DNA of 59,977 nucleotides from a virus (Duplodnaviria > Caudoviricetes), in IMG/VR virus record IMGVR_UViG_3300031949_000040, positions 1-59,977 of that record; one strand, 5' to 3'. A program made the position numbers and the translations under genes. Shown one piece after another: positions 1 through 59,977 of the stretch. How positions within the stretch are numbered: position 1 is the first letter of the stretch; every line of letters starts with the position of its first letter. The notes beneath the pieces were generated by a model, which saw nothing but the letters and a program-made list of their open reading frames with translations, did not search any database and had not been told where the DNA came from.

Positions 1-147
1 TCACCGAAATAGAAAAAACGTTGGCTTATTTCTGGACTTATGTAATGAACGATGGGGCGTGTGAATAGTGCCAGCATCTACCGTAACCGTCGCCCAAATA
101 TGCACCGCCATAGACGCCACGCTCGGCGCGGCTCTTGTCGCCTCCGG
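1..147. repeat. Terminal direct repeat, left copy (147 bp; circular assembly overlap)
   Basis: 1-147 equals 59831-59977 except C127 vs A59957. Confidence 0.95.
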
Positions 148-544
148 TGACCTGGTCGAGAGCCAAAACTATAACGAGCTAACCGAAGGAATGAACGATG
201 AAAAGGTGTTGCAGATTTACCCAGAGGAGCAAACGCCGGTCTCTGTTGGCTCCGGCGCCCAAAAACTAACCTTTGGCTCTACGCCGTTTATTGACGAAGA
301 GATTGTCATTCACGCCGATTACTACGGCCGCCAGCGGTCACACATTGGCGAGGATATGGCCCAACTTGTTAGCGGCATTGACGCGATCAGGGTCAATCTC
401 AAAACGCAGAATTGCCCTAATCCATTTGGGCTAACGGGCATTGCTAATTTTCAATGGTCATGGCGGCGCACGGTGTTTGAGTATGGCGGGCCGGAGCTTA
501 AGTATATTGGGGCAAGGTTTAGGTTGGTATTGAGGACGTTCTAA
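68..544 (+). CDS. Putative tail terminator/tail completion protein
   Basis: 158 aa, GTG start; follows the HK97-gp10-like gene across the origin and precedes the major tail gene; positional inference. Confidence 0.6.
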   Translation: MPASTVTVAQICTAIDATLGAALVASGDLVESQNYNELTEGMNDEKVLQIYPEEQTPVSVGSGAQKLTFGSTPFIDEEIVIHADYYGRQRSHIGEDMAQLVSGIDAIRVNLKTQNCPNPFGLTGIANFQWSWRRTVFEYGGPELKYIGARFRLVLRTF

Positions 545-1014
545 TGAATGAAGAAATAAAAACACTGGTAACTATTATCAATCATCGTGCTCAAGTTGCG
601 GCCCGGCTTCGAGAATTGGCGCAACAACTAGAGAAGCGGGCAAACCTACACGACTTATCAAAGTTCAAACTCGATGAGCTTGATGGGTACGTCAAGCTAA
701 ATGTTTCCCGTAGGTTTCCGGGTGAGTCTCCCATTCCGTATGATTCGCCAGAGTACAAAGCAATACTCGAAAGCAATAAAAGCCCTCTTGAGCTTCATTT
801 TGCCAGAAATAGGCATCATCCCGAATTTCACACCAATGGCGTTAGCGACATGGCGCTCATTGATTTTATTGAAATGGTAGTTGACTGGCTTGCTGCTACT
901 GAGGCTTACGGCACTCCATTTAGGCAAGGTCTGGAAAAGCAAACGGGTTTGTATAACCTGCAACCAGACCACCTATACCTAATTGACTTAATAGCACGGC
1001 ACTTTGGAGAGTAG
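544..1014 (+). CDS. DUF5662-like HD-type phage protein
   Basis: HDLSKF, HFARNRHHPE and EMVVDW motifs typical of this family. Confidence 0.6.
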   Translation: MNEEIKTLVTIINHRAQVAARLRELAQQLEKRANLHDLSKFKLDELDGYVKLNVSRRFPGESPIPYDSPEYKAILESNKSPLELHFARNRHHPEFHTNGVSDMALIDFIEMVVDWLAATEAYGTPFRQGLEKQTGLYNLQPDHLYLIDLIARHFGE

Positions 1015-1016
1015 CT

Positions 1017-1355
1017 ATGTATCGAATGGTCAGACACACCCCGCTCTCCAGCGGTCACAAATACGGCGACATTATCAGGGATGGCGAGCTATCACCCGCC
1101 ACAATTCAAAAGTTTCTGGCGAGTGGGACGTTGGTTCGCGTCTCTACGCCGCCGCTATCCGAACTGCCCCAATGGGAGAAACGGCCCGAGCTGGCTGCGC
1201 TGGCTCGGGCGAATGTCATTACTATAGAGGACTTAATTCGCGCCAACGAAACCGAACTGGCAAAGGCGATCAGAAAATCAGTACGCACCATCCGGCAATG
1301 GAAAGACGAGGTAATGGTATGGCTAAATCCTGAACCACCTAAAGAAAACGGCTGA
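1017..1355 (+). CDS. Hypothetical protein with C-terminal helix-hairpin-helix-like segment
   Basis: ANVITIEDLIRANETELAKAIRKS pattern; in the late operon. Confidence 0.45.
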   Translation: MYRMVRHTPLSSGHKYGDIIRDGELSPATIQKFLASGTLVRVSTPPLSELPQWEKRPELAALARANVITIEDLIRANETELAKAIRKSVRTIRQWKDEVMVWLNPEPPKENG

Positions 1356-1403
1356 GATTAAATTAACTAAGTTTCTTGTATAGAAATATGGAGGTTTTAA
1401 GAA

Positions 1404-1865
1404 ATGGCACAAACAACAGGAGCAGTTGCTCAAGCCTGCGGCAAGGTCTGGATCAGTACCGATGGGACGAGCTTTACCGATGTCAGCGGCGCAACCCAGA
1501 GCATTACACCGGGCGAGCAAACTAAAATCACCGGCGAAGCATATACCTTCGACGGTGAGACGCCTATTGTCAAGGGCGGCAAGCGCGAACCGATGGAGTC
1601 GGAAGTCGTCATTATTTATACCGAAACAGACGCCGAAGTGTATCAGGTTACACGAGCCATCTTTGAGGCAACGGGTTGCGGCGCGGCGTTTTACATTCGC
1701 TATAGCCCACGCGGGGGCAATGCCGATGATGAGCAGTTGACCAGCGGCGCGGGGACGCTGACATCGTTCACCTATCCACCAGCAGACGCCAGCGCCGGTG
1801 GGCCAATCCTGGGCGGCTTCACTGTGCGGCATCCTGGATTTACTACCACAATCATTGCGTCATAA
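1404..1865 (+). CDS. Major tail (tube) protein
   Basis: 153 aa, Thr/Gly-rich, GGAGG RBS; directly upstream of the frameshifted chaperone pair. Confidence 0.75.
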   Translation: MAQTTGAVAQACGKVWISTDGTSFTDVSGATQSITPGEQTKITGEAYTFDGETPIVKGGKREPMESEVVIIYTETDAEVYQVTRAIFEATGCGAAFYIRYSPRGGNADDEQLTSGAGTLTSFTYPPADASAGGPILGGFTVRHPGFTTTIIAS

Positions 1866-1873
1866 GGTGAGCT

Positions 1874-2167
1874 ATGAGCAAGAATGAATTACCTGGAAAG
1901 GGCAATGGGGCCACAGCCCCGACTGTAACCATTGAACTGGATATGGACAACTTCACCTGGGGCGATTTGGAGGATATTGAGAGCCAGTCACCGACGAAGG
2001 TCCGGCAAGCAATGCAAAAATTCGCAAGCATTGAAGGTGTAGCCAAAGAGGAAATGAGCGAATATCTGCGTCGGCTGTCCCTGCGCCAGATGAAGGAAAT
2101 CAGCGCCGAATTTATGAAGGCAATCCAAAGCCTGAGTAATCCAACGGGCGCGAACCAAAAAAACTAG
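1874..2167 (+). CDS. Tail assembly chaperone (G-like)
   Basis: Follows the major tail gene; ends CAA AAA AAC TAG with slippery A AAA AAC. Confidence 0.8.
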   Translation: MSKNELPGKGNGATAPTVTIELDMDNFTWGDLEDIESQSPTKVRQAMQKFASIEGVAKEEMSEYLRRLSLRQMKEISAEFMKAIQSLSNPTGANQKN

Positions 2168-2370
2168 AGATGCGCTTGGCCGAGTATTTAGGCGCAAAAA
2201 CAGGCCAAGCGCCTGGTGAGTACCTGAAATTTTATTTGCGAAGGTTGTACGGTTGCACTCCAAGCGAACTTGCAGAACAAAAAGGCGAGTTTTTCTTTGA
2301 GATGCTTTGCGATCTGAAGTGTGAATCCTGGGAGCGCCGCACCGCCCATTTCCGCCAATCGCTTCATTAA
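2158..2370 (+). CDS. Tail assembly chaperone T segment (-1 frameshift extension, GT-like)
   Basis: The -1 frame is open from the slippery site through the ATG at 2170 to the stop at 2370; contains YGCTPSEL. Confidence 0.75.
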   Translation, partial: KKLEMRLAEYLGAKTGQAPGEYLKFYLRRLYGCTPSELAEQKGEFFFEMLCDLKCESWERRTAHFRQSLH

Positions 2371-2373
2371 TTA

Positions 2374-2391
2374 CCGCCATTGCCCTGGCGT
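2374..2391. repeat. Left arm of an 18-bp perfect inverted repeat bounding the RAMP/array cassette
   Basis: CCGCCATTGCCCTGGCGT is the reverse complement of 4546-4563. Confidence 0.85.
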
Positions 2392-2392
2392 A

Positions 2393-2430
2393 GTTAAAAA
2401 GAGGGGCACTTGATAGTGCCCCTCTTTAAC
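2393..2430 (-). terminator. Intrinsic terminator ending array 1 (possibly bidirectional)
   Basis: Stem AAAGAGGGGCACT/AGTGCCCCTCTTT with a 4-nt loop; T-run on the minus strand. Confidence 0.8.
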
Positions 2431-2560
2431 CTTGCCTTGCCCTGCCAGACCTTACCTAACCCGACCAAACCTAACCTCACCGGACCGGACCGGACCTCAC
2501 CCCACCACACCCGACCGTACCCCACCAGACCTAACCTCACCGCACCCTTACCACAAGGTT
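2429..2560 (-). ncRNA. GGY-NN pentamer array 1 (putative VIPR-type guide RNA)
   Basis: On the minus strand: leader TAACCTTGTGGTAAGGGT, then 23 exact NN-GGY units (25 GGY in total), then the terminator; starts at the HNH stop codon. Confidence 0.85.
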
Positions 2561-2825
2561 ATTTCATAAATGCGTGTCTGTTTTTATGGCAATCGTGACA
2601 CAAGGTCTTTAAGTTGCTTGGGTGGTTCGTTCCACCTTCGCTTAGTTCAAGCACATGATGACAATGGGTTTTTTCATAGGCGAATTGAGTAAAGCAATAC
2701 TGACAAATGCCCAAGTCTCTTTGGTAGACCCACTGCTTAAGCGGTTTCCAAATGTCATCAGGGAGCCGGGAATACCATAAAGCCCTTAATCCTGGGAGTT
2801 CTGCAACAGAAAAATACTTGCTCAA
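2559..2825 (-). CDS. Small HNH endonuclease
   Basis: RD..CQYC, CHHVLELSEGGTNHPSNLKTLCHDCH. Confidence 0.9.
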   Translation of the reverse strand: MSKYFSVAELPGLRALWYSRLPDDIWKPLKQWVYQRDLGICQYCFTQFAYEKTHCHHVLELSEGGTNHPSNLKTLCHDCHKNRHAFMK

Positions 2826-3403
2826 ATCTTGCAGACCTCAAACTTAGTGACCATAAACCGGCCAAACTTGGGGCGAAAGTCTCCAATGCCAGAGGTACGA
2901 CCAGCCAGAATCAAGACCTCATTAACCACGTTGGCGGGTATCTGGTCATCCAAAACGGTAATCTCAAAGTCCAGTTTCCACCCTGGCTTAAAGCAAGGCC
3001 GAATCCGCACCACTCGCGCACGCTGAACAACGGCGGGCCTGACATCCAAGTAAAGCGGCTTATCAGCGTCAGCGTCAAGATCATCAGGGGCTTTGATACC
3101 GTGCAAGATTTCATCAGGGCTACAAAAGACATTACCCTTAAACAATTGGGCGTAGGTCTTACCTCTAGCGCCCTGGATTTTGTAGCCAGCCGATGCCTTG
3201 ACCATTGCCCCATCAAAATGGATGGCGGGTTGATAAACTTCGCCGTCGGGATTGATGTAAAGATGCTCTCTCCATTCCTGGCTGTAGTCCTTTTCACCTG
3301 TCCTTTTCTTGCCGCCTTTGCTCAAGTCGGCAAAATCAGGTAGTGGGTACTTGTGTTGCAACAGTGGGGCAACACCTGCGACCGAACAATTAACAGTGTA
3401 CAT
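2822..3403 (-). CDS. Stand-alone RAMP/Cas7-like RNA-binding protein (putative Vipr)
   Basis: N-terminal GVAPLLQH, VYQPAIHFDGAM, RIRPCF..W.LDF.I and a C-terminal Gly-rich loop AGRTSGIGDFRPKFGRF; adjacent to the GGY-NN arrays. Confidence 0.75.
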   Translation of the reverse strand: MYTVNCSVAGVAPLLQHKYPLPDFADLSKGGKKRTGEKDYSQEWREHLYINPDGEVYQPAIHFDGAMVKASAGYKIQGARGKTYAQLFKGNVFCSPDEILHGIKAPDDLDADADKPLYLDVRPAVVQRARVVRIRPCFKPGWKLDFEITVLDDQIPANVVNEVLILAGRTSGIGDFRPKFGRFMVTKFEVCKI

Positions 3404-3435
3404 AATTCTTTTCCTTTCTAATTTGAAATTGGGTT

Positions 3436-3465
3436 AAAGGGGAGCAAGGCGCTCCCCTTTTTTTA
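3436..3465. terminator. Hairpin between the accessory ORFs and the RAMP gene
   Basis: AAAGGGGAGC/GCTCCCCTTT stem; T-run on the plus strand. Confidence 0.6.
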
Positions 3466-3717
3466 TTCGCCGCTTTCTGACCGATCCCAAGCCTCACTAG
3501 CCGTGGCTTCAAAGTCGGACAGGTCGGCTTCGGGTTGGATCAGTTCTTGAAGTATCTCTTTAGTCGCCAACAGATGCGTCTTGGCCGCCACACGGTCAAC
3601 CCGACAAGCGCCAATGTAAAAGACTGAAAGCATTTGCCGGTTGTCGGCAATGTGGGTCAAAAAAGCCTCATACTCCAATTCGTCAAAGGCAAGACTAACA
3701 GTGTAGGTGGCGGCCAT
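3463..3717 (-). CDS. Hypothetical acidic protein (cassette accessory)
   Basis: 84 aa; start overlaps the upstream stop. Confidence 0.65.
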   Translation of the reverse strand: MAATYTVSLAFDELEYEAFLTHIADNRQMLSVFYIGACRVDRVAAKTHLLATKEILQELIQPEADLSDFEATASEAWDRSESGE

Positions 3718-4010
3718 TAAAGCACCTCCAGGACACCGACAAATTCACCACTGGCGTTAATGAGGATGCTTTGAGAGGCGTAGTTAAAGCCCTTGCGCGG
3801 CAAGCTAGCGGAGCGGCTTTTGCTAACTTTGATTTCTTGCCGCTTGGCAATCGGTTGGGCCATCGAGCGGAGCTTTGATTCTTGCTTGGGGGTTAGGCGC
3901 TCATAAGGGAATGAGCGCTCTTTGCCGCTGCGGGTGGTCACGAGGACGCGGCCAATCATCAATCGGACGTTGCTAATAAAACGGGTCTGTGGTAATCTAC
4001 ACTTAGCCAT
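3717..4010 (-). CDS. Hypothetical basic protein (cassette accessory)
   Basis: 97 aa; AAAGGTGAG RBS; first gene after the leftward promoter. Confidence 0.65.
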   Translation of the reverse strand: MAKCRLPQTRFISNVRLMIGRVLVTTRSGKERSFPYERLTPKQESKLRSMAQPIAKRQEIKVSKSRSASLPRKGFNYASQSILINASGEFVGVLEVL

Positions 4011-4090
4011 TGGAGAAACTCACCTTTCTTTGATGGTTAGAGCCGTTCGATTGTTTCCGCAATCGGGCGGCTCGTTTGATTTATGACTAC

Positions 4091-4119
4091 AGTATACCAT
4101 ACTTATATTTACCAGTCAA
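4091..4119 (-). promoter_or_regulatory. Sigma70-type promoter for the RAMP/HNH/array 1 operon
   Basis: TTGACT-17 bp-TATACT with an extended TG. Confidence 0.8.
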
Positions 4120-4162
4120 TACTACTAACCTTAAAATATTATAAATATGTCTTGGTATGTAC

Positions 4163-4192
4163 TTGACAAGACCGACGCACTTGGTTTATAAT
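4163..4192 (+). promoter_or_regulatory. Sigma70-type promoter for the RHH gene and array 2 (leaderless)
   Basis: TTGACA-18 bp-TATAAT; ATG 6 bp downstream at 4199. Confidence 0.8.
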
Positions 4193-4198
4193 GGGTAT

Positions 4199-4366
4199 AT
4201 GAAAACCGAAGTTAAAGACGTCCAAGAAAAATACACGTCCTATACTTTCAAAGCGCCTAGCGATTTGCTTGCCAGGGTTAAAGATAAAGCGGGCTTGATT
4301 CCAGTGAGTGCCATTATCCGGCGCTTGTTGGAAAAATGGCTTGCTGGCGAAGTAAACCTCGATTGA
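4199..4366 (+). CDS. Ribbon-helix-helix (Arc/CopG-like) regulator
   Basis: YTFKAPSDLLARVK...VSAIIRRLLEKWL. Confidence 0.75.
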   Translation: MKTEVKDVQEKYTSYTFKAPSDLLARVKDKAGLIPVSAIIRRLLEKWLAGEVNLD

Positions 4367-4467
4367 TAACCTTTGTGGTAAGGGTATGGTAAGGGTTTGG
4401 AGGGGCGTGGTTTGGCTAGGTCAGGTGTGGTTTGGAGGGGCGTGGTATGGTTCGGTATGGCAAGGAC
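4367..4467 (+). ncRNA. GGY-NN pentamer array 2 (putative VIPR-type guide RNA)
   Basis: Leader TAACCTTTGTGGTAAGGGT shared with array 1; 18 GG(T/C/A) units at 5-nt (twice 6-nt) spacing; starts at the RHH stop. Confidence 0.8.
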
Positions 4468-4504
4468 GTAAAGAGCTATCTTTCGGGGTAGCTCTTTACT
4501 TTTT
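4468..4504 (+). terminator. Intrinsic terminator ending array 2
   Basis: GTAAAGAGCTATC/GGTAGCTCTTTAC stem followed by TTTTT. Confidence 0.85.
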
Positions 4505-4545
4505 GAGCGTTCCTGATACAATTAACATAACTCAATAAGCACGAA

Positions 4546-4606
4546 ACGCCAGGGCAATGGCGGGTGAAAGTTATTTTATGACTTTCACCCCCCATTGCCC
4601 TTTTTT
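4546..4606 (+). promoter_or_regulatory. Right arm of the 18-bp inverted repeat, overlapping a terminator/attenuator-like hairpin upstream of the tape-measure gene
   Basis: AGGGCAATGGCGGGTGAAAGT pairs with ACTTTCACCCCCCATTGCCCT, followed by a T-run. Confidence 0.65.
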
Positions 4607-4655
4607 GTTCCGGGCGGGTGATGGTCACATCACCCGTTTTTTATTTGGGGCAGGT

Positions 4656-7600
4656 ATGAGCAACGTAATTGAAATTGTCATAAAGCAATCTTCCAGCGGC
4701 AACGCCATTCACGACGCCTCTAAAGCTCTTGGCGGCCTTTCCGGTGCAGCCGGCGGTGCTATCGGCAGCCTCGGTAAATTCGGCGGCGCTCTGGGCAATA
4801 TGGCGACGATTGCTGGCGGCATTGTGGCCGCCAACCTCTTCGGCAAAATCGCCGAGGGTATTTCGAGCTTTGTCACCACGGGCCTGAACGCCGTTGGCAG
4901 CAGCCAGCAGCTTGAAACATCGCTCAAGTCACTGCTCACTGCCAATAATATGTATGAGCAGTCTACCGAGACGGTGACGCAGGCTGTGACCAATCAAATA
5001 ATGTCACAGGATGAATATGGGCAAAAGCTCGACGAGCTTAACGCCAAGCTCGTGACCCAGCGAGCGACCTATCAGGAACAGCAGGAGCGCATCCGGCAGC
5101 TTACCGAGCAATACGGTGAAAATGGCCTGGTGGTCATCAAAAACAAGGCGCAACACGAACAACTGGCGATTGCCATTCGAGGGACAGAGCAGGACATAGC
5201 CAGCCTTGCTACAACCGAAACCAAGCTCAGTACCAGTACTGAAACGGCCTGGCATCAGGTAATGAGCCAAACCGAGGCAATGAAGATTGCCAAAAAGGAA
5301 ACGGCGAATTTGCTTGAGTTTGTTTCAAGACTTGCGGTTGTTTCCCCCTTCGAAACTGAAGATGTCGAGATGACCACCAAGTACGCAGTGGCTGCTGGCC
5401 TGGGTCTGGACCAGACTAAGCAGTTTGTACCAGCCTTTCTCGATTTGGCGGCTTCGGTGGGCATCACGTCCGACTCGCTGGGCTTCGCTGCCGACCAACT
5501 CTTTCAGGTTCGCAAAATCGGTAAGTTGACTGAAATAGACTTACGCCAGTTACGACGGCTGGGTATTGACCTGGGCAAGATCATCGGCGTTGAAATGGGA
5601 ATGAGCGTCTCGGAATTTAACGAAAAGGCCGGGGAAAGCCCTGAGATCTTTGATGAGCTTTTTGATGCCGTTACCCGCTTTTCGGCCAACACATTCGCCG
5701 GCACATCGAAGGAAATGGCACTGTCGGTCAAGGGGCTACAGTCTACCATCTCGGATGTGTTCGTTATCGGCTCACGCACGTTTTTGCGTCCACTCGTCGA
5801 TGCCTTTACGCCGGCCATTGCGGGCATAGTCGGCAAGCTGAGTGATTTCGTTTTGGGCGGTGAGATGAAGAGCCTGGGCGATGATATGGCTAAAACCCTG
5901 ATGGGTGGAATTGCCAAATTCCAAAAGAGCGGCGCGGGCGGCCTGTTTGCCTCGTTGGGTTTCGAGGGCGGGGCGCTGTTTTTCAAGAAACTGTCCAAGC
6001 TAATGACTATGATAACCGGCGACGCTGGCACATTGGCAGGCACTATCAAGGGGGTTTTGGGCGGGGCATTTGGATGGTTGCAATCAAATATGTTCCCTAT
6101 CCTGTCTAAGGGTATCCAATTTGTCATTGATGGCTTTCAGACTTTTCGAGGCGTATTGCTTGATGTGGGTACTGTTGTGGGGGATGTCGTTAAAAAAGTA
6201 ACGGGTGCTTTTGAGCGGTTTGGCTTTAGAGGTGCGGCGATTAGCATACTGGGCCAATTGGGATTAGAGCCAAGCCAAATTGCCACCGTACTACAGACTA
6301 TGGATCAGATGGTATCTAATGTTACTGGCGCCATTGACAAAATAACGGGTGCTTTTGATAGATTTGGGGTCAGAGGGGCAGCGGTTAGCATACTGGGGAT
6401 ACTAGGTTTAGAGCCAGAAACTATTGCCACGGTCCTGTCTATTACTGACCAAATAGTATCCTTTGTATCATCCTTTGTTTCTCAGGTTGGCGGCTTTCTT
6501 GGCTCTTTATCATTCGATGAAATTATTGGAGCATTTACGGGAATAGGAATTGCTGTGGGGGCAATTGTAGCTAGTGGCATACTCACTGCTTTAGTTGCTG
6601 GCTTAATGTCTCTACTCACACCAATTAACCTTATCATTGTCGGAGCAGCTTTACTAGGTGCAGCATGGGCCGGGAATTGGGGCGGCATTCAGGATAAATT
6701 CTTTGCGGCCTGGGCCGTTATTCAACCGGCCTTGCAAGAACTTTGGAACTGGCTAGGAATTAACATCCCTATAGCCATTCAGACCGCCAGCGACTTTTGG
6801 ACGAACACGCTCTGGCCCGCCTTGCAACAGGTAGGCGCTTTTATTGTTGGGACGGTCATCCCGGCGATGGTGGGTTTATGGCAATGGTTGTCAGTTAATG
6901 TCCCAATGGCTGTCCAGACCTTGAGTGATATTTGGACGAATACCCTACTCCCCGGCTTTCAACGGGTCTGGGAAGCCATACAAACCAACCTCTTGCCACT
7001 TTTTCAACAACTGTTTACCTGGCTTGCCAGCGAGGGGCCGGGAATAGCCCAAGTTCTAGGGGATGCCTGGACTAATATCATCTTACCCGCTCTTGCCGCC
7101 GTTGGTGATTTTCTGCTCAATACTCTTTTCCCGGCGTGGGTTGAGCTTCAAGTCTGGCTGGCTGAGAATATCCCGGTAGCCATTCAAATACTTTCGGACA
7201 TCTGGACGAACACCCTATTACCGGCGATTACAAATGCCGGAACCTTTATCACCGGCACACTCATACCAACCTTGACCAATCTATGGACGTGGCTGAGTAC
7301 AAACATCGTTTCGGCCATTCAAACCGTCTCGGATATATGGACTACGATTTTTATGCCAGCCATTACAGGTGTGTGGACTTTTATCAGCACACTCGTAATT
7401 CCGCTGTTTCAATCCTTAACGAACCTGATGGGCGCAGTGCTGGTTGTGGCCCTAACTGCCCTGGCAGGCCTGTGGCAAAATGTTTTATTACCGGCCATTG
7501 AGGTTGTCTCAAATTTTATCGGCGCAACTCTTACCGTTGCGCTTAACGCACTGATTGCCTTGGTTGCCCAAAGACTCGGACCGACGATCAGGGTTTTTGC

Positions 7601-8984
7601 CGCAATCTGGCAGAGTGTACTTTTGCCTGGGCTTACTGCTGTAGGCAACATTGTTAAATCCGTGGTTGCTCCAGGTCTTGAGGATGTAGGAAAAAAGGCT
7701 GGTGTAATAGGTCCGATTTTGCAGGTTCTTGCCGATGTTGCTCTAAAGGCCGTTGCGAGTGGGTTTGATGCCATAGCCGGTGCTATTAAATCAGCAACGA
7801 ATTTATTTAATACTTTGGCTGATGCGGTCAAGAATTTTAAGTTACCCGCCGTACTTCAACCCGGCTCACCTCCGCCATTTGCCGTGGCCCTACAGGACAT
7901 AGCTAATGCGGCTGGCATGGCTGCTAATGCTATGGGCGGTTTTAGCCAGGCTACGATAGATAAACTGCTAGGTGTCAACCGTGCCATAGCCTCTAATCGC
8001 AATACTATCGGCGCGGCTCGTGATGACCTTGAGAAATTCTTTGACAAGTCAAATATCGGCGGCGTCAAAGGTAATTTTGCCTTAGTTCATCTGTCAAAGA
8101 TATTCAAAGAGCACAGCGCCGAAATCCTGACGGCAACGGATAGGGCAGCCAAGTTTAGGGAGATTGTCAGTCGAGTTGGGCCAAATTGGGAAAAGGCCAT
8201 GATTAGCGGCGAACAGTGGAAGACAGTTAATGCGGGCATCGGCCTGTTCATCAATTTCTTTGATAAGCGCAAAAAAGAGTTGATCCTGGCGCAGCAGCAG
8301 ATGTTTGTTCAGGCTGGTAAAACGGCGCTGAGTATCGGGATGAGGCTGAACGACATCGTGCAAGCCAGCGTAGACGTGCTTGATATGCGGGTAGAAACCT
8401 TGCAAGGGCTGGTTTCGTCCGGGATGGCCGAGGTCAACTTTCAGGGGATGATACTATCCCAGGCGCAGGCGCAGGAGCTGCTTAACGCGGCTTTAGCTGA
8501 GCAACTTGACATTCAAGACGATATTTTCCAACTTAAACAGAACGAGCAAAAGTTGGGCTTCCTGGAAAAGCAGCTTGATTTGATTGATACGCTGAACGCA
8601 GCCGGGTTGAATGTGCAAGATATTTTGGGCGGCATAACGCTAGGGCTTGACGCTTCCATTCCTGATATGATAGAGGCTACAAATCGGCTGGTTATGGCGA
8701 TGATCGAGCAGGTGAATAAAGATTTGCAGCTTGGTTCGCCATCGAAGCTGATGTTCAAAAAGTTTCAATTGGCCGGTATGGGGGCGGTCCAGGGCTTGCT
8801 ATCAATGAAGCCGATGCTGGAGAAGGCTATCGGGCCGGTGATTGACCCGTTGATGTCGGCGGGGAATGGGGCGGTGTCCAACCGCACAACTAACAACTAC
8901 TTTTCGCAGACAGTCAACACGCGAGCCGAAAGCTCGACAGTGATTGGCGATTTCAGAACGATGCAGATGCTGCTAGGGGCGTAG
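4656..8984 (+). CDS. Tail tape measure protein
   Basis: ~1440 aa; SPFE tape-measure motif and Trp-periodic helical repeats; start moved to MSNVIEIVI (the ORF track gives 4557). Confidence 0.92.
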   Translation: MSNVIEIVIKQSSSGNAIHDASKALGGLSGAAGGAIGSLGKFGGALGNMATIAGGIVAANLFGKIAEGISSFVTTGLNAVGSSQQLETSLKSLLTANNMYEQSTETVTQAVTNQIMSQDEYGQKLDELNAKLVTQRATYQEQQERIRQLTEQYGENGLVVIKNKAQHEQLAIAIRGTEQDIASLATTETKLSTSTETAWHQVMSQTEAMKIAKKETANLLEFVSRLAVVSPFETEDVEMTTKYAVAAGLGLDQTKQFVPAFLDLAASVGITSDSLGFAADQLFQVRKIGKLTEIDLRQLRRLGIDLGKIIGVEMGMSVSEFNEKAGESPEIFDELFDAVTRFSANTFAGTSKEMALSVKGLQSTISDVFVIGSRTFLRPLVDAFTPAIAGIVGKLSDFVLGGEMKSLGDDMAKTLMGGIAKFQKSGAGGLFASLGFEGGALFFKKLSKLMTMITGDAGTLAGTIKGVLGGAFGWLQSNMFPILSKGIQFVIDGFQTFRGVLLDVGTVVGDVVKKVTGAFERFGFRGAAISILGQLGLEPSQIATVLQTMDQMVSNVTGAIDKITGAFDRFGVRGAAVSILGILGLEPETIATVLSITDQIVSFVSSFVSQVGGFLGSLSFDEIIGAFTGIGIAVGAIVASGILTALVAGLMSLLTPINLIIVGAALLGAAWAGNWGGIQDKFFAAWAVIQPALQELWNWLGINIPIAIQTASDFWTNTLWPALQQVGAFIVGTVIPAMVGLWQWLSVNVPMAVQTLSDIWTNTLLPGFQRVWEAIQTNLLPLFQQLFTWLASEGPGIAQVLGDAWTNIILPALAAVGDFLLNTLFPAWVELQVWLAENIPVAIQILSDIWTNTLLPAITNAGTFITGTLIPTLTNLWTWLSTNIVSAIQTVSDIWTTIFMPAITGVWTFISTLVIPLFQSLTNLMGAVLVVALTALAGLWQNVLLPAIEVVSNFIGATLTVALNALIALVAQRLGPTIRVFAAIWQSVLLPGLTAVGNIVKSVVAPGLEDVGKKAGVIGPILQVLADVALKAVASGFDAIAGAIKSATNLFNTLADAVKNFKLPAVLQPGSPPPFAVALQDIANAAGMAANAMGGFSQATIDKLLGVNRAIASNRNTIGAARDDLEKFFDKSNIGGVKGNFALVHLSKIFKEHSAEILTATDRAAKFREIVSRVGPNWEKAMISGEQWKTVNAGIGLFINFFDKRKKELILAQQQMFVQAGKTALSIGMRLNDIVQASVDVLDMRVETLQGLVSSGMAEVNFQGMILSQAQAQELLNAALAEQLDIQDDIFQLKQNEQKLGFLEKQLDLIDTLNAAGLNVQDILGGITLGLDASIPDMIEATNRLVMAMIEQVNKDLQLGSPSKLMFKKFQLAGMGAVQGLLSMKPMLEKAIGPVIDPLMSAGNGAVSNRTTNNYFSQTVNTRAESSTVIGDFRTMQMLLGA

Positions 8985-11534
8985 ATGTGGAAAAGAATAC
9001 CTGTCATCCTGTTACTTTGGCTACTCTACCTTCCAGGCACTTTGTCCGCAATCCCCGTCACGGCCCAAGAGCCAAGCTTCAAAGTTTACCTTCCGTTAAT
9101 CTATTCAATCGACGATCCTTGTAGTGAGCCGATAATGTCAGACTGGAAAATTGTTGTACCCGAAAGCACCCTAAATCGCTGTCTCAACCCTTCCGCCGAA
9201 ACAACGGGGAATTTTGCGGCATTGGCTGGGACTACGGTTACACGGGTCACGAGTTTTCAGAATTATGGATTGAATAGCTATCGAGTGGAAACCAATGCCG
9301 ATAACGAGGGGGAAACATTCGACCTTTCGGCTTTAGCTAACGCCATTCACTATGTCACCGTGCGGGTGACGGGCACATTGCCCGCCTCGTGGGATTGGTC
9401 ACTCGATAATGCCACGTACACAAGCCCCACCTTACTAGAGGCCATTGATGGCACCTGGTCACTCTACGGTCTACAAGTTCCGGCGGCCCAAGCTAACGGC
9501 TCGGTATTGCTATACATTCGCCAGAACGGCTCCGGCTCCGGCGATTTCTACCTTGACGGTATCCAGGTAGAGGAAAAGAGCTATTACACAACCTACTGCG
9601 ACGGCACGCAGCCGGGCTGTGAGTGGAACGGGCCGGAACACGCCTCGACCAGCCAGCGCAGCGCCAGCAGCCGGGCGGGCGGTAGAGTGCAGGATTTACA
9701 GGATGATTATTACCTCAACATCGGCGGCATGATTGGCACGGGCGCATCACCGCAAACTCTGGGGCTGGATAGCTACGCCCTTTTACCGGGGGGCGAACTC
9801 AATAATATCAAAGTGGGTAGTCGGGTGTTCACCTTGACCGGCGTCATCACCGGTACCAGCCAAAGCGATTTTCACAGCAAAAAGCAGACGCTGCTTAGTG
9901 CTTTGATTGGTGGCTTGCAGCCGGTGCGGTTGCGCTACAACGGCGCTACCGTTCACAAGGAGATAGCCGCACATTATGAGGGTGGATTAGAGGGTGAGCT
10001 ATCCGCTTCGGATCCGTGCGCGTGGGAGCGAGTGGCCGTGCGCTTCCTTGCACCAAATCCCTACTGGTCAGAGATAGGCGAGAGCGCGGCGGCTTTGGAT
10101 ACGAATGATAGCGCCACGTTCACAGTAGTGGCGGCCAGGCTCAGAAGCACGGGGCAGTGGTCGGCGCTGGGGCCACCTAGTGCAAGTGGGACGTATACGG
10201 CGGTTAATGCCCTGGCCGAGGATGCAACTTATATCTACATCGGCGGTAATTTCCTTAACTTCGATAATATTGCGGCGGCTGATAGGATTGTTAGATACAA
10301 CAAGCAAACCGGCGTTTACTCAGCTATGGGAACGGGCACGAACGGGATTGTTCATGCGCTTGCCGTTGGGCCAGATGGCTCAGTGTACGCCGGTGGGTTT
10401 TTTACAGCAGCCGGGGGGGTAGCCAATACCGCTTATATTGCCAGGTGGGACGGTAGCGCCTGGAACGCACTAGGTACGGGGATGGATTTCACAGTTAACA
10501 ATCTTATCTTTGGCTTAGATGGCACACTCTATGCCGGAGGCGACTTCACTTTGGCCGGGGGGGTAGCCAATACCGTAAGGATTGCGGCCTGGAGCGGCAC
10601 AGCCTGGTCCGCGTTAAGCACTGGGGCGAATGGGATTGTTCGGGCTTTTGCCGTCGGGTTAGACGGCACGCTTTACGCAGCCGGGGCATTTACGACAATC
10701 GGCGGTGTGTCTGCCAACCGCATAGCCTCATGGAATGGGACGGCTTTCACCGCCCTGTCTAGTGGCTCAAGCGTTTCTATATTCGCTCTTGCTATCGACC
10801 CAGCCGGGCTACTGTACGTGGGTGGTTCATTTACGACAATTGGCAGCGTAGCGGCCAATCGTGTCGCATCCTGGAATGGTAGCACGTTTAACGCTTTGGG
10901 AGACGGGGCAAATACTGGCGTTGTTTCCGATATAGTTATTGGAGCGGATGGTACGCTCTACGCTGGGGGTACCTTTACAACAGCCGGGGGTATCACTTTA
11001 GCCGATAGGGTAGCACGTTGGAACGGTTATGCCTGGGCACATTTAGACATTGATTTACCAGGAAGTCCCGACATAACTGCTATCCTTGCCAGCAAATACG
11101 TTGACCCAGTAGTCGAGCAACAGTATTCACTATATCTCGGCTTTGACACCACCGGCGCCGGCACATTCGCCGGAAAGACCACCGTCGTCAATGACGGTAC
11201 TGCTCCCGCTTTCCCCAAAGTCATCTATGAGCGCAGCGGCGGCACGACCGCCATAATTGAGACGCTTAAAAATGAGACAGCGGGGTTGGAACTGCTATTC
11301 AATTATTCGCTTCTGAGCGGCGAACGATTGACGATTGACCTGACGCCAACCCAAAAGAGCATTGTCAGCAGCTTCTTTGGACAAAGACAGGATGCGATTT
11401 TGCCTAACAGTGATTTTGGCGAATGGTCATTGGCGCGGGGCAGTAGTGATGTGACTTCGTTTGTGGGGACAAGCGGTAGTCCGACGGTGACGGCCTATTT
11501 GTTGTGGAAAGATAACTACACCAGCCACGATTAA
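8985..11534 (+). CDS. Distal tail/baseplate protein with carbohydrate-binding-like N-terminus and beta-propeller insertion
   Basis: Follows the tape measure; FLAPNPYW Dit-like motif; repeated LYAGGxFTxAGG..IAxWxG blades; alternative start at 9135. Confidence 0.7.
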   Translation: MWKRIPVILLLWLLYLPGTLSAIPVTAQEPSFKVYLPLIYSIDDPCSEPIMSDWKIVVPESTLNRCLNPSAETTGNFAALAGTTVTRVTSFQNYGLNSYRVETNADNEGETFDLSALANAIHYVTVRVTGTLPASWDWSLDNATYTSPTLLEAIDGTWSLYGLQVPAAQANGSVLLYIRQNGSGSGDFYLDGIQVEEKSYYTTYCDGTQPGCEWNGPEHASTSQRSASSRAGGRVQDLQDDYYLNIGGMIGTGASPQTLGLDSYALLPGGELNNIKVGSRVFTLTGVITGTSQSDFHSKKQTLLSALIGGLQPVRLRYNGATVHKEIAAHYEGGLEGELSASDPCAWERVAVRFLAPNPYWSEIGESAAALDTNDSATFTVVAARLRSTGQWSALGPPSASGTYTAVNALAEDATYIYIGGNFLNFDNIAAADRIVRYNKQTGVYSAMGTGTNGIVHALAVGPDGSVYAGGFFTAAGGVANTAYIARWDGSAWNALGTGMDFTVNNLIFGLDGTLYAGGDFTLAGGVANTVRIAAWSGTAWSALSTGANGIVRAFAVGLDGTLYAAGAFTTIGGVSANRIASWNGTAFTALSSGSSVSIFALAIDPAGLLYVGGSFTTIGSVAANRVASWNGSTFNALGDGANTGVVSDIVIGADGTLYAGGTFTTAGGITLADRVARWNGYAWAHLDIDLPGSPDITAILASKYVDPVVEQQYSLYLGFDTTGAGTFAGKTTVVNDGTAPAFPKVIYERSGGTTAIIETLKNETAGLELLFNYSLLSGERLTIDLTPTQKSIVSSFFGQRQDAILPNSDFGEWSLARGSSDVTSFVGTSGSPTVTAYLLWKDNYTSHD

Positions 11535-11537
11535 GCT

Positions 11538-12731
11538 ATGTCCAAGAAGATTGCCCTATTCACCACATTTTTTGAGGCCGACAGCGGCTATTCCCTGATC
11601 ACCGTAGCTGAAACCCAAATCAGGATGCTGCTAGATCACGGCTATGAGCCAATTGTCCTGGTAGATGAGCGTTTCAAAAGCGACAAGGCGCTGTGGCAGC
11701 CGACTACCATAGATGTACGGCCGGTCATTCCTCCTCTTGGCGCGCCAGCCAATTCAATCCTGATAGCCCTGCACGAACACCTCGCCAACGTAGACGTGTG
11801 CATCACTCACGACATCGTTTTGTTGAATGATTACAAGGCACACGACCTGGCTATGAGGGAATACGCCAAATCGAGGGACAATCTGCTATGGTTGCACTGG
11901 CTTCATTCCTGCCCCAGCGGGCAGCGCGAAACACCACCCGGCTATCTCATCTATCCGAACGCCAGCGATAAGCCGCGAGTATGCCAGGTGTACGGCCTGT
12001 CCGGGCAGGAGCACCGGGTTGTACCTTGCCGGGCGGCGCACTCGATAGACCCGCTCAGCGTGTGGAACTATGACGCACTGACCCGCAGCCTGATAGGTAA
12101 ATTCAATTTGCTCGATGCGGAGGTGAGTGCGGTTTACCCAGTACGATTGGACCGCGGGAAACAGGTAGAGAAGGTCATTCGTCTATTGGCTGGGGGCAAG
12201 CGGGCGGGCTATGCGGTCAAGCTGCTGGTTATTGATTGGCAATCTACCGGGGCGCATTTCCAGAAGTACATTGACGAATTGATTGAACTGGCCTGGACGT
12301 TGGGAGTGGGTAACGATGTGGCCTTTACCAGCCGGTTGGATGATAGATGTAGTCAGGGTGTGCCACGGCACGTGGTTACTGAGCTGATGGACCTTAGTTC
12401 AATTTATATACATCCAAGCCGGGTTGAGACATACAGCTTGGTTGTGCACGAGGCGCTCTTGAGGGGTAAGTTGGTCTGTCTCAATCACGATTTCCCGGCT
12501 TTTCGGGAATTGTTTGGAGAGGCAGGCATCTACTTCGATTTCGGCTCAGATAGATTTGAGCGCACCTATGAGCCTGATATTCAATCATTTTTCGATGACG
12601 AAGCCCATAGATTGATTGCTGAATTGCGGCAAAACCGGGCGCTGATGGCTCAGACGAAGGCGCGGCGGGAGTGGGGGCCGGAGGTAATGTGGCGAGAATT
12701 TGAGCAACTATTTCACTTGAAACCTTGCTAA
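11538..12731 (+). CDS. Glycosyltransferase, GT-B (GT4-like)
   Basis: RLDRGK and YIHPSRVETYSLVVHEA motifs. Confidence 0.85.
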   Translation: MSKKIALFTTFFEADSGYSLITVAETQIRMLLDHGYEPIVLVDERFKSDKALWQPTTIDVRPVIPPLGAPANSILIALHEHLANVDVCITHDIVLLNDYKAHDLAMREYAKSRDNLLWLHWLHSCPSGQRETPPGYLIYPNASDKPRVCQVYGLSGQEHRVVPCRAAHSIDPLSVWNYDALTRSLIGKFNLLDAEVSAVYPVRLDRGKQVEKVIRLLAGGKRAGYAVKLLVIDWQSTGAHFQKYIDELIELAWTLGVGNDVAFTSRLDDRCSQGVPRHVVTELMDLSSIYIHPSRVETYSLVVHEALLRGKLVCLNHDFPAFRELFGEAGIYFDFGSDRFERTYEPDIQSFFDDEAHRLIAELRQNRALMAQTKARREWGPEVMWREFEQLFHLKPC

Positions 12732-12756
12732 TAAAAAAGCCCCGGTTAGGGGGCTT
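12732..12756 (-). terminator. Terminator between convergent genes
   Basis: AAAAAAGCCCC-GGTTAG-GGGGCTT. Confidence 0.65.
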
Positions 12757-12760
12757 GAAA

Positions 12761-13048
12761 CTACTCTGATTTAGGTCTGCCAGGATGCGGGCCAGGGCGC
12801 GGCCCGCCTCGTTTTACCATCTCGCCATGCCGCGCCCGGCGCAAAGCCTTGGCAATATTGCGCTTGGCGGTTTCGCGGTGGCAGCCGGCTTGCTCGACTA
12901 CGGCGGTATACATTTTTTGTAATTGCTGCCATCTCTCATCTGGCGTGGTCATCAGGCTATCAAACCAGACGCACCCGCCTGCGGCCTCCAAAACGGAGGC
13001 CGCAGTATTGAATATTTGTTCAGAGCGCTCTTTGGTGTTATTTGACAT
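12761..13048 (-). CDS. Hypothetical protein (moron)
   Basis: C-terminal RGGPRPGPHPGRPK; start chosen at MSNNTK. Confidence 0.6.
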   Translation of the reverse strand: MSNNTKERSEQIFNTAASVLEAAGGCVWFDSLMTTPDERWQQLQKMYTAVVEQAGCHRETAKRNIAKALRRARHGEMVKRGGPRPGPHPGRPKSE

Positions 13049-13052
13049 AGGA

Positions 13053-13283
13053 TTATTTCCAGGGTTCATCACCCCAAGGATTGCGGTTCAGGTACTTTTC
13101 GGCTTCAGTCTGAGTATTGAAGGGTAGGCCAATTGATTTAATACCGGCCCAGGTGAATCTGGCAAACTCCAGGCCCTGATGAATTTGACCATTTTTGTCA
13201 TTCATATAGGCGTAAAATTTACCGGCAATTTCTGCGACCTCACGGCCCATTGCGCCTTCGTAAACTATCTTTTCGTTAGACAT
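13053..13283 (-). CDS. Hypothetical protein (moron)
   Basis: 76 aa; tightly spaced in a leftward operon. Confidence 0.65.
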   Translation of the reverse strand: MSNEKIVYEGAMGREVAEIAGKFYAYMNDKNGQIHQGLEFARFTWAGIKSIGLPFNTQTEAEKYLNRNPWGDEPWK

Positions 13284-13284
13284 G

Positions 13285-13536
13285 TTAACCCTTTAGCAAA
13301 CCCTTTCTCATTCCAACTCTGCGGCTTGTGTCAAGGTCGTTGGCGAATTGATTAAAAATAAATTCCGGGCGGGCCATTTTTCGGGTGTTCATTTCGTTGG
13401 TATGTTCGGCCAGTTTTTCAGCTATGATTTCTCGGTAGGTTTTACCGTCACTGCGGGCTGAATCAATCGGGAATTGCTCTGATAAATCGGTCGCCATTTG
13501 GGTCATTTTTTCAATCAGTTCAGTTTTATTAGACAT
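13285..13536 (-). CDS. Hypothetical protein (moron)
   Basis: 83 aa; AAAGGG RBS after a consensus promoter. Confidence 0.65.
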   Translation of the reverse strand: MSNKTELIEKMTQMATDLSEQFPIDSARSDGKTYREIIAEKLAEHTNEMNTRKMARPEFIFNQFANDLDTSRRVGMRKGLLKG

Positions 13537-13580
13537 TTTTTAACCCTTTCGTTAATTGAGTAACTTGAATTTGTATCTAT

Positions 13581-13609
13581 ATTATATATCAAACAGTTTG
13601 AATTGTCAA
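13581..13609 (-). promoter_or_regulatory. Consensus sigma70 promoter for the three-gene moron
   Basis: TTGACA-17 bp-TATAAT. Confidence 0.85.
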
Positions 13610-13662
13610 TACCGTTCTTTACATAATTCAGACAAGTCACCAAAGTTTTAAGGTTCAATAGC

Positions 13663-14757
13663 GTGTTAATTAAGGCAATCATCTCCACTTTCGACAACCT
13701 GCCCATGCTCAAGCAGCAGCTAACCACCCTCAGAAATGACCCTCTCATCTCTGAAATCATTGTAGTCGAAAATGACTGCGAGGACGGCACGGACGAATGG
13801 CTTAGAACCCAAACCGGCCTAACCGTTGTCAACGTCCCCCAAAACCGAGGCGCAAGCATAGCCCGTAACGCTGGCCTGGATGCGGCTGGTAAATTCGACT
13901 ATGCGTTGATGCTCGACGGCGGCATAGGCGTTTTGCAGGGTGGCACTCAGAAAATGCTTGACTATATGGAACGCCGGCGCGACGAAGTGCCTGGCGAAGT
14001 GGCCCAACGAGGCCAAAGGTATTGTGACGTGCTGGGGCTAGAGATTGCCGATATGGTCACTGACCCGGAGAAAGCGTGGCGGCGCTGGCCCGGTGAAATC
14101 AAAGACAGTGACACATATCGAAACACCCGACTGTCTCACACGGCCTATTGCCTCGCCCGGTGGCGAGCCTTCGACGGTATCAGGTTTTGCACAGAGGGGC
14201 CATTTGGTGAGGCAGGGTATGCTGTCGAGGACGATCAGCTTGCATATATCTGGCACGACCTGAGCATTGTCGTTCACGTTGTCACCAACATTCACCCCTA
14301 CCGGCGCATTAACGGTTCGTTTGGCCGCCTGTTTCGAGAGACAGGTATCTGGCCTAACGGCTACGGCTCCGTCTACGAAAAGCGACTTTGCTTTCTACAG
14401 CAAAACTACGCCAAGCATCAGCCCGGCGTTCAGTGGGGCGAAGCGCCGCCGGAACGAACGGTCATCATTGACGTGGCAGACCTGGAAACCACGATCGAGC
14501 TCATTAAATTCTGGCACGACGAATTTAGGAAAGATAGATTTGAAGCGCCTTACTCATACGCCTGGAAACCATACCGCATCGAAGTGCGCTGCCCTGCTGA
14601 GCGGATTGATTTTTTGGAATGGGCAGAGCCACGGCGACTGAGGCAGCATCATGGGGATACGATTATTGAGAGCGGGGAAATTGTCCGACGCAACTCGAGT
14701 AACGAGGCGCTATGGACGGGGGACTTTATTTTGGAGATAACGATTGGCCTGGAGTGA
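13663..14757 (+). CDS. Glycosyltransferase, GT-A (GT2-like)
   Basis: IIVVENDCEDGT, NRGASIARNAG, LMLDGG. Confidence 0.85.
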   Translation: MLIKAIISTFDNLPMLKQQLTTLRNDPLISEIIVVENDCEDGTDEWLRTQTGLTVVNVPQNRGASIARNAGLDAAGKFDYALMLDGGIGVLQGGTQKMLDYMERRRDEVPGEVAQRGQRYCDVLGLEIADMVTDPEKAWRRWPGEIKDSDTYRNTRLSHTAYCLARWRAFDGIRFCTEGPFGEAGYAVEDDQLAYIWHDLSIVVHVVTNIHPYRRINGSFGRLFRETGIWPNGYGSVYEKRLCFLQQNYAKHQPGVQWGEAPPERTVIIDVADLETTIELIKFWHDEFRKDRFEAPYSYAWKPYRIEVRCPAERIDFLEWAEPRRLRQHHGDTIIESGEIVRRNSSNEALWTGDFILEITIGLE

Positions 14758-17560
14758 GTTAGTTCATCGGCGGACCCAAACCGCCAAACATTGGCGCGAT
14801 GACGCAACCGGTCAGGGCCGTTTTCATCAGGTATTAAAAATACCGCTTCATTACTCATCCACCATTGACAGCGGAATTTTTGATACAGAGGTGGATTTAT
14901 CGCCGGTTCGGGTCGAGAATGCCGCGTTCGACGGCTGGCGAATTACTCAGAATGGCTGGCATTACGCGCTGGGTATCCCCGGCAGTGGTCAACTGTCCGG
15001 CCTGGATGGCGTGGTTGGGTTTGGCGGGCGGCAGGGGCAGCATTGGCTACAATCCCGCCTGCAGCGAGTAGGTTACTTGCATTGGCCGACCCGCGCCTGG
15101 GATGACTTGGGTGGATTACCTACTTATAATCGTGCCAATCTCAGTCGGGATACCCAAACTCTGACAATTGGCCCGAATAGCCAGCAAATCAAAGTCACCA
15201 GTATCACCCAATGGAACAGCATTTTTACCGGCGTTAATTTACGCTGGCGAGCCGATGGCCTGCAACTCAAAGAAGAAATTATCTTATCGCAGGCCGCCCG
15301 TAATGGCTTGCCCAATCCCTCGACACCCGCCTCAGAAACCTATTTTTGTTTTGCCTTCCGCATCACTGGTGATATTCCCAAATGGCTTAAAAATGGCATC
15401 TTGCAGGACGTTAATGGCGACTTTAATGATGATGACGGTTTGATTGAATTAAAAGACGCCGGTGACAGACTGCTGGCGTTTATGCCAATAGATTACGCCT
15501 ATGTCAACGACGTCCGGGTTCTGCTACGCAAAAGGATTTACAAGGATGGTGATGATTACTGGTTGATTATCGGCGCGCCAGTTTTGGAATTAAACGCACT
15601 GCCCACCGGAGCAATCGTTTTTGATCCAACATTTTCAGCCCAACCCGCCGAGGCGGCAGCTAAGGACACCTTTTTAGCTTCAAGCAACGCTACTACCAAC
15701 TTCGGCACAGATGCCACGTTAGGGACATCGGGCAGCGGCGGCGCGCAGCGGACGTCGCTCCTGGATTGGGACCTGTCCACAATTCCAGCCGGTTCCACCT
15801 GTGACTCGGCTACGCTGTCTCTGTGGAGTAATGCCAGCGTAGCCGGGGCAGTGTCATGGGGCATCTACGTGATGATTCAGACCTGGACGGAAGCTGGTGC
15901 AACCTGGAACACCTACGACGGCACTAATGCCTGGCCGGGCAGTGCCGGGGCAAAAACTTCCGGCACAGACTACGAGGCCGACGCATCGCCGCCGTCAATC
16001 GCCTATCCGGTTTCCAGCATTGATACCGAGGCAACCGCCGACTTAACGGTCGGCGCCAACCTGAATGCTGCTAAGGTTGCCTCGGTATTCGGCAGCACCT
16101 TGCCATTGTCGATTGGGCAAACCGGAGATGTCAACCGCTTCTGGCACTCGTCCAATGCTGCCACCGCCGGTCTTAGACCGCAATTAGTTATTGAATATAC
16201 CGAGGGGGGTTCGTCCTCTTCAAGTTCGTCGTCATCTTCGAGCAGCAGCAGTTCATCCTCTTCGTCAAGTTCAAGTTCTAGCACGTCAAGCAGCAGCTCG
16301 TCAACTTCGGTTTCGTCCAGTAGTTCGTCCAGTAGTAATTCGTCAAGTAGTTCCAGTAGTTCATCTTCGGCCAGTGTACCACCGTCGCCCCAACCGGCCA
16401 TATATGAACCACTTGGAGTCGCCTACGAGCTATGGCTAACCGACGATTATGGCAGGCGCATTACCGATGCAAGCGGAAGATCGTATCTAAATAATTTTGT
16501 GGCCTTGACCGCTTCTCGCGCTGTGAACGAAATCGGCAAATTCACCTTGCAAGTTCCGGCCTCATTTGACGAAAGCCTGCTCAGGTCGGATAGAATGGTT
16601 CAGGTATGGCGTAGGCCAATCGGAGGTAGGCTCGGTCTGTGGCGCGTCTATTTCATTCGCCGCTGGATATTTGAGACGCTGGGCAGCCAGGAAGTCATTA
16701 CTATCGAAGGACCGGATACGAATGACCTGCTCAGGCGGCGCATCGTGGCGGCCTATGCGGGCAGCGCTCAGGCCAGCAAGACCGACCTTGCCGATGATAT
16801 GATGAAGGAGGTCGTCACGCAGTCTATTGCCGATGGGGTAGCGCCAACGCCTACGGCGGGCACGCGGGTCTGGGCGAATTTGAGTATCCAGGCCGATTTG
16901 GGCGCCGGTCCGTCAATTACCAAATCATTTCCATTCGATAAGCTTCTGACCATTTCCGGCAATGGCGTGTTGCCTGTATTGGCAAAAGCGGCGCGCGAGG
17001 CCGGTACGGAAATATTTTTCGATATCGTGCCCAATGTAGTGACAGGCAGCAGTATTAGTTTTCAATTCCAGACGTTCACGGGCCAGCCAGGCCGGGATGT
17101 GACTGACCGGGTAATTTTCGATCAGCAGCGCGGCAATATGCGCGATCCAAAGTTGGAATACGATTACTCTGATGAGGAAAACTATATCTATGCCGCTGGC
17201 CAGGGTGAACAGGCAGACCGTAACGTACAACAGGTTTATGACACAGCTCGTTATGGCGCTTCGCAGTGGGGCCGTTGTGAGGGGTTTGCCGATGCTCGCA
17301 ACCAGAGCAGCAACGACGGTGTGAGAGAGGCGGGCCGGGCGCATTTGGAAGAGGGACGGCCTAAAATCCGCGCTTCAGCCACGCCAGTCGATACGGCGGG
17401 TACAAGGTTTGGCCGGGATTGGGATTTTGGTTATAAGGTGAAATGGCGCTATCGCAATGTGGAATTTGACACCATCATTCGAGCGGTGACTATTTCGGTG
17501 GATGCGAATGGGGAAGAAACAATTCAGGCGCGGCTGGATGCGGAGGTGGCGGTCGAGTGA
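14744..17560 (+). CDS. Minor tail protein: N-terminal domain, DNRLRE-like domain, poly-Ser linker, siphovirus Gp37-like C-terminal domain
   Basis: DTFL..NFG..WDLSTIP..WTEAGATWN; Ser tract; YIYAAGQGEQADR and FGRDWDFG. Confidence 0.7.
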   Translation: MAWSELVHRRTQTAKHWRDDATGQGRFHQVLKIPLHYSSTIDSGIFDTEVDLSPVRVENAAFDGWRITQNGWHYALGIPGSGQLSGLDGVVGFGGRQGQHWLQSRLQRVGYLHWPTRAWDDLGGLPTYNRANLSRDTQTLTIGPNSQQIKVTSITQWNSIFTGVNLRWRADGLQLKEEIILSQAARNGLPNPSTPASETYFCFAFRITGDIPKWLKNGILQDVNGDFNDDDGLIELKDAGDRLLAFMPIDYAYVNDVRVLLRKRIYKDGDDYWLIIGAPVLELNALPTGAIVFDPTFSAQPAEAAAKDTFLASSNATTNFGTDATLGTSGSGGAQRTSLLDWDLSTIPAGSTCDSATLSLWSNASVAGAVSWGIYVMIQTWTEAGATWNTYDGTNAWPGSAGAKTSGTDYEADASPPSIAYPVSSIDTEATADLTVGANLNAAKVASVFGSTLPLSIGQTGDVNRFWHSSNAATAGLRPQLVIEYTEGGSSSSSSSSSSSSSSSSSSSSSSSSTSSSSSSTSVSSSSSSSSNSSSSSSSSSSASVPPSPQPAIYEPLGVAYELWLTDDYGRRITDASGRSYLNNFVALTASRAVNEIGKFTLQVPASFDESLLRSDRMVQVWRRPIGGRLGLWRVYFIRRWIFETLGSQEVITIEGPDTNDLLRRRIVAAYAGSAQASKTDLADDMMKEVVTQSIADGVAPTPTAGTRVWANLSIQADLGAGPSITKSFPFDKLLTISGNGVLPVLAKAAREAGTEIFFDIVPNVVTGSSISFQFQTFTGQPGRDVTDRVIFDQQRGNMRDPKLEYDYSDEENYIYAAGQGEQADRNVQQVYDTARYGASQWGRCEGFADARNQSSNDGVREAGRAHLEEGRPKIRASATPVDTAGTRFGRDWDFGYKVKWRYRNVEFDTIIRAVTISVDANGEETIQARLDAEVAVE
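16210..16372 (+). repeat. Poly-serine coding tract (~55 codons)
   Basis: Mixed TCN/AGY codons, in frame. Confidence 0.9.
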
Positions 17561-18015
17561 TCTTGGAAGACCTCATTCGCAGATTGACACGTCTTGAGCG
17601 GTTCATAGACGGCCTGATTAAGCCGGAAGTGAGCCGGTGGATAGACTGGACGCCAACGGTGACGCAATCAGGCGCGGTGACGGTGACCGTGACGTTTGCC
17701 CGGTACGTGGTCCAAGGTAACACGGTTCAATTGCGGGCAAGCCTGGCCGTAACGGGCACGGGAACGATAGCTAATCCTGTTGTCATCGGCGGTTTGCCGA
17801 CGCCATTATCTCCTGTGAATGTGGCGGGGGTTGTCGGCGAGATAAGGATTTTTGATAGTGGGACAGCGTTTTACGTAGGATCATTGGAGATTTTTACCGC
17901 CACGAGCTTTAAAGGATTTGCCCACCTGGAGACGGACGCTATTGGAGTTGACCCAAGCTTTGCCCTGGCGAATGGAGATAATATTAGTTTTCAGGCGGCT
18001 TATGAGCGGGCGTGA
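17557..18015 (+). CDS. Putative tail fibre/tip-associated protein
   Basis: WTPTVT..ARYVVQGNTV..GLP motif common in small fibre-tip proteins; last late gene. Confidence 0.55.
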   Translation: MILEDLIRRLTRLERFIDGLIKPEVSRWIDWTPTVTQSGAVTVTVTFARYVVQGNTVQLRASLAVTGTGTIANPVVIGGLPTPLSPVNVAGVVGEIRIFDSGTAFYVGSLEIFTATSFKGFAHLETDAIGVDPSFALANGDNISFQAAYERA

Positions 18016-18016
18016 G

Positions 18017-18292
18017 CTACCCAGCCCCCACGGCCCACGCTGGGCAGCCGGTCCACATTTCGTTTACCGCAGAGGCCATCAGCCGCAGGTCATCACGCCA
18101 GCCGCTGATGTACATTCGTATGCCAGCCGGTAATTGTGACACCTGCCACGCGAGGTGCGACAGCAGCATGTACAGCCAGCAGGGGAGCCAGAAAGCGATG
18201 GATAGGGGGAAGGCGGTAATGCTGATGACCTCTGCGCTATCGTCAAGGGTAGTTATGACTAATGCGTTTGAGAAGGTTACGATGTGCTTCAT
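18017..18292 (-). CDS. Hypothetical protein
   Basis: 91 aa; end of the leftward operon. Confidence 0.45.
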   Translation of the reverse strand: MKHIVTFSNALVITTLDDSAEVISITAFPLSIAFWLPCWLYMLLSHLAWQVSQLPAGIRMYISGWRDDLRLMASAVNEMWTGCPAWAVGAG

Positions 18293-18307
18293 TAGCGGAG
18301 CCTTCCA

Positions 18308-18775
18308 TTATATATGCGCCTTCTTGCGCTCCTGCTTGGCCCGCTGGCGATGATATTGCCTTCCTTCGGTTGTTTGCCAGCTATGTTTCTCGCAGTATTT
18401 TTGAGTGGATGACCAGCGGGGGCAAGAAGCGTGGCATACTTCACACTCCATGGAGTGACGTTTCCATTCTTCAGGTGGGATGATAATAAAAACCACGGGT
18501 TGATCGGTGCTGAGCAAGCCCTGGCCGCTACCGACAATGATAGACCCAGGCCCGGCGACAATAACACTTGGTGGCATAACACCAAGCGCCTGATAAACGG
18601 CTAATGACGTTGAGGCAACCTTACCAGAGGCAATGTCGGCAAGCAGCGCATGCGACCATTCCCAACCAGTCAACTCATCCCGTAAGGCCCGCCAAGTTTG
18701 CCCATTTCTCAAATTTGAAATATGGCCTCTGAGGGCATCAGTTACGGGTACTCGGTATCGTTCAGGGTTTTCCAC
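18308..18775 (-). CDS. Hypothetical protein with C-terminal Zn-ribbon
   Basis: CEVC...QKYCEKH. Confidence 0.55.
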   Translation of the reverse strand: MENPERYRVPVTDALRGHISNLRNGQTWRALRDELTGWEWSHALLADIASGKVASTSLAVYQALGVMPPSVIVAGPGSIIVGSGQGLLSTDQPVVFIIIPPEEWKRHSMECEVCHASCPRWSSTQKYCEKHSWQTTEGRQYHRQRAKQERKKAHI

Positions 18776-18894
18776 TACTAACCCCCTGTAGATTGCATAT
18801 ACACGCCAATAGAAGATAAAATCCTGATAACTTCTGGGTGGGTTTCATTGCTGCTTTTTCCATTCAACCCAAACATCACGTAAAAAGCATTTAA

Positions 18895-19578
18895 TCATCT
18901 TGCGCCAGGCCCGGTTGTGGATATGACCATCGGTGAATATTTTGACGTGCGTCTTTTTACTCTGGCAATCTTCCCGCTTGATGCCACCTCTAGCCACTCC
19001 CTGAGAAGCCGCCGCTTCTTCGGCCCAATTCGCGGCGCCATCAATTCACCGCTGGCAATCCTTCTCAGGCCGTCAAGGTCATCCTTGTACAGATGGCAGA
19101 CGGCCTCGTGTGCCCGCCGTAAATCCTGGTAAAGATTAAATTCCTTATGCTTTCCATCAAAGGCCGCTTTAATTCTCTGGCCTAATTCCCTTTCGGACCA
19201 GGCGTCCATATTTTCCTGAGCCATCCTGATTTGTCCTCTGATGAAGCCCCATATCTCTGAATTTTCCGGTTCGGCGAATACGCAGGGCGATTTTTCTTTG
19301 CTGCCATTTAGGGCGCACCAGGTACGGTCATCATCGTCACGACGCAATATTTCGCATTTCTGAGAGCCTTTGACGTTGCCGCTTCTGGCATAGTGGCAGC
19401 AGATGCGTTCATCGGCCCAGCGGACGGGGGTATAGAGGGGGATTACGGGGGTTTTAAGGGCCATGTGCGGATCACTCTCCAAAAGCTCATAAAAGATTGG
19501 CAAGGGGATGGTGATAGTTTTGCCGGTATCAATTAGACCTTGGGGAACATTTGAGTTATATTTTGCTTTAGCTGACAT
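18895..19578 (-). CDS. Hypothetical protein with Cys cluster and C-terminal HhH-like motif
   Basis: AGGAGG RBS before the ATG at 19578; PRIGPKK. Confidence 0.6.
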   Translation of the reverse strand: MSAKAKYNSNVPQGLIDTGKTITIPLPIFYELLESDPHMALKTPVIPLYTPVRWADERICCHYARSGNVKGSQKCEILRRDDDDRTWCALNGSKEKSPCVFAEPENSEIWGFIRGQIRMAQENMDAWSERELGQRIKAAFDGKHKEFNLYQDLRRAHEAVCHLYKDDLDGLRRIASGELMAPRIGPKKRRLLREWLEVASSGKIARVKRRTSKYSPMVISTTGPGAR

Positions 19579-19609
19579 AAGTACCTCCTGTGTACTCGTG
19601 TGGGTTAGA

Positions 19610-19641
19610 GGCAATGGTGAGGAAAGTGGCCTCACCATTGC
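19610..19641. promoter_or_regulatory. Strong hairpin upstream of the 19578 gene
   Basis: GGCAATGGTGAGG/CCTCACCATTGCC perfect stem. Confidence 0.55.
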
Positions 19642-19646
19642 CCCGT

Positions 19647-19967
19647 CTATTTGATTACTTCTTGTTCGTAGTGCCGAATTACCCTACCGACCGAATAGCG
19701 CCCATCTTCGCAAATTAAGCACACGTCTCGTATTGTCTGCTCGCCGGCTTTGGAGAGGTAGAGCGCATTATGCTTGGTAGAAATATATGCTATGTAACCC
19801 TGATCAATTAGGCTAGAGAAGCAAGTCTTTTGCCCGCAAACATAATCCACAATTGTCAAAACCGGCTTGTTCAAAAAGATAGCTATTTGCTTCAGTCCGC
19901 ACGGCTGCAGGTGACGAATGGCAGCCAGGATCAGCAGCTTGGTGGCGGTTAGTTGGTAGCTTGTCAT
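19647..19967 (-). CDS. Putative winged-helix protein
   Basis: LKQIAIFL...LIDQGYI...LYLSKAGE. Confidence 0.5.
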   Translation of the reverse strand: MTSYQLTATKLLILAAIRHLQPCGLKQIAIFLNKPVLTIVDYVCGQKTCFSSLIDQGYIAYISTKHNALYLSKAGEQTIRDVCLICEDGRYSVGRVIRHYEQEVIK

Positions 19968-19970
19968 TGG

Positions 19971-20390
19971 CTAAAACGGTATATCAGCCGCGTCTGGCCT
20001 ATCGTCATCTGGATAGGTTTCCGCCTCGTAATCCTCATCATTCATATCGCCCATCTGCTCAATCGTCTCCCCCGGCGCTGCCAATTGCCTTAGCTGATAG
20101 CGCACGTCAAACGGAATAGCATCAGGGATGACGCTAGAGGCTGCCACCTTTCGAGCGGTCAATTCATCTACCGGCGTGATACGAAAGATGGCCGCATTGC
20201 CAAACCATTCGGTGCGGTAAAGTTGCGGGTCGGACGGATCGGGAATGTCTACCCTGTGGAGGCCGTTTTCCACGTAGTAGCGACCGGCCACCTTAATGTG
20301 GCCCATTGCCTCGAGGATGACCCAGCGGCCGGCTGGGGCGGTGCCGTGTCCTGAGCTTGCCGAATGGCCGTTGTTGGTTGTGTCGCTCAT
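19971..20390 (-). CDS. Conserved phage hypothetical protein
   Basis: WVILEAMGHIKVAG...RVDIP...AIFRITP; acidic tail ending DIPF. Confidence 0.6.
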   Translation of the reverse strand: MSDTTNNGHSASSGHGTAPAGRWVILEAMGHIKVAGRYYVENGLHRVDIPDPSDPQLYRTEWFGNAAIFRITPVDELTARKVAASSVIPDAIPFDVRYQLRQLAAPGETIEQMGDMNDEDYEAETYPDDDRPDAADIPF

Positions 20391-20399
20391 GATTGTCTC

Positions 20400-21632
20400 C
20401 TATGCTGCTTTTTCTAATATCAGCTCTTTGGCCGTGTGACCATTGCCGTTGGGGTCCTGCTCCTGTAGCGCCAGCCAGTCAAAGAGCGTCGGCTGACTAT
20501 TCGTCTTTAGGCAGTGAGGCGAGAAAAATATACACTCTCTATTGCTATTTTCGTTTACTTGCCCTTTGGATTGGCTTCCATAACCACCATGCGCTTTCCA
20601 TCTAACACATGTCCAATCCGAAGGGATGAAATCTATTTCGTTATCATAAGAGCAATAAGCAATTCTTAAAAGTGGATTGTCACCATTCTCTATTGCCCAT
20701 TCTCGGACCTTGTGGGCAACCTGCAAATCATCAACCGCGTAAAGCATCTCGTCTCGCCCGGCTTCGGCTGAATATGGCGGGTCCAAAAAAATCGCCGTCA
20801 CGCCTTGCTTAAATGTCGGCGTCGGACCCAGAACGCGCATAAAATCGCCGCAACAAACGCGCACCCGGCGCAAGCGGGCGGCTAGTAAATTCATATAATC
20901 GTAAAGTTCACCCCGCCCGGCGACCCCTGGGAGTACCCGTAGGGGTGCATTGCCCAGGTGGGGGAGTTTCTGGCTGGGCCGGTTGATGCCCTGCCCGGCA
21001 TCGCCCAGATGGGGTCGTTGCTGGCTGGGCCGGTTGATGCCCCGCCCGGCATTGCCCAGGTGGGGGAGTTGCTGGCTGGGCCGGTTGATGCCCCGCCCGG
21101 CATTGCCCAGATGGGGGAGTTTGCGCTGTGTTCCGCCGTCAACAGTGCGTCCATTTTGCAAATCACACCAGCCGTTGCCTATCCACTGGCAGATGCCCCA
21201 CACCCACCAGCCGGCAATTTTTACGTCGTAGTAATCCGGGTCGGTTTTCATTCGCTCAATAAAGTCAAGCTGGTTGATTAGCCACAAATGGCGGCTATGG
21301 GCATCGGCTTCGTTTACCGGCCAATCGGCCCACCGCGCCACGCCATCGGGGTCGTTCTGCAAGGCTCGCCAGAAATTACTTAAAAAACAATCTTTGTCGT
21401 TCACCGTTTCAATCCGGTTTTGTCCATTTTGCCAGCCGCCCGTATCCCAACCGGGCCGATTGAGCAGCACGGCCCCGCTGCCAAAGAAGGGTTCGACGAA
21501 ATTGGGGACATCCCCAAACCTTTCCCAGACAATATGTGCCACGCGGCTTTTTCCGCCAAACCAGGGGAAGGGAGCACGTAGTTGGGCGCGGACGTGTTGT
21601 TTATCGGCTGGTGGTTGCATTGGGTTGCTCAT
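20400..21632 (-). CDS. DNA adenine methyltransferase (Dam/D12-like) with internal repeats
   Basis: PFPWFGGKS, EPFFGSGAV, VNDKD, FLDPPY. Confidence 0.9.
   Translation of the reverse strand: MSNPMQPPADKQHVRAQLRAPFPWFGGKSRVAHIVWERFGDVPNFVEPFFGSGAVLLNRPGWDTGGWQNGQNRIETVNDKDCFLSNFWRALQNDPDGVARWADWPVNEADAHSRHLWLINQLDFIERMKTDPDYYDVKIAGWWVWGICQWIGNGWCDLQNGRTVDGGTQRKLPHLGNAGRGINRPSQQLPHLGNAGRGINRPSQQRPHLGDAGQGINRPSQKLPHLGNAPLRVLPGVAGRGELYDYMNLLAARLRRVRVCCGDFMRVLGPTPTFKQGVTAIFLDPPYSAEAGRDEMLYAVDDLQVAHKVREWAIENGDNPLLRIAYCSYDNEIDFIPSDWTCVRWKAHGGYGSQSKGQVNENSNRECIFFSPHCLKTNSQPTLFDWLALQEQDPNGNGHTAKELILEKAA
20948..21122. repeat. 51-bp in-frame tandem repeat (3 full copies plus a partial)
   Basis: Units start at 20948, 20999, 21050 and 21101; encode PHLGNAGRGINRPSQQL variants. 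Confidence 0.9.
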
Positions 21633-21668
21633 TATTTCCGCATATTGGGCCGGGCGCTGCCGGCGTGG

Positions 21669-23069
21669 TTAGAAGTTCAGTGTTTGACGCCTGACTTCCA
21701 GGTCAATAAAGGTCGTCAAGTGCTTCTTGAAGTAAGCCGACAATACCCCCGTTTTGCCCCCCCTATGTTTGGCTACTATAAACTCGACAATATTTGGGAA
21801 CTCAGTATCGGGGTTATAGACCTCATCAAGATAAGCGAAGATGACCACATCAGCGTCATATTCCAAATTGCCGCTCTCGCGCAAATCGGACAATATAGGC
21901 CGCTTGTCATGGCGCTCTTCGCACCTGCGAGACAGAGAGGCAACGGCTATAACCGGGATTTGCAACTCATTCGCCAACCGCTTAAGGGCCGCCGAAACGA
22001 CGCCTAATTCGGCATCTCGGTTCTGGTAATTCTTGCCGGTCGTGATCCGCTGAACGTAGTCAATTATTACCAGGTCAAGGCCATACTTGAACCTGTACGA
22101 CATTACCCGCGCGCGAATTGCCTCAATGTTCTGCGTTCGGTCGTCAATCTCCAGAGGCCAGCTTGATATGTTCTGTATGGCGTTTTCAATGGCGACAAAG
22201 TTTTGACTATCCAACTTCTTGCCGCGCATAAAGTCGCTGTCTATGCCAGTTTCCGAAGAGACAAGCCGCTCGACTAATTCTTCCCCCATCATCTCCAGAC
22301 TGAAATACAGGACGTTAGCCCGGCGTTTTTGAATAGCCGTTTTTGCCACTTGCAAGACAAGTGAACTCTTCCCCATTCCGGGCCGACCTGCTACTAAGAT
22401 AAACTTACCCCGCTGTAAGCCACCTAGGATTTTGTCCAGGTCTTTAATGCCCGTAGGCAAGCCGATCATCTCGTTTTGGTTGGCGTAGTACGCATCGAGC
22501 ATGGTTATAAATTTATCGCAGTAAAAAGATACCGGCCTGGCCTGACCTACCTGATTACCAGTTGAAACCTTGAGTAAAATGTCACTGGCCGCCTGAATGA
22601 TATTGGCCGGGTCGTCATCCTGGCTATCGAAACTCAACCGGGAAATGTCGCCAGCGGCGTTAATCAGGCTGCGCCGAATCGATTCGCGCTTGACGATTCG
22701 GGCATAGTAGGCTGCGTTGGTATGGGTGAAGGTCTGCGAGGTGAGGCCAGTTAGAAAGGCACGACCGCCAATTTCACCAAGTTGTCCCCTGCGCTCCAAT
22801 TCGTCGCACAGCGTTACCATGTCGCACGTGGCCTGAAGCGACTTCATTGCGTCAAATATCCAGCCATGCCGATGGATGAAAAAATCACCTTTGTTTAGGC
22901 CAACCTCATCACAGTCTATCAGCGCATCGGAGCTAACCAGAATTGAGCCAAGCAGCGCCTCCTCACTCTCAAAATTGTGAGGCTGTAAACGGTCTGGGAC
23001 CGTGCCGGGGTAGATATTTGGTTGCTTGCCGTTGCCGTTGGTTTGGTAGATTGCTTTGTGTACGCTCAC
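21669..23069 (-). CDS. dnaB: Replicative DNA helicase
   Basis: AGRPGMGKS, FSLEM, IIDYVQ, LSDLRESGNLEYDAD, KHRGG. Confidence 0.95.
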   Translation of the reverse strand: MSVHKAIYQTNGNGKQPNIYPGTVPDRLQPHNFESEEALLGSILVSSDALIDCDEVGLNKGDFFIHRHGWIFDAMKSLQATCDMVTLCDELERRGQLGEIGGRAFLTGLTSQTFTHTNAAYYARIVKRESIRRSLINAAGDISRLSFDSQDDDPANIIQAASDILLKVSTGNQVGQARPVSFYCDKFITMLDAYYANQNEMIGLPTGIKDLDKILGGLQRGKFILVAGRPGMGKSSLVLQVAKTAIQKRRANVLYFSLEMMGEELVERLVSSETGIDSDFMRGKKLDSQNFVAIENAIQNISSWPLEIDDRTQNIEAIRARVMSYRFKYGLDLVIIDYVQRITTGKNYQNRDAELGVVSAALKRLANELQIPVIAVASLSRRCEERHDKRPILSDLRESGNLEYDADVVIFAYLDEVYNPDTEFPNIVEFIVAKHRGGKTGVLSAYFKKHLTTFIDLEVRRQTLNF

Positions 23070-23073
23070 CTTC

Positions 23074-23973
23074 TTAGCTCCTGTCTATCTGTATGGGATT
23101 GTGAATTTCTTTTGCATCTTGTTCGCGTAACTGCCTGGCTGCCTCTCGCTTTTCAGCGGATAGGGCGGGTGATGACTTATTACGTGGGGGATATGCGCCG
23201 TTTTTCTCTGCTCTGCCGTTTTTGCGGCCACTTCTTGGCTTATCGTTTTGGGGGCCGCCGATGGCTAGCCAGTTGCGAAGGATGGCCTCAACATAATTCA
23301 GGTTTCTTGCGTTGGCTTTCGCGGCTCGTTTCATCGCCTCAAGGACCCATTCTGTGCCGTAGGTTTTTATGTCGTCATTAAGGGCATCGCTCACTGTTTG
23401 GGATAGGCCACCGATTTCGTATTGGTACGCTGTGCAAACTTTGCCAAAATCTGGATGACGTTTTACGCGCGCGCGCGTTTCTTCTTCTTCTTGATTATTT
23501 TCTGACTCTGTATCTGACTCTGGGGGCGTTACAGTAACGTTACCATTCCGTTTCACATCACCGTTTAATTGCTTGGGGTTGTTACCTTGCTGTTGTCTTT
23601 TTTTTTCTCTAAACTGCCTAACCCGTTCGTTGCTGGTATCGCTGGCAAATTGTCTAGCTTCCCACTGGGTAACGACATAGATACCATCTGCCTTGCACAG
23701 CATATTTGTGGCTATAAAGGCGTCCATTAGAGATGTACAGGTTTTAGAATCAAGGCCGGTTTCAAAAACAATCTCGTCAAAAGTTATGGCTAGACCTTCC
23801 GAGATCAATAGCTTTCCCCGTTCCGGCGAGTCGCTTGCCATAGCTAGAATCGTGGCCCATGTGCCGATAACCAGCGCCTTTGGCTGCTGAGTAGAATTAC
23901 AAATACGTTGAATTTTGCGGTCCGATAGGACCTCGCTATAGAGACGAAACCAGGGCGGAGGCTTAGTTAGCAC
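23074..23973 (-). CDS. Phage replication initiator (replisome-organizer N-terminus plus DnaD-like domain)
   Basis: WFRLYSE.LSD.K, ERVRQFRE, NLNYVEAILRNW. Confidence 0.85.
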   Translation of the reverse strand: MLTKPPPWFRLYSEVLSDRKIQRICNSTQQPKALVIGTWATILAMASDSPERGKLLISEGLAITFDEIVFETGLDSKTCTSLMDAFIATNMLCKADGIYVVTQWEARQFASDTSNERVRQFREKKRQQQGNNPKQLNGDVKRNGNVTVTPPESDTESENNQEEEETRARVKRHPDFGKVCTAYQYEIGGLSQTVSDALNDDIKTYGTEWVLEAMKRAAKANARNLNYVEAILRNWLAIGGPQNDKPRSGRKNGRAEKNGAYPPRNKSSPALSAEKREAARQLREQDAKEIHNPIQIDRS

Positions 23974-24043
23974 TCTAATTTTTCCTTAATGCAATCACCT
24001 TTTGTTACACGTAACAAAGTGTAACGTTACAGTAACGTTACAC
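23527..24043. repeat. GTAAC/GTTAC iteron-like repeats (candidate origin)
   Basis: CGTTACAGTAACGTTAC at 23527 and 24025, plus further GTAAC/GTTAC at 24004-24043. Confidence 0.55.
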
Positions 24044-24045
24044 TT

Positions 24046-24606
24046 TTATGAGCATAAAATGGCTTTGATATGGTCTGCCTTGACAGAATCAAAGTACGGT
24101 TGCTTCAAGTACCACTTCATAAAATCACGATTGTTCTTTGACTTGTTGCAATGCTCACACGCCGAGGCCAGATTGCTTGGTGCGTGTGAGCCGCCTTTTG
24201 TTACTGGTATAATGTGGTCAACGTGGGTAGCAGCATTGCCACAATAGAGGCATAGGCCATCATCCCTTAAAAGAACCTCTTGTCGCAAATCTTCCCAGTT
24301 ATCAGGGTAGGAAGAAATAAACATTGGCCCTTGCGAAATTACAAAATCAGGAATGAACCACTTTTCCGAGTCGCTATTCCACTCAACCAGCCAAGTTTTG
24401 TCTAGTTCCTTTATCTTGTCACCAAGGCCAATAAAATCACGGTGCAGGTAGAAAGCTATATCTTGCTCTGAGGGCAAGAATCCTTGATCGTCGGCAAGTA
24501 ACCTTAATTCAATATTCAGCCGCCATAAGTCGGCGGGTAACATCCCTATTTTTGCTTTGTCGAGAATATCAGTGTGAAGTTTTATCCAGCTATTCTTTGC
24601 CATCAT
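24046..24606 (-). CDS. HNH endonuclease with replisome-organizer-like N-terminus
   Basis: WIKLHTDILD; CLYCG..HVDHIIP..GGSH..NL..ACEHCN. Confidence 0.85.
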   Translation of the reverse strand: MMAKNSWIKLHTDILDKAKIGMLPADLWRLNIELRLLADDQGFLPSEQDIAFYLHRDFIGLGDKIKELDKTWLVEWNSDSEKWFIPDFVISQGPMFISSYPDNWEDLRQEVLLRDDGLCLYCGNAATHVDHIIPVTKGGSHAPSNLASACEHCNKSKNNRDFMKWYLKQPYFDSVKADHIKAILCS

Positions 24607-24813
24607 TCCTCTTTCCGGCGCAGAAACGACAAAGTGCGCCGCTCTATGTTTCAACTCTGAGTTGCTGAGGCTCAAAAGTCTGTGGCGTGGTTTCCCAACG
24701 TCACTGAAACATAAAGACGGCGCACGTTAGCGCTCAAAGATATTAGATTGTGGCAACGGCGGGAAATAAAAAATCCACGCGTCACACAGACTTCTTGAAC
24801 CTCAGCACTAATC

Positions 24814-24842
24814 ATTATAAGCCCTTTCGGTCATAAAGTCAA
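24814..24842 (-). promoter_or_regulatory. Sigma70 promoter with a structured leader upstream of the replication genes
   Basis: TTGACT-17 bp-TATAAT. Confidence 0.8.
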
Positions 24843-25109
24843 TACTCAATTTACGGTTCGTACAGTTCTTGTTATCAACGTTACTATCACGAAATGACAT
24901 AATCACGCCCCATCCTTCGCATAGCTCCCCATCCCAACCGTCAACACCCGCTCAACTCTCCCCACTTCACCCAGACATCGAGGTTTTTGCTGGCGTTCCC
25001 GGCCCGCACCAGGCACCGGCCGCCATCGACTTGCATCACCGTGACCGGCCGGCCCAAATAAAAGTAAGTCTCACCTTTTACCGGCATCATCTCGCTATCC
25101 GAAATCACG

Positions 25110-25331
25110 TCACACATCTAGCCCCGGCAACATCGGCGCACCGACCAGCCGCATCATTTCATCCTCGCCAATCTCTTCGCGTCCATACTCCCACCTGCCC
25201 CACGCTTGCCAATCGGCTTCGGTGAACAGTCCAGCCGTGTGTTTATCAGGGCAGAACTCATTCGGCCCGTCTATGGTCGGTGGCATTAAAAACCACTTGC
25301 TATCAATGTCAAAAAACCGGTATCGTTTCAT
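25110..25331 (-). CDS. Hypothetical protein
   Basis: 73 aa; co-oriented in the operon. Confidence 0.5.
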   Translation of the reverse strand: MKRYRFFDIDSKWFLMPPTIDGPNEFCPDKHTAGLFTEADWQAWGRWEYGREEIGEDEMMRLVGAPMLPGLDV

Positions 25332-25519
25332 TGCGTCTCACTCCCTTATGCTCCAACGTATCAATCGCTCAGTGCCAGCGGCTAGAGAGAAAAAACTGCC
25401 AACTATTAAAATATATCCACCCGTCCAGCCCATCGAGTGCAGGACCAGCGTCACCACCAATAGCCAAAATGAGAACGTGACAAATACAACGCCTTCCATT
25501 AACATTAAGGTTAAGGTTT

Positions 25520-26011
25520 TCACCGCATCTCCGCCTGCTCTACCATCTGTGCGAGGTGGTACTTGTCCCGCGTGCATATCGCGGCAGCTAAAGCGTCACT
25601 TTCATCATCTGGCCCATTCAGGCTAATTTCCAAAATTGTCTCTACTCCCAACCTGACAGCCTCTTTATCAGCCCGGCCACCCGAGACCGCCGCTTTGACC
25701 TGTGAGTTTGACAGTTCAAGGTAGGTGCAGCCACAGCGATAGACAGCCAGCAAGATGACGCCCCACGCGCCGCTGACCTCTATTATTCTTTTGCCCACTT
25801 TCTCGCCGGCATAAGGTTTCTCGACACCTACCACTTCGACATTGTGATACCTGATTTCGTGAACGAGCGCGTTAAATACGGCGTCAATTCGTTCCGAGTA
25901 GGTCCAGTCACTGCTGGTTTGAATAACGCCGCTGGCAACCAGCTTTACTTGTTCATTGATAATTCCATAACCACATTTATCAAACCCTGGATCCACGCCC
26001 ATATATTTCAT
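25520..26011 (-). CDS. ruvC: RuvC-like Holliday junction resolvase
   Basis: MGVDPG, VGVEKP, QVKAAVSGGRADKEAV, DESDALAAA. Confidence 0.9.
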   Translation of the reverse strand: MKYMGVDPGFDKCGYGIINEQVKLVASGVIQTSSDWTYSERIDAVFNALVHEIRYHNVEVVGVEKPYAGEKVGKRIIEVSGAWGVILLAVYRCGCTYLELSNSQVKAAVSGGRADKEAVRLGVETILEISLNGPDDESDALAAAICTRDKYHLAQMVEQAEMR

Positions 26012-26202
26012 TCCACCACCGCCTTGTATTTGCTCCAATGTCCCACGTGCCACCGGCCACACGCCTCACACTTCCAGGAATGAATATCTCCTATTTCCTC
26101 CCCCGGCTGTTTGGCCCACATCCGGGTGGCAGCTTGGCGGCCCTTTAGTTCGTTGGGATATTGCCGCTTGCCCGTTTTCTTGCATCTACGGGGGAGTCTC
26201 AT
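26008..26202 (-). CDS. Small Zn-binding phage protein
   Basis: CKKTGKRQY...WKCEACGRWHV. Confidence 0.55.
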   Translation of the reverse strand: MRLPRRCKKTGKRQYPNELKGRQAATRMWAKQPGEEIGDIHSWKCEACGRWHVGHWSKYKAVVE

Positions 26203-26387
26203 TCCACAATCACCCACGTCACAACCGCTGCCACGAACAAAATCAGCACAAACAACGCCAACATATCCACCCTTTCGATATTGCGCAGAGCGGGCTTCGT
26301 CCATTCTACCCACGACGCCAACAGCGCCGCCAGTGCCAAAGTCAAGATAGCTATTATTGCGGTAACGATAGCAACGCCTGTGTCCAT
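26199..26387 (-). CDS. Small two-helix membrane protein
   Basis: Two hydrophobic segments. Confidence 0.55.
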   Translation of the reverse strand: MDTGVAIVTAIIAILTLALAALLASWVEWTKPALRNIERVDMLALFVLILFVAAVVTWVIVE

Positions 26388-26657
26388 TTAGGCCGCTTCC
26401 GGCACGAGCAAATCATCAGAGAGTATTGCCCGTATCACCTCATCCAGCGTGCCCAAAAGCGCGCCGCCCTTAGTGCGGTAATGACGAACGCCACGGGTTA
26501 AATCATCGTCGATACGCTCGACAAGCTCTAAAGCGGCTTGATAGCGGGCTTCGCGGTCGTCGTCGTCCAGGGTGATAAGCTCCGAAAGCGACTCAGTCGA
26601 TAACTCCAAATAGGTCGGGGTATTCAGGCGGGGCCGGTGGGCTAAAGTTGTGGCCAT
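26388..26657 (-). CDS. Hypothetical protein
   Basis: 89 aa; AAGGAG RBS. Confidence 0.6.
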   Translation of the reverse strand: MATTLAHRPRLNTPTYLELSTESLSELITLDDDDREARYQAALELVERIDDDLTRGVRHYRTKGGALLGTLDEVIRAILSDDLLVPEAA

Positions 26658-26666
26658 GGTGCTCCT

Positions 26667-27464
26667 TTACAAAAAACAATATCCGCTATCACACTCAGCA
26701 TCTTTAATATCAACAAAGCCGAGTTGCGTTGCTCCAAAATCTTCGGCTATCTTTAGCTCAATCAGCGGCAAGCGGTCTGGGTGAACATAGGCCACATAAC
26801 CGGGGCGCTTATTCCTGATCGCCTCATCGACCTCTACGGCGGTTTTCCAGTCCGTGCCGTTAGCGCGTTTCATTTCCTGCCAGGTTGCCCGCCGATGATA
26901 AGGGCAGAAAACATAACTTGATTTAGGGGGAACGGGTAGGCCGTTCTTTTCAAGCCAGATGATGCAATCTTGGCGGGTCATTCGCTTTTCTAGTAGCGGG
27001 AATCGGTGGGTGATCCATTGCACATCTGAATCCTTTGCCCGTTCAACCTCATCAATGGTAATGCCCATCCATTGCTCTGCCTGGGTCACGCCTTGTGCCC
27101 GTAGCCACCGGCGCATAGGGGTTATTTTCCAGCGTTGGGTACATTGGCGGCGCAGCATACCAGATGGACTACCATCATCGTAAGTTGTAAAGGCGGGAAC
27201 GAAGACGCCACCCCATTCATCGGCTACGGCTTCGCTTACCGAGTCGTCTCTTACTGTCACAACTCGTAAGCCCCTTTGGACTAGCCAGGGCGTCCATTTT
27301 TCTACAAATTCATAGGTTGCTTGGCGCTCAGAGGATGTATCAGCGTGCAAGGCCACGTCAACCGGCTCCAACTCGCCTAATGCCGACATAGCACACATGG
27401 TGAAAGATTGAACGCCCCATCCTAAACTGATTACCTTCACGTGGAAAGCCTTTCTTGCCGCCAA
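26667..27464 (-). CDS. PAPS-reductase/adenine-nucleotide alpha-hydrolase-like phage protein
   Basis: ISLGWGVQS PP-loop variant, ADT..E, RQCT..WKI.P, KSSYVFCPY; start uncertain. Confidence 0.75.
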   Translation of the reverse strand: MAARKAFHVKVISLGWGVQSFTMCAMSALGELEPVDVALHADTSSERQATYEFVEKWTPWLVQRGLRVVTVRDDSVSEAVADEWGGVFVPAFTTYDDGSPSGMLRRQCTQRWKITPMRRWLRAQGVTQAEQWMGITIDEVERAKDSDVQWITHRFPLLEKRMTRQDCIIWLEKNGLPVPPKSSYVFCPYHRRATWQEMKRANGTDWKTAVEVDEAIRNKRPGYVAYVHPDRLPLIELKIAEDFGATQLGFVDIKDAECDSGYCFL

Positions 27465-27473
27465 AAAACAAAA

Positions 27474-27505
27474 AGCACGCTAGACGGATATTTCGTCTGC
27501 GTGCT
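27474..27505 (-). terminator. Hairpin/terminator immediately after the integrase (att-site candidate)
   Basis: AGCACGC-TAGACG...CGTCT-GCGTGCT; T-rich run on the minus strand. Confidence 0.5.
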
Positions 27506-29159
27506 ATACTCCCAACTCTGATAAATTAAGGGTGTGAGAAATCTCTATGGCATAGTGCGGTATACTCCACCCAGTACCGTTGGCAATTGGCAACACGGCA
27601 TCTCTCAAAATACACCTGATATGGGCCAATTTTTGACTATCTCTCACTTCTACCCTTGCCGTTAAATCAAGCGCATCAATCCAGGCAGAGCGGATCTCAA
27701 ATGGCTCATCATCTTCAAATTCAAGACCTTGCTGAAAGGTAAAGAATTGCTCCGAAAAGGCCAGGGTCCGATCAAAGGGTAGGGCCTGCGACAATGCGGA
27801 AATTAGGACTTGTTCGCGTTCCCTTAGTCCTAAAAGCTCTGCCTTTATCTCGGTCCGTACCGCTTCGATGTCCGATGTATCCTCATCACTGGATTGTGCA
27901 AAGGCCAGCAGCAGCCTTTTTAATTCCCGCTCTTTATTCGCTGCGTGCCTCTTGACTTCTTCAAGCTCTGCGCTCATTGTTTCAAACTGACCCATGTTGG
28001 TTTCCATAGATGCTTCTATAATTTGGCTTAAGTACTCCGGGTCACTCAGTAGCTTTTTAGTCCAGTGCCAAATGCCATTGTCAAATCTATCAACTCTAAA
28101 GAATGGGAGAGTACACCATTCAAAGCCGGGGAACTGCTTACTCTGGCGTGACGAGCAGTAATAATATTTGTGCTGCGCTCCGTCGCTTTCGGCTTGACAG
28201 TAGAGCTTGTGATTGCAACCAGCGCACGTTAGCCGCTTGCTCAGTAGGTATTGATGACGCATATTCCGGGAAGCCCGCTCTCTGTTAATTTCAAAGCGTT
28301 GCTGTGCTCTCTCCCAAATATGACGGTCAACGATGGCTGGCACTTCGACAGGTATCCACTCCGGGCGCGGCGCATCAATCCATTTAATGCGCTTTTGACC
28401 ATCAATAATAACAGTTTGGCGCCGCCTCTTGCCCCAATACCAGACGCCGCAATAGGTCTCATTGGATAGAATTTGCTGGATTGTTCTAGGCAGCCACACG
28501 CCATAACCGTTCTTTTTGGCTCCACCGTATAGGTCCGCATAGGTTGGTACTTTCATCTGGCTCAAGTGAGCCGCAATCCTGGCCGTGCTATAACCATCTA
28601 TCAAGTAGAGCTTAAATATTTGGCGGATCACTTGCGCTTCTTCTTCGTGAATTACCAGTTTACCATCTATCAGAATGTAGCCATAAGGCGGTCGCTGGGC
28701 TACGATAATATTACCCTCTTCTACCTTGGTGCGCTTGCCCTTGCGTGTTCTCTCTAGCAGGGTGCGCCACCATTCTTTCGCAAATCGGCCATAAATATCT
28801 TCGGAGACCTGGCCGCCAAAATCAAAATTGATTTTGCCTCGCAGTGAGTAATGTAGCTCAACTCCTTTTCGCTCCCACTCATCACGCAAAATCGTGTAAT
28901 GAACGGGGTCTCTGGTAACACGGTCGTTGTTGTGCGCAATAAGAACACCGATACCGTTTTCTACCAGATATTGCCGCGCCGCCGTGAAGCCGGGGCGGTC
29001 AAGGATCATCCCACTTTCGTCGTCAAAGAAATCGGCCACGATAACAAAACCATTGCGCCCGGCGTAGGTTTGATTATCGCGATCCTGCGTCTCCGGTGAA
29101 AACCCCCGGTCGTCCTGTTCCTTCGTTGACACTCGCCGGTACTGTATTGCTGGTATCAT
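27504..29159 (-). CDS. Large serine recombinase (integrase)
   Basis: YRRVSTKEQ, DRVTR, PPYGY, Zn-ribbon CAGC..YYYCS, coiled coil. Confidence 0.93.
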   Translation of the reverse strand: MIPAIQYRRVSTKEQDDRGFSPETQDRDNQTYAGRNGFVIVADFFDDESGMILDRPGFTAARQYLVENGIGVLIAHNNDRVTRDPVHYTILRDEWERKGVELHYSLRGKINFDFGGQVSEDIYGRFAKEWWRTLLERTRKGKRTKVEEGNIIVAQRPPYGYILIDGKLVIHEEEAQVIRQIFKLYLIDGYSTARIAAHLSQMKVPTYADLYGGAKKNGYGVWLPRTIQQILSNETYCGVWYWGKRRRQTVIIDGQKRIKWIDAPRPEWIPVEVPAIVDRHIWERAQQRFEINRERASRNMRHQYLLSKRLTCAGCNHKLYCQAESDGAQHKYYYCSSRQSKQFPGFEWCTLPFFRVDRFDNGIWHWTKKLLSDPEYLSQIIEASMETNMGQFETMSAELEEVKRHAANKERELKRLLLAFAQSSDEDTSDIEAVRTEIKAELLGLREREQVLISALSQALPFDRTLAFSEQFFTFQQGLEFEDDEPFEIRSAWIDALDLTARVEVRDSQKLAHIRCILRDAVLPIANGTGWSIPHYAIEISHTLNLSELGV

Positions 29160-29309
29160 TAGCTATCCTCCCCTGTTGCTTTTGCATCAGCCACGCCAAA
29201 TGAAGCCGGTAAGCAGCTACCAGTTTTGGCATGATGTGCGTTGGTATTTTTTTACTCATTATACCATTGTTTTGAGTAGAGAGAGGGTTTGCTTCTTGGG
29301 TAGTTTGGC

Positions 29310-29654
29310 TCATTGACTTCGCGTCCGTATTTCCCTGATGTCCTTTAGGGTGGTGATTTCACTTTCCCCTAGCTTGTAAATCTCACAAAGGCCGCCCCTG
29401 ATTTTATGCGTTACCTCTTTGGGTAATTCTCCGGGGTGGGCGAAACAATTTGATAGCATGTCGTGAATGTGCGCCTCTGCTTGCAACGGGGAACGGGTAG
29501 CAATCACGTGAATAATATCATTTACGCTAAGCCCTAGCCCACCGGCTCTTTGCTTGGGAGACATAGACCATCCGATCTTGTAGTAGTCACCAAAAATACG
29601 GGCAATGTAGATATAGGCCGGTGCATCGGGGTAAAGGGTTTGTCCTATTTTCAT
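29310..29654 (-). CDS. GIY-YIG/T5orf172-like protein
   Basis: YIYIA...YKIGWS..P.QR...AEAHIH. Confidence 0.65.
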   Translation of the reverse strand: MKIGQTLYPDAPAYIYIARIFGDYYKIGWSMSPKQRAGGLGLSVNDIIHVIATRSPLQAEAHIHDMLSNCFAHPGELPKEVTHKIRGGLCEIYKLGESEITTLKDIREIRTRSQ

Positions 29655-30259
29655 CGCGTTAATCCCTTGCTGCTCTTCTGGTCATAGTCACCTCGGCGCG
29701 CATTTGTAATAGTGCCTTTGAGCCGGTGCAAAATGCCCAACGTTTTGTTGATTTTGACCGCTTCGGCCTTGCCCAGCTCCGTGCCGGTTTCAAGCAGCCT
29801 GGTCAACTGGTCAATGGCATCCTGAGTTAAGGCTATTGCGTCCAGTATGCCCCAAATGAGCTTGTAGCTTTTGGGGTTTAGCTCCGCTTCCTTTTTCTCA
29901 TTCGCCAGCGACCGGACGATGATCCCAATGCTGCTGGTCGAAATCACGAGGGCGACGGTGAACCAGTCACCTTGACCGCCACCCCAGGGATAGGCTATGA
30001 GTAGGTCTATCCCGACGCCTATCACCACGGTTATCCAGGTGCGCTCTTCGGCCAGAAACTTGCCGTGCCGGTTGAACTGGATGAAAACTGCCCACAAAGC
30101 GCCCCACAAAATCCCTAACGAAACTCGAAAAATTAGCGGCAAATCTACGGAAATCTGTAACAAGGTATCGTTTATGTGATATACTCCTATTACAAATACG
30201 CTCCCGCAGGCCTTGCAAGCGTAAGGTACAAGGAACGTCATATTTCCGATTTGAGCCAC
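29651..30259 (-). CDS. Membrane protein, hypothetical
   Basis: Three hydrophobic segments; true start probably downstream of 30259. Confidence 0.55.
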   Translation of the reverse strand: MAQIGNMTFLVPYACKACGSVFVIGVYHINDTLLQISVDLPLIFRVSLGILWGALWAVFIQFNRHGKFLAEERTWITVVIGVGIDLLIAYPWGGGQGDWFTVALVISTSSIGIIVRSLANEKKEAELNPKSYKLIWGILDAIALTQDAIDQLTRLLETGTELGKAEAVKINKTLGILHRLKGTITNARRGDYDQKSSKGLTR

Positions 30260-30754
30260 TCTAACGGGTGGCTCTCTTTGTGTGGGCGAAAACGAGCCGG
30301 GCCGCCGTCAAGTCATTTCACGCCCGATTCCCACCAGTAGGGGGGCGACGACCTTGTAGTTATCACCGGCAAACGCCGGTTGTCACGGGCGGTCCAGCTG
30401 CAAATGTGGTCGGCGCCGACGGAGCCACTTTTTAGGACACTGCCTCTCCGCTCTGTGTTTTCGGACAAGCTCCCTGAAGGTTGTCAACTTGCCATCTCCG
30501 CCCTTGCGGGCCACGTCCGAGGCGGCCTGGGAGTACGTACTGGCGCTTGTTACTTAGTGGCTAAACCACACGCTATCTAGTCTGGACCCTTCCCCTCTGG
30601 CCCGGTAGGAAAAGGAGTAAAACCTACCGGGCCATTGAAGGAGGAAACCATAGAGCGGCTGCTGTCGTTTCAACCGCCCCGGCCTGTCTCGCTGCGTTCG
30701 TAGCGGACAAAAGCCGCCGCCGCAGAGGGACGGGCCGGGAGGGTGGAAGTTAAT

Positions 30755-31324
30755 TCATACCAATTTCCAAAACATACTCAGGGGCGTCCATAGAGATACT
30801 GACCAGTAATAAATATCAACTTCTTTCTTTTGCCCGTTCACCCAACTAGGACCACGCCTGCAGGTATGCCATTTATTATTAAGGCGGAGAATATTGGCCG
30901 TTTCCCAATGTGTTATATCGTTTTCTTTTACTTCACGCCCTCCGGCTTTATCGTGATTGTGAATTGTGTACATCACGTTTTGGCCGGTTTCTCTGGCAAA
31001 CCAGAGCAAGGCATCAAAGCGGTAAACTTCCAGGCCGTAGGATGGGCCATTAGTCCGGTTGCCAAGAGGGTTCTTATGCTTAATTTCATGATGCTCCCCC
31101 GGCGCGGTCCAGATAACCACATCAGGAAGGGTATACCGGTTCCACCTTCCACCATTTTTGGCGAATGCTGTTATGGATGTTTCCCGGCCTAGTTGCATCG
31201 GGGTAAAGCTCTTGCCGTACTCGCTAGCCATAACACAAAGCTGGCGTTCCCAATATTGGCCTATCTCTCTATCGCCATTTAGGTCTTTGCAATGATTACT
31301 GTACACAAAGGGAGCTATGCTCAT
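30755..31324 (-). CDS. Hypothetical protein, possible PD-(D/E)xK nuclease
   Basis: LPDVV...HHEIKHK. Confidence 0.5.
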   Translation of the reverse strand: MSIAPFVYSNHCKDLNGDREIGQYWERQLCVMASEYGKSFTPMQLGRETSITAFAKNGGRWNRYTLPDVVIWTAPGEHHEIKHKNPLGNRTNGPSYGLEVYRFDALLWFARETGQNVMYTIHNHDKAGGREVKENDITHWETANILRLNNKWHTCRRGPSWVNGQKKEVDIYYWSVSLWTPLSMFWKLV

Positions 31325-31327
31325 TAT

Positions 31328-32485
31328 CTAGTCCTTTTTAGGAATGTAATGACCATCTGGGGTTGTAATTCGCCCAAGCTGAGAAAAAGCATCAATAAAC
31401 TTGGGGAGGCTGTTGCCTATATAGAATAGGGCCGTACCTTGTTTAGATTCGCCCTCATCGTCACCATTGCTCTTGATAAAGCTAAGACGGCGGCGGACAA
31501 AACATACCGGCCAATTGTCCCATAGTTCTTCAAACCACTTATAGCCCAGAGCCGACTTGACCAATAGAATCGCCTCGGTTACATGAGCCTTTTGGTATTC
31601 GGCTGTTAGCTTTTCTGCCCATATTTCTTGATTGCTTCGCCCATTTGTTTTTGAATAAGGCGGATTGAGAAACACATTGCCAAACCAGGGCAACGATAAA
31701 CCGTCGTCTTTTTCCGTTAAGTGGTGACGTGCCTTTATATTAGCTTGAGCTTCATCACTGGACGCCGGATCAAGGTCTATCTCTCCCATAACTTGACGTG
31801 CCAGCTCTATGATCTCAATGGGGGTATACCATTCGATGCTTTCATGGCTAAACATTGTCACCTGGGTTTGTTGAGATGCGCCATTACTGCCCGTTTCGGT
31901 CATCTGCTTGGCCTTGTCTCTGGCCTTGTCCTCTTCTTTGCTTGAATTGGCATAAATAGAAACGCTGGGAGCTGCGGGCGGTCTGGGTTGTTCGTTCTTC
32001 TTGCGTTTCTTTTTGGGGGGGTAGAGCTTGCCATCTTTACCCTTGACTTTGGTTGGCTGCGTGATACTGGAATCCGTGTGAGTTATTGAATTTTCAATAA
32101 CTGAGTGCCATACGGTTGCGGCGTCTACCCCCGTCGCATCGGCTATCTGCTGATACGTCGCACCGTCCTTCCGCATATCTGCCCAAAGTTCTTCGCGTTG
32201 ATCTTTGGTCAAATGGCGGCGCATGATATTCAAGGCTCGGACGTGGTTTCGTTTCTGTTCTTCTGAGAGGCCGCCACGTGTAACACTGGGGTAATGGTCT
32301 GGTAAAAATACGCCATCTTCTCTTTTTAATTCATTCCATGCCCTTAGCCGGTGATGACCATCCAAAACATTGCCATCCTCATCAAACTCGATAGGGACGA
32401 TAATGCCGCGTATTGCTATATCGCTTTTAAGTGATTGATATTCTTGTTCGGTTAAGGAAGGTAAAAGTTGATACTTCATAATCAA
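31328..32485 (-). CDS. ParB-N/HTH fused to a phage N6-adenine methyltransferase
   Basis: VLDGHHR; EWYTP, DLDPAS, DDGL, FLNPPY. Confidence 0.85.
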   Translation of the reverse strand: MIMKYQLLPSLTEQEYQSLKSDIAIRGIIVPIEFDEDGNVLDGHHRLRAWNELKREDGVFLPDHYPSVTRGGLSEEQKRNHVRALNIMRRHLTKDQREELWADMRKDGATYQQIADATGVDAATVWHSVIENSITHTDSSITQPTKVKGKDGKLYPPKKKRKKNEQPRPPAAPSVSIYANSSKEEDKARDKAKQMTETGSNGASQQTQVTMFSHESIEWYTPIEIIELARQVMGEIDLDPASSDEAQANIKARHHLTEKDDGLSLPWFGNVFLNPPYSKTNGRSNQEIWAEKLTAEYQKAHVTEAILLVKSALGYKWFEELWDNWPVCFVRRRLSFIKSNGDDEGESKQGTALFYIGNSLPKFIDAFSQLGRITTPDGHYIPKKD

Positions 32486-32544
32486 AAGGTCGTCAAACTT
32501 AGAGCATCCATAGCTCTCCTTACAAACGCAACCCGAGCCGCTTA

Positions 32545-32799
32545 CTAGGCGGCCAGGGCCAGGGTGGTGTTAGGGTTTTTTTTGGTGGGCATAGGGAACT
32601 CAACGGTCAAGCTTGGCGTGATGCCCTTTTCCTGAAAGAACTGGCCGATGGCGTCGATGTGCTCATCATTTAGCGAAATTAAACCGCCCTCAAATCTACT
32701 GACATCTTCCCTGGTGACGCCAATATAATCGGCCAGTTCTTGCTGGGTGATTTTATTATGTACGCGAATCAATTTTAGGCTTGGGCCTAGATGGACCAT
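32545..32799 (-). CDS. Cro-like XRE HTH regulator
   Basis: ITQQELADYIGVTREDVSRFEGG; AGGAGG RBS. Confidence 0.85.
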   Translation of the reverse strand: MVHLGPSLKLIRVHNKITQQELADYIGVTREDVSRFEGGLISLNDEHIDAIGQFFQEKGITPSLTVEFPMPTKKNPNTTLALAA

Positions 32800-32811
32800 T
32801 ATAGCCTCCTG

Positions 32812-32901
32812 TATCCAATTGGAATATGAAAAATACCTGAAGGAATTGTAACATACTTGTATACAGTTGTCAAGAGGCAGATTGTTTATTCCCACAGGAA
32901 A
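32812..32901. promoter_or_regulatory. Lysis/lysogeny switch: leftward promoter and three operators
   Basis: TTGACA(32873-32868)-17-TACAAT; ATTCC-N4-GGAAT-like sites at 32812, 32833 and 32888. Confidence 0.75.
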
Positions 32902-32909
32902 TATGAAAG

Positions 32910-33656
32910 ATGGTAGAATCCTACCTGATGGAAGAATTTATAACGTGGCTGGAAGAAGAATTAAATAGGCGGGACTGGCAACCGGCTGACCTTGCTAGAA
33001 AGGCCAATCTTGGGAATAGCACGATTACTAGAATATTAGGAGAGACCAGAAAGGCAGGCCCTGAAGTTTGCGTGGCTATTGCTCAGGCACTAGGCGAGCC
33101 ACCTGAAAAGGTCTTCAGATTGGCTGGCCTTTTGCCACCATCTCCAGAGCCGGCCAATGGAGAGGATCAACTACTAATTGCTTTCCGGCAACTACCTTCT
33201 CAGCAACAGCGTTTCCTGCTGGACATGTTACGAGGGTCACATGGGCAACTAATAGAATTACCAGTATCTACTAATTTGGACACGGCATGGCCAGACGAAC
33301 CATCGCCGGATATGGAGGATATAGCTAATATCGTTCAACACCTTGACGAATTAGAACGGCGGCTAGTTTTTGATTATGCACGGTGGCGACTGGCCGAGCA
33401 GGGAGCGCGGCGCAATTCAACCGGTAAGCGGCAAGGGGGGAAAAAGAGGAAAGAACGCGAGGAAATAATCGGCTTGATAGACTTATATTTGGCCGTTGAT
33501 GAGGCTCCACAAGAGAAGATAGATAGCTTTATCGCCGCCCTGACTGAATGGTATTTCTTGCAACAGGAAAATGAACAAGAGAGTGATAGCCAGATTGTAG
33601 CCAGTCAATCGCCTCAACATAACTCAGGCCAGTCGCCTCAACAAGATCAAGAATAG
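32910..33656 (+). CDS. CI-like XRE repressor
   Basis: WQPADLARKANLGNSTITRIL...IAQALG; divergent from Cro. Confidence 0.85.
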   Translation: MVESYLMEEFITWLEEELNRRDWQPADLARKANLGNSTITRILGETRKAGPEVCVAIAQALGEPPEKVFRLAGLLPPSPEPANGEDQLLIAFRQLPSQQQRFLLDMLRGSHGQLIELPVSTNLDTAWPDEPSPDMEDIANIVQHLDELERRLVFDYARWRLAEQGARRNSTGKRQGGKKRKEREEIIGLIDLYLAVDEAPQEKIDSFIAALTEWYFLQQENEQESDSQIVASQSPQHNSGQSPQQDQE

Positions 33657-33965
33657 CGAGAAAGGCAACATCCTTATCTTTGCCGGTTTCCTTTATACCT
33701 TTGAGGGATAATATGATTTTACAGGCCACGGAGGTATCTCCTCTCTGAGACAAGGGGGGGCAGGGGCTGCCTGTCCCGAGATGAAAATAGATAGATTTTG
33801 CGCAGCAACGGGTACTGCTTATTATACGCCATGTCTATCTAATTTGTCTACGAAAAAGAGTTAGAGTTTCATATGAATTTGCTGAGAAGCTGCTGAGAAA
33901 GATAGAACGGGCGTTCTAGCCTTCTGAACTTTCCTAATAAAATATCCGGTAAAGGAGCCGACCTG

Positions 33966-34730
33966 ATGAAAAACAAGAAACTACTTTTGATTCTATCGCC
34001 TATCGCCCTTATTGTTCTTTGTTGTGGCGGCCTTTTTATTTTTGCCGTCGTAGATACGTCATTGCGAGAGATTGGCTTTTTGCCAACCCGCACCCCTACA
34101 CCAACGATAGCCCCCACGCTCTCGCCTACCCCCACTTATACACCGTCTTCTACCTATACCCCTTTGCCAACAAGTATACCTCCACTGACTGAGACGCCAT
34201 TGCCCACTGATACACCAAAGCCAACCCCAACCGAAACGCCTATCCCGACACCTACATCCTCCGCGCCTTCTATTGTAGTAGAAAAGACCGTGAACTTACG
34301 CAGTGGGCCAGGAACGGATTACAAGGTAGTGGGCACATTGCCAATTAAGCAGAATTTCGAGATCATTGGCCGCAATGCTGATTCTTCGTGGTGGCAGATA
34401 AGTGTTAAAAACGAGCCGGTCTGGGTAGCTGCCAGTGTAGTCAAAGCTGTTAATATAGATCAAGAGATTGAAGTTATCGAGGCTGCCCCTCCGCCCCCAA
34501 CCCCAACTTCGATAATAGCCCACACACCAACCGTGGCTCCAACCTCTACACCGTTACCGGTATCCATACCAACGCAACCGCCTCAGCCTGTGGCAGTATG
34601 TAGCTGCTCCGGTGATTCTTATAACTGCTCAGATGGTGGAGCCGTTGCCTGTTTTCACTACTGTCAATCCATCGGGGCGGGTGATCCCCATCGCCTCGAT
34701 AGGGATAATGATGGCGCGGCTTGTGAGTGA
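33966..34730 (+). CDS. Membrane-anchored P/T-rich SH3b protein with Excalibur-like C-terminus
   Basis: N-terminal TM, PT linkers, VNLRSGPGTDY..GRN..WWQI, DSYNC...LDRDNDGAACE. Confidence 0.8.
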   Translation: MKNKKLLLILSPIALIVLCCGGLFIFAVVDTSLREIGFLPTRTPTPTIAPTLSPTPTYTPSSTYTPLPTSIPPLTETPLPTDTPKPTPTETPIPTPTSSAPSIVVEKTVNLRSGPGTDYKVVGTLPIKQNFEIIGRNADSSWWQISVKNEPVWVAASVVKAVNIDQEIEVIEAAPPPPTPTSIIAHTPTVAPTSTPLPVSIPTQPPQPVAVCSCSGDSYNCSDGGAVACFHYCQSIGAGDPHRLDRDNDGAACE

Positions 34731-34760
34731 GATTTAACCTAGTATCAACTTTGCCCTAAG

Positions 34761-34788
34761 CACCCCCTAACTGTGGGGTGTTTTTTTA
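34761..34788 (+). terminator. Intrinsic terminator
   Basis: CACCCC/GGGGTG stem followed by a T7 run. Confidence 0.75.
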
Positions 34789-34798
34789 TCTCTAAATA

Positions 34799-34875
34799 AT
34801 TCCCATAGGAATAAAAAAACTCCCTATTGACAACTGTATACAGTTGTGCTATACTGTATATATTCCAAAAGGAAT
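34799..34875 (+). promoter_or_regulatory. Rightward early promoter flanked by two operators
   Basis: TTGACA(34827)-17-TATACT; ATTCC-N4-GGAAT at 34799 and 34862. Confidence 0.8.
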
Positions 34876-34906
34876 ACATTTTCTTCCAGATTTACAGGAG
34901 CACCCA

Positions 34907-35077
34907 ATGACCCAAAAATTAACTACCATCCTAACCCCCAAGGACCACCAATATATGATTGACCTTTTCAGCCGCAAGCTACAAAGCGCCGGCCCGGTCG
35001 AAACAAAAAGCCTGCTCAAGAAAATTCAGTGGCACGCGCAAGAGTACGTCAACAAAACCGGCCAATTGCCAAAGTAA
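34907..35077 (+). CDS. Hypothetical protein
   Basis: AGGAG RBS; first gene after the promoter. Confidence 0.55.
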   Translation: MTQKLTTILTPKDHQYMIDLFSRKLQSAGPVETKSLLKKIQWHAQEYVNKTGQLPK

Positions 35078-35089
35078 GGAACTCGCCCA

Positions 35090-35299
35090 ATGACCACAGA
35101 AACCGTAACCCTGACATTTAGAAACAGAAACAGCGAAGCCGAAGTAAGGGAAGAAATTCTTGCCACCGAACCTGAAGGGACCGAGATAGTTAAGGTCTAC
35201 CGAGACGGGTTAACCGAGGCAAGGATAAATTTTACTTACAAAATTTTCAAGGCTGAAATTATCAGACCTGCAATAATCACGGCAGCCTGCGCCCGTTGA
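35090..35299 (+). CDS. Hypothetical protein
   Basis: 69 aa; AAGGA RBS. Confidence 0.6.
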   Translation: MTTETVTLTFRNRNSEAEVREEILATEPEGTEIVKVYRDGLTEARINFTYKIFKAEIIRPAIITAACAR

Positions 35300-35444
35300 A
35301 GCCGGGGCGAAAGAGGAATGAGATGGGTACGTGGAAGGCAAAGAAGAATGGTTGCCCCAATTGCGGCAACAAAGGCCGAGCCTGGTCGGCGGCGATCAGG
35401 TTTTGCAAGAAATGCAATTGGGTATTTTCCAAGAAGGCAAAAAA

Positions 35445-35708
35445 ATGATAAGCGAAAGATGCCATAGATGCGGCGCTCCCCTCCAAGCCGGCCAGGATTG
35501 CCCCCATTGCGCCGCCGCCGCAGAGGTCGCCCGGCAAGATAAGGTAAAGGGCATTTGTCCCCATTGCCGGGGCGAGGGTTACTCGCAAGGGCAGAAGTGC
35601 CTGATGTGTAATGGATCAGGTAGAGGCATTCGCTGGCTCAAGAGCGTCATCGACGATGCTCGCCAACTATCCGCCAACGAGCGAGCCAGAAAGTACGGCC
35701 ACCGATGA
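35445..35708 (+). CDS. Zn-finger protein (DnaJ-like CxxCxGxG)
   Basis: CPHCRGEG, CLMCNGSG. Confidence 0.6.
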   Translation: MISERCHRCGAPLQAGQDCPHCAAAAEVARQDKVKGICPHCRGEGYSQGQKCLMCNGSGRGIRWLKSVIDDARQLSANERARKYGHR

Positions 35709-36199
35709 AGCAAATAATCGCCATCGACTGGAACTCAACCTTAGCCGACAACATTGGCACCATCTGCCAATGTACCGGCCTTCGCCGCTCACAGTTCAGC
35801 GAGTGGGACCCGGACCTTTGGACGCCTGAGCTGGGCCAAAGGATGCGAATGGGCAAGGAGCAATTCAATACCTGGATGTGGACTGAGCCAGCACTACAGG
35901 CGATGGCCGCCCCGTACCCGGGTGCAGCGCGGGCCATCGCTCATCTGGCTAAGTATGCCAGGATATGGATCGTGACATCCACGGCTTGCCCGGCGCTGGT
36001 TGCGCCGTGGATGCGCCGAAACAATATTCCTTATGACAAAATCATTCTCAGCAGTGATAAGGGGTCGGTCGAGTGGAATTGGTTGGTTGATGATAGCCCC
36101 GTGACATTGGCAAAATTGGCTGGACATAGAAATGTACTCAGGCACGAGGTTGAATGGAACAAGCATCTCGTAGGCATCCGAGGCGTGAAATGGCAATGA
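35705..36199 (+). CDS. HAD-family 5'(3')-deoxyribonucleotidase-like protein
   Basis: IAIDWNSTLA, PYPGA, IVTS, LVDDSP. Confidence 0.75.
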   Translation: MKQIIAIDWNSTLADNIGTICQCTGLRRSQFSEWDPDLWTPELGQRMRMGKEQFNTWMWTEPALQAMAAPYPGAARAIAHLAKYARIWIVTSTACPALVAPWMRRNNIPYDKIILSSDKGSVEWNWLVDDSPVTLAKLAGHRNVLRHEVEWNKHLVGIRGVKWQ

Positions 36200-36329
36200 T
36201 GAGCACCTGGGAAGCAAAGCTAATAGCAGACATTGAGCGCTACGAAAAAGAATTTGGCCGCTCATTACCCGATACCAGTTTTTACAAGCTGGCGGTTAAG
36301 GCGATTAAGGCGAAGTACGAGGCTAAAAA

Positions 36330-36881
36330 GTGAAACGCGCTCTACTGCTTCACGGCGCCAAGCAAACGCCCGTCACGGTCGAAGAGACCAGCGACGGCGG
36401 CTTGATTGTTCATTTGAATGGCAAGGATTTGTTCAGGTTGGAGCCGGTGGCAGTGCCAATGGGCCGCGACATTACCGCGCAGAGCCTGGATGATCAGCCG
36501 CCATACAAGCGACTTGAACTATTGATCGAGCGGTTCTCCAATAGCAAAGAGGATATGTCAGATCTGGTAATGGACTTGATGGATGATTACAAGCGGCTGA
36601 CGGGGCGACGTTACGAGGCCGTGGCGCAATCGGAGAGCCAGCTTCAGCAAGACCTGATCATACTCAAGCCACACATGGCCAAGCTCATTGCTGGCGGCGA
36701 ACTGGCTAGAGGCTGGCAGAGCCGTGTTGCTGAGTATCTCGATTTACCTAACACCGGCGGCGCTTTTCGGAAGCGAATTCTTGCCGCTGGCCATACCTTA
36801 CGTGAATTCTACTTTTCTACAGCCGAAAAAGTCTCTACTACCGAGGTAGAAACCAAAAATAGGCGAGTTTCGACGGGGTAG
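36330..36881 (+). CDS. Hypothetical protein
   Basis: 183 aa ORF in the operon. Confidence 0.55.
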   Translation: MKRALLLHGAKQTPVTVEETSDGGLIVHLNGKDLFRLEPVAVPMGRDITAQSLDDQPPYKRLELLIERFSNSKEDMSDLVMDLMDDYKRLTGRRYEAVAQSESQLQQDLIILKPHMAKLIAGGELARGWQSRVAEYLDLPNTGGAFRKRILAAGHTLREFYFSTAEKVSTTEVETKNRRVSTG

Positions 36882-37177
36882 AAAAGTAGAAAACTCAAAT
36901 TAGCCCAAAAATGAAAGCCCGATTGATGCAACCAACATCAATCGGGCCACAAACCAAACCACGAAAGGAAAAGTAAACCGATGAACATTTTAATCAAGTT
37001 CGTTCAAAAAAACAAATGGAACGTTCAAGGCGAACAGAGGCCAATGCTACAAAAGCGGCAAGTACCCAAGGTAAATCGCGCTCAGGCAATATTATTCAAA
37101 GCCCTGGATCGCTCACTCTTGCACGGCTACCATTCCGTAAAATGGGACAGGGTGGGGCTATCCCACAGGGGGACTTC

Positions 37178-37402
37178 GTGAAAACAACAATCTTTGGTTA
37201 CACTTTGGAAATTTACATTACCCGCGCCTATTTAGCAGAAACGCTGCTGAGGTTATCCAGGGGCCAACCCGGCGAGTCTCATAAGATCAAGCTCATTAAA
37301 GCCTTGAGGGAATTTAGCAATTATGAGATTGGCCTAAGTGAAGCCAAGAGCAAGGTAGAGGCAATGTTTGACTTCTCTACCGGAAAGCCGGTGATAAAAT
37401 AA
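37178..37402 (+). CDS. Ribosomal protein L7/L12 C-terminal-domain-like protein
   Basis: KIKLIKALRE...IGLSEAKSKVE; GGGGA RBS before the GTG. Confidence 0.6.
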   Translation: MKTTIFGYTLEIYITRAYLAETLLRLSRGQPGESHKIKLIKALREFSNYEIGLSEAKSKVEAMFDFSTGKPVIK

Positions 37403-37743
37403 TGGCCGATCCGAGATTTAAGCACGGAATGATCCGCTCAAACTGGCACAAGCCTGAAACTAAACTCGACAGTCCCATCCTCTACGGCTGGCAGCCCGTT
37501 GACGTAAACGACGAAGGTTTCACCGTTTTCGCGCTGGGTGATGCTCTGATGAGAGCCACAATGCCACGCGATAACCTCAAGGATCAATGGATTGTTTTCC
37601 TTAACGGGAAAGTGCTCGCTGGCTACACCGGCGATTTATCCCTCATTACTGAGGATGTACGCAAGGCGATTGATGAAATTCCATTCGATGGCCGTCCGTG
37701 CCTACAGCGCGACGGGAGCCTGATTGGAGAGGCGGGCCTGTGA
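37402..37743 (+). CDS. Hypothetical protein
   Basis: 113 aa; start overlaps the upstream stop. Confidence 0.55.
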   Translation: MADPRFKHGMIRSNWHKPETKLDSPILYGWQPVDVNDEGFTVFALGDALMRATMPRDNLKDQWIVFLNGKVLAGYTGDLSLITEDVRKAIDEIPFDGRPCLQRDGSLIGEAGL

Positions 37744-37805
37744 GCATCGGGGCGTATTTTTTACCAAACCATACTATTCCAAAAGAAGCGTTCGGAGGTG
37801 ACAAA

Positions 37806-38114
37806 ATGAGTGACCAAACTAACGGCAAGCGGCGCATTAACGTTGAGGAATTGGTAAATTTTATGGCAGATACAAGCCGGCGTTTGATTTCATTATGTGA
37901 GCAATACGAACTTAAACCTTGCTGGATACATCAACAACTCGAAGCGCCAAGCCTATTGGCGTTTATCCAGTCTCTGGACCCGACACTTTTGAAAAATCTT
38001 TATATCTCAACGAAAGAACCCAGTGGTCAACCCTGGTTTATCCTGTTCGCCAGATTTGGCTTACCCGGTAGTGACGAAGAACTTATCACCCTATCTGCTA
38101 AAGTAAAGGAGTAA
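37806..38114 (+). CDS. Hypothetical protein
   Basis: GGAGGTG RBS before MSDQTN. Confidence 0.55.
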   Translation: MSDQTNGKRRINVEELVNFMADTSRRLISLCEQYELKPCWIHQQLEAPSLLAFIQSLDPTLLKNLYISTKEPSGQPWFILFARFGLPGSDEELITLSAKVKE

Positions 38115-38156
38115 TCTAATGCCAGGACAACATCCATATGAAAGGATAATTTCACT

Positions 38157-38381
38157 ATGACAAACCGCATCAATTACACAGATAGATTTATTGAGCCAAA
38201 AACCAAGGCCGACGAGGTAATGCTGATTGCTTTCAACCTGGCAGGGAAAGACATCCCTTTGACCCTGGCAAATGCTATAGAGGCATTAAAGCAGGGCCTG
38301 GTCAATGCGCCGGATATGTGGCTACTAACGGTGGATGATTTACCGTTGCTCTGGGTGGCACTTGTCGAGCAAAAAATTTAG
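38157..38381 (+). CDS. Hypothetical protein
   Basis: 74 aa. Confidence 0.55.
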   Translation: MTNRINYTDRFIEPKTKADEVMLIAFNLAGKDIPLTLANAIEALKQGLVNAPDMWLLTVDDLPLLWVALVEQKI

Positions 38382-38387
38382 GTAGAT

Positions 38388-38753
38388 ATGTCCGATCTTA
38401 CCGCCTTACTCGCAGACAGAGAAAAACTTTCGGCTAGGATGGAGACAATTGAGGCTGCATGGGCCGATATTGTTAAGTCCGTTTCTACTGCCGATGCCGA
38501 GATAGCCGAGGCCAAAAAAGCGCGAGCGAAGTTGGTCGAAAGTGGGCAGCGGATACGGGCTTTGCTGGTGGAGGTTCGGCAAGAACTTTGCAGACACGAC
38601 GCCCTAATAAAAAGCGCCTGCGACGTTATTGCCGACAGCAAAATAGGCAACCGTGAGGGGGCCTGCCTCTTGAACCACGGGATGATAATCGCCCGCACTC
38701 GCGTAAATGGGTCCCTTTATACGGCAATGGTAAATATTTACGACAGCAGCTAG
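38388..38753 (+). CDS. Hypothetical coiled-coil protein
   Basis: Heptad-rich, 121 aa. Confidence 0.55.
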   Translation: MSDLTALLADREKLSARMETIEAAWADIVKSVSTADAEIAEAKKARAKLVESGQRIRALLVEVRQELCRHDALIKSACDVIADSKIGNREGACLLNHGMIIARTRVNGSLYTAMVNIYDSS

Positions 38754-38760
38754 GAGGCTT

Positions 38761-39042
38761 ATGGCCCACAAGAGCAAATTTCGCACCTTCAATTCCAGCG
38801 TTACAATGCGCATCGGCGGCGAGGTTGTGAACAAGATCGTCGCTCGCTATGCCTATCGTTGCAGCGAGTGTCTTGGCGAACTCAGGTATCACAACAACGG
38901 CCTTGCTTGCGCCGTTAACGTAGCTCATCAGGGCTTTATCCACAAAAATGAAGCGGTTCGAATAGTTGAGTTGCAAAAAGAAAACATTAAAGAATTAGAG
39001 CAATTTTATGAAATCGTAGATGGGAAGGTAGTGATAAAGTGA
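38761..39042 (+). CDS. Hypothetical protein
   Basis: AGGAGG RBS; CSEC motif. Confidence 0.6.
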   Translation: MAHKSKFRTFNSSVTMRIGGEVVNKIVARYAYRCSECLGELRYHNNGLACAVNVAHQGFIHKNEAVRIVELQKENIKELEQFYEIVDGKVVIK

Positions 39043-40196
39043 GTATAAAAGGACTGACCGACAGACCAGCAGCATTCCCAAGCGTAGGTATTCTACGCAA
39101 GGGAGAAAAGAAGGTTAAGGAAAACGCCCCTGGCAAAGATTTAACGTTCTTCCGGTTCGTGACTGATGACGATCTGGCCGCAAAGATGTTCGCAGAGGCT
39201 TACCCCGATGAAGAGGCACTAAGAAATATTAACATCTTTTTGCCCTTCAAGACTACCGATGAAAATATGGATAGCTGGATCGAAAAATGGGTAGCCAGCA
39301 GTCTCGTTTATCGGAGCGACGGCGAAACGGTGGTTTTGTGGCGAAAAGAGAGAGGCGGCTTTTCTACCGAACTTAAACCAGACCCCAAGCCAGCAGTAGG
39401 AGAGGATGGCAAGCGGGCTGATGGAAGTTCTCAGGTAGGCCGACTTTCCGTTATCATCCCCGACCTGGGGCGCTTCGCAACTGTAACCATTATGACAACC
39501 AGCAAAAATGACATCCTGAATTTAACCAGACAGTTACGTGGTTACGAGGCGCTTTTGGGAGATTTGCGAGGAACGCCGTTCGTGATCCGTCGCCGGCCTC
39601 ATATGATTAGTACGCCGGCCCAAAATGGTAAGCGGGCGCGACGTGAGAGCTACTTACTCTCAATCGAGACGCAGGCGCAATGGTCAATCCAGAGACTTGG
39701 AATGATGGAGCGGGCAGCGTTGGCAGCGGGCAATATGGTTATTGACGCTGGCGGAGAATATGACCTCGAGCAATTACCGGCAAGTATCACATCTCCGTTC
39801 GAGGATGAAGTATCTCAGTCTGGTCCGTCGCCCGCCCCGGAAACACCAAAATCACCCACACCTGAGCCAGCGCCAGCAGTCACCCCAACCAACGGCGACA
39901 TACCCCGCACCCCACAAGCCCTACTGGACACGGTCAACCGCCGTGTCGAAGCCACCTATGACAGCCTGTTTCTTATTGAAAAAGCCATAGTAAAAGAACT
40001 GGGTAAGGGTTGGACGTGGCCCAAGTCGAATGATGCGGCTGGCTGGAAAGCGGCTTATGAAGCGGCTTATGGTCACGCTGTAGCCAAGACAGTATCAGCG
40101 CCGATCGAGGCTACTGGCGAGCAGCAAGAGCTATTTGACGGCGAGGAGTTGGATGACGCTTTTCCACGGGGTAGCGGGGCGGCTTATGAGGATTAG
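39039..40196 (+). CDS. Gp3-like/recombination directionality factor-like protein
   Basis: G.LRKGEK...PGKDLTFFRF, GRLSVIIP, TTSKN..L...L. Confidence 0.6.
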   Translation: MSIKGLTDRPAAFPSVGILRKGEKKVKENAPGKDLTFFRFVTDDDLAAKMFAEAYPDEEALRNINIFLPFKTTDENMDSWIEKWVASSLVYRSDGETVVLWRKERGGFSTELKPDPKPAVGEDGKRADGSSQVGRLSVIIPDLGRFATVTIMTTSKNDILNLTRQLRGYEALLGDLRGTPFVIRRRPHMISTPAQNGKRARRESYLLSIETQAQWSIQRLGMMERAALAAGNMVIDAGGEYDLEQLPASITSPFEDEVSQSGPSPAPETPKSPTPEPAPAVTPTNGDIPRTPQALLDTVNRRVEATYDSLFLIEKAIVKELGKGWTWPKSNDAAGWKAAYEAAYGHAVAKTVSAPIEATGEQQELFDGEELDDAFPRGSGAAYED

Positions 40197-41345
40197 ATGG
40201 CAACAATAGCGACTTTGCTATCAGGTGGCGAGTGCGTTGGAGTTGGCGCAAGAGAGGCCGGTCTAACTCACCTTTGGGGATTTGAAATCGAGAATGATAT
40301 AGCACAGGTAGCACGCGATAACGGTTTCAATGTCACCACGGCTGATGTGATGCAGCTTGATCCGGCCGCCCTAGAAGTTCCCGATGTGTTACACGCTTCG
40401 CCGGTTTGCAAGCGGGCCAGCGGTGCAAATCAGAGCGCAGAGCTAAACGAGGATGGCACGAAGGAAGCGCCGGAAGATACTGAGATGGGCGCAAAGATAG
40501 CGAGTTTTATTGACGTGATGACACCCAGGATTGTGACCATCGAAAATGTCTACGCCTATCGCAAGTTTAAGGCGTTCAAAATCATCTGCAATGCCCTGGA
40601 GAGGGGCGGCTATATGTGGGACTTCGACAATCTTAACAGCGCCGATTATGGCGTGTCTCAAACACGGCGACGGCTGATACTCAGGGCTAAACGCGGGGCG
40701 CTGTTGCCAAACTTGCCGCAGCCTGAAAGGTGGGTCGGTTGGTATTCTGCGATTTTAGACCTTATCCCAACATTGCCGGATAGTCAGTTTGCAAAGTGGC
40801 AGTTGGAGCGATTGCCGGATGAAATCAAGCAAGCCCTGCTGGTAGATTCAGCGGGTTATCCTGATGAAACGGGCGCAAGAGTAGCGGTTACACGTGGCAT
40901 AATCGAACCGGCCAATACCATAGTAGCCAACCATGAGCGTAGGCCGATGCGCGCCTTTATTGTTGGCACAAACGCCAACGATACCAGCAAGGCAAAGATT
41001 TATCAAACAGCAGATGATCCGGTCCAGGTAATTAGAACGCCCGGCGACGGTCGCGAGTTACGGGCTTTTCTGGTTGGCGGTGGAAACACCCAATTAGCAC
41101 AGGTTGACAGCAAGGCGAGAAACGAATCAGAGCCATCATTCACCGTTTTTGCTGGCGACAATCACCGATCCCGCGCCTGGCTATCTCAGGGCCGCGTCGT
41201 GTCAATGACGCCAATAGCATTAGCTAGATTCCAATCCATTCCCGATTCGTACATTCTGCCGGAAAGCAAAAAACTCGCTTGTGCCATAATTGGCAATGCT
41301 GTCCCACCGCTTATGTATCAAAAAATCATCAAGCAACTAATCTAA
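40197..41345 (+). CDS. DNA cytosine-5 methyltransferase
   Basis: HASPVC, IENV, YGVSQTRRR, ARFQSIPD, IGNAVPP. Confidence 0.9.
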   Translation: MATIATLLSGGECVGVGAREAGLTHLWGFEIENDIAQVARDNGFNVTTADVMQLDPAALEVPDVLHASPVCKRASGANQSAELNEDGTKEAPEDTEMGAKIASFIDVMTPRIVTIENVYAYRKFKAFKIICNALERGGYMWDFDNLNSADYGVSQTRRRLILRAKRGALLPNLPQPERWVGWYSAILDLIPTLPDSQFAKWQLERLPDEIKQALLVDSAGYPDETGARVAVTRGIIEPANTIVANHERRPMRAFIVGTNANDTSKAKIYQTADDPVQVIRTPGDGRELRAFLVGGGNTQLAQVDSKARNESEPSFTVFAGDNHRSRAWLSQGRVVSMTPIALARFQSIPDSYILPESKKLACAIIGNAVPPLMYQKIIKQLI

Positions 41346-41360
41346 GAAAGGACACCCGCC

Positions 41361-41696
41361 ATGCTAATAATCATCCTCGCAGCCGCAATAGTAATCAATT
41401 TCCTCCTATGGCGTCTCTACCGCCGTGACCTCGCCAGTGAACTCGAAGCGACAAAGCAGCGGTTGAGGCTGATCGAAACGGTTAATCTTAATTTGCACGA
41501 CTATTGCGATGCTCTTGAGGCAGAGAACAGCAGCCTAATCCGCTATGAGGATGAATTACACGCCCGTTGCGAGCGATATCGGCAAGCGATGCTGACCGAG
41601 GCTTTAGCAGCTAAAATGCGGGCAGAGCCGGCGGCGCGGGTACATATAATCCAGCGCAAGAATGGCGCGTGGTTGATAGATAGCAATTCAAATTAG
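41361..41696 (+). CDS. Membrane-anchored coiled-coil protein
   Basis: N-terminal TM plus heptads. Confidence 0.6.
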   Translation: MLIIILAAAIVINFLLWRLYRRDLASELEATKQRLRLIETVNLNLHDYCDALEAENSSLIRYEDELHARCERYRQAMLTEALAAKMRAEPAARVHIIQRKNGAWLIDSNSN

Positions 41697-41872
41697 CGTC
41701 ACGATGTAGACCGCTAAGGAGGCGGTGAAAGATGTTCACTTGACCTGATAGAATATCCGTGCTACTATAGACATAACAACTGCTCGCGGCGCGTTGGCTG
41801 TGAGCGTTTCTATATACTCCGCCGATCGCGAGCCGGCGGAGTTTCTTTTTTGCAATTGGATAGGATTGTTAC

Positions 41873-42382
41873 TTGGCTGACGACACGCTTCCTCAGTTTG
41901 ATGATGCGGCAATTGAGGCGCTTTCTCGCATTGCCAAGGCAAAAGAGGATGATAATAAATTACGCCAGTCGGAAAACAATATTCTCCGCCGCCGTGAACA
42001 AATCGCGCTTGATGATATTGACCAGACGACCAAGTTGCGTTTTGAAGTCCAGCGCCTTATCCTCGAACTCGACAAGCTGGCAGAGCAAATAGGTGCATCT
42101 ATTTCAGCGCAGCAGCTGCAGGCGGCACAAATCAAGGCACTACGCGAGGACGTAGGCAAAATAGATGATAACATGGTGCTACTTTTGACCGAACACAACC
42201 CGCAAGCCGTTACCGTGGCAATCAATGAAACCAGCAAGCGGAAACTCATCAGGCAGCACCGCAAGAACCTTGACAAGCTGCTGGAACAGGCGGCAGAGTA
42301 TGGTAGCTCCGATGTGCCGTTGCACATTCAAAACAAGATTGAACGTGAGCAGCAGGCATTAGACGATCTCGAGGGGCAATGA
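41873..42382 (+). CDS. Coiled-coil hypothetical protein
   Basis: 169 aa; C-terminal RKNL..L.EQAA.YG..VPL. Confidence 0.6.
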   Translation: MADDTLPQFDDAAIEALSRIAKAKEDDNKLRQSENNILRRREQIALDDIDQTTKLRFEVQRLILELDKLAEQIGASISAQQLQAAQIKALREDVGKIDDNMVLLLTEHNPQAVTVAINETSKRKLIRQHRKNLDKLLEQAAEYGSSDVPLHIQNKIEREQQALDDLEGQ

Positions 42383-43008
42383 TTAAATTGTTTGACTTCC
42401 TCTTTTCCATCCCGAAATGGATCGGCTTCGTGGGCGCGATCCTGTTCGCGCTTGCTTACCACGCCGGCAGCCTCTATTTTGGCTATTCCATCACCGTATC
42501 CTGGCTATGGCTGCTCCTCATAATCGCTGGCCTGGTCGCCGGGCTACGTCTCAGCCTTGCCCTCGCGGCCTTGATTTTCGCCTATACATTTTTTGCCATT
42601 CCCGGCGAGCCAAGCCGGGTCGTTCAAGTCGGTATTGCCAGCGCACTCGTGGCGGCGCTGGTTGGCGGGTACTCGCGTTACTCACATCATTTGTTGGAGC
42701 AGGCCAGGGAGTTGTGGATTGAGGCCGAATTGCAGCGGAATATTGTCATAGAGATCGAGAAGGCGGCCCAATTACTAGAGGACGCGAACGGTAATATCGC
42801 CAAGGTCAAAAAGGCCCGCATTGACGTGCAGGCCGTTCTCTATAATTTCTCTTTTCCTGATAATGTCAGAACCCAATTAAACGGCATCGTTCACGATTTG
42901 GGCAATCTTGAATTAGCTACTGCCGGTTGGAGGGGGCTGCACAAAATCATTGAGGATGTCAAGGATGCCAAACTTGAAATCGGGGAACGGATGAGGCGCG
43001 GGCTATGA
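42379..43008 (+). CDS. Multi-pass membrane protein
   Basis: About four TM segments plus a coiled coil. Confidence 0.6.
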   Translation: MIKLFDFLFSIPKWIGFVGAILFALAYHAGSLYFGYSITVSWLWLLLIIAGLVAGLRLSLALAALIFAYTFFAIPGEPSRVVQVGIASALVAALVGGYSRYSHHLLEQARELWIEAELQRNIVIEIEKAAQLLEDANGNIAKVKKARIDVQAVLYNFSFPDNVRTQLNGIVHDLGNLELATAGWRGLHKIIEDVKDAKLEIGERMRRGL

Positions 43009-43295
43009 CCGCCGTTCAACTCGTAAACCTATGGCAGCGCCAGCGCCGCATCACACCGCCGCTCTATGAGCTGCTCATTAAGCGCCTAACCGTCCGGCCC
43101 TATTCGCAATATTCAACTGCTATCACTGGCATATCAGCCGACCGGTTTAAGGAAATGATTACCAGCGGCGAAATAATGAAAGTGCGCGGCATAGGTGACA
43201 GCCGTCTTGAGGTACTCAGGCAGCTTGTGAAGTCGCATCACCCAGCGCTTTATATGGATAGGGAGCAACTAATGAGGCTGGGCGAGGTGGCATGA
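43005..43295 (+). CDS. Hypothetical protein with HhH motif
   Basis: KVRGIGDSRL. Confidence 0.55.
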   Translation: MTAVQLVNLWQRQRRITPPLYELLIKRLTVRPYSQYSTAITGISADRFKEMITSGEIMKVRGIGDSRLEVLRQLVKSHHPALYMDREQLMRLGEVA

Positions 43296-43567
43296 TGATT
43301 GGCAACTATTACCCGCACTTTCCGCCACGGCCACCCACGCCGCCGTTTGCTGGCCAGCAACGCGGCACTGCGCCCGATGTGCCACTAGCTCAATTCAATG
43401 CGGCGCAAGAGGTCCTTGATGCATCGCATTTAAGTGCTGATGGTCTGAGAGTGTACATCGAATATGAGTTTAGCGTGCGGGTGTGCTATTGGGATGAGGA
43501 GACGAAACGGTATGGTAGCAGCTTTCCTTGTTCAGAAGGCTTGCCGGCGGATGCGGTGAGGCTGTGA
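43292..43567 (+). CDS. Hypothetical protein
   Basis: 91 aa; overlapping start/stop. Confidence 0.5.
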   Translation: MMIGNYYPHFPPRPPTPPFAGQQRGTAPDVPLAQFNAAQEVLDASHLSADGLRVYIEYEFSVRVCYWDEETKRYGSSFPCSEGLPADAVRL

Positions 43568-43758
43568 CCAAGAAAAAGCCTGAACCAACCACCATTCTTG
43601 GTCTATCGGGTCAAACCTATACCATCACCATCACTGAGCGCGGTTTGCGAATTGATATTGATGACCAGCATCGGATTGTCTACACCTCGGTTGTGACGGA
43701 TGGGGTGCGGAATTTGCGATTTGAGGTTGAGCCGGTGAGAGGGAAGCGAGAGAAATAG

Positions 43759-44289
43759 ATGACACCGAGTAAGCGTCCACGTCGGCGCTATGATGACAAA
43801 TTCAGAGCCTCCGCCGTGGTGATGCTGGAAGCGGCTGGATACCCCAATAGGGAAGGTGCGCTAATGGAGGTATCTCGCCATCTAGGTATGCCTCATAACA
43901 CCCTCCGTAACTGGTATCATTCAGTGCACAATCCCCCACCGTCAGAACTTAGACAGCATGTAAAAAAGAGCCTTGTCGAGATGTTGGATGATATGGCTTA
44001 TAAACTCGTGGGAGCAATGCCGGACAAGATAATTGACGCATCTTTGCAACAAACGGCTACATCGCTGGCTATTGTGATTGATAAGCATCAGCTTCTCACT
44101 GGTCAACCAACATGGCGCATTGAATTGATAAATCTACTCAAAGATGGCACTATTACCCCACAGGACATAATGAATGAGTTTGCAGGTGAAGTCCCTCAAG
44201 GATTACTTGAGTCCTTCGGCTTATCAGCAGTTGAAATTAGAGAAGCTGAAATGGAAAGCGCAGCAGCGCCTAACTCTGAAGGCTCCTGA
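43759..44289 (+). CDS. Terminase small subunit (HTH type), putative
   Basis: RRRYDDKFRA..V...VSRHLGMPHNTLRNW; upstream of the large subunit. Confidence 0.7.
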   Translation: MTPSKRPRRRYDDKFRASAVVMLEAAGYPNREGALMEVSRHLGMPHNTLRNWYHSVHNPPPSELRQHVKKSLVEMLDDMAYKLVGAMPDKIIDASLQQTATSLAIVIDKHQLLTGQPTWRIELINLLKDGTITPQDIMNEFAGEVPQGLLESFGLSAVEIREAEMESAAAPNSEGS

Positions 44290-45658
44290 TGGTTGGCAGT
44301 CCTGGCTCACCACCCTATTTCCCAACCTCTTCTACGCCCCCTTTGTCCAGCGCCACGTTGAATTTTGGGAGCATGTCGAAGCGATTGCGCCCGGCCTTAA
44401 GCCGCCCGCCTTTTTCGCTATCTGGGGACGCGGCGGCGGCAAGTCCACCAACGCAGAAGCGGCGGCTGTTCGTCTTGGCGCGAAGGACGTCCGTAAGTTT
44501 TGCCTTTACACCCGCTCCACTCAGGACAAGGCCAATGAAAGCGTGATGAATATAGCGGCGATGCTTGAAAGTAAACAGATAGCCGAGTATTACCCTGGGT
44601 TGGCCGAGCGCAAATTGGGCAAGTATGGCAACTCCAAAGGCTGGAAGGTCAACACCCTGCGCTGTGCCAATGGCTTTAATGTGGTGGCTCTGGGCTACGA
44701 TGCCGCGGTGCGTGGCATCAAGCTCGAGGAATATCGACCTGACGTTATTTTTATGGATGATATAGACGATAAAAATGATACCCTGGAAGCCACGCTTAAA
44801 AAGGTCAACACCCTGACCCGTGACATCCTTCCCTCCGGCTCAACCGACGTGGCGATTATTGGTATCCAAAATCTCGTCAACTACAGCGGCATATTCACCC
44901 AAATAGCCAGGGACAAGGCCGACTTTCTACGCAATCGAATTGTGAGCGGGCCTTACCCGGTAGTTGATGACCTGGAATATGAATTTAGCGAGGATGACCG
45001 GCGCTATCATATCACGGCAGGACAACCAACCTGGGAAGGGCAGAACCTGGCAACCTGTGAAGCCCAAATGAATGAGTGGGGCTTATCGGCTTTTCTCAAC
45101 GAGGCGCAGCTACTCATTACCAAAAAAGAAGGTCGTGTCTATCACGCCTTTAGCGAACCGGGGTCAGACGCCAGCAAGCTTGATTATAGTCAGGCTGTGG
45201 GCTACTGGCACGCGCACGACTTCGGTGCCGTTAATGCCGTATTTGGCCTATATGCGAAAATCGGTAATACTTACTACAAAATCCACGAGCAGAAATTGCC
45301 AGGGGGCACTACAGCAGCCAGGGCAGCGATTATCAAGTCACATTTCGCCAATCGTAACATTGTGGCCGGCTACGGTGGCGCAAAAGGCGAGGATCAGCAG
45401 CGCCTGGACTACGGCAAGGAAGGCGTCATCATTCGTTTGCCGGTCATTAACGATGTTGAGGCGCAAATAGATGCGGCTAATCGGATGCTGGAAAAGAACG
45501 AGCTGGTTATTTGCTCCAATTGTGTCCATACGATAGACCAAATGGAAAATTGTACCCGCGATGAAAAAGAGGGGATAGCCGATAAAGCGACGTGGCATTA
45601 CCTGGATGAGACACGTTATTTTTGCGCCGGTGTTAAGAGGGGGGTGTTTGTGGGATGA
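44174..45658 (+). CDS. Terminase large subunit
   Basis: GRGGGKST Walker A, RPDVIFMDD, HDFG nuclease motif, HYLDETRY. Confidence 0.9.
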   Translation: MSLQVKSLKDYLSPSAYQQLKLEKLKWKAQQRLTLKAPDGWQSWLTTLFPNLFYAPFVQRHVEFWEHVEAIAPGLKPPAFFAIWGRGGGKSTNAEAAAVRLGAKDVRKFCLYTRSTQDKANESVMNIAAMLESKQIAEYYPGLAERKLGKYGNSKGWKVNTLRCANGFNVVALGYDAAVRGIKLEEYRPDVIFMDDIDDKNDTLEATLKKVNTLTRDILPSGSTDVAIIGIQNLVNYSGIFTQIARDKADFLRNRIVSGPYPVVDDLEYEFSEDDRRYHITAGQPTWEGQNLATCEAQMNEWGLSAFLNEAQLLITKKEGRVYHAFSEPGSDASKLDYSQAVGYWHAHDFGAVNAVFGLYAKIGNTYYKIHEQKLPGGTTAARAAIIKSHFANRNIVAGYGGAKGEDQQRLDYGKEGVIIRLPVINDVEAQIDAANRMLEKNELVICSNCVHTIDQMENCTRDEKEGIADKATWHYLDETRYFCAGVKRGVFVG

Positions 45659-45800
45659 TAACCAGACTGACAAATAGTTTCACTGTCATTGGTGACTTTT
45701 TAATCTCCTTCTGGAAAGTCACAGAGGTTTGGGTTTTGGCTTTTATTTTGGCTTTTGCTTTTGCGTCGTGCCTTGTACTCATTCTTTTGGTGGTATCTAA

Positions 45801-47291
45801 ATGATAGCTAAACCTTCCCCCCTAACCCGGCTCAAAGCCGCCATTCAATTCTACCGCACCGGCTCGCGCCACTTCCAGGTGCAACCACGCCAGCAGCCGC
45901 AAACCAAGAAAATTCCCTTCATCTGGCCGCAGTGGTACAACGGCCAACCCCAATGGCAGCTTATCAACTACGAAGCCTATGCCAATGAGGGCTTCAACGC
46001 AAACGCCGTGATTTACAGCGCAATTATGTATAAAACCAGGGCCTCTACTCTCGCGCCACTGCGGGCCTATACCGGTACACCCGAAGAGCCGGAATTATTA
46101 TCCCGCTCACACTGGCTGCAATCGCTCTGTATGCGACCTAATCGCTTCCAATCCTGGTCTGAGTTCAAATCTCAGGCGTGGGTTTACTGGCTTCTATCCG
46201 GCAATAACTTCACCGTCTTTAGCCGAAACAGGGACCAAATTGACGGGATGTATAATTTACGACCAGATAGGACATTTATCATTCCAAAAGCTGATCGCAA
46301 GGAATTGATTGGCTTTTGGTACGTGCCAGAGGGAAAATCCTGGGTGGACGGCGTACCCTATCTGCCCCAAGACGTGATGCACAATAAACTGCCTAATCCA
46401 ATGGATCCGCTGGACGGGCTGGGCTATGGCATCAGCCCATTATCACCAGCAGCCCACCATGGTGATGTGGATAACGACCTGACCAAATTCTTTCGTCTAT
46501 TTTTCAAGGCTGGCGCAATGCCGCAGGGTCTGCTGTCCTTTGACGTGTCGATGCAAGATGACGAAGTAGCTGCAGCCCGCAGGCGTTGGAATGAGATTTA
46601 TGGCGGGTCAGAGAACTGGGCAGAGGAAAGTACAGCTGTACTTGACCAAGGCGGAACGTACCAACGTATTGGCTTTACCTTTCAGGAGATGGACGTTAGC
46701 AGCATTGACGCTCGCAACGAGAGCCGAATGGTAGGGCCTTATGGTGTTCCTTTGACCCTTATCGAGAGCCGGCCCGAGTTAGTTTCTTCCACCTACAACA
46801 ATAAAGAGAGTGACAAAATCCAATTCTGGGAAGATACAATGGAGCCTGAATTGGCGTGGTGGGAGGATGACTGGCAATATTATTTGCAAGGGCCAGGCGG
46901 TGAATTTGTGATGTATGATTTATCAAAGACGCCAGCCTATCAGAAGCGAAAGAATGAAAGGCTCGACCGCATCCAAAAGGCATTTGAGGCAGGAACGAAG
47001 TCCGGACAGGTTGTGGTGACGGCTACAGAGTACCGAACTGAATTAGGTTATGATCCGTTGCCGGAGGATGAACAACTACAATCGGCTACGCCAGCGCCAG
47101 CGCCTGCTACTGAACCAATGCCGGAGGTGCAAGACGAAGCGGACGAAGCCGATGTAGCTACTTCCACCAATGGCCGTGTAAAAAAAAAGCCCTTGACCGC
47201 GCCGGCTTCTGGACAAAAGCCGACAAGCTTGCCACCGGCTATGAAGCCGAATTTGGCGAGGCAGCGACTGCCAGTTTCACGGACGACCTGA
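45801..47291 (+). CDS. Portal protein (HK97-like)
   Basis: LLSGNNF, LRPDR, GYGISPL, FFKAGAMPQGLL. Confidence 0.9.
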   Translation: MIAKPSPLTRLKAAIQFYRTGSRHFQVQPRQQPQTKKIPFIWPQWYNGQPQWQLINYEAYANEGFNANAVIYSAIMYKTRASTLAPLRAYTGTPEEPELLSRSHWLQSLCMRPNRFQSWSEFKSQAWVYWLLSGNNFTVFSRNRDQIDGMYNLRPDRTFIIPKADRKELIGFWYVPEGKSWVDGVPYLPQDVMHNKLPNPMDPLDGLGYGISPLSPAAHHGDVDNDLTKFFRLFFKAGAMPQGLLSFDVSMQDDEVAAARRRWNEIYGGSENWAEESTAVLDQGGTYQRIGFTFQEMDVSSIDARNESRMVGPYGVPLTLIESRPELVSSTYNNKESDKIQFWEDTMEPELAWWEDDWQYYLQGPGGEFVMYDLSKTPAYQKRKNERLDRIQKAFEAGTKSGQVVVTATEYRTELGYDPLPEDEQLQSATPAPAPATEPMPEVQDEADEADVATSTNGRVKKKPLTAPASGQKPTSLPPAMKPNLARQRLPVSRTT

Positions 47292-48007
47292 AGTATATTG
47301 AGGCGATTATCAATGATGTCAACAAGGAAGCGAGACGGCAACGGGCTTCATTGAATTGGGACATAGTTATTGAGGCCATCGGCCTCTACCTGGCCAGCGG
47401 TGTCACCTGGCAGCGGCATTTCATTTTGCCGATGGACAGACTGATGACGGAACGAGTGAATGATTTGAACAGCGCCTTCAAGAAGTCAATGAAGCAAGTG
47501 GCCGCCGACTTACTGCGACAGGATTGGTTCAATGAGTACACCATCAGCTTTGCACAGCCGATAAACGCCACGACCGAGGAGACTATTCGGCGGCTGATTG
47601 AGCAGGGCGTAGTGGAAGGATGGAGCGTGCCGACGATGCAAAAGCATTTGGAGACGCTGTTTAGTCAGTGGATGACGGGGAAGTTGACGGCGGAGGAATT
47701 TGAGTGGTTTGAGGAGAGGATGCCGGAATGGAGATGGGAGATAATCAGCCGAACTGAGACCATGAGAGCGCTTAACACAATTTCATATCGTTTATACTCT
47801 GCTTGGGGGGTTGAAAGTCACGAATGGGCTAGTGCGCATGATAATCGCGTCAGATTGGATCACCTGGAAGCCGATGGGCAAGTGGTAAGGATTGGCACAC
47901 CGTTTAATGTGGGAGGTGAAGGATTATTATTTCCTGGTGATCCTAGAGGAAGCCCGGCAAATGTGATACAATGTAGATGCACTACCTTGCCGGTTATAAG
48001 GAGTTGA
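47180..48007 (+). CDS. Head morphogenesis (MuF/SPP1 gp7-like) domain, probably a -1 frameshift extension of the portal
   Basis: ISRTET, W.SAHD.RVR..H...DGQ, PGDP...NVIQCRC; frame open from the A9 run at 47180 (ORF track start 47351). Confidence 0.75.
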   Translation, partial: KKKALDRAGFWTKADKLATGYEAEFGEAATASFTDDLKYIEAIINDVNKEARRQRASLNWDIVIEAIGLYLASGVTWQRHFILPMDRLMTERVNDLNSAFKKSMKQVAADLLRQDWFNEYTISFAQPINATTEETIRRLIEQGVVEGWSVPTMQKHLETLFSQWMTGKLTAEEFEWFEERMPEWRWEIISRTETMRALNTISYRLYSAWGVESHEWASAHDNRVRLDHLEADGQVVRIGTPFNVGGEGLLFPGDPRGSPANVIQCRCTTLPVIRS

Positions 48008-48008
48008 A

Positions 48009-48233
48009 ATGGCCTACAAATATGCAGTCTTAATATTGCGCAAAGCCGCATTTGAATTAGGCGGCGAAATCTTGACCAATCGAGCCATTGAGCACGAGGT
48101 CGAAACAGCCGGGGATGTACATGGCCTTGCTCATCAGATTTTGTTTGGTTCCTTCTCCCCACACGATGGCGAGAAGGAGGTGCGTTTTCTTGAGTTAATC
48201 AGGGCCATTAAGTTGTTGGATGACATCAGGTAA
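48009..48233 (+). CDS. Hypothetical protein
   Basis: 74 aa; GGAG RBS. Confidence 0.5.
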   Translation: MAYKYAVLILRKAAFELGGEILTNRAIEHEVETAGDVHGLAHQILFGSFSPHDGEKEVRFLELIRAIKLLDDIR

Positions 48234-48274
48234 CTATGGAAAATGAAAGTTATAAATTTTTGGAGTACGCCTAG

Positions 48275-48520
48275 ATGACCGACCTAACCACGAAAGACCT
48301 AAATGAACGCTACCCAGATGATGAGCTTAAAAGCCGCATCCTTTGGGAGATAGTTAGGCGTTTCCCATTCTCGATTGAGGATGTCAGAATTGTTTACGAG
48401 ACGGTAGGCTCTTTTGATGGTACTATTAAAGCGTGTGAGGTTGCTGTCAAGATGGGCTTTAATAGTGCCATGAGTGCGCTATCGTTCCCAAAGCAGCCCG
48501 GCCCAAGCGAGACAAAATGA
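48275..48520 (+). CDS. Hypothetical protein
   Basis: 81 aa. Confidence 0.5.
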   Translation: MTDLTTKDLNERYPDDELKSRILWEIVRRFPFSIEDVRIVYETVGSFDGTIKACEVAVKMGFNSAMSALSFPKQPGPSETK

Positions 48521-48671
48521 GCAACAACGGTCACTCATTGCAAATAGCTAGCGACTGTGCTAAAATAGACATACAGCGCAAGCTTGAAATCTTCTCGCAG
48601 ATGGTGCGCCATTTGACGGCGTTGATTTATTTGGTGGCTGAATTGGTGATTGGAGTAAAGCCGGAGAAGCT

Positions 48672-49022
48672 ATGAATTATCTCAATATTGCCAAAAACTA
48701 CTTTCCTGTAACGGATAAGACGAAAGTCATTGTGGCGCATCGTCCGACAATACAGATACCGGTACTCAGAGCGCCAAAAGAGGCAACCGAGCCAAGAAAG
48801 ATTGAGTTTGATAAGTTTGGATTTTGGTGGGGACTGGCTAGATTTGTTGGCAAGTTAGTGGGTAAACCTCAATGGGGTAAAGGTCGGCAATACTATATCC
48901 CGACCCTTATGAGCATCATCATTGAGACGAACCAACCAACCAACTCAGACCAACCGCCTATGGGTTACAATGAGGAGTACGACATCTTGGCGGTTTATGA
49001 GCCAAGAAACCTTGACTGTTAA
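48672..49022 (+). CDS. Hypothetical protein
   Basis: 116 aa. Confidence 0.5.
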   Translation: MNYLNIAKNYFPVTDKTKVIVAHRPTIQIPVLRAPKEATEPRKIEFDKFGFWWGLARFVGKLVGKPQWGKGRQYYIPTLMSIIIETNQPTNSDQPPMGYNEEYDILAVYEPRNLDC

Positions 49023-49062
49023 AGATAACTAAATAACCCGGCCCACTAAGGCTAGACCTTAC

Positions 49063-49111
49063 ACGGCCCGATTGACTACTACTAACCACGTAGTCAATCG
49101 GGCCGTTTTTT
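49063..49111 (+). terminator. Terminator/attenuator hairpin upstream of the prohead protease
   Basis: 17-bp perfect stem ACGGCCCGATTGACTAC/GTAGTCAATCGGGCCGT followed by a T-run. Confidence 0.75.
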
Positions 49112-49131
49112 ATTTCCCCAACGGAGGGAAT

Positions 49132-50175
49132 ATGGAACATAAAACTTGCAAAGCGGTGGTACTGAACGCGGATGAAGCCCAAGGCGTTGTGGAATGTATC
49201 TTTTCGGTTTTCGGAGTGCTGGATTTCGGAAATGATATAGTGCACAACGGAAGTTTCACCAAGACGTGGAACGAGCGCGGTCACAAGATACGTTTACTTG
49301 ATTCTCACAATACCCACAGCGTTTTATCATCTTTAGGAAAACCTTTAGAGTTTCGAGAACTAAGACGCGGCGAATTGCCCCAAGCTCTGATGGATGAATA
49401 CCCAGAAGCAACGGGCGGGGCTTGGGCTAAAGTTCAATTCAATATGAAAACCGACGCCGGCCGTGATGCTTTTTGGCACGTGGCTAGCGGTGATGTGGAT
49501 GAATGGTCATGGGGCTATGACCCTGTAGACAAAGACCATACAAAAATAACCTGGCGAGGGCAAGAGGTTGTGGCCCGAAATCTACGGACGGTAAAACAGT
49601 ACGAGTTGTCGCCTGTAATTTTTGGGATGCTAGAAGCAACCACCACCACCGACGCCAAAAGCGCAGATGATGCCAAGCCCACCGAAGGCAAACCCTACGG
49701 CGTAGTCGAAGAGGATGGCAAATACTGTGTCTACAAACTTGATGCCGATGGCAAGCCGACTGGCGAGCGCCTGGGTTCACACGCTACCAGGGCAGAGGCA
49801 CGGGCACAGATGCGGGCTATGTACGCCTCAGAGGGTGGCAAGGCTGGCTACTATGGCGAAGATGAGGAAGAGGATAAGCCAGAGAAAGCCGACGATGGGC
49901 CAGAGGAAGCTAAAGCCGGCCGCGTCCTCTCCGCTCGCAACGCCAAACGCATCAAGGCCGCAATGGACGAACTTCATACCTGCCTGATGGAAGCTGGCTT
50001 GATGGAAATGCCGGAAGATGAAAACGACAACACCGGGCCGCAAAAGTCCGATACACCATCCACCTCCGACGCTACAGGATCGCAACCTGAGCCGGACGGG
50101 GCCGGAACGGATAACGACAGTAGCACCCGTTTACTCAAACTTATTGAATTAGAGTTAGAAGAAACGGAGGTTTAA
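49132..50175 (+). CDS. HK97-type prohead protease with acidic scaffold-like tail
   Basis: D..NDIV..GSF, LLDSH, EWSWGY, YELSPV; GGAGG RBS. Confidence 0.85.
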   Translation: MEHKTCKAVVLNADEAQGVVECIFSVFGVLDFGNDIVHNGSFTKTWNERGHKIRLLDSHNTHSVLSSLGKPLEFRELRRGELPQALMDEYPEATGGAWAKVQFNMKTDAGRDAFWHVASGDVDEWSWGYDPVDKDHTKITWRGQEVVARNLRTVKQYELSPVIFGMLEATTTTDAKSADDAKPTEGKPYGVVEEDGKYCVYKLDADGKPTGERLGSHATRAEARAQMRAMYASEGGKAGYYGEDEEEDKPEKADDGPEEAKAGRVLSARNAKRIKAAMDELHTCLMEAGLMEMPEDENDNTGPQKSDTPSTSDATGSQPEPDGAGTDNDSSTRLLKLIELELEETEV

Positions 50176-51498
50176 TTGTCTACTTATAAAGACAAGCTGG
50201 GTGAGGCCAAAGCATTATTTGAGAAGGCCAAAGCCCTGATCGTTGATCCAAAGGCCACGACCGAGGAAAAGAATCAGGTTGAGGCTATCCTGACCGAGGC
50301 CCGGCAGCTTAAGGCCGAAGCGGGGCAACTCAAGGAACTCGAAGAAGCTGTCACCGAACTGGGCGGAGAAATCAAGAAACTGCCCGGCGAGGGCGAGGAT
50401 AAGGCCAAGCCCGAACGGAAAGACAGCAAGCCCTTTGTGGATTGGGGCGAGTTCCTGGAAGCGGCTTATATGGCCGGCAGTCCTCAGTATAAGGGCGCAC
50501 CTGACCCGCGTTTGCAGTGGTTCAAAGACGAAGGCAAGGGCGGCCACGAAAGCAAGGAAGAAAAGCAGATGGTTGAAAGCGTCGGCGCTTCCGGCGGCTT
50601 CCTTGTGCCGACTGAGTTTCAAGCGACGCTTCAGGCTGTGATAGGTGAAACTTCCATCGTTCGCAGTCGGGCGACTATTATCCGTATGCGACGCCGGGCC
50701 ATTCAATTGCCGGTACTCGACCAGACCGGCACGCCCAGCGGGCGGCCTCATTGGTTTGGCGGGATGCAGTTCTACTGGGAAGAAGAAGCGGCCGAGAAAA
50801 CAATCACAACTGCTACTTTTCGCCAGGTGGAATTAGTCGGTCACAAGCTGATCGGCTACACCCGCGCCAGCGATGAACTGTTAGATGACAGCGCGATTTC
50901 GCTGGCTGACTTTCTTTCCGGGCCGATGGGTATGGCCGGCGGCATTGCCTGGATGGAGGATTATGCCTTCTTCCGTGGCACGGGCGCGGGTCAGCCGCTG
51001 GGCGTTATCAATGCTGCGGCGACTATTCAGGAGCCACGCGCTGCTGCTGGCACAATTGGCTTCGACGATTTGGCCGATATGATGGAGGACTTTTTACCGA
51101 CTGGCAACGGCCTCTGGACAATCACTCAATCAGCAATGAGCGAGCTTATCCAGTTGAATGGCCCAACGGGTAATCCATCCTACATCTGGCAGCCAAACGC
51201 CAGAGATGGCATTCCCGGCTCAATCCTGGGCTTTCCGGTCATCTGGACGGAGAAACAACCCCGGATCGGCACAGCAGGCGACGTGGTACTGGCCGACTGG
51301 CGCTACTACCTGTTGGGAGACCGGCAAGCCACGACCATCGAAAGTACGCAGTATGATTTCTGGCGATATGACCAGACATCATGGCGAGCGGTTCATCGGG
51401 TAGATGGCCAGCCGTGGTTGTCCAGCCCCATCACGTATGAAGATGGGACCACGACAATTTCACCATTCGTCATCCTGGCTGGCGTAGGGGGCAGCTAA
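50176..51498 (+). CDS. Major capsid protein (HK97 fold)
   Basis: GGFLVPTEF, SDELLDDS, GTGAGQPLGVI, ILGFPV, RVDG. Confidence 0.93.
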   Translation: MSTYKDKLGEAKALFEKAKALIVDPKATTEEKNQVEAILTEARQLKAEAGQLKELEEAVTELGGEIKKLPGEGEDKAKPERKDSKPFVDWGEFLEAAYMAGSPQYKGAPDPRLQWFKDEGKGGHESKEEKQMVESVGASGGFLVPTEFQATLQAVIGETSIVRSRATIIRMRRRAIQLPVLDQTGTPSGRPHWFGGMQFYWEEEAAEKTITTATFRQVELVGHKLIGYTRASDELLDDSAISLADFLSGPMGMAGGIAWMEDYAFFRGTGAGQPLGVINAAATIQEPRAAAGTIGFDDLADMMEDFLPTGNGLWTITQSAMSELIQLNGPTGNPSYIWQPNARDGIPGSILGFPVIWTEKQPRIGTAGDVVLADWRYYLLGDRQATTIESTQYDFWRYDQTSWRAVHRVDGQPWLSSPITYEDGTTTISPFVILAGVGGS

Positions 51499-51501
51499 CT
51501 A

Positions 51502-51945
51502 ATGGCATACACTAATCGAGTTTCAGAAGAACTTGTACCACTGGTGACGCACTACCCGCTCACGCGGCAAGTCGCGTCGCACGTCTCAGACTGGGTACTG
51601 CTGGAGAACTATCACCGGGCCTGGCTTTTCCTGACAATGGGCGCGATGGGCGTAAACGCAACACTGACCGCCAAATTACAGCAGGCGTCCGATGCAACCG
51701 GAACCGGCGTGAAGGACATTACCGGCAAGGCGTTGACTTCACTCACTCAGGCCGGGGCTGATGACAACAGTCTGGCCTGTATCGAGTTGCAGACTGAGGA
51801 GCTTGACGTGGATGGTGGTTTTGAATACGTGCGCTTTATGGTGACAATCGCGGTGGCTGATGTCTCCTACGGTGCGACGTTGTTCGGGACCAACTCACGG
51901 TATAAGCCGGTTCCAACGACGGCTTACGACGAGGTAGTTGGCTAG
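51502..51945 (+). CDS. Putative capsid decoration/accessory protein
   Basis: Directly after the capsid gene; KLQQASDATGTG...YVRF. Confidence 0.55.
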   Translation: MAYTNRVSEELVPLVTHYPLTRQVASHVSDWVLLENYHRAWLFLTMGAMGVNATLTAKLQQASDATGTGVKDITGKALTSLTQAGADDNSLACIELQTEELDVDGGFEYVRFMVTIAVADVSYGATLFGTNSRYKPVPTTAYDEVVG

Positions 51946-52571
51946 TGGGTAGTGTTTGGGTAAGAGCTAAAGCGATTATCCGAACCGAGGAGAATGGCAA
52001 GCTGAGGACATTCTACCCCGGCGATTGGTGTCAGACCCACCGCCATCAGGCGAGGGAATGGCTAGCCAATGGTCAGGCGGAAATTCTAAAGCCTGCCATT
52101 CTCCAAACCGTTCAGGACTTGACCGACTGTATCGTATTGCTACGGGGCTACATCCCAGAGCAGCAGCGTAGCCTCTTGTCGGCCAAGTTTCCCGGCGTGC
52201 CGATGGAAACGTATCAGGGACACCCTGTAAGCGGGCGCTTCCTGCTGTGGGACACATCGGCCAATCTGAGGCAGGACTTGATATTGACCGGCTTTCACCT
52301 ACTGAACAAATGGCAGCTAGCAATCCCGCTGCTGAACTACGAAGTGCTGGCCGAGAGTGTCGGCACGGCTGATGAACGGGCCGCTACAAAGGCCATCATC
52401 CACGATTTGCGTGTGCCGGTTTACGATTGCCGGGTGATTTTTGCAAGGGATTGTCAGGAGACACGGCGATTGTTTGAACTGTGGGATGGCGAAAGCGAGT
52501 TGGGCTTTTTACGAGCATTGTATCAGGCAAGGCCGATAGTTAACGCCTTGCCGCCGAGTTGGGTGATGTAA
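51945..52571 (+). CDS. Hypothetical protein, possibly a degenerate GT-A-like domain
   Basis: C-terminus (VIF..TRRLFELW...FLRALY..P) resembles the 53333 and 54184 proteins. Confidence 0.55.
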   Translation: MGSVWVRAKAIIRTEENGKLRTFYPGDWCQTHRHQAREWLANGQAEILKPAILQTVQDLTDCIVLLRGYIPEQQRSLLSAKFPGVPMETYQGHPVSGRFLLWDTSANLRQDLILTGFHLLNKWQLAIPLLNYEVLAESVGTADERAATKAIIHDLRVPVYDCRVIFARDCQETRRLFELWDGESELGFLRALYQARPIVNALPPSWVM

Positions 52572-53008
52572 TGGATGTCCAGTTGTATCTACCAAGAAAC
52601 CTGAGACATTCACGGCTGCAAAAAAAGATACTAATCTATCTATCACGGAAGCCAGAAAAAAGTATAACCGCAATAGCCAAGTCCATTGGATGCTCACGGG
52701 AGTCAACTAGCCGTTCCTTACACAAGCTCAAAAACTCAGGCCGTATTTTTAGGTCTGTGGATGGCTACAGGTTGACCATTTGGGGCAAAGAAGAAAGTTC
52801 AAAAGTTGAAATAGTGGAACGGGCTAAAGACATCAATGTTCATTGGTGGGACGCATCTGTTGGGTTTGATTGCCCGTGCGGAAATACAGACATCGTTATT
52901 AGTGACGAAAGCGATGACAAAATCTGTGATGGGTGCGGCAGGGTGTACAGGTTTACTTCCAAATTGGAGATCGTGATAGTTAGCAGCGGCGTAGACGAAG
53001 CCGCCTAG
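52571..53008 (+). CDS. Winged-helix protein with Zn-ribbon
   Basis: ITAIAKSIGCSRESTSRSLHKL; CPCG, CDGCG. Confidence 0.6.
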   Translation: MDVQLYLPRNLRHSRLQKKILIYLSRKPEKSITAIAKSIGCSRESTSRSLHKLKNSGRIFRSVDGYRLTIWGKEESSKVEIVERAKDINVHWWDASVGFDCPCGNTDIVISDESDDKICDGCGRVYRFTSKLEIVIVSSGVDEAA

Positions 53009-53028
53009 TTGGGTGATGAGGAGTTGAA

Positions 53029-53343
53029 ATGGCGAACAATTTTCCATCAATGAACTTGAAAGAATTTAAGAGCGCCGGCTTCTTACAAGAGGCTAACCGC
53101 CAATTTTTTCACCCTTTGGGATTAGCTCTTTTTGTGAGTTACGACGAACACGAACACAACGATGACAGTGAGCCTGTCGGTCTTGGAATTATGGACTACC
53201 GTGACGACCCAGAGGGAATGATATTCGCAGAACTAACTGAGGCCGATAAAGAAAGAGCCGCCAAAATTGCTGATTTGAGAGAAAGCAAGCGAGAAGCCAG
53301 GCTAAGGCTTTTGGGCGACATAATTCAACCGCTTGATGAGTAA
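53029..53343 (+). CDS. Conserved phage hypothetical protein
   Basis: GFLQEANRQFFHPLGLAL...DYRDDPEG. Confidence 0.6.
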   Translation: MANNFPSMNLKEFKSAGFLQEANRQFFHPLGLALFVSYDEHEHNDDSEPVGLGIMDYRDDPEGMIFAELTEADKERAAKIADLRESKREARLRLLGDIIQPLDE

Positions 53344-53926
53344 TGGCGTTGTCTACATAGCCTACGGCGACAGAGCCAAGCGCGAAGCCGCGCTAAGTAT
53401 CGAAAGCCTGAAGCGCTACAACGATTTGCCGATAACGGTCATCACTGAATACAAGTTTGATGAAGACCAATTCAGGACAGATGAGCAAAAGTCACGCTGG
53501 GCTAAAGTGAACTTGCCTCAATTGGTGGATTATGACCGGGTGCTCTATTTGGATGCTGATACAAAAGTAAATGGCAACATCACCCCCGGCTTTGACCTGC
53601 TCGACAATTGGGACTTAGCCATAGCACCAAGCAAAAACCAGGGCAACGCTTTGTTTGCTCACATCAAGAATGAGGCGGAGAAGGAAGCGACACTTGGGGA
53701 GATAGGGAACTGGCAGCCGTTGCAACTTCAATGCGGTGTGATTTGGTTTAGTCGGCTGAGATGCATGAAGTTATTTGAGACCTGGCAAGAGGAATGGACG
53801 CGATACAAGGGACAGGATCAAGCCGCTTTTCTGAGGGCATTGGATAGATGTCCGGTGCATGTTTGGCTTTTGGGTAGGCCGTTTAATGGTGGTAGTTTGG
53901 TGGCTCATTTATTTGGAAAGGTTTAA
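53333..53926 (+). CDS. GT-A (GT8-like) nucleotide-sugar transferase
   Basis: VLYLDADT DxD motif, DQAAF. Confidence 0.8.
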   Translation: MMSNGVVYIAYGDRAKREAALSIESLKRYNDLPITVITEYKFDEDQFRTDEQKSRWAKVNLPQLVDYDRVLYLDADTKVNGNITPGFDLLDNWDLAIAPSKNQGNALFAHIKNEAEKEATLGEIGNWQPLQLQCGVIWFSRLRCMKLFETWQEEWTRYKGQDQAAFLRALDRCPVHVWLLGRPFNGGSLVAHLFGKV

Positions 53927-53928
53927 CG

Positions 53929-54177
53929 ATGGCTCATATCATCAGAAGCGATGAAGTAACCGTAGAGGTCTGCAAGGCGCTGGGGCTTGACCCTGGCAAA
54001 GTGCGACGGGTAGTACTGGACTTGAATATTAACGAGCCATTGACTGCCTATGTGGAAATGTACGGCGATGAGCGGTTTTTGGATATTCAATGGACGCTTG
54101 ACGGGGCGATGATAGTTACGCAAGAAGAGACCGAAAAAGAGCCGGAAAAATTACTAAAGTCAGAATGGCTTGATTGA
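53929..54177 (+). CDS. Hypothetical protein
   Basis: 82 aa. Confidence 0.55.
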   Translation: MAHIIRSDEVTVEVCKALGLDPGKVRRVVLDLNINEPLTAYVEMYGDERFLDIQWTLDGAMIVTQEETEKEPEKLLKSEWLD

Positions 54178-54183
54178 GAAAGT

Positions 54184-55818
54184 ATGAAAATCCACGTCGT
54201 AACCGACCGCTTAAATAGTGACCGCATCCTGCCCCGGCTGGCAAAATACCTGTCCGTGTTAAACGGTTGGTCACTTTCAGACAGCCCAGAGCCAACCGCC
54301 GATTTCAACTACTTCAACAACTATGGCACGTGGCATCAAAAGTGCAAGGGTTGGCACGGCACACCCACCGGCGCATATTTCTCCCATTTGGATGACCAGA
54401 ATAAGGGCAAAGAGCAAATGTGGCATACGGCGGCTGAGATGATAGACGTGTGCATTGTCACGGCCAAAATGTACGGTGAATTTCTGCCCCAAGAGAAGGT
54501 TAGCCAGGCGCGGCCTCCGGTAGAGATGGATAAATTCACCATTAAGCCACTGCCAAAGAAGGGAAGGCCGGTTGTAGGAGTAATGGGCTTCACCTATGGC
54601 GACGGTCGCAAAGGAGAGAAGTTATTTGAGCAGTTGGCTAACCTGCCACTGGCTAAACGGCTGCAACTCAGAGCTAGTGGACGCGGTTGGACGGGCGTGC
54701 GCTGCGAGTACCACGAATGGAACGACATACAAGCCTTCTTTCAGGAGCTTGATGTGCTGCTTGTGCCTTCGCTTTTTGAAGGTGTGCCGATGCCACCGCT
54801 CGAAGCCCTAGCCTGCGGCGTAAAAATAGTTGTGCCTGAGCATATCGGCCTGATTGATGAATTGCCCGACGTGCCGGGGATTTACCGCTACGAATGCGGC
54901 AATATCAGGTCAATGGCTCAGGCGGTTGAGCAGGCCGCCTTTAGTGGCCCGGTTGACCGGCAAGCCCTGCGCCAGGTCATTCTCGACAACTACACTACCG
55001 AACATTGGACCACTGATCATCGGCGCATTATCAATGAGTATTTTCAATTAGAGGATGTTGGCAACCTACCTGATTGGCGTAAAAGCGCCGGCGTGTATGT
55101 CGTCGCCTTTGGCAATCCATCCCGCAAATGCGCAAAACGCTGTATCACCTCAGTCAAGGAACACACCGATTTACCCGTAGCGTTGGCGGCTGATAAGCCT
55201 ATCGACGCTGGCGAGGATGTGTTTATTCAACACGACGATGCCGACGCCGGAGCCAGAGTAGCCAAGTTAAAATGTGACGAGCTTGCCCCGGCTGAGTGGA
55301 ATTATGTTTTGTACCTTGACGCCGATACTGAAGTCGTTGGCGACATCTCGTTTCTATTCGACATTCTGCGTGACGGTTGGGAGTTGGTCATCTGCAAGGA
55401 CAACAACAAATATGGCACGGTTGGCGAGATGAAGCGGCCTGACAATTTAGACGAATGTGTTGAAACCTGGGATAAAATGGGCGGGCAACAGCTTCTACAA
55501 TACAACGGCGGAATGATGGCCTACCGGCGCAATGCCAACACGCGGCGCTTTTTTCAGAAATGGCAGGAGGAATGGCAGAAATACGGCAAACGCGATCAGG
55601 GGGCGCTGCTCCGAGCGCTTTACGACAAGCCGCTGAGAGTTTTTGTCCTGATGAACCAATTTAACGCTACGACCCGTTACGAGATGCCGAAAGGCGAAAT
55701 TGCCATCAGGCATCACAATATGGAGGCACGGCGACATAATGGAATTATTCACGGGCGGCTTGATAGCCCAGAGGCGTGGGCAGCGGTAGAGAAGTTTAAT
55801 CCAAAGGTGAGGGATTGA
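54184..55818 (+). CDS. Bifunctional glycosyltransferase (GT4-like plus GT8-like)
   Basis: PSLFEGVPMPPLEALACG; YLDADT, YNGG, RDQGAL. Confidence 0.85.
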   Translation: MKIHVVTDRLNSDRILPRLAKYLSVLNGWSLSDSPEPTADFNYFNNYGTWHQKCKGWHGTPTGAYFSHLDDQNKGKEQMWHTAAEMIDVCIVTAKMYGEFLPQEKVSQARPPVEMDKFTIKPLPKKGRPVVGVMGFTYGDGRKGEKLFEQLANLPLAKRLQLRASGRGWTGVRCEYHEWNDIQAFFQELDVLLVPSLFEGVPMPPLEALACGVKIVVPEHIGLIDELPDVPGIYRYECGNIRSMAQAVEQAAFSGPVDRQALRQVILDNYTTEHWTTDHRRIINEYFQLEDVGNLPDWRKSAGVYVVAFGNPSRKCAKRCITSVKEHTDLPVALAADKPIDAGEDVFIQHDDADAGARVAKLKCDELAPAEWNYVLYLDADTEVVGDISFLFDILRDGWELVICKDNNKYGTVGEMKRPDNLDECVETWDKMGGQQLLQYNGGMMAYRRNANTRRFFQKWQEEWQKYGKRDQGALLRALYDKPLRVFVLMNQFNATTRYEMPKGEIAIRHHNMEARRHNGIIHGRLDSPEAWAAVEKFNPKVRD

Positions 55819-56050
55819 TAAGTTTTAGGCAATCCCCTTCCCTGATTACCTGTATTGTCTCATTTCTTATTGTAACAGAGGGGAAACCAGGGATTGAGGG
55901 GTCATAAAAAATAGTCGTTGCTCTTTTTTGATAGGCCGGATAAATGGGCGAGTCGCAACGCCTAAGAAGTTCACACTCTCTCTTAGTTGGCTCAATATCA
56001 AAACGATAACTGAATATGTCATCTGGAACGATTATATATTTGACTTCCAT
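55796..56050 (-). CDS. Small antisense, leaderless hypothetical protein
   Basis: TGcTATAAT 6 bp before the ATG at 56050. Confidence 0.5.
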   Translation of the reverse strand: MEVKYIIVPDDIFSYRFDIEPTKRECELLRRCDSPIYPAYQKRATTIFYDPSIPGFPSVTIRNETIQVIREGDCLKLINPSPLD

Positions 56051-56084
56051 ATAGCCATTATAGCACAGACAGAAAGATCGAGCA

Positions 56085-56648
56085 ATGAACAAACTAGAAG
56101 AAGGCATCAAACGAGCCATCGCATCTGACGCGATGCTCTACAACCGCAAATCAAGTGTCACCGACGATAAGCGGGACGCTGAGTTACGCTGGATTTATCA
56201 CCTGGCCGAAATTGCCCCAGATGGCCGGGCGGTCGAGTGCGGTGTCCGTAACGGTGGCGCGTTGGTCTGTTGGGCGCTGGCGCGTGAGGGGCGCGGCCCT
56301 ATCTATGCCAATGATGTAAAGATGCGCCCGGCGCTGGATGAAAACCTGAAGCGGTACAAATTGAAGGTTCGCAAATTACAAGCGCCGGCAGCAGCAGCGC
56401 CAGCCAAAATCATCGGTGATGTCGCTTTTTGCTTCATTGACGCGGATCACGCTGAAGCGGGCATATCGGCTGACATAGCCGTGTGGCCTGACAGGATGAT
56501 GCCGGGTGGTATTCTGGCCTTTCACGATTATGGGGTATGGAAGCCGGACGTAGCGGTCAAGGCAGTGGTGGATAAGTGGCAAGCAAAGGCCAGGTGGGAA
56601 TTATTGGGGCAGGTTGGGAGCTTGATTGCGTTTAGGAAGCCGGCGTGA
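56085..56648 (+). CDS. Class I SAM methyltransferase (Methyltransf_24-like)
   Basis: VECGVRNG, FIDADH, GGILAFHDY. Confidence 0.85.
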   Translation: MNKLEEGIKRAIASDAMLYNRKSSVTDDKRDAELRWIYHLAEIAPDGRAVECGVRNGGALVCWALAREGRGPIYANDVKMRPALDENLKRYKLKVRKLQAPAAAAPAKIIGDVAFCFIDADHAEAGISADIAVWPDRMMPGGILAFHDYGVWKPDVAVKAVVDKWQAKARWELLGQVGSLIAFRKPA

Positions 56649-56699
56649 TAGCCCAGAGGCGTGGCAGGCGGTAAAGAAGTTTAATCCGAGGGCGAGGGA

Positions 56700-57059
56700 T
56701 TGATGCTTATTCGTAGCAAGCCATTTCATAAAGTACCTAAAATTATCTATCCAATAATTGCAGGCTATCACGGAACTGATGGCGGCATTGGTATTAGTTG
56801 GCTAGGGTGGCTACTTAAAATTATTAACCCAATCAATATAAGAAAGCCCATCTGTTGGACGCCTATTTTCTGGCTTTATTTTACACATAATCATCTATGC
56901 TTTTGGGTTTTGGGTAGTACACCTCATAAGGCGCTTTTTAGTATTGACCTTGCTCACTTAAGCTATATCTATCCTGTTCACTCGATTTTCTGGCTTTCCT
57001 TTACAAAACGGACTAGCGGTACTCGTACCGACTCGCAGCAGGGTAAATCTAGCCAATGA
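56700..57059 (+). CDS. Hypothetical AT-rich hydrophobic protein
   Basis: 119 aa, Trp-rich. Confidence 0.4.
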   Translation: MMLIRSKPFHKVPKIIYPIIAGYHGTDGGIGISWLGWLLKIINPINIRKPICWTPIFWLYFTHNHLCFWVLGSTPHKALFSIDLAHLSYIYPVHSIFWLSFTKRTSGTRTDSQQGKSSQ

Positions 57060-57973
57060 TTACCATTATCGCTTGCAATCCCACCTTTGGCGCGGCCTAC
57101 AACTTGCGCAAAGCCTTCTCCCTATGGGAAGAAACACGGCTCATCACACTAGGCGGTCACAATCTCTGGCCGGGTGAAGAGGACATTATTTTAACTCAGG
57201 ATAACGCCAGCTATTGCCGTGAACTTATCGAAACGAGCCGATTTGTGATGATTGCGGGCGCGGCTGGGTTGGTTGAGGCATTAGATATTTTACAGCCCAG
57301 CAAGGCGCATTGGGTGACTTTTTGGACTGATACCGCTTACTGGAATGATGCACCATTTTACAACGACCTGATGGTAGAGCTAAAGGTGAAAGCCGTTTTT
57401 GCAATGATGGATTTAATGAGCAGAGCGCCTAAAGGTGCTATCCCGCTATGTCATCCCGTCGAGGATGTAGAATGCGGTCTAAGGTCCAACTTGCTAACTA
57501 TTGCCCATTCACCCCGGACGGAAAACAAGCGCCACTCGAAGGGGACGGGCCAAATTGAGCGAGCTGTCAACCGGCTTTATTCTGAGTTTCCCGGCCTACG
57601 CTATATGACCATTATTGGCCTACCATGGCGTGATTGCCTGAGCCTAAAAAGCCGGGCGCATATTTTTATTGACCAGATGCCGGGGCCGGGGATGGCAGCC
57701 GGTTTAGGTCGTTCCGGTGAAGAGGCATTGGCGCTTGGCTCAATCGTTTTGACGGCTTTGCACGGTGAAGAATATCTCGATGGTTTCTTTCCGCCGCCGC
57801 CGGTAGTCAAGGCTTATGATGAGGAGCAGCTTTATACAGAACTGCGCCGGCTATGTCGAATGAGTTGTGAGGAGCTAGAACTTATGGGGACAGAGGGCCG
57901 GGCCTGGGCTGAACGGTATTTACTATTTCCAGGCTGGCTTGATTATGTTGGGTCGCATCTAGGTGCCTTGTGA
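57056..57973 (+). CDS. GT-B-like glycosyltransferase
   Basis: IAHSPR...SKGT, HIFIDQ...GRSGEEALALG. Confidence 0.7.
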   Translation: MITIIACNPTFGAAYNLRKAFSLWEETRLITLGGHNLWPGEEDIILTQDNASYCRELIETSRFVMIAGAAGLVEALDILQPSKAHWVTFWTDTAYWNDAPFYNDLMVELKVKAVFAMMDLMSRAPKGAIPLCHPVEDVECGLRSNLLTIAHSPRTENKRHSKGTGQIERAVNRLYSEFPGLRYMTIIGLPWRDCLSLKSRAHIFIDQMPGPGMAAGLGRSGEEALALGSIVLTALHGEEYLDGFFPPPPVVKAYDEEQLYTELRRLCRMSCEELELMGTEGRAWAERYLLFPGWLDYVGSHLGAL

Positions 57974-58584
57974 AACCCGATGAACTACTCGAGCAATATT
58001 TCAGGCTCTACCCTGGGCTTATCAAAATCGAGCATCAAGCCCGGCAAGTCATCCACAACACCAAAAAGGCGGTCTATCCCTATCAGGCCGCGGCCTTGTA
58101 CCATCTGGCCAGGCCCTACAACGGCGGCAAGGCGCTGGAAATCGGCACAGCCTACGGTTACAGTTGTTTCTACCTGGCCCACGCAATGCCCAACAGCCAG
58201 ATAACGACACTCAACGCCAGTGAGGGTGAGGTCGTGGAGGATAAGAAGGTACTCAGTCATTTCAAAAACGTGGAAGTACTTCACCGCATCTCGTGGGAGT
58301 ATCTGAAGGAAAGCGACGGCACGGCCATTTACAACTTCATCTTTGTGGACGGGGATCATAAGCACGTCAGAATGGATTTTCCCTTTTTTAACCGGCTCGT
58401 TGACGGTGGCCTGATGGTCTTTCACGACTATTCACCACTGGGCAGCGGGCGCCATTGCCCGCCCGTTTACGATGCGGTCAATTGGCTGAGCGATTACCTG
58501 GGGCGCGAGCCGGACGTGTTGATTGTAGATAGCGATAAGGTTGGAATAGCTGGGTTTATTCGTAGGGCAGGAGAGGTGGTCTGA
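57970..58584 (+). CDS. Class I SAM methyltransferase (Methyltransf_24-like)
   Basis: LEIGTAYGYS, FVDGDH, GGLMVFHDY. Confidence 0.85.
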   Translation: MKPDELLEQYFRLYPGLIKIEHQARQVIHNTKKAVYPYQAAALYHLARPYNGGKALEIGTAYGYSCFYLAHAMPNSQITTLNASEGEVVEDKKVLSHFKNVEVLHRISWEYLKESDGTAIYNFIFVDGDHKHVRMDFPFFNRLVDGGLMVFHDYSPLGSGRHCPPVYDAVNWLSDYLGREPDVLIVDSDKVGIAGFIRRAGEVV

Positions 58585-59255
58585 TGGCCTACGCCCTTGC
58601 CAGCGAGCTTCGCGGTCAGATGAATAAGACCTCAGTCGCTGATGACGCCATCCTGACCGCCATTATCGCAGCTGCTGAGAATACTATCAACCTGTTCTGT
58701 AACCGGCCCGATGGCTTTATTGCGCTGACTAACGCCACGGCGCGGGTCTATGCCGGCAGCGGCAAGCCGTATCTGTTCATTGATGAGAATGTGTCAATCA
58801 CGCTGGTTGAGGTAAAAGACAGCGCCACCGATACTGCTTATGTAAGTTGGGCCGCAGCCGATTGGATACCATTTAGAGGCGACCCGAAAGACCCGAACTA
58901 CAATGGCCTGCCCTACACGGCGCTCATGGTAGACCCGACCGGTGATGAGGTGATTTTCACCAATGGCGCATTTACAACCCGAGGCGGTTTCAGGCCAACG
59001 ACCGGTGTGCATCGAGGCGCGCCGACTGTGCGAATTACAGCCAAATGGGGCTATAGCGTGGCGGTCCCTGCTGACATTAAAGAGGCTTGCATTATGCAAA
59101 GTACCCGATGGTACAAGCGGCTGGAAGGGGCAATGAGTGACGCTTTAGCCAGCGCCGAATTGGGAACGCTGCTTTATAGGCAAGTACTTGACCCGGACAT
59201 TAAGATGATCCTGGTCAATGGTCGGTATGTCAAGCCAGCGGTAGGACGGCGATGA
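58584..59255 (+). CDS. Head-tail adaptor (gp6/gp15-like)
   Basis: MAYA...L..II.AAE..I..FCNR, WGY..VPADIKEAC. Confidence 0.8.
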   Translation: MAYALASELRGQMNKTSVADDAILTAIIAAAENTINLFCNRPDGFIALTNATARVYAGSGKPYLFIDENVSITLVEVKDSATDTAYVSWAAADWIPFRGDPKDPNYNGLPYTALMVDPTGDEVIFTNGAFTTRGGFRPTTGVHRGAPTVRITAKWGYSVAVPADIKEACIMQSTRWYKRLEGAMSDALASAELGTLLYRQVLDPDIKMILVNGRYVKPAVGRR

Positions 59256-59704
59256 CAGTCACGATTGAAAACAGGGGCCTTAACGAAGCCATTGACAACC
59301 TGAACCGCATCGGCCACGAGCTAACCCATATGACCGGCGCGATGCAACAGGCTACGTTAGTTGTCACCCGCAGCGCCAAACAAAATGCGCCGGTAGATAT
59401 GGGCGTACTGAGAGCCAGTATTACACCAAGTGTTGAAAGTCGGGGGAATGAGACGGTAGGTGTGGTTGGCTCTAACCTGATGTCGGCTTTAGTTATGGAA
59501 GTTGGGGCACGTCCGCATTGGCCGCCACTCGCAGCCCTGCAGGTCTGGGCACGAAGGCACGGCACAACCGCCTTTTTGGTGGCGCGGGCCATTGCCAGGC
59601 GAGGGACAAAGCCACGCCGATATTTACGGAAGGCGCTGGATGACAACACGGCCAGGATTATCGGGATATTTAAGGATAGCGTTCAGAATATTATAAGGGG
59701 TTGA
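59252..59704 (+). CDS. HK97 gp10-like neck/tail completion protein
   Basis: AKQNAPVDMGVLRASI, VGSN, GTKPRRYL. Confidence 0.8.
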   Translation: MTVTIENRGLNEAIDNLNRIGHELTHMTGAMQQATLVVTRSAKQNAPVDMGVLRASITPSVESRGNETVGVVGSNLMSALVMEVGARPHWPPLAALQVWARRHGTTAFLVARAIARRGTKPRRYLRKALDDNTARIIGIFKDSVQNIIRG

Positions 59705-59898
59705 AAATGAACTTACCCGAGCATCAAAAGCAAGAAACGTGCCACATGGCAATGATTGACCTTTTGCGAAAACTTAGAGATGCCAAGCCAGAGGAACGTA
59801 ACGAGCTGGCGCGGCGGTACGCCGTGACCATCACCGAAATAGAAAAAACGTTGGCTTATTTCTGGACTTATGTAATGAACGATGGGGCGTGTGAATAG
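59701..59898 (+). CDS. Small hypothetical protein
   Basis: KPEERNELARRYAVTITEIEK; its 3' end lies in the terminal repeat. Confidence 0.6.
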   Translation: MKMNLPEHQKQETCHMAMIDLLRKLRDAKPEERNELARRYAVTITEIEKTLAYFWTYVMNDGACE

Positions 59899-59977
59899 TG
59901 CCAGCATCTACCGTAACCGTCGCCCAAATATGCACCGCCATAGACGCCACGCTCGGAGCGGCTCTTGTCGCCTCCGG
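59831..59977. repeat. Terminal direct repeat, right copy
   Basis: Matches 1-147 with one mismatch. Confidence 0.95.

What the first reader, a model, noticed from the sequence alone, without database searches (positions are those of the whole stretch)
2179..2543. Array 1 decodes, as a gapped code, to a homolog of the adjacent tail-chaperone gene
Seen: in RNA order the variable dinucleotides of array 1 are GC GA TA CT GG AC CG GT GG GA CC CC CC GA TA TT CG TA AA CT AG (AA AA). Read as NNx codons, with every third target base skipped, they spell A-[ED]-Y-L-G-T-R-V-G-[ED]-P-P-P-[ED]-Y-[LF]-R-Y-[KN]-L-[RS]. The phage's own T segment at 2179-2241 reads AEYLGAKTGQAPGEYLKFYLR. That is 12 of 21 residues matching without gaps (allowing for the two-way codon ambiguities), plus conservative K/R, F/Y and Q/E pairs, while only 25 of 42 specified bases match. 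Inference: the RNA is a non-contiguous guide whose skipped base falls on the codon wobble position. Its target would be the T gene of a related competing phage, 200-350 bp from the cassette's own insertion point.
Basis: partly seen in the sequence, partly recalled or inferred. Interest (0 to 1): 0.97.

Follow-up and report, generated by a model that had tools for sequence, protein, structure and literature searches.

The report
Phage VIPR guide aimed at sibling tail gene
The repeat array is a guide RNA of the recently published VIPR system, which reads two DNA bases out of every three; it spells the version of the neighbouring tail-chaperone gene carried by sibling phages, so this is a good specimen of a known kind that also hints at RNA-guided homing.

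Summary
Array 1 (window 2544-2430, minus strand) is 23 GGY-NN pentamers. Read as NNx, its first 21 dinucleotides match the T codons at 2179-2241 at 25 of 42 bases and 12 of 21 residues.

On the window alone this is weak: 18% of 1000 shuffled guides score as high somewhere. Sibling phages settle it. The codon-homologous T site is the single best hit in three other records (28, 25 and 23 of 42). The summed score is 101, against 43.9 +/- 9.2 for shuffles.

One contig from another metagenome run shows a T allele matching 17 of 20 guide bases over the 10 visible codons (self 10 of 20).

The system is already in print as VIPR (bioRxiv 10.64898/2026.04.26.720920): a Cas7-like Vipr protein, GGY/NN guide RNAs and a one-base skip at the wobble position. 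Here the 193-aa protein matches the solved SUSP1 Vipr, and an HNH nuclease gene follows it.

No full-length target reaching 80% was found.

A new point: in 3 of 6 related cassettes with an array after the HNH gene, that last guide spells the gene next to the cassette. This suggests RNA-guided rival cutting or homing, untested. Earlier notes of this scan report the same pattern on other DNA.

The parts
1874..2167 (+). Tail assembly chaperone G frame (97 aa). It ends just after the slippery run CAAAAAAAC.
   Evidence: ORF list and the sequence. Syntenic with the G403 homolog. No Pfam or PHROG family was found. The name rests on its position between the major-tail-like gene and the tape measure gene, and on the -1 frame overlap.
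2170..2370 (+). T segment of the G-T chaperone, in the -1 frame relative to G.
   Evidence: ORF list. Homologs with the conserved LYGCTPSE motif occur in L003, L004, L006, L011 and L014 and, without that motif, in G403.
2179..2241 (+). The phage's own, mismatched copy of the site spelled by array 1: 25 of 42 guide bases, in frame, with the skipped base at codon position 3.
   Evidence: All 4 shared Leu/Arg codons use the other codon family than the guide.
2374..2391 (.). Left copy of a perfect 18-bp inverted repeat that brackets the cassette.
   Evidence: it is the exact reverse complement of 4546-4563.
2395..2429 (-). Hairpin plus U run that ends the array 1 transcript (intrinsic-terminator-like).
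   Evidence: Fold and the sequence. The simple consensus scan did not list it.
2430..2556 (-). Array 1, the terminal vrRNA. Leader at 2556-2545, then 23 YNNGG units at 2544-2430. Units 1-21 (2544-2440) spell the T allele.
2559..2825 (-). HNH nuclease gene (88 aa), the accessory (vap-like) gene. Its start overlaps the vipr stop.
   Evidence: Pfam HNH E = 1.9e-10. The two CxxC pairs and the HH...N...H residues are present. Homologs sit next to vipr in L022-L032.
2822..3403 (-). vipr: a 193-aa Cas7-like RAMP protein.
   Evidence: phrog_4652, E = 4.7e-20. PDB 36pp_D 'SUSP1 Vipr protein', E = 8e-15 with the profile and 1.4e-8 with the single sequence. AF2 model pLDDT 82. Foldseek top hits are Cmr4, Csm3 and type VII Cas7.
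3463..4010 (-). Two small genes of unknown function (97 aa at 4010-3717, 84 aa at 3717-3463) at the head of the leftward operon.
   Evidence: ORF list. No family in Pfam, PHROGs, NCBIfam or PADLOC.
4091..4192 (.). Back-to-back promoter-like sites: minus strand 4119-4091 (10 of 12 matches), plus strand 4163-4192 (12 of 12).
   Evidence: These are consensus matches only.
4157..4366 (+). Small ribbon-helix-helix-like gene. The likely start is the ATG at 4199, just after the -10 box.
   Evidence: Pfam RHH_1 E = 0.026, below the cut-off. Sequence and promoter.
4372..4499 (+). Array 2, a second vrRNA (leader, then about 14-17 units), followed by a terminator-like hairpin at 4468-4499. No target was found.
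4546..4563 (.). Right copy of the 18-bp inverted repeat.
11238..11303 (+). Site in the 849-aa tail gene (8985-11534) spelled by the terminal guide of the sibling phage G403. It matches 34 of 44 bases, and 25 of 28 over the first 14 units.
   Evidence: G403 carries its cassette directly after its own copy of this gene.

Best explanation
The cassette at 2374-4563 is a phage-borne VIPR system with an HNH partner gene.

Proposed mechanism:
1. Divergent promoters drive a leftward transcript (two small genes, vipr, HNH, array 1) and a rightward one (RHH, array 2).
2. Array 1 is a long vrRNA. By the published mechanism, Vipr protomers coat it, hide each GGY and present each NN.
3. The NN pairs then read double-stranded DNA two bases in, one base out.
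4. Array 1's NNs spell codon positions 1-2 of the first 21 codons of the T-specific part of the tail chaperone, as sibling phages carry it. The phage's own copy is not spelled.
5. The complex would therefore bind the T gene of a co-infecting or resident sibling phage.
6. The own copy escapes through 17 mismatches in 42, including synonymous switches at all four shared Leu/Arg codons.

What is shown in silico: family membership, the code, the identity of the target gene, and that siblings fit better than self.

What is inferred: that the HNH protein is recruited to cut the bound DNA, and that the result is exclusion of the rival, copying of the cassette into it, or both.
For: Family membership:
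- The Vipr profile hits PDB 36pp_D 'SUSP1 Vipr protein' at E = 8e-15 over residues 2-186. The single sequence gives 1.4e-8, with a shared C-terminal GxGDxRPxFGRF loop.
- The AF2 model (pLDDT 82.3) gives Cas7-type top hits: Cmr4, Csm3 and type VII Cas7.
- GGY-NN arrays lie on the vipr strand in 33 of 38 homolog loci by a strict parser, and in 4 of the other 5 by a tolerant one.
- An HNH homolog sits next to vipr in 11 of 38 loci.

Published rule: the 1-nt skip, with the skip at the wobble position, targets on rival phages, and no self hit of 80% or more.

Code and target:
- Scores were 25/42 at 2179 (unique best of 119,832 positions) and 28/42 in G403 (0 of 1000 shuffles reach it).
- Further scores were 25/42 in L006 and 23/42 in L003. 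All are rank 1, in frame and at the homologous codons.
- The sum is 101, against 43.9 +/- 9.2 for shuffles.
- In run X2, one contig fits the window up to 2187 and then reads 10 codons (L G T R I G Q A P P). These match guide units 4-13 at 17 of 20 bases, against 10 of 20 for self and 12 of 20 for G403 (table 7, hand count).

Self-avoidance: at Leu/Arg codons the self alleles match the guide's codon family in 0 of 6 cases, non-self alleles in 8 of 10 (Fisher P = 0.007).

Transcription units: promoter-like and terminator-like sites and the fold.
Against: - No allele with an 80% or better NN match over the whole guide was found. The best full-length match is 67% (G403).
- IMG/VR exact seeds gave nothing: 0 loci with a 10-unit seed, and 16 loci with 8-unit seeds that all extend only to 22-25/42.
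- 0 of 401 sampled genomes of the class of a T-bearing Chloroflexota MAG matched units 1-13 with up to 3 mismatches.
- The X2 allele rests on one contig, and only 30 of its 62 loose letters are shown.
- The guide has 21-23 units, whereas the characterised type II vrRNAs have 9-16. The last units may be a semi-conserved 3' part and not guide.
- On the window alone the match is reached by 17-18% of shuffles.
- The more distant T alleles (L004, L011, L014) score only 16-17 of 42.
- The alleles in the Leu/Arg count are related, so the Fisher test overstates independence.
- No expression, binding or cleavage data exist for this locus.
Confidence: 0.8

Rival explanations
1. The RNP and target are the same, but the outcome is only transcriptional silencing of the rival's tail-chaperone and tape-measure operon, as shown for type II VIPR. 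The HNH protein does not cut at the guided site, and the cassette does not home.
For: Every experimentally shown VIPR activity is repression by binding (and the abstracts seen). The T gene sits in an essential late operon, so a roadblock there would hurt a rival. In 3 of 6 loci with a post-HNH array, no neighbour match was seen.
Against: The HNH catalytic and zinc residues are intact, and the gene is conserved next to vipr in the whole L022-L032 clade. Silencing alone does not explain why the terminal guide spells the gene immediately beside the cassette at three different insertion sites. The discovery preprint itself suggests target destruction for the nuclease-bearing types.
Confidence: 0.25
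2. The match is numerology. The NN positions are unconstrained spacers in a protein-binding repeat RNA, and 25 of 42 is a chance hit picked out by eye.
For: 17-18% of shuffled guides reach 25 of 42 somewhere in the window. Array 2 has no significant hit anywhere tested.
Against: The same codon-aligned site is the top hit in three further T alleles. 0 of 1000 shuffles reach the G403 score, and the four-site sum of 101 exceeds the shuffle maximum of 75. The same behaviour is seen for the terminal guides of G403/L032 (31 and 34 of 44, against a shuffle maximum of 27) and of L024 (27 of 38). The code itself is experimentally established in print.
Confidence: 0.02
3. Array 1 acts in cis on the phage's own T gene, using the partial match to tune chaperone or tape-measure expression or read-through into the cassette.
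For: The best hit in the whole window is the phage's own adjacent gene, 133-195 bp from the cassette. An 18-bp inverted repeat brackets the cassette.
Against: The self match is 60%, below the 80% at which natural targets are called. Disturbing NN pairing abolished silencing in the published assays. Sibling alleles fit better than self. The self Leu/Arg codons look recoded away from the guide.
Confidence: 0.05
4. Array 1 is a decoy or anti-VIPR RNA. It would redirect a rival's Vipr protein, as satellite-borne solo vrRNAs do, and would not be a guide for the phage's own Vipr.
For: Redirecting solo vrRNAs are described in bioRxiv 10.64898/2026.10.15.759431 (abstract and section 8).
Against: Array 1 is co-transcribed with an intact vipr and HNH and shares its 12-nt leader with array 2 and with the arrays of the sibling cassette. 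Its decoded sequence is a phage structural gene, not a multi-copy host repeat.
Confidence: 0.05

Closest known systems
VIPR systems (Vipr + vrRNA + vap), type II of Escherichia phage SUSP1 and a Pseudomonas fulva prophage (bioRxiv 10.64898/2026.04.26.720920 and 10.64898/2026.04.26.720927)
   Same: Both have a lone Cas7-like RAMP of about 20 kDa (E = 8e-15 to the solved SUSP1 Vipr) and GGY/NN pentamer RNAs on the same strand. Both use a one-base skip aligned with the codon wobble, target coding sequences of rival phages, and have no self match of 80% or more.
   Different: About 21-23 units per guide here, against 9-16. A conserved 12-nt 5' leader and a plain terminator hairpin replace the conserved pseudoknot tail. 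The partner gene is an HNH nuclease, not a DNA-binding Vap1. The host is probably Chloroflexota, judged from where T homologs were found. The target is the gene beside the cassette.
Nuclease-bearing VIPR types (III-V) of the same preprint
   Same: Vipr plus a predicted nuclease partner. An HNH domain is named in the legend of Fig. S21. The vrRNAs hit viral sequences in IMG/VR.
   Different: The preprint describes types III and V as enriched in cellular defence islands and acting for the host. This cassette sits among the tail genes of a virus record and is aimed at a sibling's allele of its own neighbour gene. I could not assign the type, because the classification figures and data are supplements, which are closed.
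Free-standing HNH/GIY-YIG homing endonucleases of T-even phages (Seg and Mob genes, 'intronless homing').
   Same: A small nuclease cassette lies between conserved genes and is present in some siblings and absent in others. The target lies in the neighbouring gene, a few hundred bp from the insertion point. The own allele is protected by sequence differences.
   Different: Here recognition would be by a guide RNA on a Cas7-like filament, not by the nuclease's own DNA-binding domain. The 88-aa HNH protein has little room for one. Cleavage and gene conversion have not been shown.
IscB / OMEGA RNA-guided HNH nucleases
   Same: The HNH domain's best NCBIfam match is the HNH part of the IscB model (E = 2.4e-10, 40 bits, against a cut-off of 175). 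Both couple an HNH to an RNA guide on a mobile element.
   Different: There is no RuvC, no PLMP or bridge helix and no omega RNA. The guide is contiguous in IscB and gapped here. The match is at domain level only and far below the family cut-off.

Membership tests
VIPR | Vipr protein: a small single-RRM RAMP with a glycine-rich loop, related to Cas7 | tested here: met
   The profile of 30 homologs hits PDB 36pp_D 'SUSP1 Vipr protein' at E = 8e-15 over 2-186. The single sequence gives 1.4e-8, with the aligned GxGDxRPxFGRF loop. AF2 pLDDT 82.3. Foldseek top hits are Cmr4, Csm3 and type VII Cas7, E down to 4.8e-8.
VIPR | vrRNA: tandem GGY/NN (YNNGG) pentamers beside vipr, constant GGY and variable NN | tested here: met
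   Array 1 has 23 of 23 units with Y..GG and array 2 has 14-17 units. These are the only two such arrays in the window. Arrays occur in 37 of 38 homolog loci.
VIPR | Target read with a one-base skip, the skip falling on codon position 3 | tested here: met
   In silico only. Period 3 gives the standout scores (28 in G403, 25 in L006), against 19-25 for periods 2, 4 and 5. All significant hits are in frame with the wobble position skipped.
VIPR | Natural target with an NN match of 80% or more elsewhere, and none on the own contig | tested here: inconclusive
   The maximum on the own contig is 60%, so there is no self-targeting. The best full-length external match is 67% (G403). One X2 contig gives 85% over the 10 units that are visible. 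Exact-seed and mismatch searches found nothing better.
VIPR | Structured 3' tail after the repeats (a pseudoknot in the SUSP1 clade) | tested here: inconclusive
   Here the repeats run straight into a terminator-type hairpin. The tails of terminal guides in relatives are hairpins with no shared sequence. The published tail is described for one clade only.
VIPR | Accessory vap gene adjacent to vipr | tested here: met
   HNH gene overlapping the vipr stop. It is conserved in 11 of 38 loci, namely all those with 56% or more Vipr identity.
VIPR | vrRNA expressed and bound by Vipr; sequence-specific dsDNA binding | not testable with these tools
   This needs small-RNA sequencing, pull-down and binding assays.
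Homing endonuclease cassette (intronless homing) | Cassette present or absent at the same locus among sibling genomes | tested here: met
   The window has it at the T/tape-measure junction and not after the 849-aa tail gene. G403 is the reverse. L006 has T followed directly by the tape-measure gene.
Homing endonuclease cassette (intronless homing) | Recognition site in the cassette-free allele close to the insertion point, with the own allele differing | tested here: met
   In silico only.
- The window guide gives 28/42 on G403's T against 25/42 on self.
- The G403 guide gives 34/44 on the window's tail gene against 31/44 on self.
- The L024 guide gives 27/38 on the neighbour gene.
- The sites end 115-229 bp before the neighbour's stop codon.
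Sources. This was significant in 3 of 6 loci with a post-HNH array.
Homing endonuclease cassette (intronless homing) | Cleavage of the recipient allele and copying of the cassette by repair | not testable with these tools
   This needs cleavage and co-infection or plasmid-donor assays.
CRISPR-Cas class 1 | CRISPR repeat-spacer array and further cas genes (Cas5/6/8, Cas1-2 and so on) | tested here: not met
   The arrays have a 5-nt period with no repeats of 20-40 nt. The other cassette genes have no Cas family match in Pfam, NCBIfam or PADLOC.

The most novel reading that the evidence does not exclude
HNH-linked VIPR cassettes are RNA-guided homing elements of phages.

The last guide of each cassette, the one after the HNH gene, would be programmed for the cassette-free allele of the gene immediately beside the insertion site. 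The Vipr filament would bring the domain-sized HNH to that allele in a co-infecting sibling. Repair from the cassette-bearing genome would then copy the cassette together with the linked, recoded immune allele.

This would be a free-standing homing endonuclease whose specificity is written in RNA and can be re-aimed at each new insertion site.
Probability: 0.4. Interest if true: 0.85.

Novelty: new member of a known kind. Interest (0 to 1): 0.55.

Why it matters
That reading holds up here, so the locus is a clean natural example outside the enterobacterial and Pseudomonas systems studied so far.

The part not in print is the geometry. I searched for 'homing' with paper reading in two of the three VIPR preprints. 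The search listing shows 0 for the third. All three gave 0 occurrences.

In two sibling phages the cassette sits at different sites, and each terminal guide spells the sibling's allele of its own neighbour gene. The own allele carries synonymous escapes.

If the HNH cuts where the guide binds, this would be an RNA-programmed homing endonuclease. It would also give a direct test of how nuclease-bearing VIPR types act. Finally, it predicts a concrete target duplex that can be synthesised and assayed.

Tried and rejected
- Window-only statistics: not significant. The case rests on relatives.
- T protein search in the 5.8-billion-protein set: only the window's own 66-aa ORF came back. T frames are evidently rarely called as genes.
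- T alignment scans: viral contigs gave 3 loci, metagenome contigs 5 and genome contigs 5. I dropped L008, L009, L010, L012, L013 and L015 as non-T proteins that merely share the LYGCTPS motif. They look like regulator C-termini and score 14-18 of 42.
- T alignment against 401 sampled genomes of one class: 6 matches. I did not score those loci (L016-L021).
- Exact NNx seeds in IMG/VR: 0 loci for the 10-unit seed. The 8-unit seeds gave 7, 5 and 4 loci, all chance (22-25 of 42 full length).
- Units 1-13 with up to 3 mismatches: 0 of 401 genomes.
- Own record with the full pattern and up to 3 mismatches: 0.
- Array 2: no hit above shuffles in the window, G403, L006, L003 or L060.
- All-against-all search of short guides (8-10 units) at 80%: background level, with similar counts for periods 2-5.
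- Terminal guides of L022, L027 and L029: no significant neighbour match.
- Rfam: only sub-threshold miRNA-like matches on hairpins, nothing at gathering score.
- My first idea, a TRAP-like or CsrA-like protein-binding repeat RNA or a G-quadruplex, was dropped once the Vipr match and the homolog statistics came in.
- Sequencing runs: no RNA holder listed.
- Run X1 may be the source of the window, so it is not independent.
- In X2, several bins within the cassette have no cover or almost none (2304-2437, 2572-2705 and 3912-4581 at 0). Across the cassette, depth never exceeds 4. No contig joins across the cassette. I therefore make no claim that the X2 relative lacks the cassette.
- Supplements of the VIPR preprints are closed. 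The type assignment (data S4, Figs S16-S22) and the lists of type III/V targets could bear on whether this clade and its neighbour-gene targeting are already tabulated.
Full report
WHAT IS THERE

The window is an IMG/VR virus record of 59,977 bases, estimated 81% complete. Between the tail-chaperone genes (G frame 1874-2167, T frame 2170-2370) and the tape-measure gene lies a 2.2-kb cassette. Perfect 18-bp inverted repeats bracket it at 2374-2391 and 4546-4563.

Promoter-like sites sit back to back at 4119-4091 (minus strand) and 4163-4192 (plus strand).

The leftward unit contains, in order:
- two small genes with no known family;
- a 193-aa gene at 3403-2822;
- an 88-aa HNH gene at 2825-2559 (Pfam E = 1.9e-10; catalytic and zinc residues intact);
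- array 1, three bases after the HNH stop: a 12-nt leader, 23 YNNGG units at 2544-2430, then a hairpin with a U run.

The rightward unit is a small RHH-like gene, then array 2 at 4372-4465 and a terminator-like hairpin. These are the only two period-5 GG arrays in the window.

THE OBSERVATION

Read as NNx, they match the T codons at 2179-2241 at 25 of 42 bases and 12 of 21 residues.

This site is the unique best of 119,832 positions in the window. However, 51 of 300 and 18% of 1000 shuffled guides do as well somewhere in the window. On the window alone, then, it could be chance. In the 1.2 kb beside the array the local P is 0.012.

WHAT SETTLES IT

I collected T homologs from three collections and from one sibling record. 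At the codon-homologous position the guide is the top hit in each of the closer relatives:

| Record | Score | Rank |
|---|---|---|
| G403, a syntenic sibling phage | 28/42 | best in 60 kb; 0 of 1000 shuffles reach it anywhere; next best in the 3.2-kb L062 locus 22 |
| L006, a metagenome contig where T runs straight into the tape-measure gene | 25/42 | best of 2,592 positions |
| L003 | 23/42 | best of 12,214 positions |

Summed over the four sites the score is 101, against 43.9 +/- 9.2 for shuffles with a maximum of 75.

More distant T alleles (L004, L011, L014) score 16-17, in the top 1-3% of their loci. Skip lengths of 0, 2 and 3 give only 19-25. The alleles match the guide at different units, so the guide looks like a further member of this protein family and not a copy of any one allele.

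A BETTER ALLELE

I laid contigs of two public runs on 1500-5500. Run X2 has contigs from a relative that differs at 32 of 428 bases in the G gene.

One of its contigs fits the window up to 2187 and then goes on unlike it. The 30 letters shown translate to L G T R I G Q A P P. These match guide units 4-13 at 17 of 20 bases. The window's own allele gives 10 of 20 there, and G403 gives 12 of 20 (hand count).

The relative therefore diverges from the window exactly where the guide's site begins, and it diverges towards the guide. This is a single contig, and only 30 of its 62 loose letters are shown.

WHAT IT IS

The 193-aa protein belongs to a large family: 319 relatives at E <= 0.001 among 484 candidates, none with a Pfam domain or a name. 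It also matches phrog_4652.

A profile of the family hits the solved 'SUSP1 Vipr protein', 36pp_D, at E = 8e-15. The model's fold matches Cas7-type proteins.

A literature search found bioRxiv 10.64898/2026.04.26.720920. I read its Results, Discussion and three Methods sections. It describes:
- VIPR systems made of Vipr, vrRNAs of alternating GGY/NN, and a vap accessory gene;
- recognition of double-stranded DNA with one base skipped per unit;
- the skip falling mostly on the codon wobble position;
- natural targets on rival phages and satellites, called at 80% NN match or more, with none on the source contig;
- seven types, some with nuclease partners.

I read only the abstract and outline of the structure preprint, 10.64898/2026.04.26.720927. 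I read the abstract and sections 8 and 17 of the competition preprint, 10.64898/2026.10.15.759431.

37 of 38 homolog loci in IMG/VR carry such arrays on the vipr strand. The 11 loci closest to the window's Vipr (56% identity or more) all have the HNH gene next to vipr.

THE EXTRA PATTERN

G403 shares tail and head genes with the window at roughly 65-90% protein identity. Its VIPR-HNH cassette, however, sits elsewhere, directly after its copy of the window's 849-aa tail gene (8985-11534). It has no cassette between T and the tape-measure gene.

G403's terminal guide (22 units, after the HNH gene) matches its own copy of that tail gene at 31 of 44. It matches the window's copy, at 11238-11303, at 34 of 44, or 25 of 28 over the first 14 units. 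The shuffle maximum is 27.

In L024, a different phage context, the guide after the HNH gene matches the convergent neighbour gene at 27 of 38.

In all three cases the match has the same geometry:
- it is on the sense strand and in frame;
- its end lies 115-229 bp before the neighbour's stop codon;
- the neighbour gene faces the cassette.

Three other loci with a post-HNH array (L022, L027, L029) show nothing significant. L025 has no such array, but its two guides match its own genes in frame at 20 of 26 and 21 of 30.

At Leu and Arg codons, where a synonymous change can break the NN match, the self alleles differ from the guide in 6 of 6 cases. Non-self alleles differ in only 2 of 10 (P = 0.007; the alleles are related, so this is soft evidence).

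HOW IT MOST LIKELY WORKS

Shown by sequence: a VIPR guide whose NN code spells a sibling-type T allele, with a self allele too mismatched to be bound under the published threshold.

Inferred: Vipr coats array 1 RNA and binds that allele in a rival phage. The small HNH protein, with little room for a DNA-binding domain of its own, is brought in and cuts. The rival is then excluded, or it repairs from the cassette-bearing genome and so acquires the cassette plus the linked immune allele.

The word 'homing' does not occur in the three VIPR preprints, so this last reading is not in print there. Earlier notes of this scan report the same pattern on other genomes. Those are unchecked AI notes and I do not count them as evidence.

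WHAT IS MISSING

- A full-length target at 80% or more was not found.
- The guide's true 3' boundary is unclear. The last units are A-rich in several terminal guides.
- Array 2 has no target.
- The VIPR type cannot be assigned without the closed supplements.

VERDICT

This is a new member of a known, very recently described kind. It also offers a testable and unpublished suggestion that the HNH-linked form is an RNA-guided homing or rival-cutting element.

Noticed in passing
window 11238-11303 (+), in the 849-aa tail gene 8985-11534: The window phage is itself a predicted near-target of its sibling's VIPR. G403's terminal guide matches here at 34 of 44 bases (25 of 28 over units 1-14), better than on G403's own copy (31 of 44).
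   Followed up: yes
window 11555-16568 versus G403 36312-37979: By tblastx, the sibling G403 has little matching the 5-kb stretch after the 849-aa tail gene. The only hit, to window 12803-13058, lies elsewhere in G403 (about 29.9-30.1 kb). G403 carries its 1.7-kb VIPR-HNH cassette at that place instead.
   Followed up: partly
window 2374-2391 and 4546-4563: A perfect 18-bp inverted repeat brackets the cassette. The right copy is part of a hairpin just upstream of the tape-measure gene. Whether these are element ends or an RNA stem joining T to the tape-measure gene is open.
   Followed up: partly
window 2188-2217, compared with a contig of run X2: There is a local divergence hot spot. The X2 relative is about 92% identical in the G gene but differs at 11 of 30 bases (hand count) exactly where the guide's site begins, including a synonymous Leu switch. 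This is what an escape-and-pursuit history would leave.
   Followed up: partly
window 4372-4465 (+): Array 2 repeats the leader-like word twice and has an internal duplication of three units (TT GG GT at two places). No target was found in the window, G403 or the T/tape-measure relatives.
   Followed up: yes
window 2559-2825 (-): The HNH domain's best NCBIfam match is the HNH part of the RNA-guided nuclease IscB model (E = 2.4e-10, far below the family cut-off). PADLOC matches are generic HNH domains (DpdF, ZorE).
   Followed up: no
L025 7068-7106 (-) and about 2443-2487 (-): In a high-GC phage whose cassette has no array after the HNH gene, both guides match the phage's own genes in frame. 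One site (20 of 26) ends about 30 bp before the stop of a 228-aa gene beyond one extra small ORF. The other (21 of 30) is 2.9 kb upstream, in a 758-aa gene.
   Followed up: partly
L027 3315-3400 guide, hit at 2758 (-): The best self hit of this post-HNH guide (20 of 30, z about 3) falls at the 3' end of the locus's own vipr gene. It may be a vipr-targeting guide of the kind described for SUSP1-family phages.
   Followed up: no
window 4157-4366 (+): The listed RHH ORF starts upstream of its own promoter-like -10 box (4187-4192). The ATG at 4199 would give a nearly leaderless 55-aa protein.
   Followed up: no

What the first reader, a model, noticed from the sequence alone, without database searches (positions are those of the whole stretch)
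2188..2241. Self-avoidance by synonymous first-position recoding at Leu/Arg codons
Seen: the eight shared A/E/Y/G/P residues match the guide dinucleotide exactly, as the genetic code forces. All four shared Leu/Arg residues use the alternative codon family relative to the guide: self TTA vs guide CT, CTG vs TT, TTG vs CT, CGA vs AG. Established: only Leu, Arg and Ser can change the first two codon bases silently. Inference: a wobble-skipping guide cannot be escaped by third-position changes, so the phage (or the guide) diverged at exactly the sites that allow it. With only four sites this is suggestive, not proven.
Basis: partly seen in the sequence, partly recalled or inferred. Interest (0 to 1): 0.85.

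Follow-up and report, generated by a model that had tools for sequence, protein, structure and literature searches.

The report
Phage gene mismatched to own guide
A phage carries a small RNA-guided (VIPR) cassette with a nuclease, and its last guide spells a variant of the neighbouring tail gene; the phage's own copy avoids that guide through many codon changes, four of them silent Leu/Arg switches that may be adaptive but are not proven to be.

Summary
Observation confirmed. The window holds an HNH-linked VIPR cassette (a Cas7-like Vipr protein and two YNNGG vrRNA arrays) between the tail-chaperone genes G/T and the tape-measure gene. Under the published one-base-skip rule, the 24 dinucleotides of the HNH-proximal vrRNA spell a homologue of the phage's own gene T at 2179-2250. 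Nine of 24 dinucleotides are identical, and the protein-level score is 75 against 29 for the next best window. Codon usage alone gives this with P=0.056.

New support:
- A sister phage (G001) carries the cassette at another site and shows the mirror image.
- Across both footprints, 5 of 6 conserved Leu/Arg codons are switched, against 70 of 239 elsewhere (P=0.011).
- A contig from a close relative carries a more guide-like allele with Leu CTG.

Against:
- Eleven other mismatches are amino-acid changes, so the resident allele would reach only 13/24 even without the switches, far below the 80% criterion.
- Other guide/self pairs show 8 of 13 switched, which is not significant.

Verdict: this is the resident, guide-mismatched allele of a flank-directed guide, probably part of a homing-type element. 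Silent Leu/Arg switching is plausible but unproven.

The parts
1874..2167 (+). Tail assembly chaperone G (97 aa), ending in the A AAA AAC slippery run (2158-2164) and a TAG stop
   Evidence: ORF; sequence. It sits between a 153-aa putative tail protein and the tape-measure gene. A-run slippery sites are also seen in relatives L001, L006 and G001. No Pfam or PHROG hit, so the name rests on synteny.
2170..2370 (+). ORF T, the -1 frame extension of the chaperone (66 aa as an ORF); it holds the guide footprint
   Evidence: Homologues in L001/L007, L006, L096 (G001) and L002/3.
2172..2212 (+). Stem-loop 8 nt downstream of the slippery run (10-bp stem, GCGCUUGGCC/GGCCAAGCGC), a likely frameshift stimulator; it overlaps guide units 1-11
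   Evidence: A stem forms at the same place in W, G001 (12 bp, z -5.4), L006 and L001. Its function is inferred.
2179..2250 (+). Footprint of vrRNA1 on the resident T allele: 9/24 NN identical, 4 Leu/Arg family switches (2188 TTA, 2224 CTG, 2236 TTG, 2239 CGA), 11 amino-acid differences
2374..2391 (.). Left arm of an 18-bp perfect inverted repeat that brackets the cassette (partner at 4546-4563)
2398..2427 (.). 13-bp hairpin with T-runs on both strands; it would terminate both T (+) and the vrRNA1 transcript (-)
   Evidence: I4; sequence.
2420..2562 (-). vrRNA1: leader CTTGTGGTAAGGG followed by about 24 YNNGG units, directly downstream of the HNH gene
   Evidence: The same leader stands before arrays in L042 and L004.
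2559..2825 (-). HNH endonuclease (88 aa), the accessory (vap-like) gene
   Evidence: Pfam PF01844 E 1.9e-10; PHROG HNH families.
2822..3403 (-). Vipr-like RAMP protein (193 aa)
   Evidence: phrog_4652, function unknown. 319 homologues. 76 of 80 homologue loci carry YNNGG arrays on the same strand. AF2 model pLDDT 82; best PDB matches are Cas7 of type VII and Csm3/Cmr4, E 1e-7, TM 0.6.
3463..4010 (-). Two small ORFs (84 aa and 97 aa) of unknown function at the head of the - strand operon
   Evidence: No family hit.
4091..4192 (.). Divergent promoter-like sites: TTGACT-17-TATACT (-) and a 12/12 TTGACA-18-TATAAT (+)
   Evidence: consensus scan only.
4200..4366 (+). Small ribbon-helix-helix-like protein (the ORF is listed from 4157; ATG at 4200 follows the promoter)
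   Evidence: Pfam RHH_1 E 0.026, below the cut-off. A similar small gene precedes vipr in L042.
4367..4499 (+). vrRNA2: the same leader, 14-15 YNNGG units, then a terminator hairpin (4468-4499)
   Evidence: No self homologue and no target found.
4546..4563 (.). Right arm of the 18-bp inverted repeat
4656..8984 (+). Tape measure protein
   Evidence: PHROG 1272/58, E 1e-20.
11235..11303 (+). Cassette-free allele, in the 849-aa minor tail gene, of the footprint of sister phage G001's HNH-proximal guide: 15/23 NN match with Leu CTT and CTG, where G001's own allele has 12/23 with TTA and TTA
   Evidence: gene named.

Best explanation
The stretch is the resident, guide-mismatched allele of the target of the cassette's own last guide RNA.

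Anatomy:
- A VIPR cassette of about 2.2 kb sits between tail-chaperone gene T and the tape-measure gene.
- Divergent promoters drive two units: a small RHH-like gene followed by vrRNA2, and two small ORFs followed by the Vipr RAMP protein, an HNH nuclease and vrRNA1.

Mechanism known for the family (published): Vipr protomers bind one YNNGG unit each and present the NN bases, which pair with double-stranded DNA while every third base is skipped.

What the sequence shows: read that way, vrRNA1 spells 24 codons of a T allele close to, but different from, the phage's own.

What I infer:
1. The guide, with Vipr and HNH, is aimed at T alleles of related phages that lack the cassette, for competition or for homing-type copying of the cassette into them.
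2. The linked resident allele is safe because 15 of 24 dinucleotides mismatch. Eleven mismatches come from mostly conservative amino-acid changes and four from first-base switches between the two codon families of Leu and Arg.
3. Those four switches are real and all point away from the guide. I put about 40% on their being kept by selection for self-avoidance and about 50% on ordinary divergence.
For: It is a VIPR system:
- Cas7-like fold of the 193-aa protein.
- YNNGG arrays beside 76 of 80 homologue loci.
- HNH domain.
- Each array ends in a hairpin with a T-run; the scan called the one after vrRNA2 and the one after vrRNA1 is the 13-bp hairpin.
- My parser plus the 1-nt skip rule recovers cross-locus matches of 83-92% NN in another clade, as in bioRxiv 10.64898/2026.04.26.720920 (Results read).

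The guide is a homologue of the adjacent gene:
- Protein-level score 75 against 29 for the next window, z 8.9.
- The footprint lies 170 bp from the array in a 60-kb genome.

The layout recurs in other insertion contexts:
- L042/G001: the HNH-proximal guide hits the convergent 850-aa tail gene 265 bp away, score 82 against a null maximum of 54.
- L004: portal C-terminus 132 bp away, score 67 against 56.
- L040/L041: two arrays, 130 bp and 318 bp from their hits.

Presence/absence polymorphism: G001 is syntenic with the window, has no cassette between T and the tape-measure gene, and carries one after the tail gene instead.

Mismatch of the resident allele:
- Self 9/24 NN, against 12 (G001), 11 (L006) and 10 (L001).
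- A contig of run X2 follows the window to 2187 and then reads L(CTG) G T R I G Q A P P. That is 7/10 NN of guide units 4-13, against 3/10 for self.

Leu/Arg:
- 4 of 4 switched in the window.
- 2 of 2 guide-shared Leu are TTA in G001 where the window has CTT and CTG.
- Over both footprints 5/6 against a background of 70/239, P=0.011.
Against: - No natural target with at least 80% NN match was found. Three patterns gave 0 hits in viral contigs. The best whole-footprint alleles are 50% (T) and 65% (tail gene).
- Only 3 of 8 HNH-linked loci with a post-HNH vrRNA show a significant flank homologue; the 5 others do not.
- No cleavage, expression or homing data exist. HNH activity and vrRNA ends are inferred.
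- For the Leu/Arg sub-claim: P=0.056 from codon usage; the tests are post hoc and include the sites that raised the idea.
- Outside the window, Leu/Arg are switched in 8 of 13 pairs (P=0.18 at 45%) and Leu/Arg/Ser in 10 of 23.
- Background switching at conserved Leu between these phages is already 32%.
- With the four sites matched, self would still be only 13/24.
- Guide TT and AG may stand for Phe and Ser.
- Phage mosaicism or a co-conversion tract could also give a locally divergent patch.
Confidence: 0.7

Rival explanations
1. One reading: the four Leu/Arg first-base switches were fixed by selection. They are the only silent way to break pairing with a wobble-skipping guide, so the resident allele was recoded for self-avoidance.
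For: - 4 of 4 in the window.
- At L4 the window alone has TTA, while G001, L006, L001 and the X2 contig have CTN. L006 has CTA, CTG and AGA where the window has TTA, TTG and CGA, each a single first-base change.
- Mirror image in G001: TTA and TTA against CTT and CTG.
- 5/6 against 70/239, P=0.011.
- 3 of 3 conserved Leu switched in G001's footprint, P=0.034 at the background rate.
- Self is the best protein-level match but the worst NN match.
Against: - P=0.056 from codon usage.
- 11 amino-acid mismatches already keep self at 37.5%, and it would be 54% with the four matched.
- Other loci: 8 of 13 Leu/Arg, not significant.
- Ser is rarely switched (2 of 10).
- The target's residues at the TT and AG units are unknown.
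- Small, post hoc sample.
Confidence: 0.35
2. Neutral divergence: the guide targets a related allele, and the Leu/Arg family differences are by-products of near-saturated synonymous change and of the window's fairly high TTR use.
For: - Conserved Leu are switched in 48 of 148 sites and Arg in 22 of 91 between the window and G001 outside the footprints.
- 18 of 42 Leu against L001 and 6 of 11 against L006 (that count includes some wrong-frame ORF pairs).
- TTR is 34% of Leu.
- Outside the window, 10 of 23 Leu/Arg/Ser are switched.
Against: Several weak signals point the same way: P 0.056, 0.034 and 0.011 (not independent). In all six switched guide-shared sites in the window and G001, it is the cassette-bearing allele that departs from the guide.
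Confidence: 0.5
3. Local RNA or composition constraint: codon choice at the start of T is set by the frameshift-stimulating stem-loop (2172-2212) or by local base composition, not by the guide.
For: The footprint overlaps a conserved stem-loop just after the slippery site. Four of five Leu codons in 2170-2250 are TTR, against none of four in the rest of T (sequence).
Against: L4 (2188-2190) lies in the loop, and L16, L20 and R21 lie outside the stem. This does not explain the mirror pattern in G001's tail gene.
Confidence: 0.1
4. The array acts on the phage's own T gene, for example to tune G:GT expression through partial pairing, rather than on foreign alleles.
For: Adjacency (170 bp) and overlap with the frameshift region.
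Against: Only 9/24 NN match. The authors report that perturbing NN pairing abolished silencing, and that no guide matched its own contig at 80% or more.
Confidence: 0.05

Closest known systems
VIPR systems (Vipr RAMP protein plus vrRNA of GGY/NN repeats), described for phage SUSP1 and a Pseudomonas fulva prophage (bioRxiv 10.64898/2026.04.26.720920, .720927, 10.64898/2026.10.15.759431)
   Same: - About 20-kDa Cas7-like protein.
- YNNGG arrays with conserved GG(Y) and variable NN.
- One-base skip aligned with codon wobble positions.
- Phage-borne, with guides that resemble genes of related phages.
- An accessory gene is present.
   Different: - The accessory gene is an HNH nuclease in a phage. 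The discovery paper places nuclease types mainly in host defence islands.
- The HNH-proximal guide resembles the gene directly beside the cassette.
- The own allele is a recognisable but mismatched homologue.
- The papers' text, as far as I searched it, does not mention flank-directed guides, homing or Leu/Arg escape. Supplements were not visible.
Free-standing (intronless) homing endonucleases of T4-like phages, e.g. Seg and Mob proteins
   Same: - Nuclease cassette inserted between conserved genes.
- Present or absent among relatives.
- Recognition site in the neighbouring gene of cassette-free genomes, near the insertion point.
- Resident allele protected by sequence differences.
   Different: Here recognition would be by a programmable RNA-protein filament rather than by the nuclease's own DNA-binding domain. 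Cleavage and co-conversion are untested.
TnpB/IscB omega-RNA-guided nucleases of IS200/IS605 elements that re-cut the empty donor site
   Same: A mobile element carries a guide directed at the sequence beside its own insertion site and uses it for selfish retention or spread.
   Different: - There the guide is a contiguous copy of the flank and the occupied site is protected by the insertion itself.
- Here the guide is a 5-for-3 recoded image of a coding sequence, and protection is by allele divergence.
Synthetic 'cleave and rescue' gene drives: guide plus nuclease linked to a recoded, uncuttable copy of an essential gene
   Same: A 'poison' (the guide against an essential gene) is tightly linked to an 'antidote' (a resistant allele), with silent recoding as one route to resistance.
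   Different: This is natural and phage-borne. Resistance is mostly through amino-acid changes, and no drive behaviour has been shown.

Membership tests
VIPR system | Small RAMP (Cas7-like) Vipr protein with an RRM core and a glycine-rich loop | tested here: met
   193 aa. AF2 model pLDDT 82. Foldseek PDB top hits are Cas7 of type VII, Cmr4 and Csm3, E about 1e-7, TM 0.6. The C-terminal G-rich stretch is invariant among 27 homologues.
VIPR system | vrRNA locus of tandem YNNGG units (9-16 in the discovery paper, up to 30 in the structure paper) with conserved GG(Y) and variable NN | tested here: met
   Array 1 has 24-26 units and array 2 has 14-15 units. Arrays lie beside 76 of 80 Vipr-homologue loci.
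VIPR system | Invariant structured 3' tail after the repeats | tested here: inconclusive
   Both arrays end with TAAAGAG, which opens a terminator hairpin. No covariation analysis was done, and there is no resemblance test against the SUSP1 tail.
VIPR system | Recognition by the 1-nt skip rule, with the skip aligned to the wobble position | tested here: met
   The own-gene homologue stands out only with skip 1 and in frame. Cross-locus matches of 83-92% NN in another clade.
VIPR system | Natural target with at least 80% NN match in a competing element | tested here: not met
   0 hits for three patterns in viral contigs. The best alleles are 12/24 (G001), 15/23 (the reciprocal guide) and 7/10 over the visible part of the X2 contig. 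The databases hold few relatives, so absence is weak evidence.
VIPR system | vrRNA expressed and bound by Vipr | not testable with these tools
   No RNA run is listed for this sequence.
Homing endonuclease cassette | Nuclease cassette present or absent at the same site among otherwise syntenic relatives | tested here: met
   G001 has about 290 bp between T and the tape-measure gene and carries its cassette after the 850-aa tail gene. The window has the reverse arrangement. L006 has T directly followed by the tape-measure gene.
Homing endonuclease cassette | Recognition site lies in the cassette-free allele close to the insertion point, and the resident allele is not recognised | tested here: inconclusive
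   Footprints lie 130-265 bp from the arrays in the window, L042 and L004. Cassette-free alleles match better than resident ones (12 against 9 of 24; 15 against 12 of 23), but none reaches 80%.
Homing endonuclease cassette | Double-strand cleavage and copying of the cassette by recombinational repair | not testable with these tools

The most novel reading that the evidence does not exclude
HNH-linked VIPR cassettes are natural RNA-guided homing (or 'cleave-and-rescue') elements of phages.
- The vrRNA next to the HNH gene is programmed against cassette-free alleles of the gene that flanks the insertion site.
- The linked resident allele is kept immune.
- Part of that immunity is bought with first-base switches between the two codon families of Leu and Arg. 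This is the one silent escape route that a wobble-skipping guide leaves open, and the published claim that such guides cannot be escaped silently overlooks it.
Probability: 0.3. Interest if true: 0.85.

Novelty: new variant of a known kind. Interest (0 to 1): 0.6.

Why it matters
The VIPR papers argue that skipping the wobble base makes the guide immune to silent escape. Leu and Arg are the exceptions: CTR/TTR and CGR/AGR differ by one silent first-base change. This locus and its sister phage are the first places where that loophole can be examined in nature.

If the switches are selected, they mark self/non-self discrimination in a system that has no PAM. They also predict where targets can escape.

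A second, independent point: a guide that spells the gene next to its own nuclease-bearing cassette, in three different insertion contexts, suggests that some VIPR systems spread as RNA-guided homing elements rather than acting only as silencers. That would link VIPR to the biology of homing endonucleases and guide-carrying transposons.

Both ideas can be tested directly with reporter and co-infection assays in laboratory E. coli.

Tried and rejected
Searches for relatives and targets
- A search for the window in annotated phage records found no match (megablast of 1-12000). Vipr by tblastn gave one weak partial hit.
- Perfect-target searches in viral contigs gave 0 hits for units 1-12, units 11-20 and a relaxed pattern.
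- The T protein in the 5.8-billion-protein set returned only itself. T ORFs are probably rarely called, so this says nothing about rarity.
- A T profile in metagenome contigs and genome contigs gave 5 relatives each, mostly distant.
- The same profile matched 4 of 401 genomes of the phylum of one MAG hit, all distant and unalignable in the footprint.
- The tail-protein profile in viral contigs returned only G001 again.

Guides other than vrRNA1
- Guide 2 (4391-4465) has no self homologue and no match above background in the window or G001.
- The internal guides of L042 are likewise at background.
- Five further HNH-proximal guides, parsed by hand, have no significant self homologue.

A test of how 'self' differs from real targets, run in the clade that shows 80% or better cross-matches, was uninformative. 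Of 5 guides, only one had a self homologue, with 4 non-synonymous and 0 silent differences.

Rfam gave only sub-threshold microRNA-like hits on hairpins.

Sequencing runs
- No RNA holder is listed.
- Run X2 leaves most of the cassette uncovered, or covered only at low depth, while the flanks stand at depth 12-21. The tool warns that a hole proves nothing, so I do not claim that the X2 relative lacks the cassette.

Ideas dropped
- I first considered that the arrays were protein-coding (the 5-nt period gives 5-aa repeats in ORF 4386-4538) or were iterons for the RHH protein. I dropped both once the VIPR papers and the array/Vipr co-occurrence were seen.
- The count mixed true genes with wrong-frame ORF pairs. 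It was replaced.

Papers: what I saw
- Discovery paper: outline; Results (both parts); Discussion; the Methods section on type classification; term passages.
- Structure paper: abstract in the search listing and term passages only.
- Satellite paper: Discussion and term passages.
- No supplements were seen. They may list HNH-type loci, self-scores or flank relations.

My statement that homing and Leu/Arg escape are not in print rests on two kinds of search:
- The paper search.
- In-paper term searches. 'homing' gave 0 in all three papers. 'leucine', 'arginine' and 'six-fold' gave 0 in the satellite paper only; I did not search the other two for them.
Full report
What is at the coordinates

The window is a 59,977-base virus record, and it is the whole genome held. 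Positions 2188-2241 lie in a 66-codon ORF (2170-2370, +). This ORF is in the -1 frame of the preceding 97-codon ORF (1874-2167), which ends in an A AAA AAC run and a TAG stop. Downstream comes a 1,442-residue protein that matches PHROG tape-measure families. By synteny the two small ORFs are the tail assembly chaperone G and its frameshift extension T; neither has a Pfam or PHROG hit. A 10-bp stem-loop starts 8 nt after the slippery run. Stems form at the same place in three relatives.

The 'guide'

About 2.2 kb is inserted between T and the tape-measure gene. The insert is bracketed by an 18-bp perfect inverted repeat (2374-2391 and 4546-4563).

Its contents are:
- Divergent promoter-like sites, one of them a 12/12 consensus.
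- On the + strand, a small RHH-like gene followed by a 5-nt-period array (4391-4465) and a terminator.
- On the - strand, two small ORFs, a 193-aa protein (phrog_4652, function unknown) and an 88-aa HNH endonuclease (PF01844, E 1.9e-10), followed by a second array (2549->2420) and a hairpin with T-runs.

Both arrays read YNNGG and share the leader CTTGTGGTAAGGG.

A literature search found the matching system, VIPR (Results and Discussion read). In VIPR, a small ancestral RAMP protein (Vipr) binds vrRNAs made of GGY/NN repeats. The NN bases pair with double-stranded DNA while one base in three is skipped, and that base usually falls on the codon wobble position.

The membership tests give the following:
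- The 193-aa protein folds confidently (pLDDT 82). Its best PDB matches are Cas7 proteins (type VII Cas7, Csm3, Cmr4; E about 1e-7, TM 0.6).
- It has 319 homologues in the large protein set.
- Of the 80 homologue loci kept from 106 found in IMG/VR, 76 carry YNNGG arrays on the gene's strand.
- My parser, used with the 1-nt skip rule, recovers guide-target matches of 83-92% between related prophage loci of another clade. This reproduces what the authors describe.

So the cassette is a VIPR system with an HNH accessory gene.

Checking the observation

The NN series of the - strand array is GC GA TA CT GG AC CG GT GG GA CC CC CC GA TA TT CG TA AA CT AG AA AA TA. I laid it on the + strand with one base skipped.
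- The best match in the window is at 2179-2249, with 28 of 48 bases and 9 of 24 dinucleotides; the next best place has 24 bases.
- I then translated the guide into the residues each NNx can encode and scored it with BLOSUM62 against all six frames. The window at 2179-2250 (AEYLGAKTGQAPGEYLKFYLRRLY) scores 75. The next best window scores 29; the mean is -23 and the sd is 11.
- The guide is therefore a true homologue of the start of T.
- The eight 'forced' matches are there too, but three of them (A, E, Y) lie at 2179-2187, just outside the stated coordinates. A ninth (Y) lies at 2248-2250.
- The other 11 positions are amino-acid differences, mostly conservative: A/T, K/R, T/V, Q/E, A/P, G/P, K/R, F/Y, Y/K-N, R/K-N, L/K-N.

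Is four out of four more than chance?

From 74 ORF-defined genes, TTR makes up 34% of Leu codons and AGR 27% of Arg codons. The probability that all four sites fall in the family opposite to the guide is 0.056. Two of the four are ambiguous on the guide side, because TT can be Phe and AG can be Ser.

Relatives

No close record exists in the annotated phage set. T homologues were found in several places:
- L001/L007 (44% identity).
- L006 (60% identity; a 1,357-bp contig in which T is followed directly by the tape-measure gene).
- More distant loci.
- The contig of locus L042, called G001 (60,033 bases, 92% complete), at 48% identity.

G001 is syntenic with the window over the tail module. It has about 290 bp and no cassette between T and the tape-measure gene. 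It carries a related cassette (Vipr 82% identical) further down, after an 850-aa tail gene. The two phages therefore serve as each other's cassette-free control.

At the T footprint the dinucleotide matches to the window's guide are 9/24 for the window itself, 12 for G001, 11 for L006 and 10 for L001. Yet the window's own allele has the highest protein-level score: 75, against 73, 64 and 50.

At the four sites the alleles compare as follows (V and A are amino-acid differences):

| Site | Guide | Window | G001 | L006 | L001 |
|---|---|---|---|---|---|
| L4 | CT | TTA | CTG | CTA | CTG |
| L16 | TT | CTG | CTG | GTA (V) | GTG (V) |
| L20 | CT | TTG | GTC (V) | CTG | GCG (A) |
| R21 | AG | CGA | AGG | AGA | CGC |

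It fails at L4 (0 of 3 share the window's family) and L20 (0 of 1), and largely at R21 (1 of 3).

The mirror image

G001's HNH-proximal guide (23 units) has its best match in G001 in the convergent 850-aa tail gene, 265 bp away: 12/23 NN, local score 82 against a null maximum of 54. In the window, which has no cassette at that site, the homologous stretch (11235-11303) matches 15/23. Both guide-shared Leu codons are CTT and CTG in the window and TTA and TTA in G001; a third conserved Leu is CTA against TTA.

I counted all conserved Leu/Arg codons between the two phages in same-strand gene pairs:
- Leu/Arg: 5 of 6 are switched inside the two footprints, against 70 of 239 elsewhere (Fisher one-sided P=0.011).
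- Leu alone: 4/5 against 48/148 (P=0.046).
- With Ser added: 5/7 against 102/340 (P=0.031).
- The three Leu of G001's footprint, which played no part in raising the idea, give 0.034 at the background rate.

A guide-like allele in nature

Contigs of two public runs were laid on 1400-5200. Run X1 holds the stretch whole and may be its source. Run X2 holds a relative about 92% identical over 1695-2122.

One X2 contig follows the window up to 2187 and then runs on unlike it. Its first 30 letters are in register, since GGC CAA GCG is shared, and read L(CTG) G T(ACT) R(CGT) I G Q A P P.
- That is 7 of 10 dinucleotides of guide units 4-13, against 3 of 10 for the window.
- Its Leu is in the guide's family.
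- Between the window and this allele, five of the ten codons differ in their first two bases. One difference is silent (Leu) and four change the residue.
- Only 30 of the 62 loose letters are shown, so the rest of the footprint is unseen.

Evidence against a dedicated recoding

(i) The resident allele is already far from the guide. With the four sites matched it would reach 13/24 (54%). The authors used 80% or more to call targets, found no guide matching its own contig at that level, and report that perturbing NN pairing abolished silencing.

(ii) I scanned 305 arrays from 96 sources for protein-level homologues in their own locus, each calibrated on 20 other loci. Fourteen stood out. In the eleven distinct pairs other than the window's (counting hand-parsed L004, and L040/L041 once):
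- Leu/Arg/Ser are switched in 10 of 23.
- Leu/Arg in 8 of 13.
- Leu in 6 of 9.
- At a neutral expectation of 45% these give P = 0.64, 0.18 and 0.17.

(iii) All tests are small and post hoc, and they are not independent of one another.

(iv) A mosaic boundary or a co-conversion tract would also give a locally divergent patch.

(v) The start of T also carries the stem-loop after the slippery site, which may constrain some codons. However, the four sites lie in its loop or outside it.

What the locus most likely is

The stronger and more general result is that the vrRNA next to the HNH gene spells the gene beside the cassette.
- Significant cases: the window (T, 170 bp away), G001/L042 (tail gene, 265 bp) and L004 (portal C-terminus, 132 bp; 11/17 NN; score 67 against a null maximum of 56). 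These are three different insertion sites, each with the guide converging on the 3' part of the neighbouring gene.
- Two arrays in the unrelated loci L040/L041 also resemble the gene just upstream.
- Five other HNH-linked loci with a post-HNH array show nothing significant, so the count is 3 of 8.
- Internal guides and the window's second guide match nothing in either phage.

Taken together, the presence/absence polymorphism, the nuclease gene, and a guide aimed at a variant of the flanking gene while the linked resident allele is mismatched give the layout of a free-standing homing endonuclease, with recognition handed to an RNA-protein filament. I therefore read 2179-2250 as the resident 'immune' allele.

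Shown:
- The system type.
- The guide/gene homology.
- The mismatch pattern.
- The polymorphism among relatives.
- The recurrence at other sites.

Inferred:
- That vrRNA1 is made and loaded.
- That HNH cuts at the bound site.
- That the cassette spreads by repair.
- That the mismatches are maintained by selection.

Comparison with what is known, and novelty

The system itself has been in print since 2026 (three bioRxiv preprints; I did not see their supplements). The authors stress that wobble skipping blocks silent escape.

In the text I could search, 'homing' occurs in none of the three papers. 'Leucine', 'arginine' and 'six-fold' do not occur in the satellite paper, the only one I searched for them. 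Nucleases appear only as predicted accessory genes of types placed mainly in defence islands.

The Leu/Arg loophole and a flank-directed guide in an HNH-bearing phage cassette are therefore, as far as I can tell, new aspects of a known kind of system. The parallels to T4 Seg/Mob homing endonucleases, to TnpB/IscB guide-assisted transposon retention and to synthetic cleave-and-rescue drives are recalled from memory and were not checked here.

Verdict
- The guide/self relation is real and highly significant.
- The specific claim of self-avoidance by silent Leu/Arg switching gains independent but modest support (P about 0.01-0.06, in the predicted direction in two phages).
- It is neither needed for, nor the main source of, the mismatch.
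- I give about 0.35-0.4 to selection on these codons, 0.7 to the 'resident allele of a flank-directed guide' reading, and 0.3 to the full homing-plus-recoding picture.

Noticed in passing
window 2157-2212: An A AAA AAC slippery run is followed 8 nt later by a 10-bp stem-loop. A stem forms at the same place in G001 (12 bp, z -5.4), L006 and L001, with compensating changes. The vrRNA1 footprint starts inside this probable frameshift stimulator, so the guide's target is constrained at both RNA and protein level.
   Followed up: partly
window 2374-2391 and 4546-4563; also 4551-4601: An 18-bp perfect inverted repeat brackets the whole cassette. The right arm is part of a further 24-nt hairpin. No such repeat was found around the cassettes of L042 or L004. 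It may be an element end or a recombination scar.
   Followed up: partly
L041 6255-6565 and 10487-10917 (same as L040): In a 188-kb viral contig with a distant Vipr (35% identity), two vrRNA arrays each lie 130-320 bp downstream of a gene whose 3' part they resemble (10/19 and 7/13 NN). The array-beside-its-own-homologue layout is therefore not limited to HNH-linked cassettes.
   Followed up: partly
L016/L017 4825-5368: A second HNH-like match (37% identity) and three more YNNGG arrays lie 2-3 kb upstream of the main cassette. This may be a second or decayed cassette.
   Followed up: no
window 4163-4192: A perfect sigma-70 consensus (TTGACA-18-TATAAT) lies in front of the small RHH-like gene, facing a second promoter-like site for the vipr operon. 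This looks like an autoregulated divergent control region.
   Followed up: no
window 11531-14740 versus L097: About 3.2 kb after the 849-aa tail gene of the window has no blastn counterpart at the matching place in G001, where G001's cassette sits. Only 12803-13048 matches, and it does so elsewhere in G001 (20413-20658). The gene content of this stretch was not examined.
   Followed up: no
window 6195-6460 and 20947-21121: Tandem repeats of 144 bp (1.8 copies, inside the tape-measure gene) and 51 bp (3.4 copies, 91% matches).
   Followed up: no
window 2835-3404 (run X2): Run X2 holds low-depth contigs about 82-88% identical to parts of the vipr gene, at a depth far below that of the T and tape-measure flanks. 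A related cassette probably sits in a different, rarer genome of that sample.
   Followed up: no
window 544-1014: A DUF5662 protein (E 6e-28) lies among the tail and head-tail genes.
   Followed up: no

What the first reader, a model, noticed from the sequence alone, without database searches (positions are those of the whole stretch)
2374..4563. Phage-encoded RAMP/Cas7-like protein with two GGY-NN pentamer RNA arrays: a minimal non-CRISPR RNA-guided system
Seen: divergent consensus promoters drive (left) two small ORFs, a 193-aa protein with RAMP-like motifs and a C-terminal Gly loop, an HNH gene and array 1. To the right they drive an RHH gene and array 2. Both arrays begin at a stop codon with the leader TAACC(T)TTGTGGTAAGGGT and have constant GGY with variable NN at 5-nt period. 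Both end GGC-AA-GG followed by a TAAAGAG...CTCTTT terminator. There is no cas1/cas2 and no CRISPR repeat-spacer array. Established: Cas7-family proteins polymerise along RNA at a fixed period. From memory, a recently reported viral VIPR system has this GGY/NN architecture; verify before claiming novelty. Inference: one protomer binds each pentamer and presents NN for DNA pairing, for inter-phage interference.
Basis: partly seen in the sequence, partly recalled or inferred. Interest (0 to 1): 0.95.

Follow-up and report, generated by a model that had tools for sequence, protein, structure and literature searches.

The report
Phage VIPR-HNH cassette aimed at siblings
This soil-phage insert is a member of the VIPR family of RNA-guided DNA binders published in 2026, here with an HNH nuclease. 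One of its guide RNAs spells a rival version of the tail gene next door, which suggests it attacks or converts closely related phages.

Summary
Window 2374-4563 holds a 193-aa protein, an 88-aa HNH gene and two tracts of NN-GG-Y pentamers, each with a shared leader and a hairpin terminator.

The protein is a sequence homologue of the solved SUSP1 Vipr protein (PDB 36pp, E 1.4e-8). It keeps the GGY-reading residues and folds like Cas7/Csm3. Of 38 relatives' loci, 37 carry same-strand pentamer tracts, and the 11 closest also carry the HNH gene.

Read by the published one-base-skip rule, the 23-unit guide beside HNH spells residues 4-26 of the adjacent tail-chaperone ORF (2170-2370) in codon register. 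It spells a variant of that gene, not the phage's own copy. The score was 68, against a shuffle maximum of 52.

The same holds at two other insertion sites: a syntenic sister phage (Dit-like tail gene) and a third phage (portal gene). The layout fits sibling exclusion or RNA-guided homing.

No target with 80% or more match was found. Expression and cutting are untested, and guide 2 has no target.

This scan has noted the same pattern on other DNA at least eight times.

The parts
2822..3403 (-). vipr gene (193 aa), the RAMP/Cas7-like guide-binding protein
   Evidence: phmmer hit to PDB 36pp_D 'SUSP1 Vipr protein', E 1.4e-8, residues 4-185 against 4-187. phrog_4652 E 4.7e-20, no Pfam family. AlphaFold2 model pLDDT 81.7. 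Foldseek top hits are Cmr4, type VII Cas7 and Csm3, E 8e-8 to 1e-5. H17, R135, D175, R177 invariant and F176 90% or more conserved in 30 relatives.
2559..2825 (-). HNH nuclease gene (88 aa), the accessory (vap-like) gene; its start overlaps the vipr stop
   Evidence: PF01844 HNH E 1.9e-10. Homologue lies downstream of vipr in 11 of 38 IMG/VR loci, which are the 11 closest Vipr relatives. Zinc-binding Cys and catalytic His/Asn columns are invariant in the 11-sequence alignment.
2396..2561 (-). vrRNA1: conserved leader, 23 variable NN-GGY units, then a hairpin terminator
   Evidence: The leader motif is shared with array 2 and with vrRNA starts in clade relatives.
2179..2247 (+). The phage's own (mismatched) counterpart of the vrRNA1 target, in codon register inside ORF 2170-2370
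   Evidence: Best six-frame match of the codon-decoded guide in the whole window: BLOSUM score 68, next best 29. In 200 unit-order shuffles the mean maximum was 34.9, sd 4.1, max 52. At nucleotide level 26 of 46 positions match.
2170..2370 (+). 66-aa ORF in the -1 frame after ORF 1874-2167, directly upstream of the tape measure gene; read as the T part of a G/GT tail assembly chaperone
   Evidence: Position and frame. An A-AAA-AAC run at 2158-2164 is also present in the sister phage. Seven relatives among 1.84 billion representatives. The chaperone name is inferred from gene order; no family matched.
3463..3717 (-). 84-aa ORF of unknown function in the leftward operon
   Evidence: No match in Pfam, PHROGs, NCBIfam or PADLOC. 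No usable Atlas hit. No tblastn match in 38 relatives' loci.
3717..4010 (-). 97-aa ORF of unknown function, first gene of the leftward operon
   Evidence: No family match. No usable Atlas hit. No tblastn match in 38 relatives' loci.
4091..4192 (.). Divergent promoter region: minus-strand TTGACT-17-TATACT at 4119-4091, plus-strand TTGACA-18-TATAAT at 4163-4192
   Evidence: Consensus scan only.
4199..4366 (+). Small ORF (55 aa from 4199; 69 aa from 4157), weakly RHH-like
   Evidence: RHH_1 E 0.014-0.026, below the cut-off. The sister phage has a clear 45-aa RHH gene (E 2.9e-5) just upstream of its vipr, but the two give no BLASTP alignment.
4367..4499 (+). vrRNA2: the same leader (its core duplicated), 14 variable units, hairpin terminator
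   Evidence: No target was found.
2374..2391 (.). Left arm of an 18-nt perfect inverted repeat that brackets the cassette
   Evidence: the repeat finder pair I3, 100% complementary to 4546-4563.
4546..4563 (.). Right arm of the bracketing inverted repeat; also part of a local 24-nt hairpin at 4551-4601
   Evidence: the repeat finder pairs I3 and I1.
11235..11302 (+). Site in the Dit-like minor tail gene (8985-11534) matched by the sister phage's HNH-adjacent guide
   Evidence: 36 of 46 NN positions match. Shuffle maxima: mean 25.8, sd 0.9, max 28.

Best explanation
The cassette is a VIPR system of the HNH-accessory kind, carried by an uncultured soil siphophage between its tail-chaperone and tape-measure genes.

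**Published mechanism, inferred to apply here.** One Vipr protomer binds each YNNGG unit of a vrRNA. It buries GGY and presents NN. The filament reads double-stranded DNA as NN-x-NN-x, skipping one base per unit.

**Shown here in silico.** The 23-unit vrRNA next to HNH spells, in codon register, a variant allele of the flanking chaperone ORF. The phage's own allele mismatches at 20 of 46 positions.

**Inferred.**
- The complex binds that allele in closely related phages that share a cell.
- Binding blocks the rival's tail operon and/or lets HNH cut it.
- The result is exclusion of the sibling or copying of the cassette into it by repair.
- vrRNA2 has a different target that is still unknown.
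For: **Membership of VIPR.**
- The protein hits the SUSP1 Vipr protein (PDB 36pp) at E 1.4e-8 over its full length.
- The residues reported to read GGY in SUSP1 (H17, R138, D177, W178, R179; passages) align to H17, R135, D175, F176 and R177. H17, R135, D175 and R177 are invariant and F176 is at least 90% conserved in 30 relatives.
- The predicted fold matches Cas7-family subunits.
- 37 of 38 relatives' loci have same-strand runs of 5 or more units near vipr.
- HNH is conserved in 11 of 38 loci with its catalytic columns invariant.

**Target of vrRNA1.**
- The decoded guide scores 68 on ORF66 residues 4-26. The next best site scores 29, and 0 of 200 shuffles exceeded 52.
- NN matches run 26 of 46 on the phage's own allele, 30 of 46 on the sister phage's allele (0 of 60 shuffles reached 30) and 33 of 46 on a metagenome allele.
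- By my own count, family member P0122 agrees with the decoded guide at 16 of 23 residues, against 12 of 23 for the phage's own protein.

**Same layout at two other sites.**
- L011 guide on the flanking Dit-like gene: score 78, z 13.1 and 10.6; 33 of 46 on its own allele and 36 of 46 on the window's allele.
- L001 guide on the flanking SPP1-type portal gene: score 65 against a shuffle maximum of 49; 26 of 34 NN matches against a maximum of 24.

**Mobility.** The sister phage is syntenic with the window and has no cassette at the window's site, and the reverse also holds.
Against: - No site with 80% or more NN match (the papers' threshold) was found for vrRNA1 anywhere. The best is 33 of 46, or 72%.
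- Four exact 10-unit patterns gave 0 hits in viral contigs, and one 12-unit pattern gave 0 hits in genome contigs.
- vrRNA2 has no match above shuffles in the window, the sister phage or the 38 loci.
- Only 3 of 6 distinct HNH-adjacent guides match a flanking gene. L003/L004, L007 and L008 do not within the DNA held.
- Transcription, Vipr binding and HNH cutting are not shown.
- The paper describes its nuclease-bearing types as enriched in defence islands of cells. That differs from this phage setting, and the type could not be assigned without the supplements.
- At 23 units, the guide is longer than the 9-16 repeats stated for the characterised clades.
Confidence: 0.8

Rival explanations
1. 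Pure silencing or exclusion without homing. The Vipr-vrRNA1 filament sits on the sibling's chaperone gene and blocks transcription into its tape-measure and tail genes. HNH only degrades the rival genome or does something unrelated. The guide lies next to its own immune allele because selection keeps a weapon linked to its antidote.
For: - Transcriptional silencing is the only activity shown for VIPR so far.
- The target lies in an essential late operon, just upstream of the tape measure gene.
- Guides in other VIPR clades also decode to genes 187-3557 nt away in their own loci (L035, L005, L031, L037; z 5.4-8.4). Close adjacency is therefore not universal.
Against: - In the three positive HNH-clade cases the target lies roughly 100-310 nt from the cassette edge, always in the convergent flanking gene.
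- Homologous cassettes sit at different sites in syntenic phages, each with a guide that fits its own flank. This is what a guide-directed insertion would leave.
Confidence: 0.4
2. Self-regulation. vrRNA1 binds the phage's own chaperone gene through partial pairing, to tune late-operon transcription or to stop read-through into the antisense cassette.
For: Own-allele matches are fairly high in the relatives: 33 of 46 in L011 and 26 of 34 in L001.
Against: - In the window the own-allele match is 26 of 46, no better than shuffled guides (mean maximum 25.6).
- Other alleles match better than the phage's own (30 and 33 of 46).
- At units 4 and 21 the carrier uses the other Leu/Arg codon family, while both comparison alleles use the guide's family.
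- The paper reports that disturbing NN pairing abolishes silencing.
Confidence: 0.05
3. HNH is an ordinary protein-guided, free-standing homing endonuclease that happens to sit in the cassette. It has its own DNA specificity and no functional tie to Vipr.
For: - Small HNH genes are common selfish inserts in phage genomes; 37 PHROG families matched, mostly named HNH endonuclease.
- No support was obtained for Vipr-HNH contact.
Against: - The protein is only 88 aa, essentially the HNH core plus about 25 residues, with no separate DNA-binding domain matched.
- It is conserved with vipr in all 11 closest loci, always between or before vrRNAs.
- Its start overlaps the vipr stop.
- The VIPR paper lists HNH among vap domains (figure S21 legend).
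Confidence: 0.08

Closest known systems
VIPR type II systems of Escherichia phage SUSP1 and a Pseudomonas fulva prophage (bioRxiv 10.64898/2026.04.26.720920, 10.64898/2026.04.26.720927, 10.64898/2026.10.15.759431)
   Same: - Homologous Vipr protein (E 1.4e-8 to PDB 36pp) with the GGY-reading residues kept.
- vrRNAs built of YNNGG units.
- Phage-borne, with no cas1/cas2 and no CRISPR array.
- Guides read coding DNA with the skipped base at the wobble position.
- Aimed at competing mobile elements.
   Different: - The accessory gene here is an HNH nuclease, not a DNA-binding vap1.
- The guide has 23 units, against 9-16.
- The conserved element is a 5' leader, and the 3' end is a plain intrinsic terminator rather than the pseudoknot tail described for SUSP1.
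- GGA units occur.
- The target is a sibling allele of the gene next to the cassette, not a satellite or a prophage regulator.
Nuclease-bearing VIPR types (types III-V in 10.64898/2026.04.26.720920; HNH named in the figure S21 legend)
   Same: Vipr plus vrRNA plus a predicted nuclease accessory gene. Some of these systems encode a single vrRNA per transcription unit.
   Different: - The paper describes types III and V as enriched in cellular defence islands and as host immunity. This cassette sits inside a phage tail operon and points at the phage's own kin.
- The type could not be assigned, because the classification data are in supplements that were closed.
Free-standing HNH homing endonucleases of phages (intronless homing, marker exclusion; recalled from general knowledge, no call)
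   Same: - A small nuclease gene inserted between essential conserved genes.
- The predicted target lies in the neighbouring gene of relatives that lack the insert.
- The carrier's own copy is divergent at the site.
- The insert is absent from the syntenic site of a sister phage.
   Different: Specificity would come from a programmable guide RNA on a RAMP filament, not from the protein. Neither cutting nor homing is shown.
IscB/TnpB (OMEGA) transposon-encoded RNA-guided nucleases
   Same: - A selfish element that carries its own guide aimed at the sequence next to its insertion site (recalled).
- The best NCBIfam hit of the HNH protein is the HNH domain of IscB, E 2.4e-10.
   Different: - The score is 40 bits against a cut-off of 175, so only the HNH domain is shared.
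- There is no RuvC domain, no omega RNA, no transposase and no contiguous guide.
Class 1 CRISPR-Cas backbone subunits (Cas7, Csm3, Cmr4)
   Same: Same predicted fold, with TM 0.5-0.6 normalised to the query. Both polymerise along a guide at a fixed period.
   Different: - The period is 5 nt with 2 pairing bases, instead of 6 nt with 5.
- There is no adaptation module and no repeat-spacer array.

Membership tests
VIPR (Vipr + vrRNA + vap) | Protein homologous to an experimentally characterised Vipr | tested here: met
   phmmer against PDB: 36pp_D 'SUSP1 Vipr protein', E 1.4e-8, aligned over 4-185 of 193.
VIPR (Vipr + vrRNA + vap) | RAMP fold: RRM core, glycine-rich loop and thumb | tested here: met
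   - Model pLDDT 81.7, pTM 0.77.
- 107 PDB chains at E 0.001 or better, led by Cmr4, type VII Cas7 and Csm3.
- C-terminal G-x-G-D-F-R-P-x-F-G-R-F is nearly invariant.
- The thumb was judged only through the aligned R135, not delineated in the model.
VIPR (Vipr + vrRNA + vap) | Residues that read G1, G2 and Y3 in SUSP1 Vipr (H17, R138, D177, W178, R179) | tested here: met
   They align to H17, R135, D175, F176 (Trp replaced by Phe) and R177 (positions counted by hand). H17, R135, D175 and R177 are invariant and F176 is 90% or more conserved in alignment A1. Residue roles come from the passages.
VIPR (Vipr + vrRNA + vap) | Adjacent non-coding tracts of YNNGG units with constant GGY and variable NN | tested here: met
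   - Two tracts, of 24 and 15 consecutive units; 36 of 39 units are GGY and 3 are GGA.
- 0.12 such runs expected by shuffling.
- 37 of 38 relatives' loci have such runs, all on the vipr strand, with different NN content.
VIPR (Vipr + vrRNA + vap) | Accessory (vap) gene conserved beside vipr | tested here: met
   HNH gene in 11 of 38 loci, which are the 11 closest relatives. Catalytic columns are invariant.
VIPR (Vipr + vrRNA + vap) | Target recognition by the one-base-skip rule, with the skip at the codon wobble position | tested here: met
   In silico only. Under this rule vrRNA1 decodes in frame to the chaperone family (score 68 against a shuffle maximum of 52). The L011 and L001 guides decode to their flanking genes. 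Binding was not measured.
VIPR (Vipr + vrRNA + vap) | vrRNAs are transcribed and co-purify with Vipr | not testable with these tools
   The only run holding the stretch is one DNA soil-metagenome run.
VIPR (Vipr + vrRNA + vap) | Conserved structured 3' tail (a pseudoknot in the SUSP1 clade) | tested here: not met
   The 3' ends are intrinsic-terminator hairpins whose sequences differ between relatives. The conserved element is a 5' leader. The paper presents the pseudoknot as a property of one clade and describes other array architectures, so I do not count it as defining.
Free-standing homing endonuclease element | Insert absent from the syntenic site of a close relative | tested here: met
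   The sister phage G001 has about 260 nt of unrelated intergenic DNA between its chaperone ORF and its tape-measure gene.
Free-standing homing endonuclease element | Nuclease cuts the insert-free allele near the insertion point, and repair copies the insert | not testable with these tools
   No biochemical or genetic data. Contigs of the source run showed no insert-free joint.
CRISPR-Cas | Repeat-spacer array and a cas1/cas2 adaptation module | tested here: not met
   No PF01867 or PF09827 match in the record, with positive controls ringing. No such array by TRF.
IscB (OMEGA) RNA-guided nuclease | Full-length IscB architecture | tested here: not met
   NF040563 scored 40 bits against a cut-off of 175, and only profile positions 183-236 of 314 matched.

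The most novel reading that the evidence does not exclude
The VIPR-HNH cassette is an RNA-programmed homing element. The HNH-adjacent vrRNA directs a Vipr filament to the insert-free allele of the neighbouring essential gene in a co-infecting sibling phage. HNH breaks that DNA, and repair from the carrier copies the cassette together with its immune flank. A change in the terminal guide lets the element colonise new sites. This would explain why homologous cassettes in syntenic phages sit after three different structural genes, each with a matching guide.
Probability: 0.3. Interest if true: 0.85.

Novelty: new member of a known kind. Interest (0 to 1): 0.55.

Why it matters
**The kind is already known.** VIPR was described in 2026, so this locus adds a member rather than a class.

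**What it adds.** It gives a clean, statistically strong natural example in which a VIPR guide is aimed at the carrier phage's own kin, at the gene next to the cassette, and is paired with a nuclease. The held VIPR papers describe silencing of satellites, prophages and rival VIPR loci. They place the nuclease-bearing types in cellular defence.

**Checks on print.** The word 'homing' does not occur in the main text of 10.64898/2026.04.26.720920 or 10.64898/2026.10.15.759431. The other two held papers were not searched for it, and supplements were closed.

**If cutting and copying are shown.** It would be an RNA-guided gene drive among phages, and a compact programmable nuclease: about 280 aa of protein plus one short RNA, with no PAM requirement reported for the family.

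**Repeated in this scan.** The scan has reported the same pattern on at least eight other genomes. This suggests a general property of the HNH clade, so a single bench test would settle many loci.

Tried and rejected
**Target searches that found nothing.**
- Exact 10-unit patterns in viral contigs gave 0 hits each: vrRNA1 units 1-10 and 14-23, and vrRNA2 units 1-10 and 5-14.
- vrRNA1 units 6-17 in genome contigs gave 0 hits.
- vrRNA2 and the sister phage's four vipr-proximal guides gave nothing above shuffles in either complete phage.
- Decoding vrRNA2 as codons in both orientations gave nothing above shuffles in the window.

**Searches for kin of the flanking ORF.**
- The word-index protein search found only the ORF itself.
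- tblastn of the phage collection gave no hit better than E 2.
- The 153-aa upstream protein found no kin in viral contigs.
- A profile of three alleles found only the sister phage in viral contigs, nothing in genome contigs and three metagenome loci. L043 and L044 carry the same allele; L045 is a weak partial hit.

**Expression.** No RNA holder was listed for the stretch; the one run is DNA and probably the source. Its contigs, laid on window 1-12000, showed no joint across the cassette and no variant over the target.

**Vipr-HNH contact.** The complex prediction gave no verdict (score 0.11, mark 0.32). This is no evidence either way.

**The two small ORFs (97 and 84 aa).** No family in four libraries, no usable Atlas hit on low-confidence models, and no tblastn match in the 38 relatives' loci.

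**Other checks.**
- Rfam gave nothing at or near the gathering score; the only hits were hairpins resembling miRNA models.
- A bracketing inverted repeat like the window's was not found in L011 or L001.

**Considered and dropped.**
- TRAP-like or CsrA-like protein-titrating RNAs were an early thought for 5-nt-period G-rich repeats. I dropped it once the Vipr homology appeared.
- A CRISPR reading was dropped because there is no array and no cas1/cas2.

**Limits on what I could see.**
- The type (I-VII) was not assigned, because classification and target tables are in supplements that were closed. Those files may already list this clade or its targets.
- What I saw of each paper:
  - 10.64898/2026.04.26.720920: outline, all of Results, Discussion, two Methods sections and passages.
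  - 10.64898/2026.04.26.720927: outline and the first part of Results.
  - 10.64898/2026.10.15.759431: outline, sections 8 and 17, and a term search.
  - 10.64898/2026.10.21.760802: passages only.

Full report
**What is there.** The window is a complete 59,977-base virus record, estimated 81% complete and linear. Between a 66-aa ORF (2170-2370) and the tape-measure gene lies a 2.2-kb block bracketed by an 18-nt perfect inverted repeat at 2374-2391 and 4546-4563. The tape-measure ORF spans 4557-8984, probably starts at 4656, and matches PHROG tape-measure families.

A minus-strand promoter-like site at 4119-4091 precedes, in order:
- a 97-aa ORF and an 84-aa ORF;
- a 193-aa ORF (2822-3403);
- an 88-aa HNH ORF (2559-2825), whose start overlaps the preceding stop;
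- a tract of pentamers;
- a hairpin terminator.

A 12-of-12 consensus promoter on the plus strand (4163-4192) precedes a small, weakly RHH-like ORF, a second pentamer tract and a second terminator.

**The arrays are real.**
- On its own strand, array 1 has 24 consecutive NN-GG-N units: 21 GGT and 3 GGC.
- Array 2 has 15 units: 8 GGT, 4 GGC and 3 GGA.
- No other run of 5 or more units exists in the window, and shuffles give 0.12 runs.
- Both tracts start right after a stop codon with the same leader of about 18 nt.
- In both, a one-base phase step follows the second unit.
- Both end GGC-AA-GG before a TAAAGAG...CTCTTT hairpin.
- Leaving out the leader units, vrRNA1 has 23 variable NN and vrRNA2 has 14.

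**The protein is a Vipr.** It has no Pfam, NCBIfam or PADLOC family, and it belongs to phrog_4652, which has no known function.

Against PDB sequences it hits 36pp_D, 'SUSP1 Vipr protein', at E 1.4e-8 over residues 4-185. The cryo-EM preprint names H17, D177, R138, W178 and R179 as the contacts to the GGY bases (first part of Results). In the printed alignment these fall on H17, D175, R135, F176 and R177. H17, R135, D175 and R177 are invariant and F176 is at least 90% conserved in my alignment of 30 of the 120 listed relatives.

An AlphaFold2 model (pLDDT 81.7) finds Cmr4, type VII Cas7 and Csm3 chains at E 8e-8 to 1e-5. That structure library ends on 8 April 2026 and so lacks the VIPR entries.

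**Relatives.** The protein search returned 319 proteins at E 0.001 or better among 484 candidates. A profile scan of IMG/VR gave 38 loci.
- 37 of the 38 have runs of 5 or more units, all on the vipr strand and within about 1.3 kb of the gene. L022 has none.
- tblastn finds the HNH gene downstream of vipr in 11 of the 38. These are exactly the 11 closest relatives.
- The zinc-binding cysteines and the His/Asn of the HNH motif are invariant among them.
- In this clade each vrRNA opens with a conserved motif around TTGTGG. Several vrRNAs lie head to tail between vipr and HNH, and often one more lies after HNH, ending in a terminator whose sequence is not conserved.

**It is in print.** Three held preprints describe VIPR.
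- **The system:** a Vipr RAMP protein, vrRNAs of 9-16 YNNGG repeats with a 3' tail, and recognition of double-stranded DNA as NN-x-NN with the skipped base usually at the wobble position.
- **Its diversity and targets:** seven types, vap genes that include nucleases and an HNH domain, and targets on satellites, prophages and rival VIPR loci.

A fourth preprint recovers VIPR arrays from language-model entropy.

**What vrRNA1 points at.** I scored each guide by the skip rule, as the third preprint does.

At nucleotide level the best site in the window for vrRNA1 is 2179-2246, inside the flanking ORF and in its reading frame. At 26 of 46 this is no better than shuffled guides. The same site scores 68. 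The next best site scores 29, and 200 unit-order shuffles give maxima of 34.9 on average (sd 4.1, max 52). The guide therefore spells a diverged version of residues 4-26 of this ORF.

The ORF lies in the -1 frame after a 97-aa ORF, behind an A-AAA-AAC run that the sister phage shares, and just before the tape-measure gene. By position I read it as the T part of a G/GT tail-assembly chaperone. No family model confirms that name.

A full HMMER pass over 1.84 billion representatives found seven relatives. By my count, the closest, P0122, agrees with the decoded guide at 16 of 23 residues, against 12 of 23 for the phage's own protein. Where I could fetch DNA:
- the sister phage's allele matches 30 of 46 (0 of 60 shuffles reached 30);
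- a metagenome allele (L043, identical in L044) matches 33 of 46.

The carrier's own allele is the worst match of the three. At units 4 and 21 the carrier uses the other Leu/Arg codon family, while both comparison alleles use the guide's family. At units 16 and 20 it also differs from the guide, but the comparison alleles give no clear contrast.

**The same layout elsewhere.** L011 lies in a 60,033-base record (G001, 92% complete) that is syntenic with the window at 65-82% nucleotide identity.

The G001 cassette:
- It consists of a promoter, a clear 45-aa RHH gene, vipr, four vrRNAs, HNH, a fifth vrRNA and a terminator.
- It sits after the Dit-like minor tail gene, not after the chaperone.
- At the window's insertion site G001 has about 260 nt of unrelated intergenic DNA.

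The G001 guides:
- Its 23-unit HNH-adjacent guide decodes to the C-terminal part of that flanking tail gene: score 78, with z 13.1 in one test and 10.6 in another.
- That guide matches 33 of 46 on its own allele and 36 of 46 on the window's allele at 11235-11302. Shuffle maxima average 25.8 (sd 0.9).
- Its four vipr-proximal guides match nothing in either phage.

In L001 (67% Vipr identity) the 17-unit HNH-adjacent guide decodes to residues near the C-terminus of the flanking SPP1-type portal gene:
- the score is 65 against shuffles of 33.4 on average (sd 4.1, max 49);
- 26 of 34 NN positions match, against a shuffle maximum of 24.

In all three cases the flanking gene converges on the cassette and ends at or within a few bases of the vrRNA terminator, and the matched site lies roughly 100-310 nt from the cassette edge.

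The pattern is not universal.
- Among six distinct HNH-adjacent guides (window, L011, L001, L003 which equals L004, L007, L008), three show it and three do not within the DNA held.
- Five HNH-clade loci have no array after HNH.
- With a tolerant caller, 79 vrRNAs in the 38 loci gave five with z above 5 against a gene of their own locus: L011, L035, L005, L031 and L037, at distances of 187-3557 nt.

**How it most likely works.**
- **Published:** Vipr protomers polymerise on the vrRNA, one per unit, and read DNA with a one-base skip.
- **Shown here in silico:** the HNH-adjacent guide encodes a non-self allele of the neighbouring essential virion gene, at three different insertion sites.
- **Inferred:** in a cell shared with a sibling phage, the filament binds the sibling's allele. 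Binding alone would block the late tail operon, and HNH may cut.

If the broken DNA is repaired from the carrier, the cassette and its mismatched flank would be copied. This is the logic of free-standing homing endonucleases, which I recall rather than tested.

I put 0.8 on 'VIPR member whose vrRNA1 is aimed at sibling alleles of the flanking gene'. Within that, I give about 0.4 to exclusion without copying and about 0.3 to true homing.

**Weak points.**
- No target with 80% or more match was found.
- vrRNA2 is unexplained.
- No RNA data exist.
- The complex prediction gave no verdict.
- The VIPR type is unassigned because the supplements were closed.

**Relation to earlier notes of this scan.** Follow-up reports on at least eight other genomes describe VIPR-HNH cassettes whose guides spell sibling alleles of flanking genes. 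They are unchecked AI notes and not independent evidence. My tests on the window, L011 and L001 were run here and agree with them.

Noticed in passing
window 2374-2391 and 4546-4563; 4551-4601: An 18-nt perfect inverted repeat brackets the whole cassette. Its right arm is also half of a local 24-nt hairpin, whose other arm (about 4589-4601) nearly repeats the left arm. One reading is that the cassette sits in the loop of a former intergenic hairpin. No comparable bracket was found in L011 or L001.
   Followed up: partly
window 2158-2164: An A-AAA-AAC run ends the 97-aa ORF, and the -1 frame stays open into the 66-aa ORF. The sister phage has the same run. This fits a programmed -1 frameshift of a G/GT tail chaperone.
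   Followed up: partly
window 11235-11302: The sister phage's HNH-adjacent guide matches this site in the window's Dit-like tail gene at 36 of 46 NN positions, better than its own allele (33 of 46). The window phage may therefore be a near-target of its relative's VIPR.
   Followed up: yes
L035 5271-5325; L005 4671-4750; L031 1735-1794; L037 5118-5182: vrRNAs of more distant VIPR loci that lack the clade's HNH homologue also decode to diverged copies of genes in their own loci (z 5.4-8.4, at 187-3557 nt). Such own-contig near-matches would fall below the 80% threshold used in the papers.
   Followed up: partly
window 2531-2561 (minus strand) and 4367-4397: In both vrRNAs the leader plus the first units are predicted to form a small 5' hairpin rich in G-U pairs. 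Covariation was not tested.
   Followed up: no
window 20947-21121: A tandem repeat of 51 nt, 3.4 copies, 91% matches. Not examined.
   Followed up: no
window 6195-6460: A 144-nt unit repeated 1.8 times inside the tape-measure gene.
   Followed up: no
window 3436-3460: A 10-pair hairpin between the 84-aa ORF and vipr looks like a terminator on the plus strand only. On the minus-strand operon it would be an internal hairpin just before vipr.
   Followed up: no
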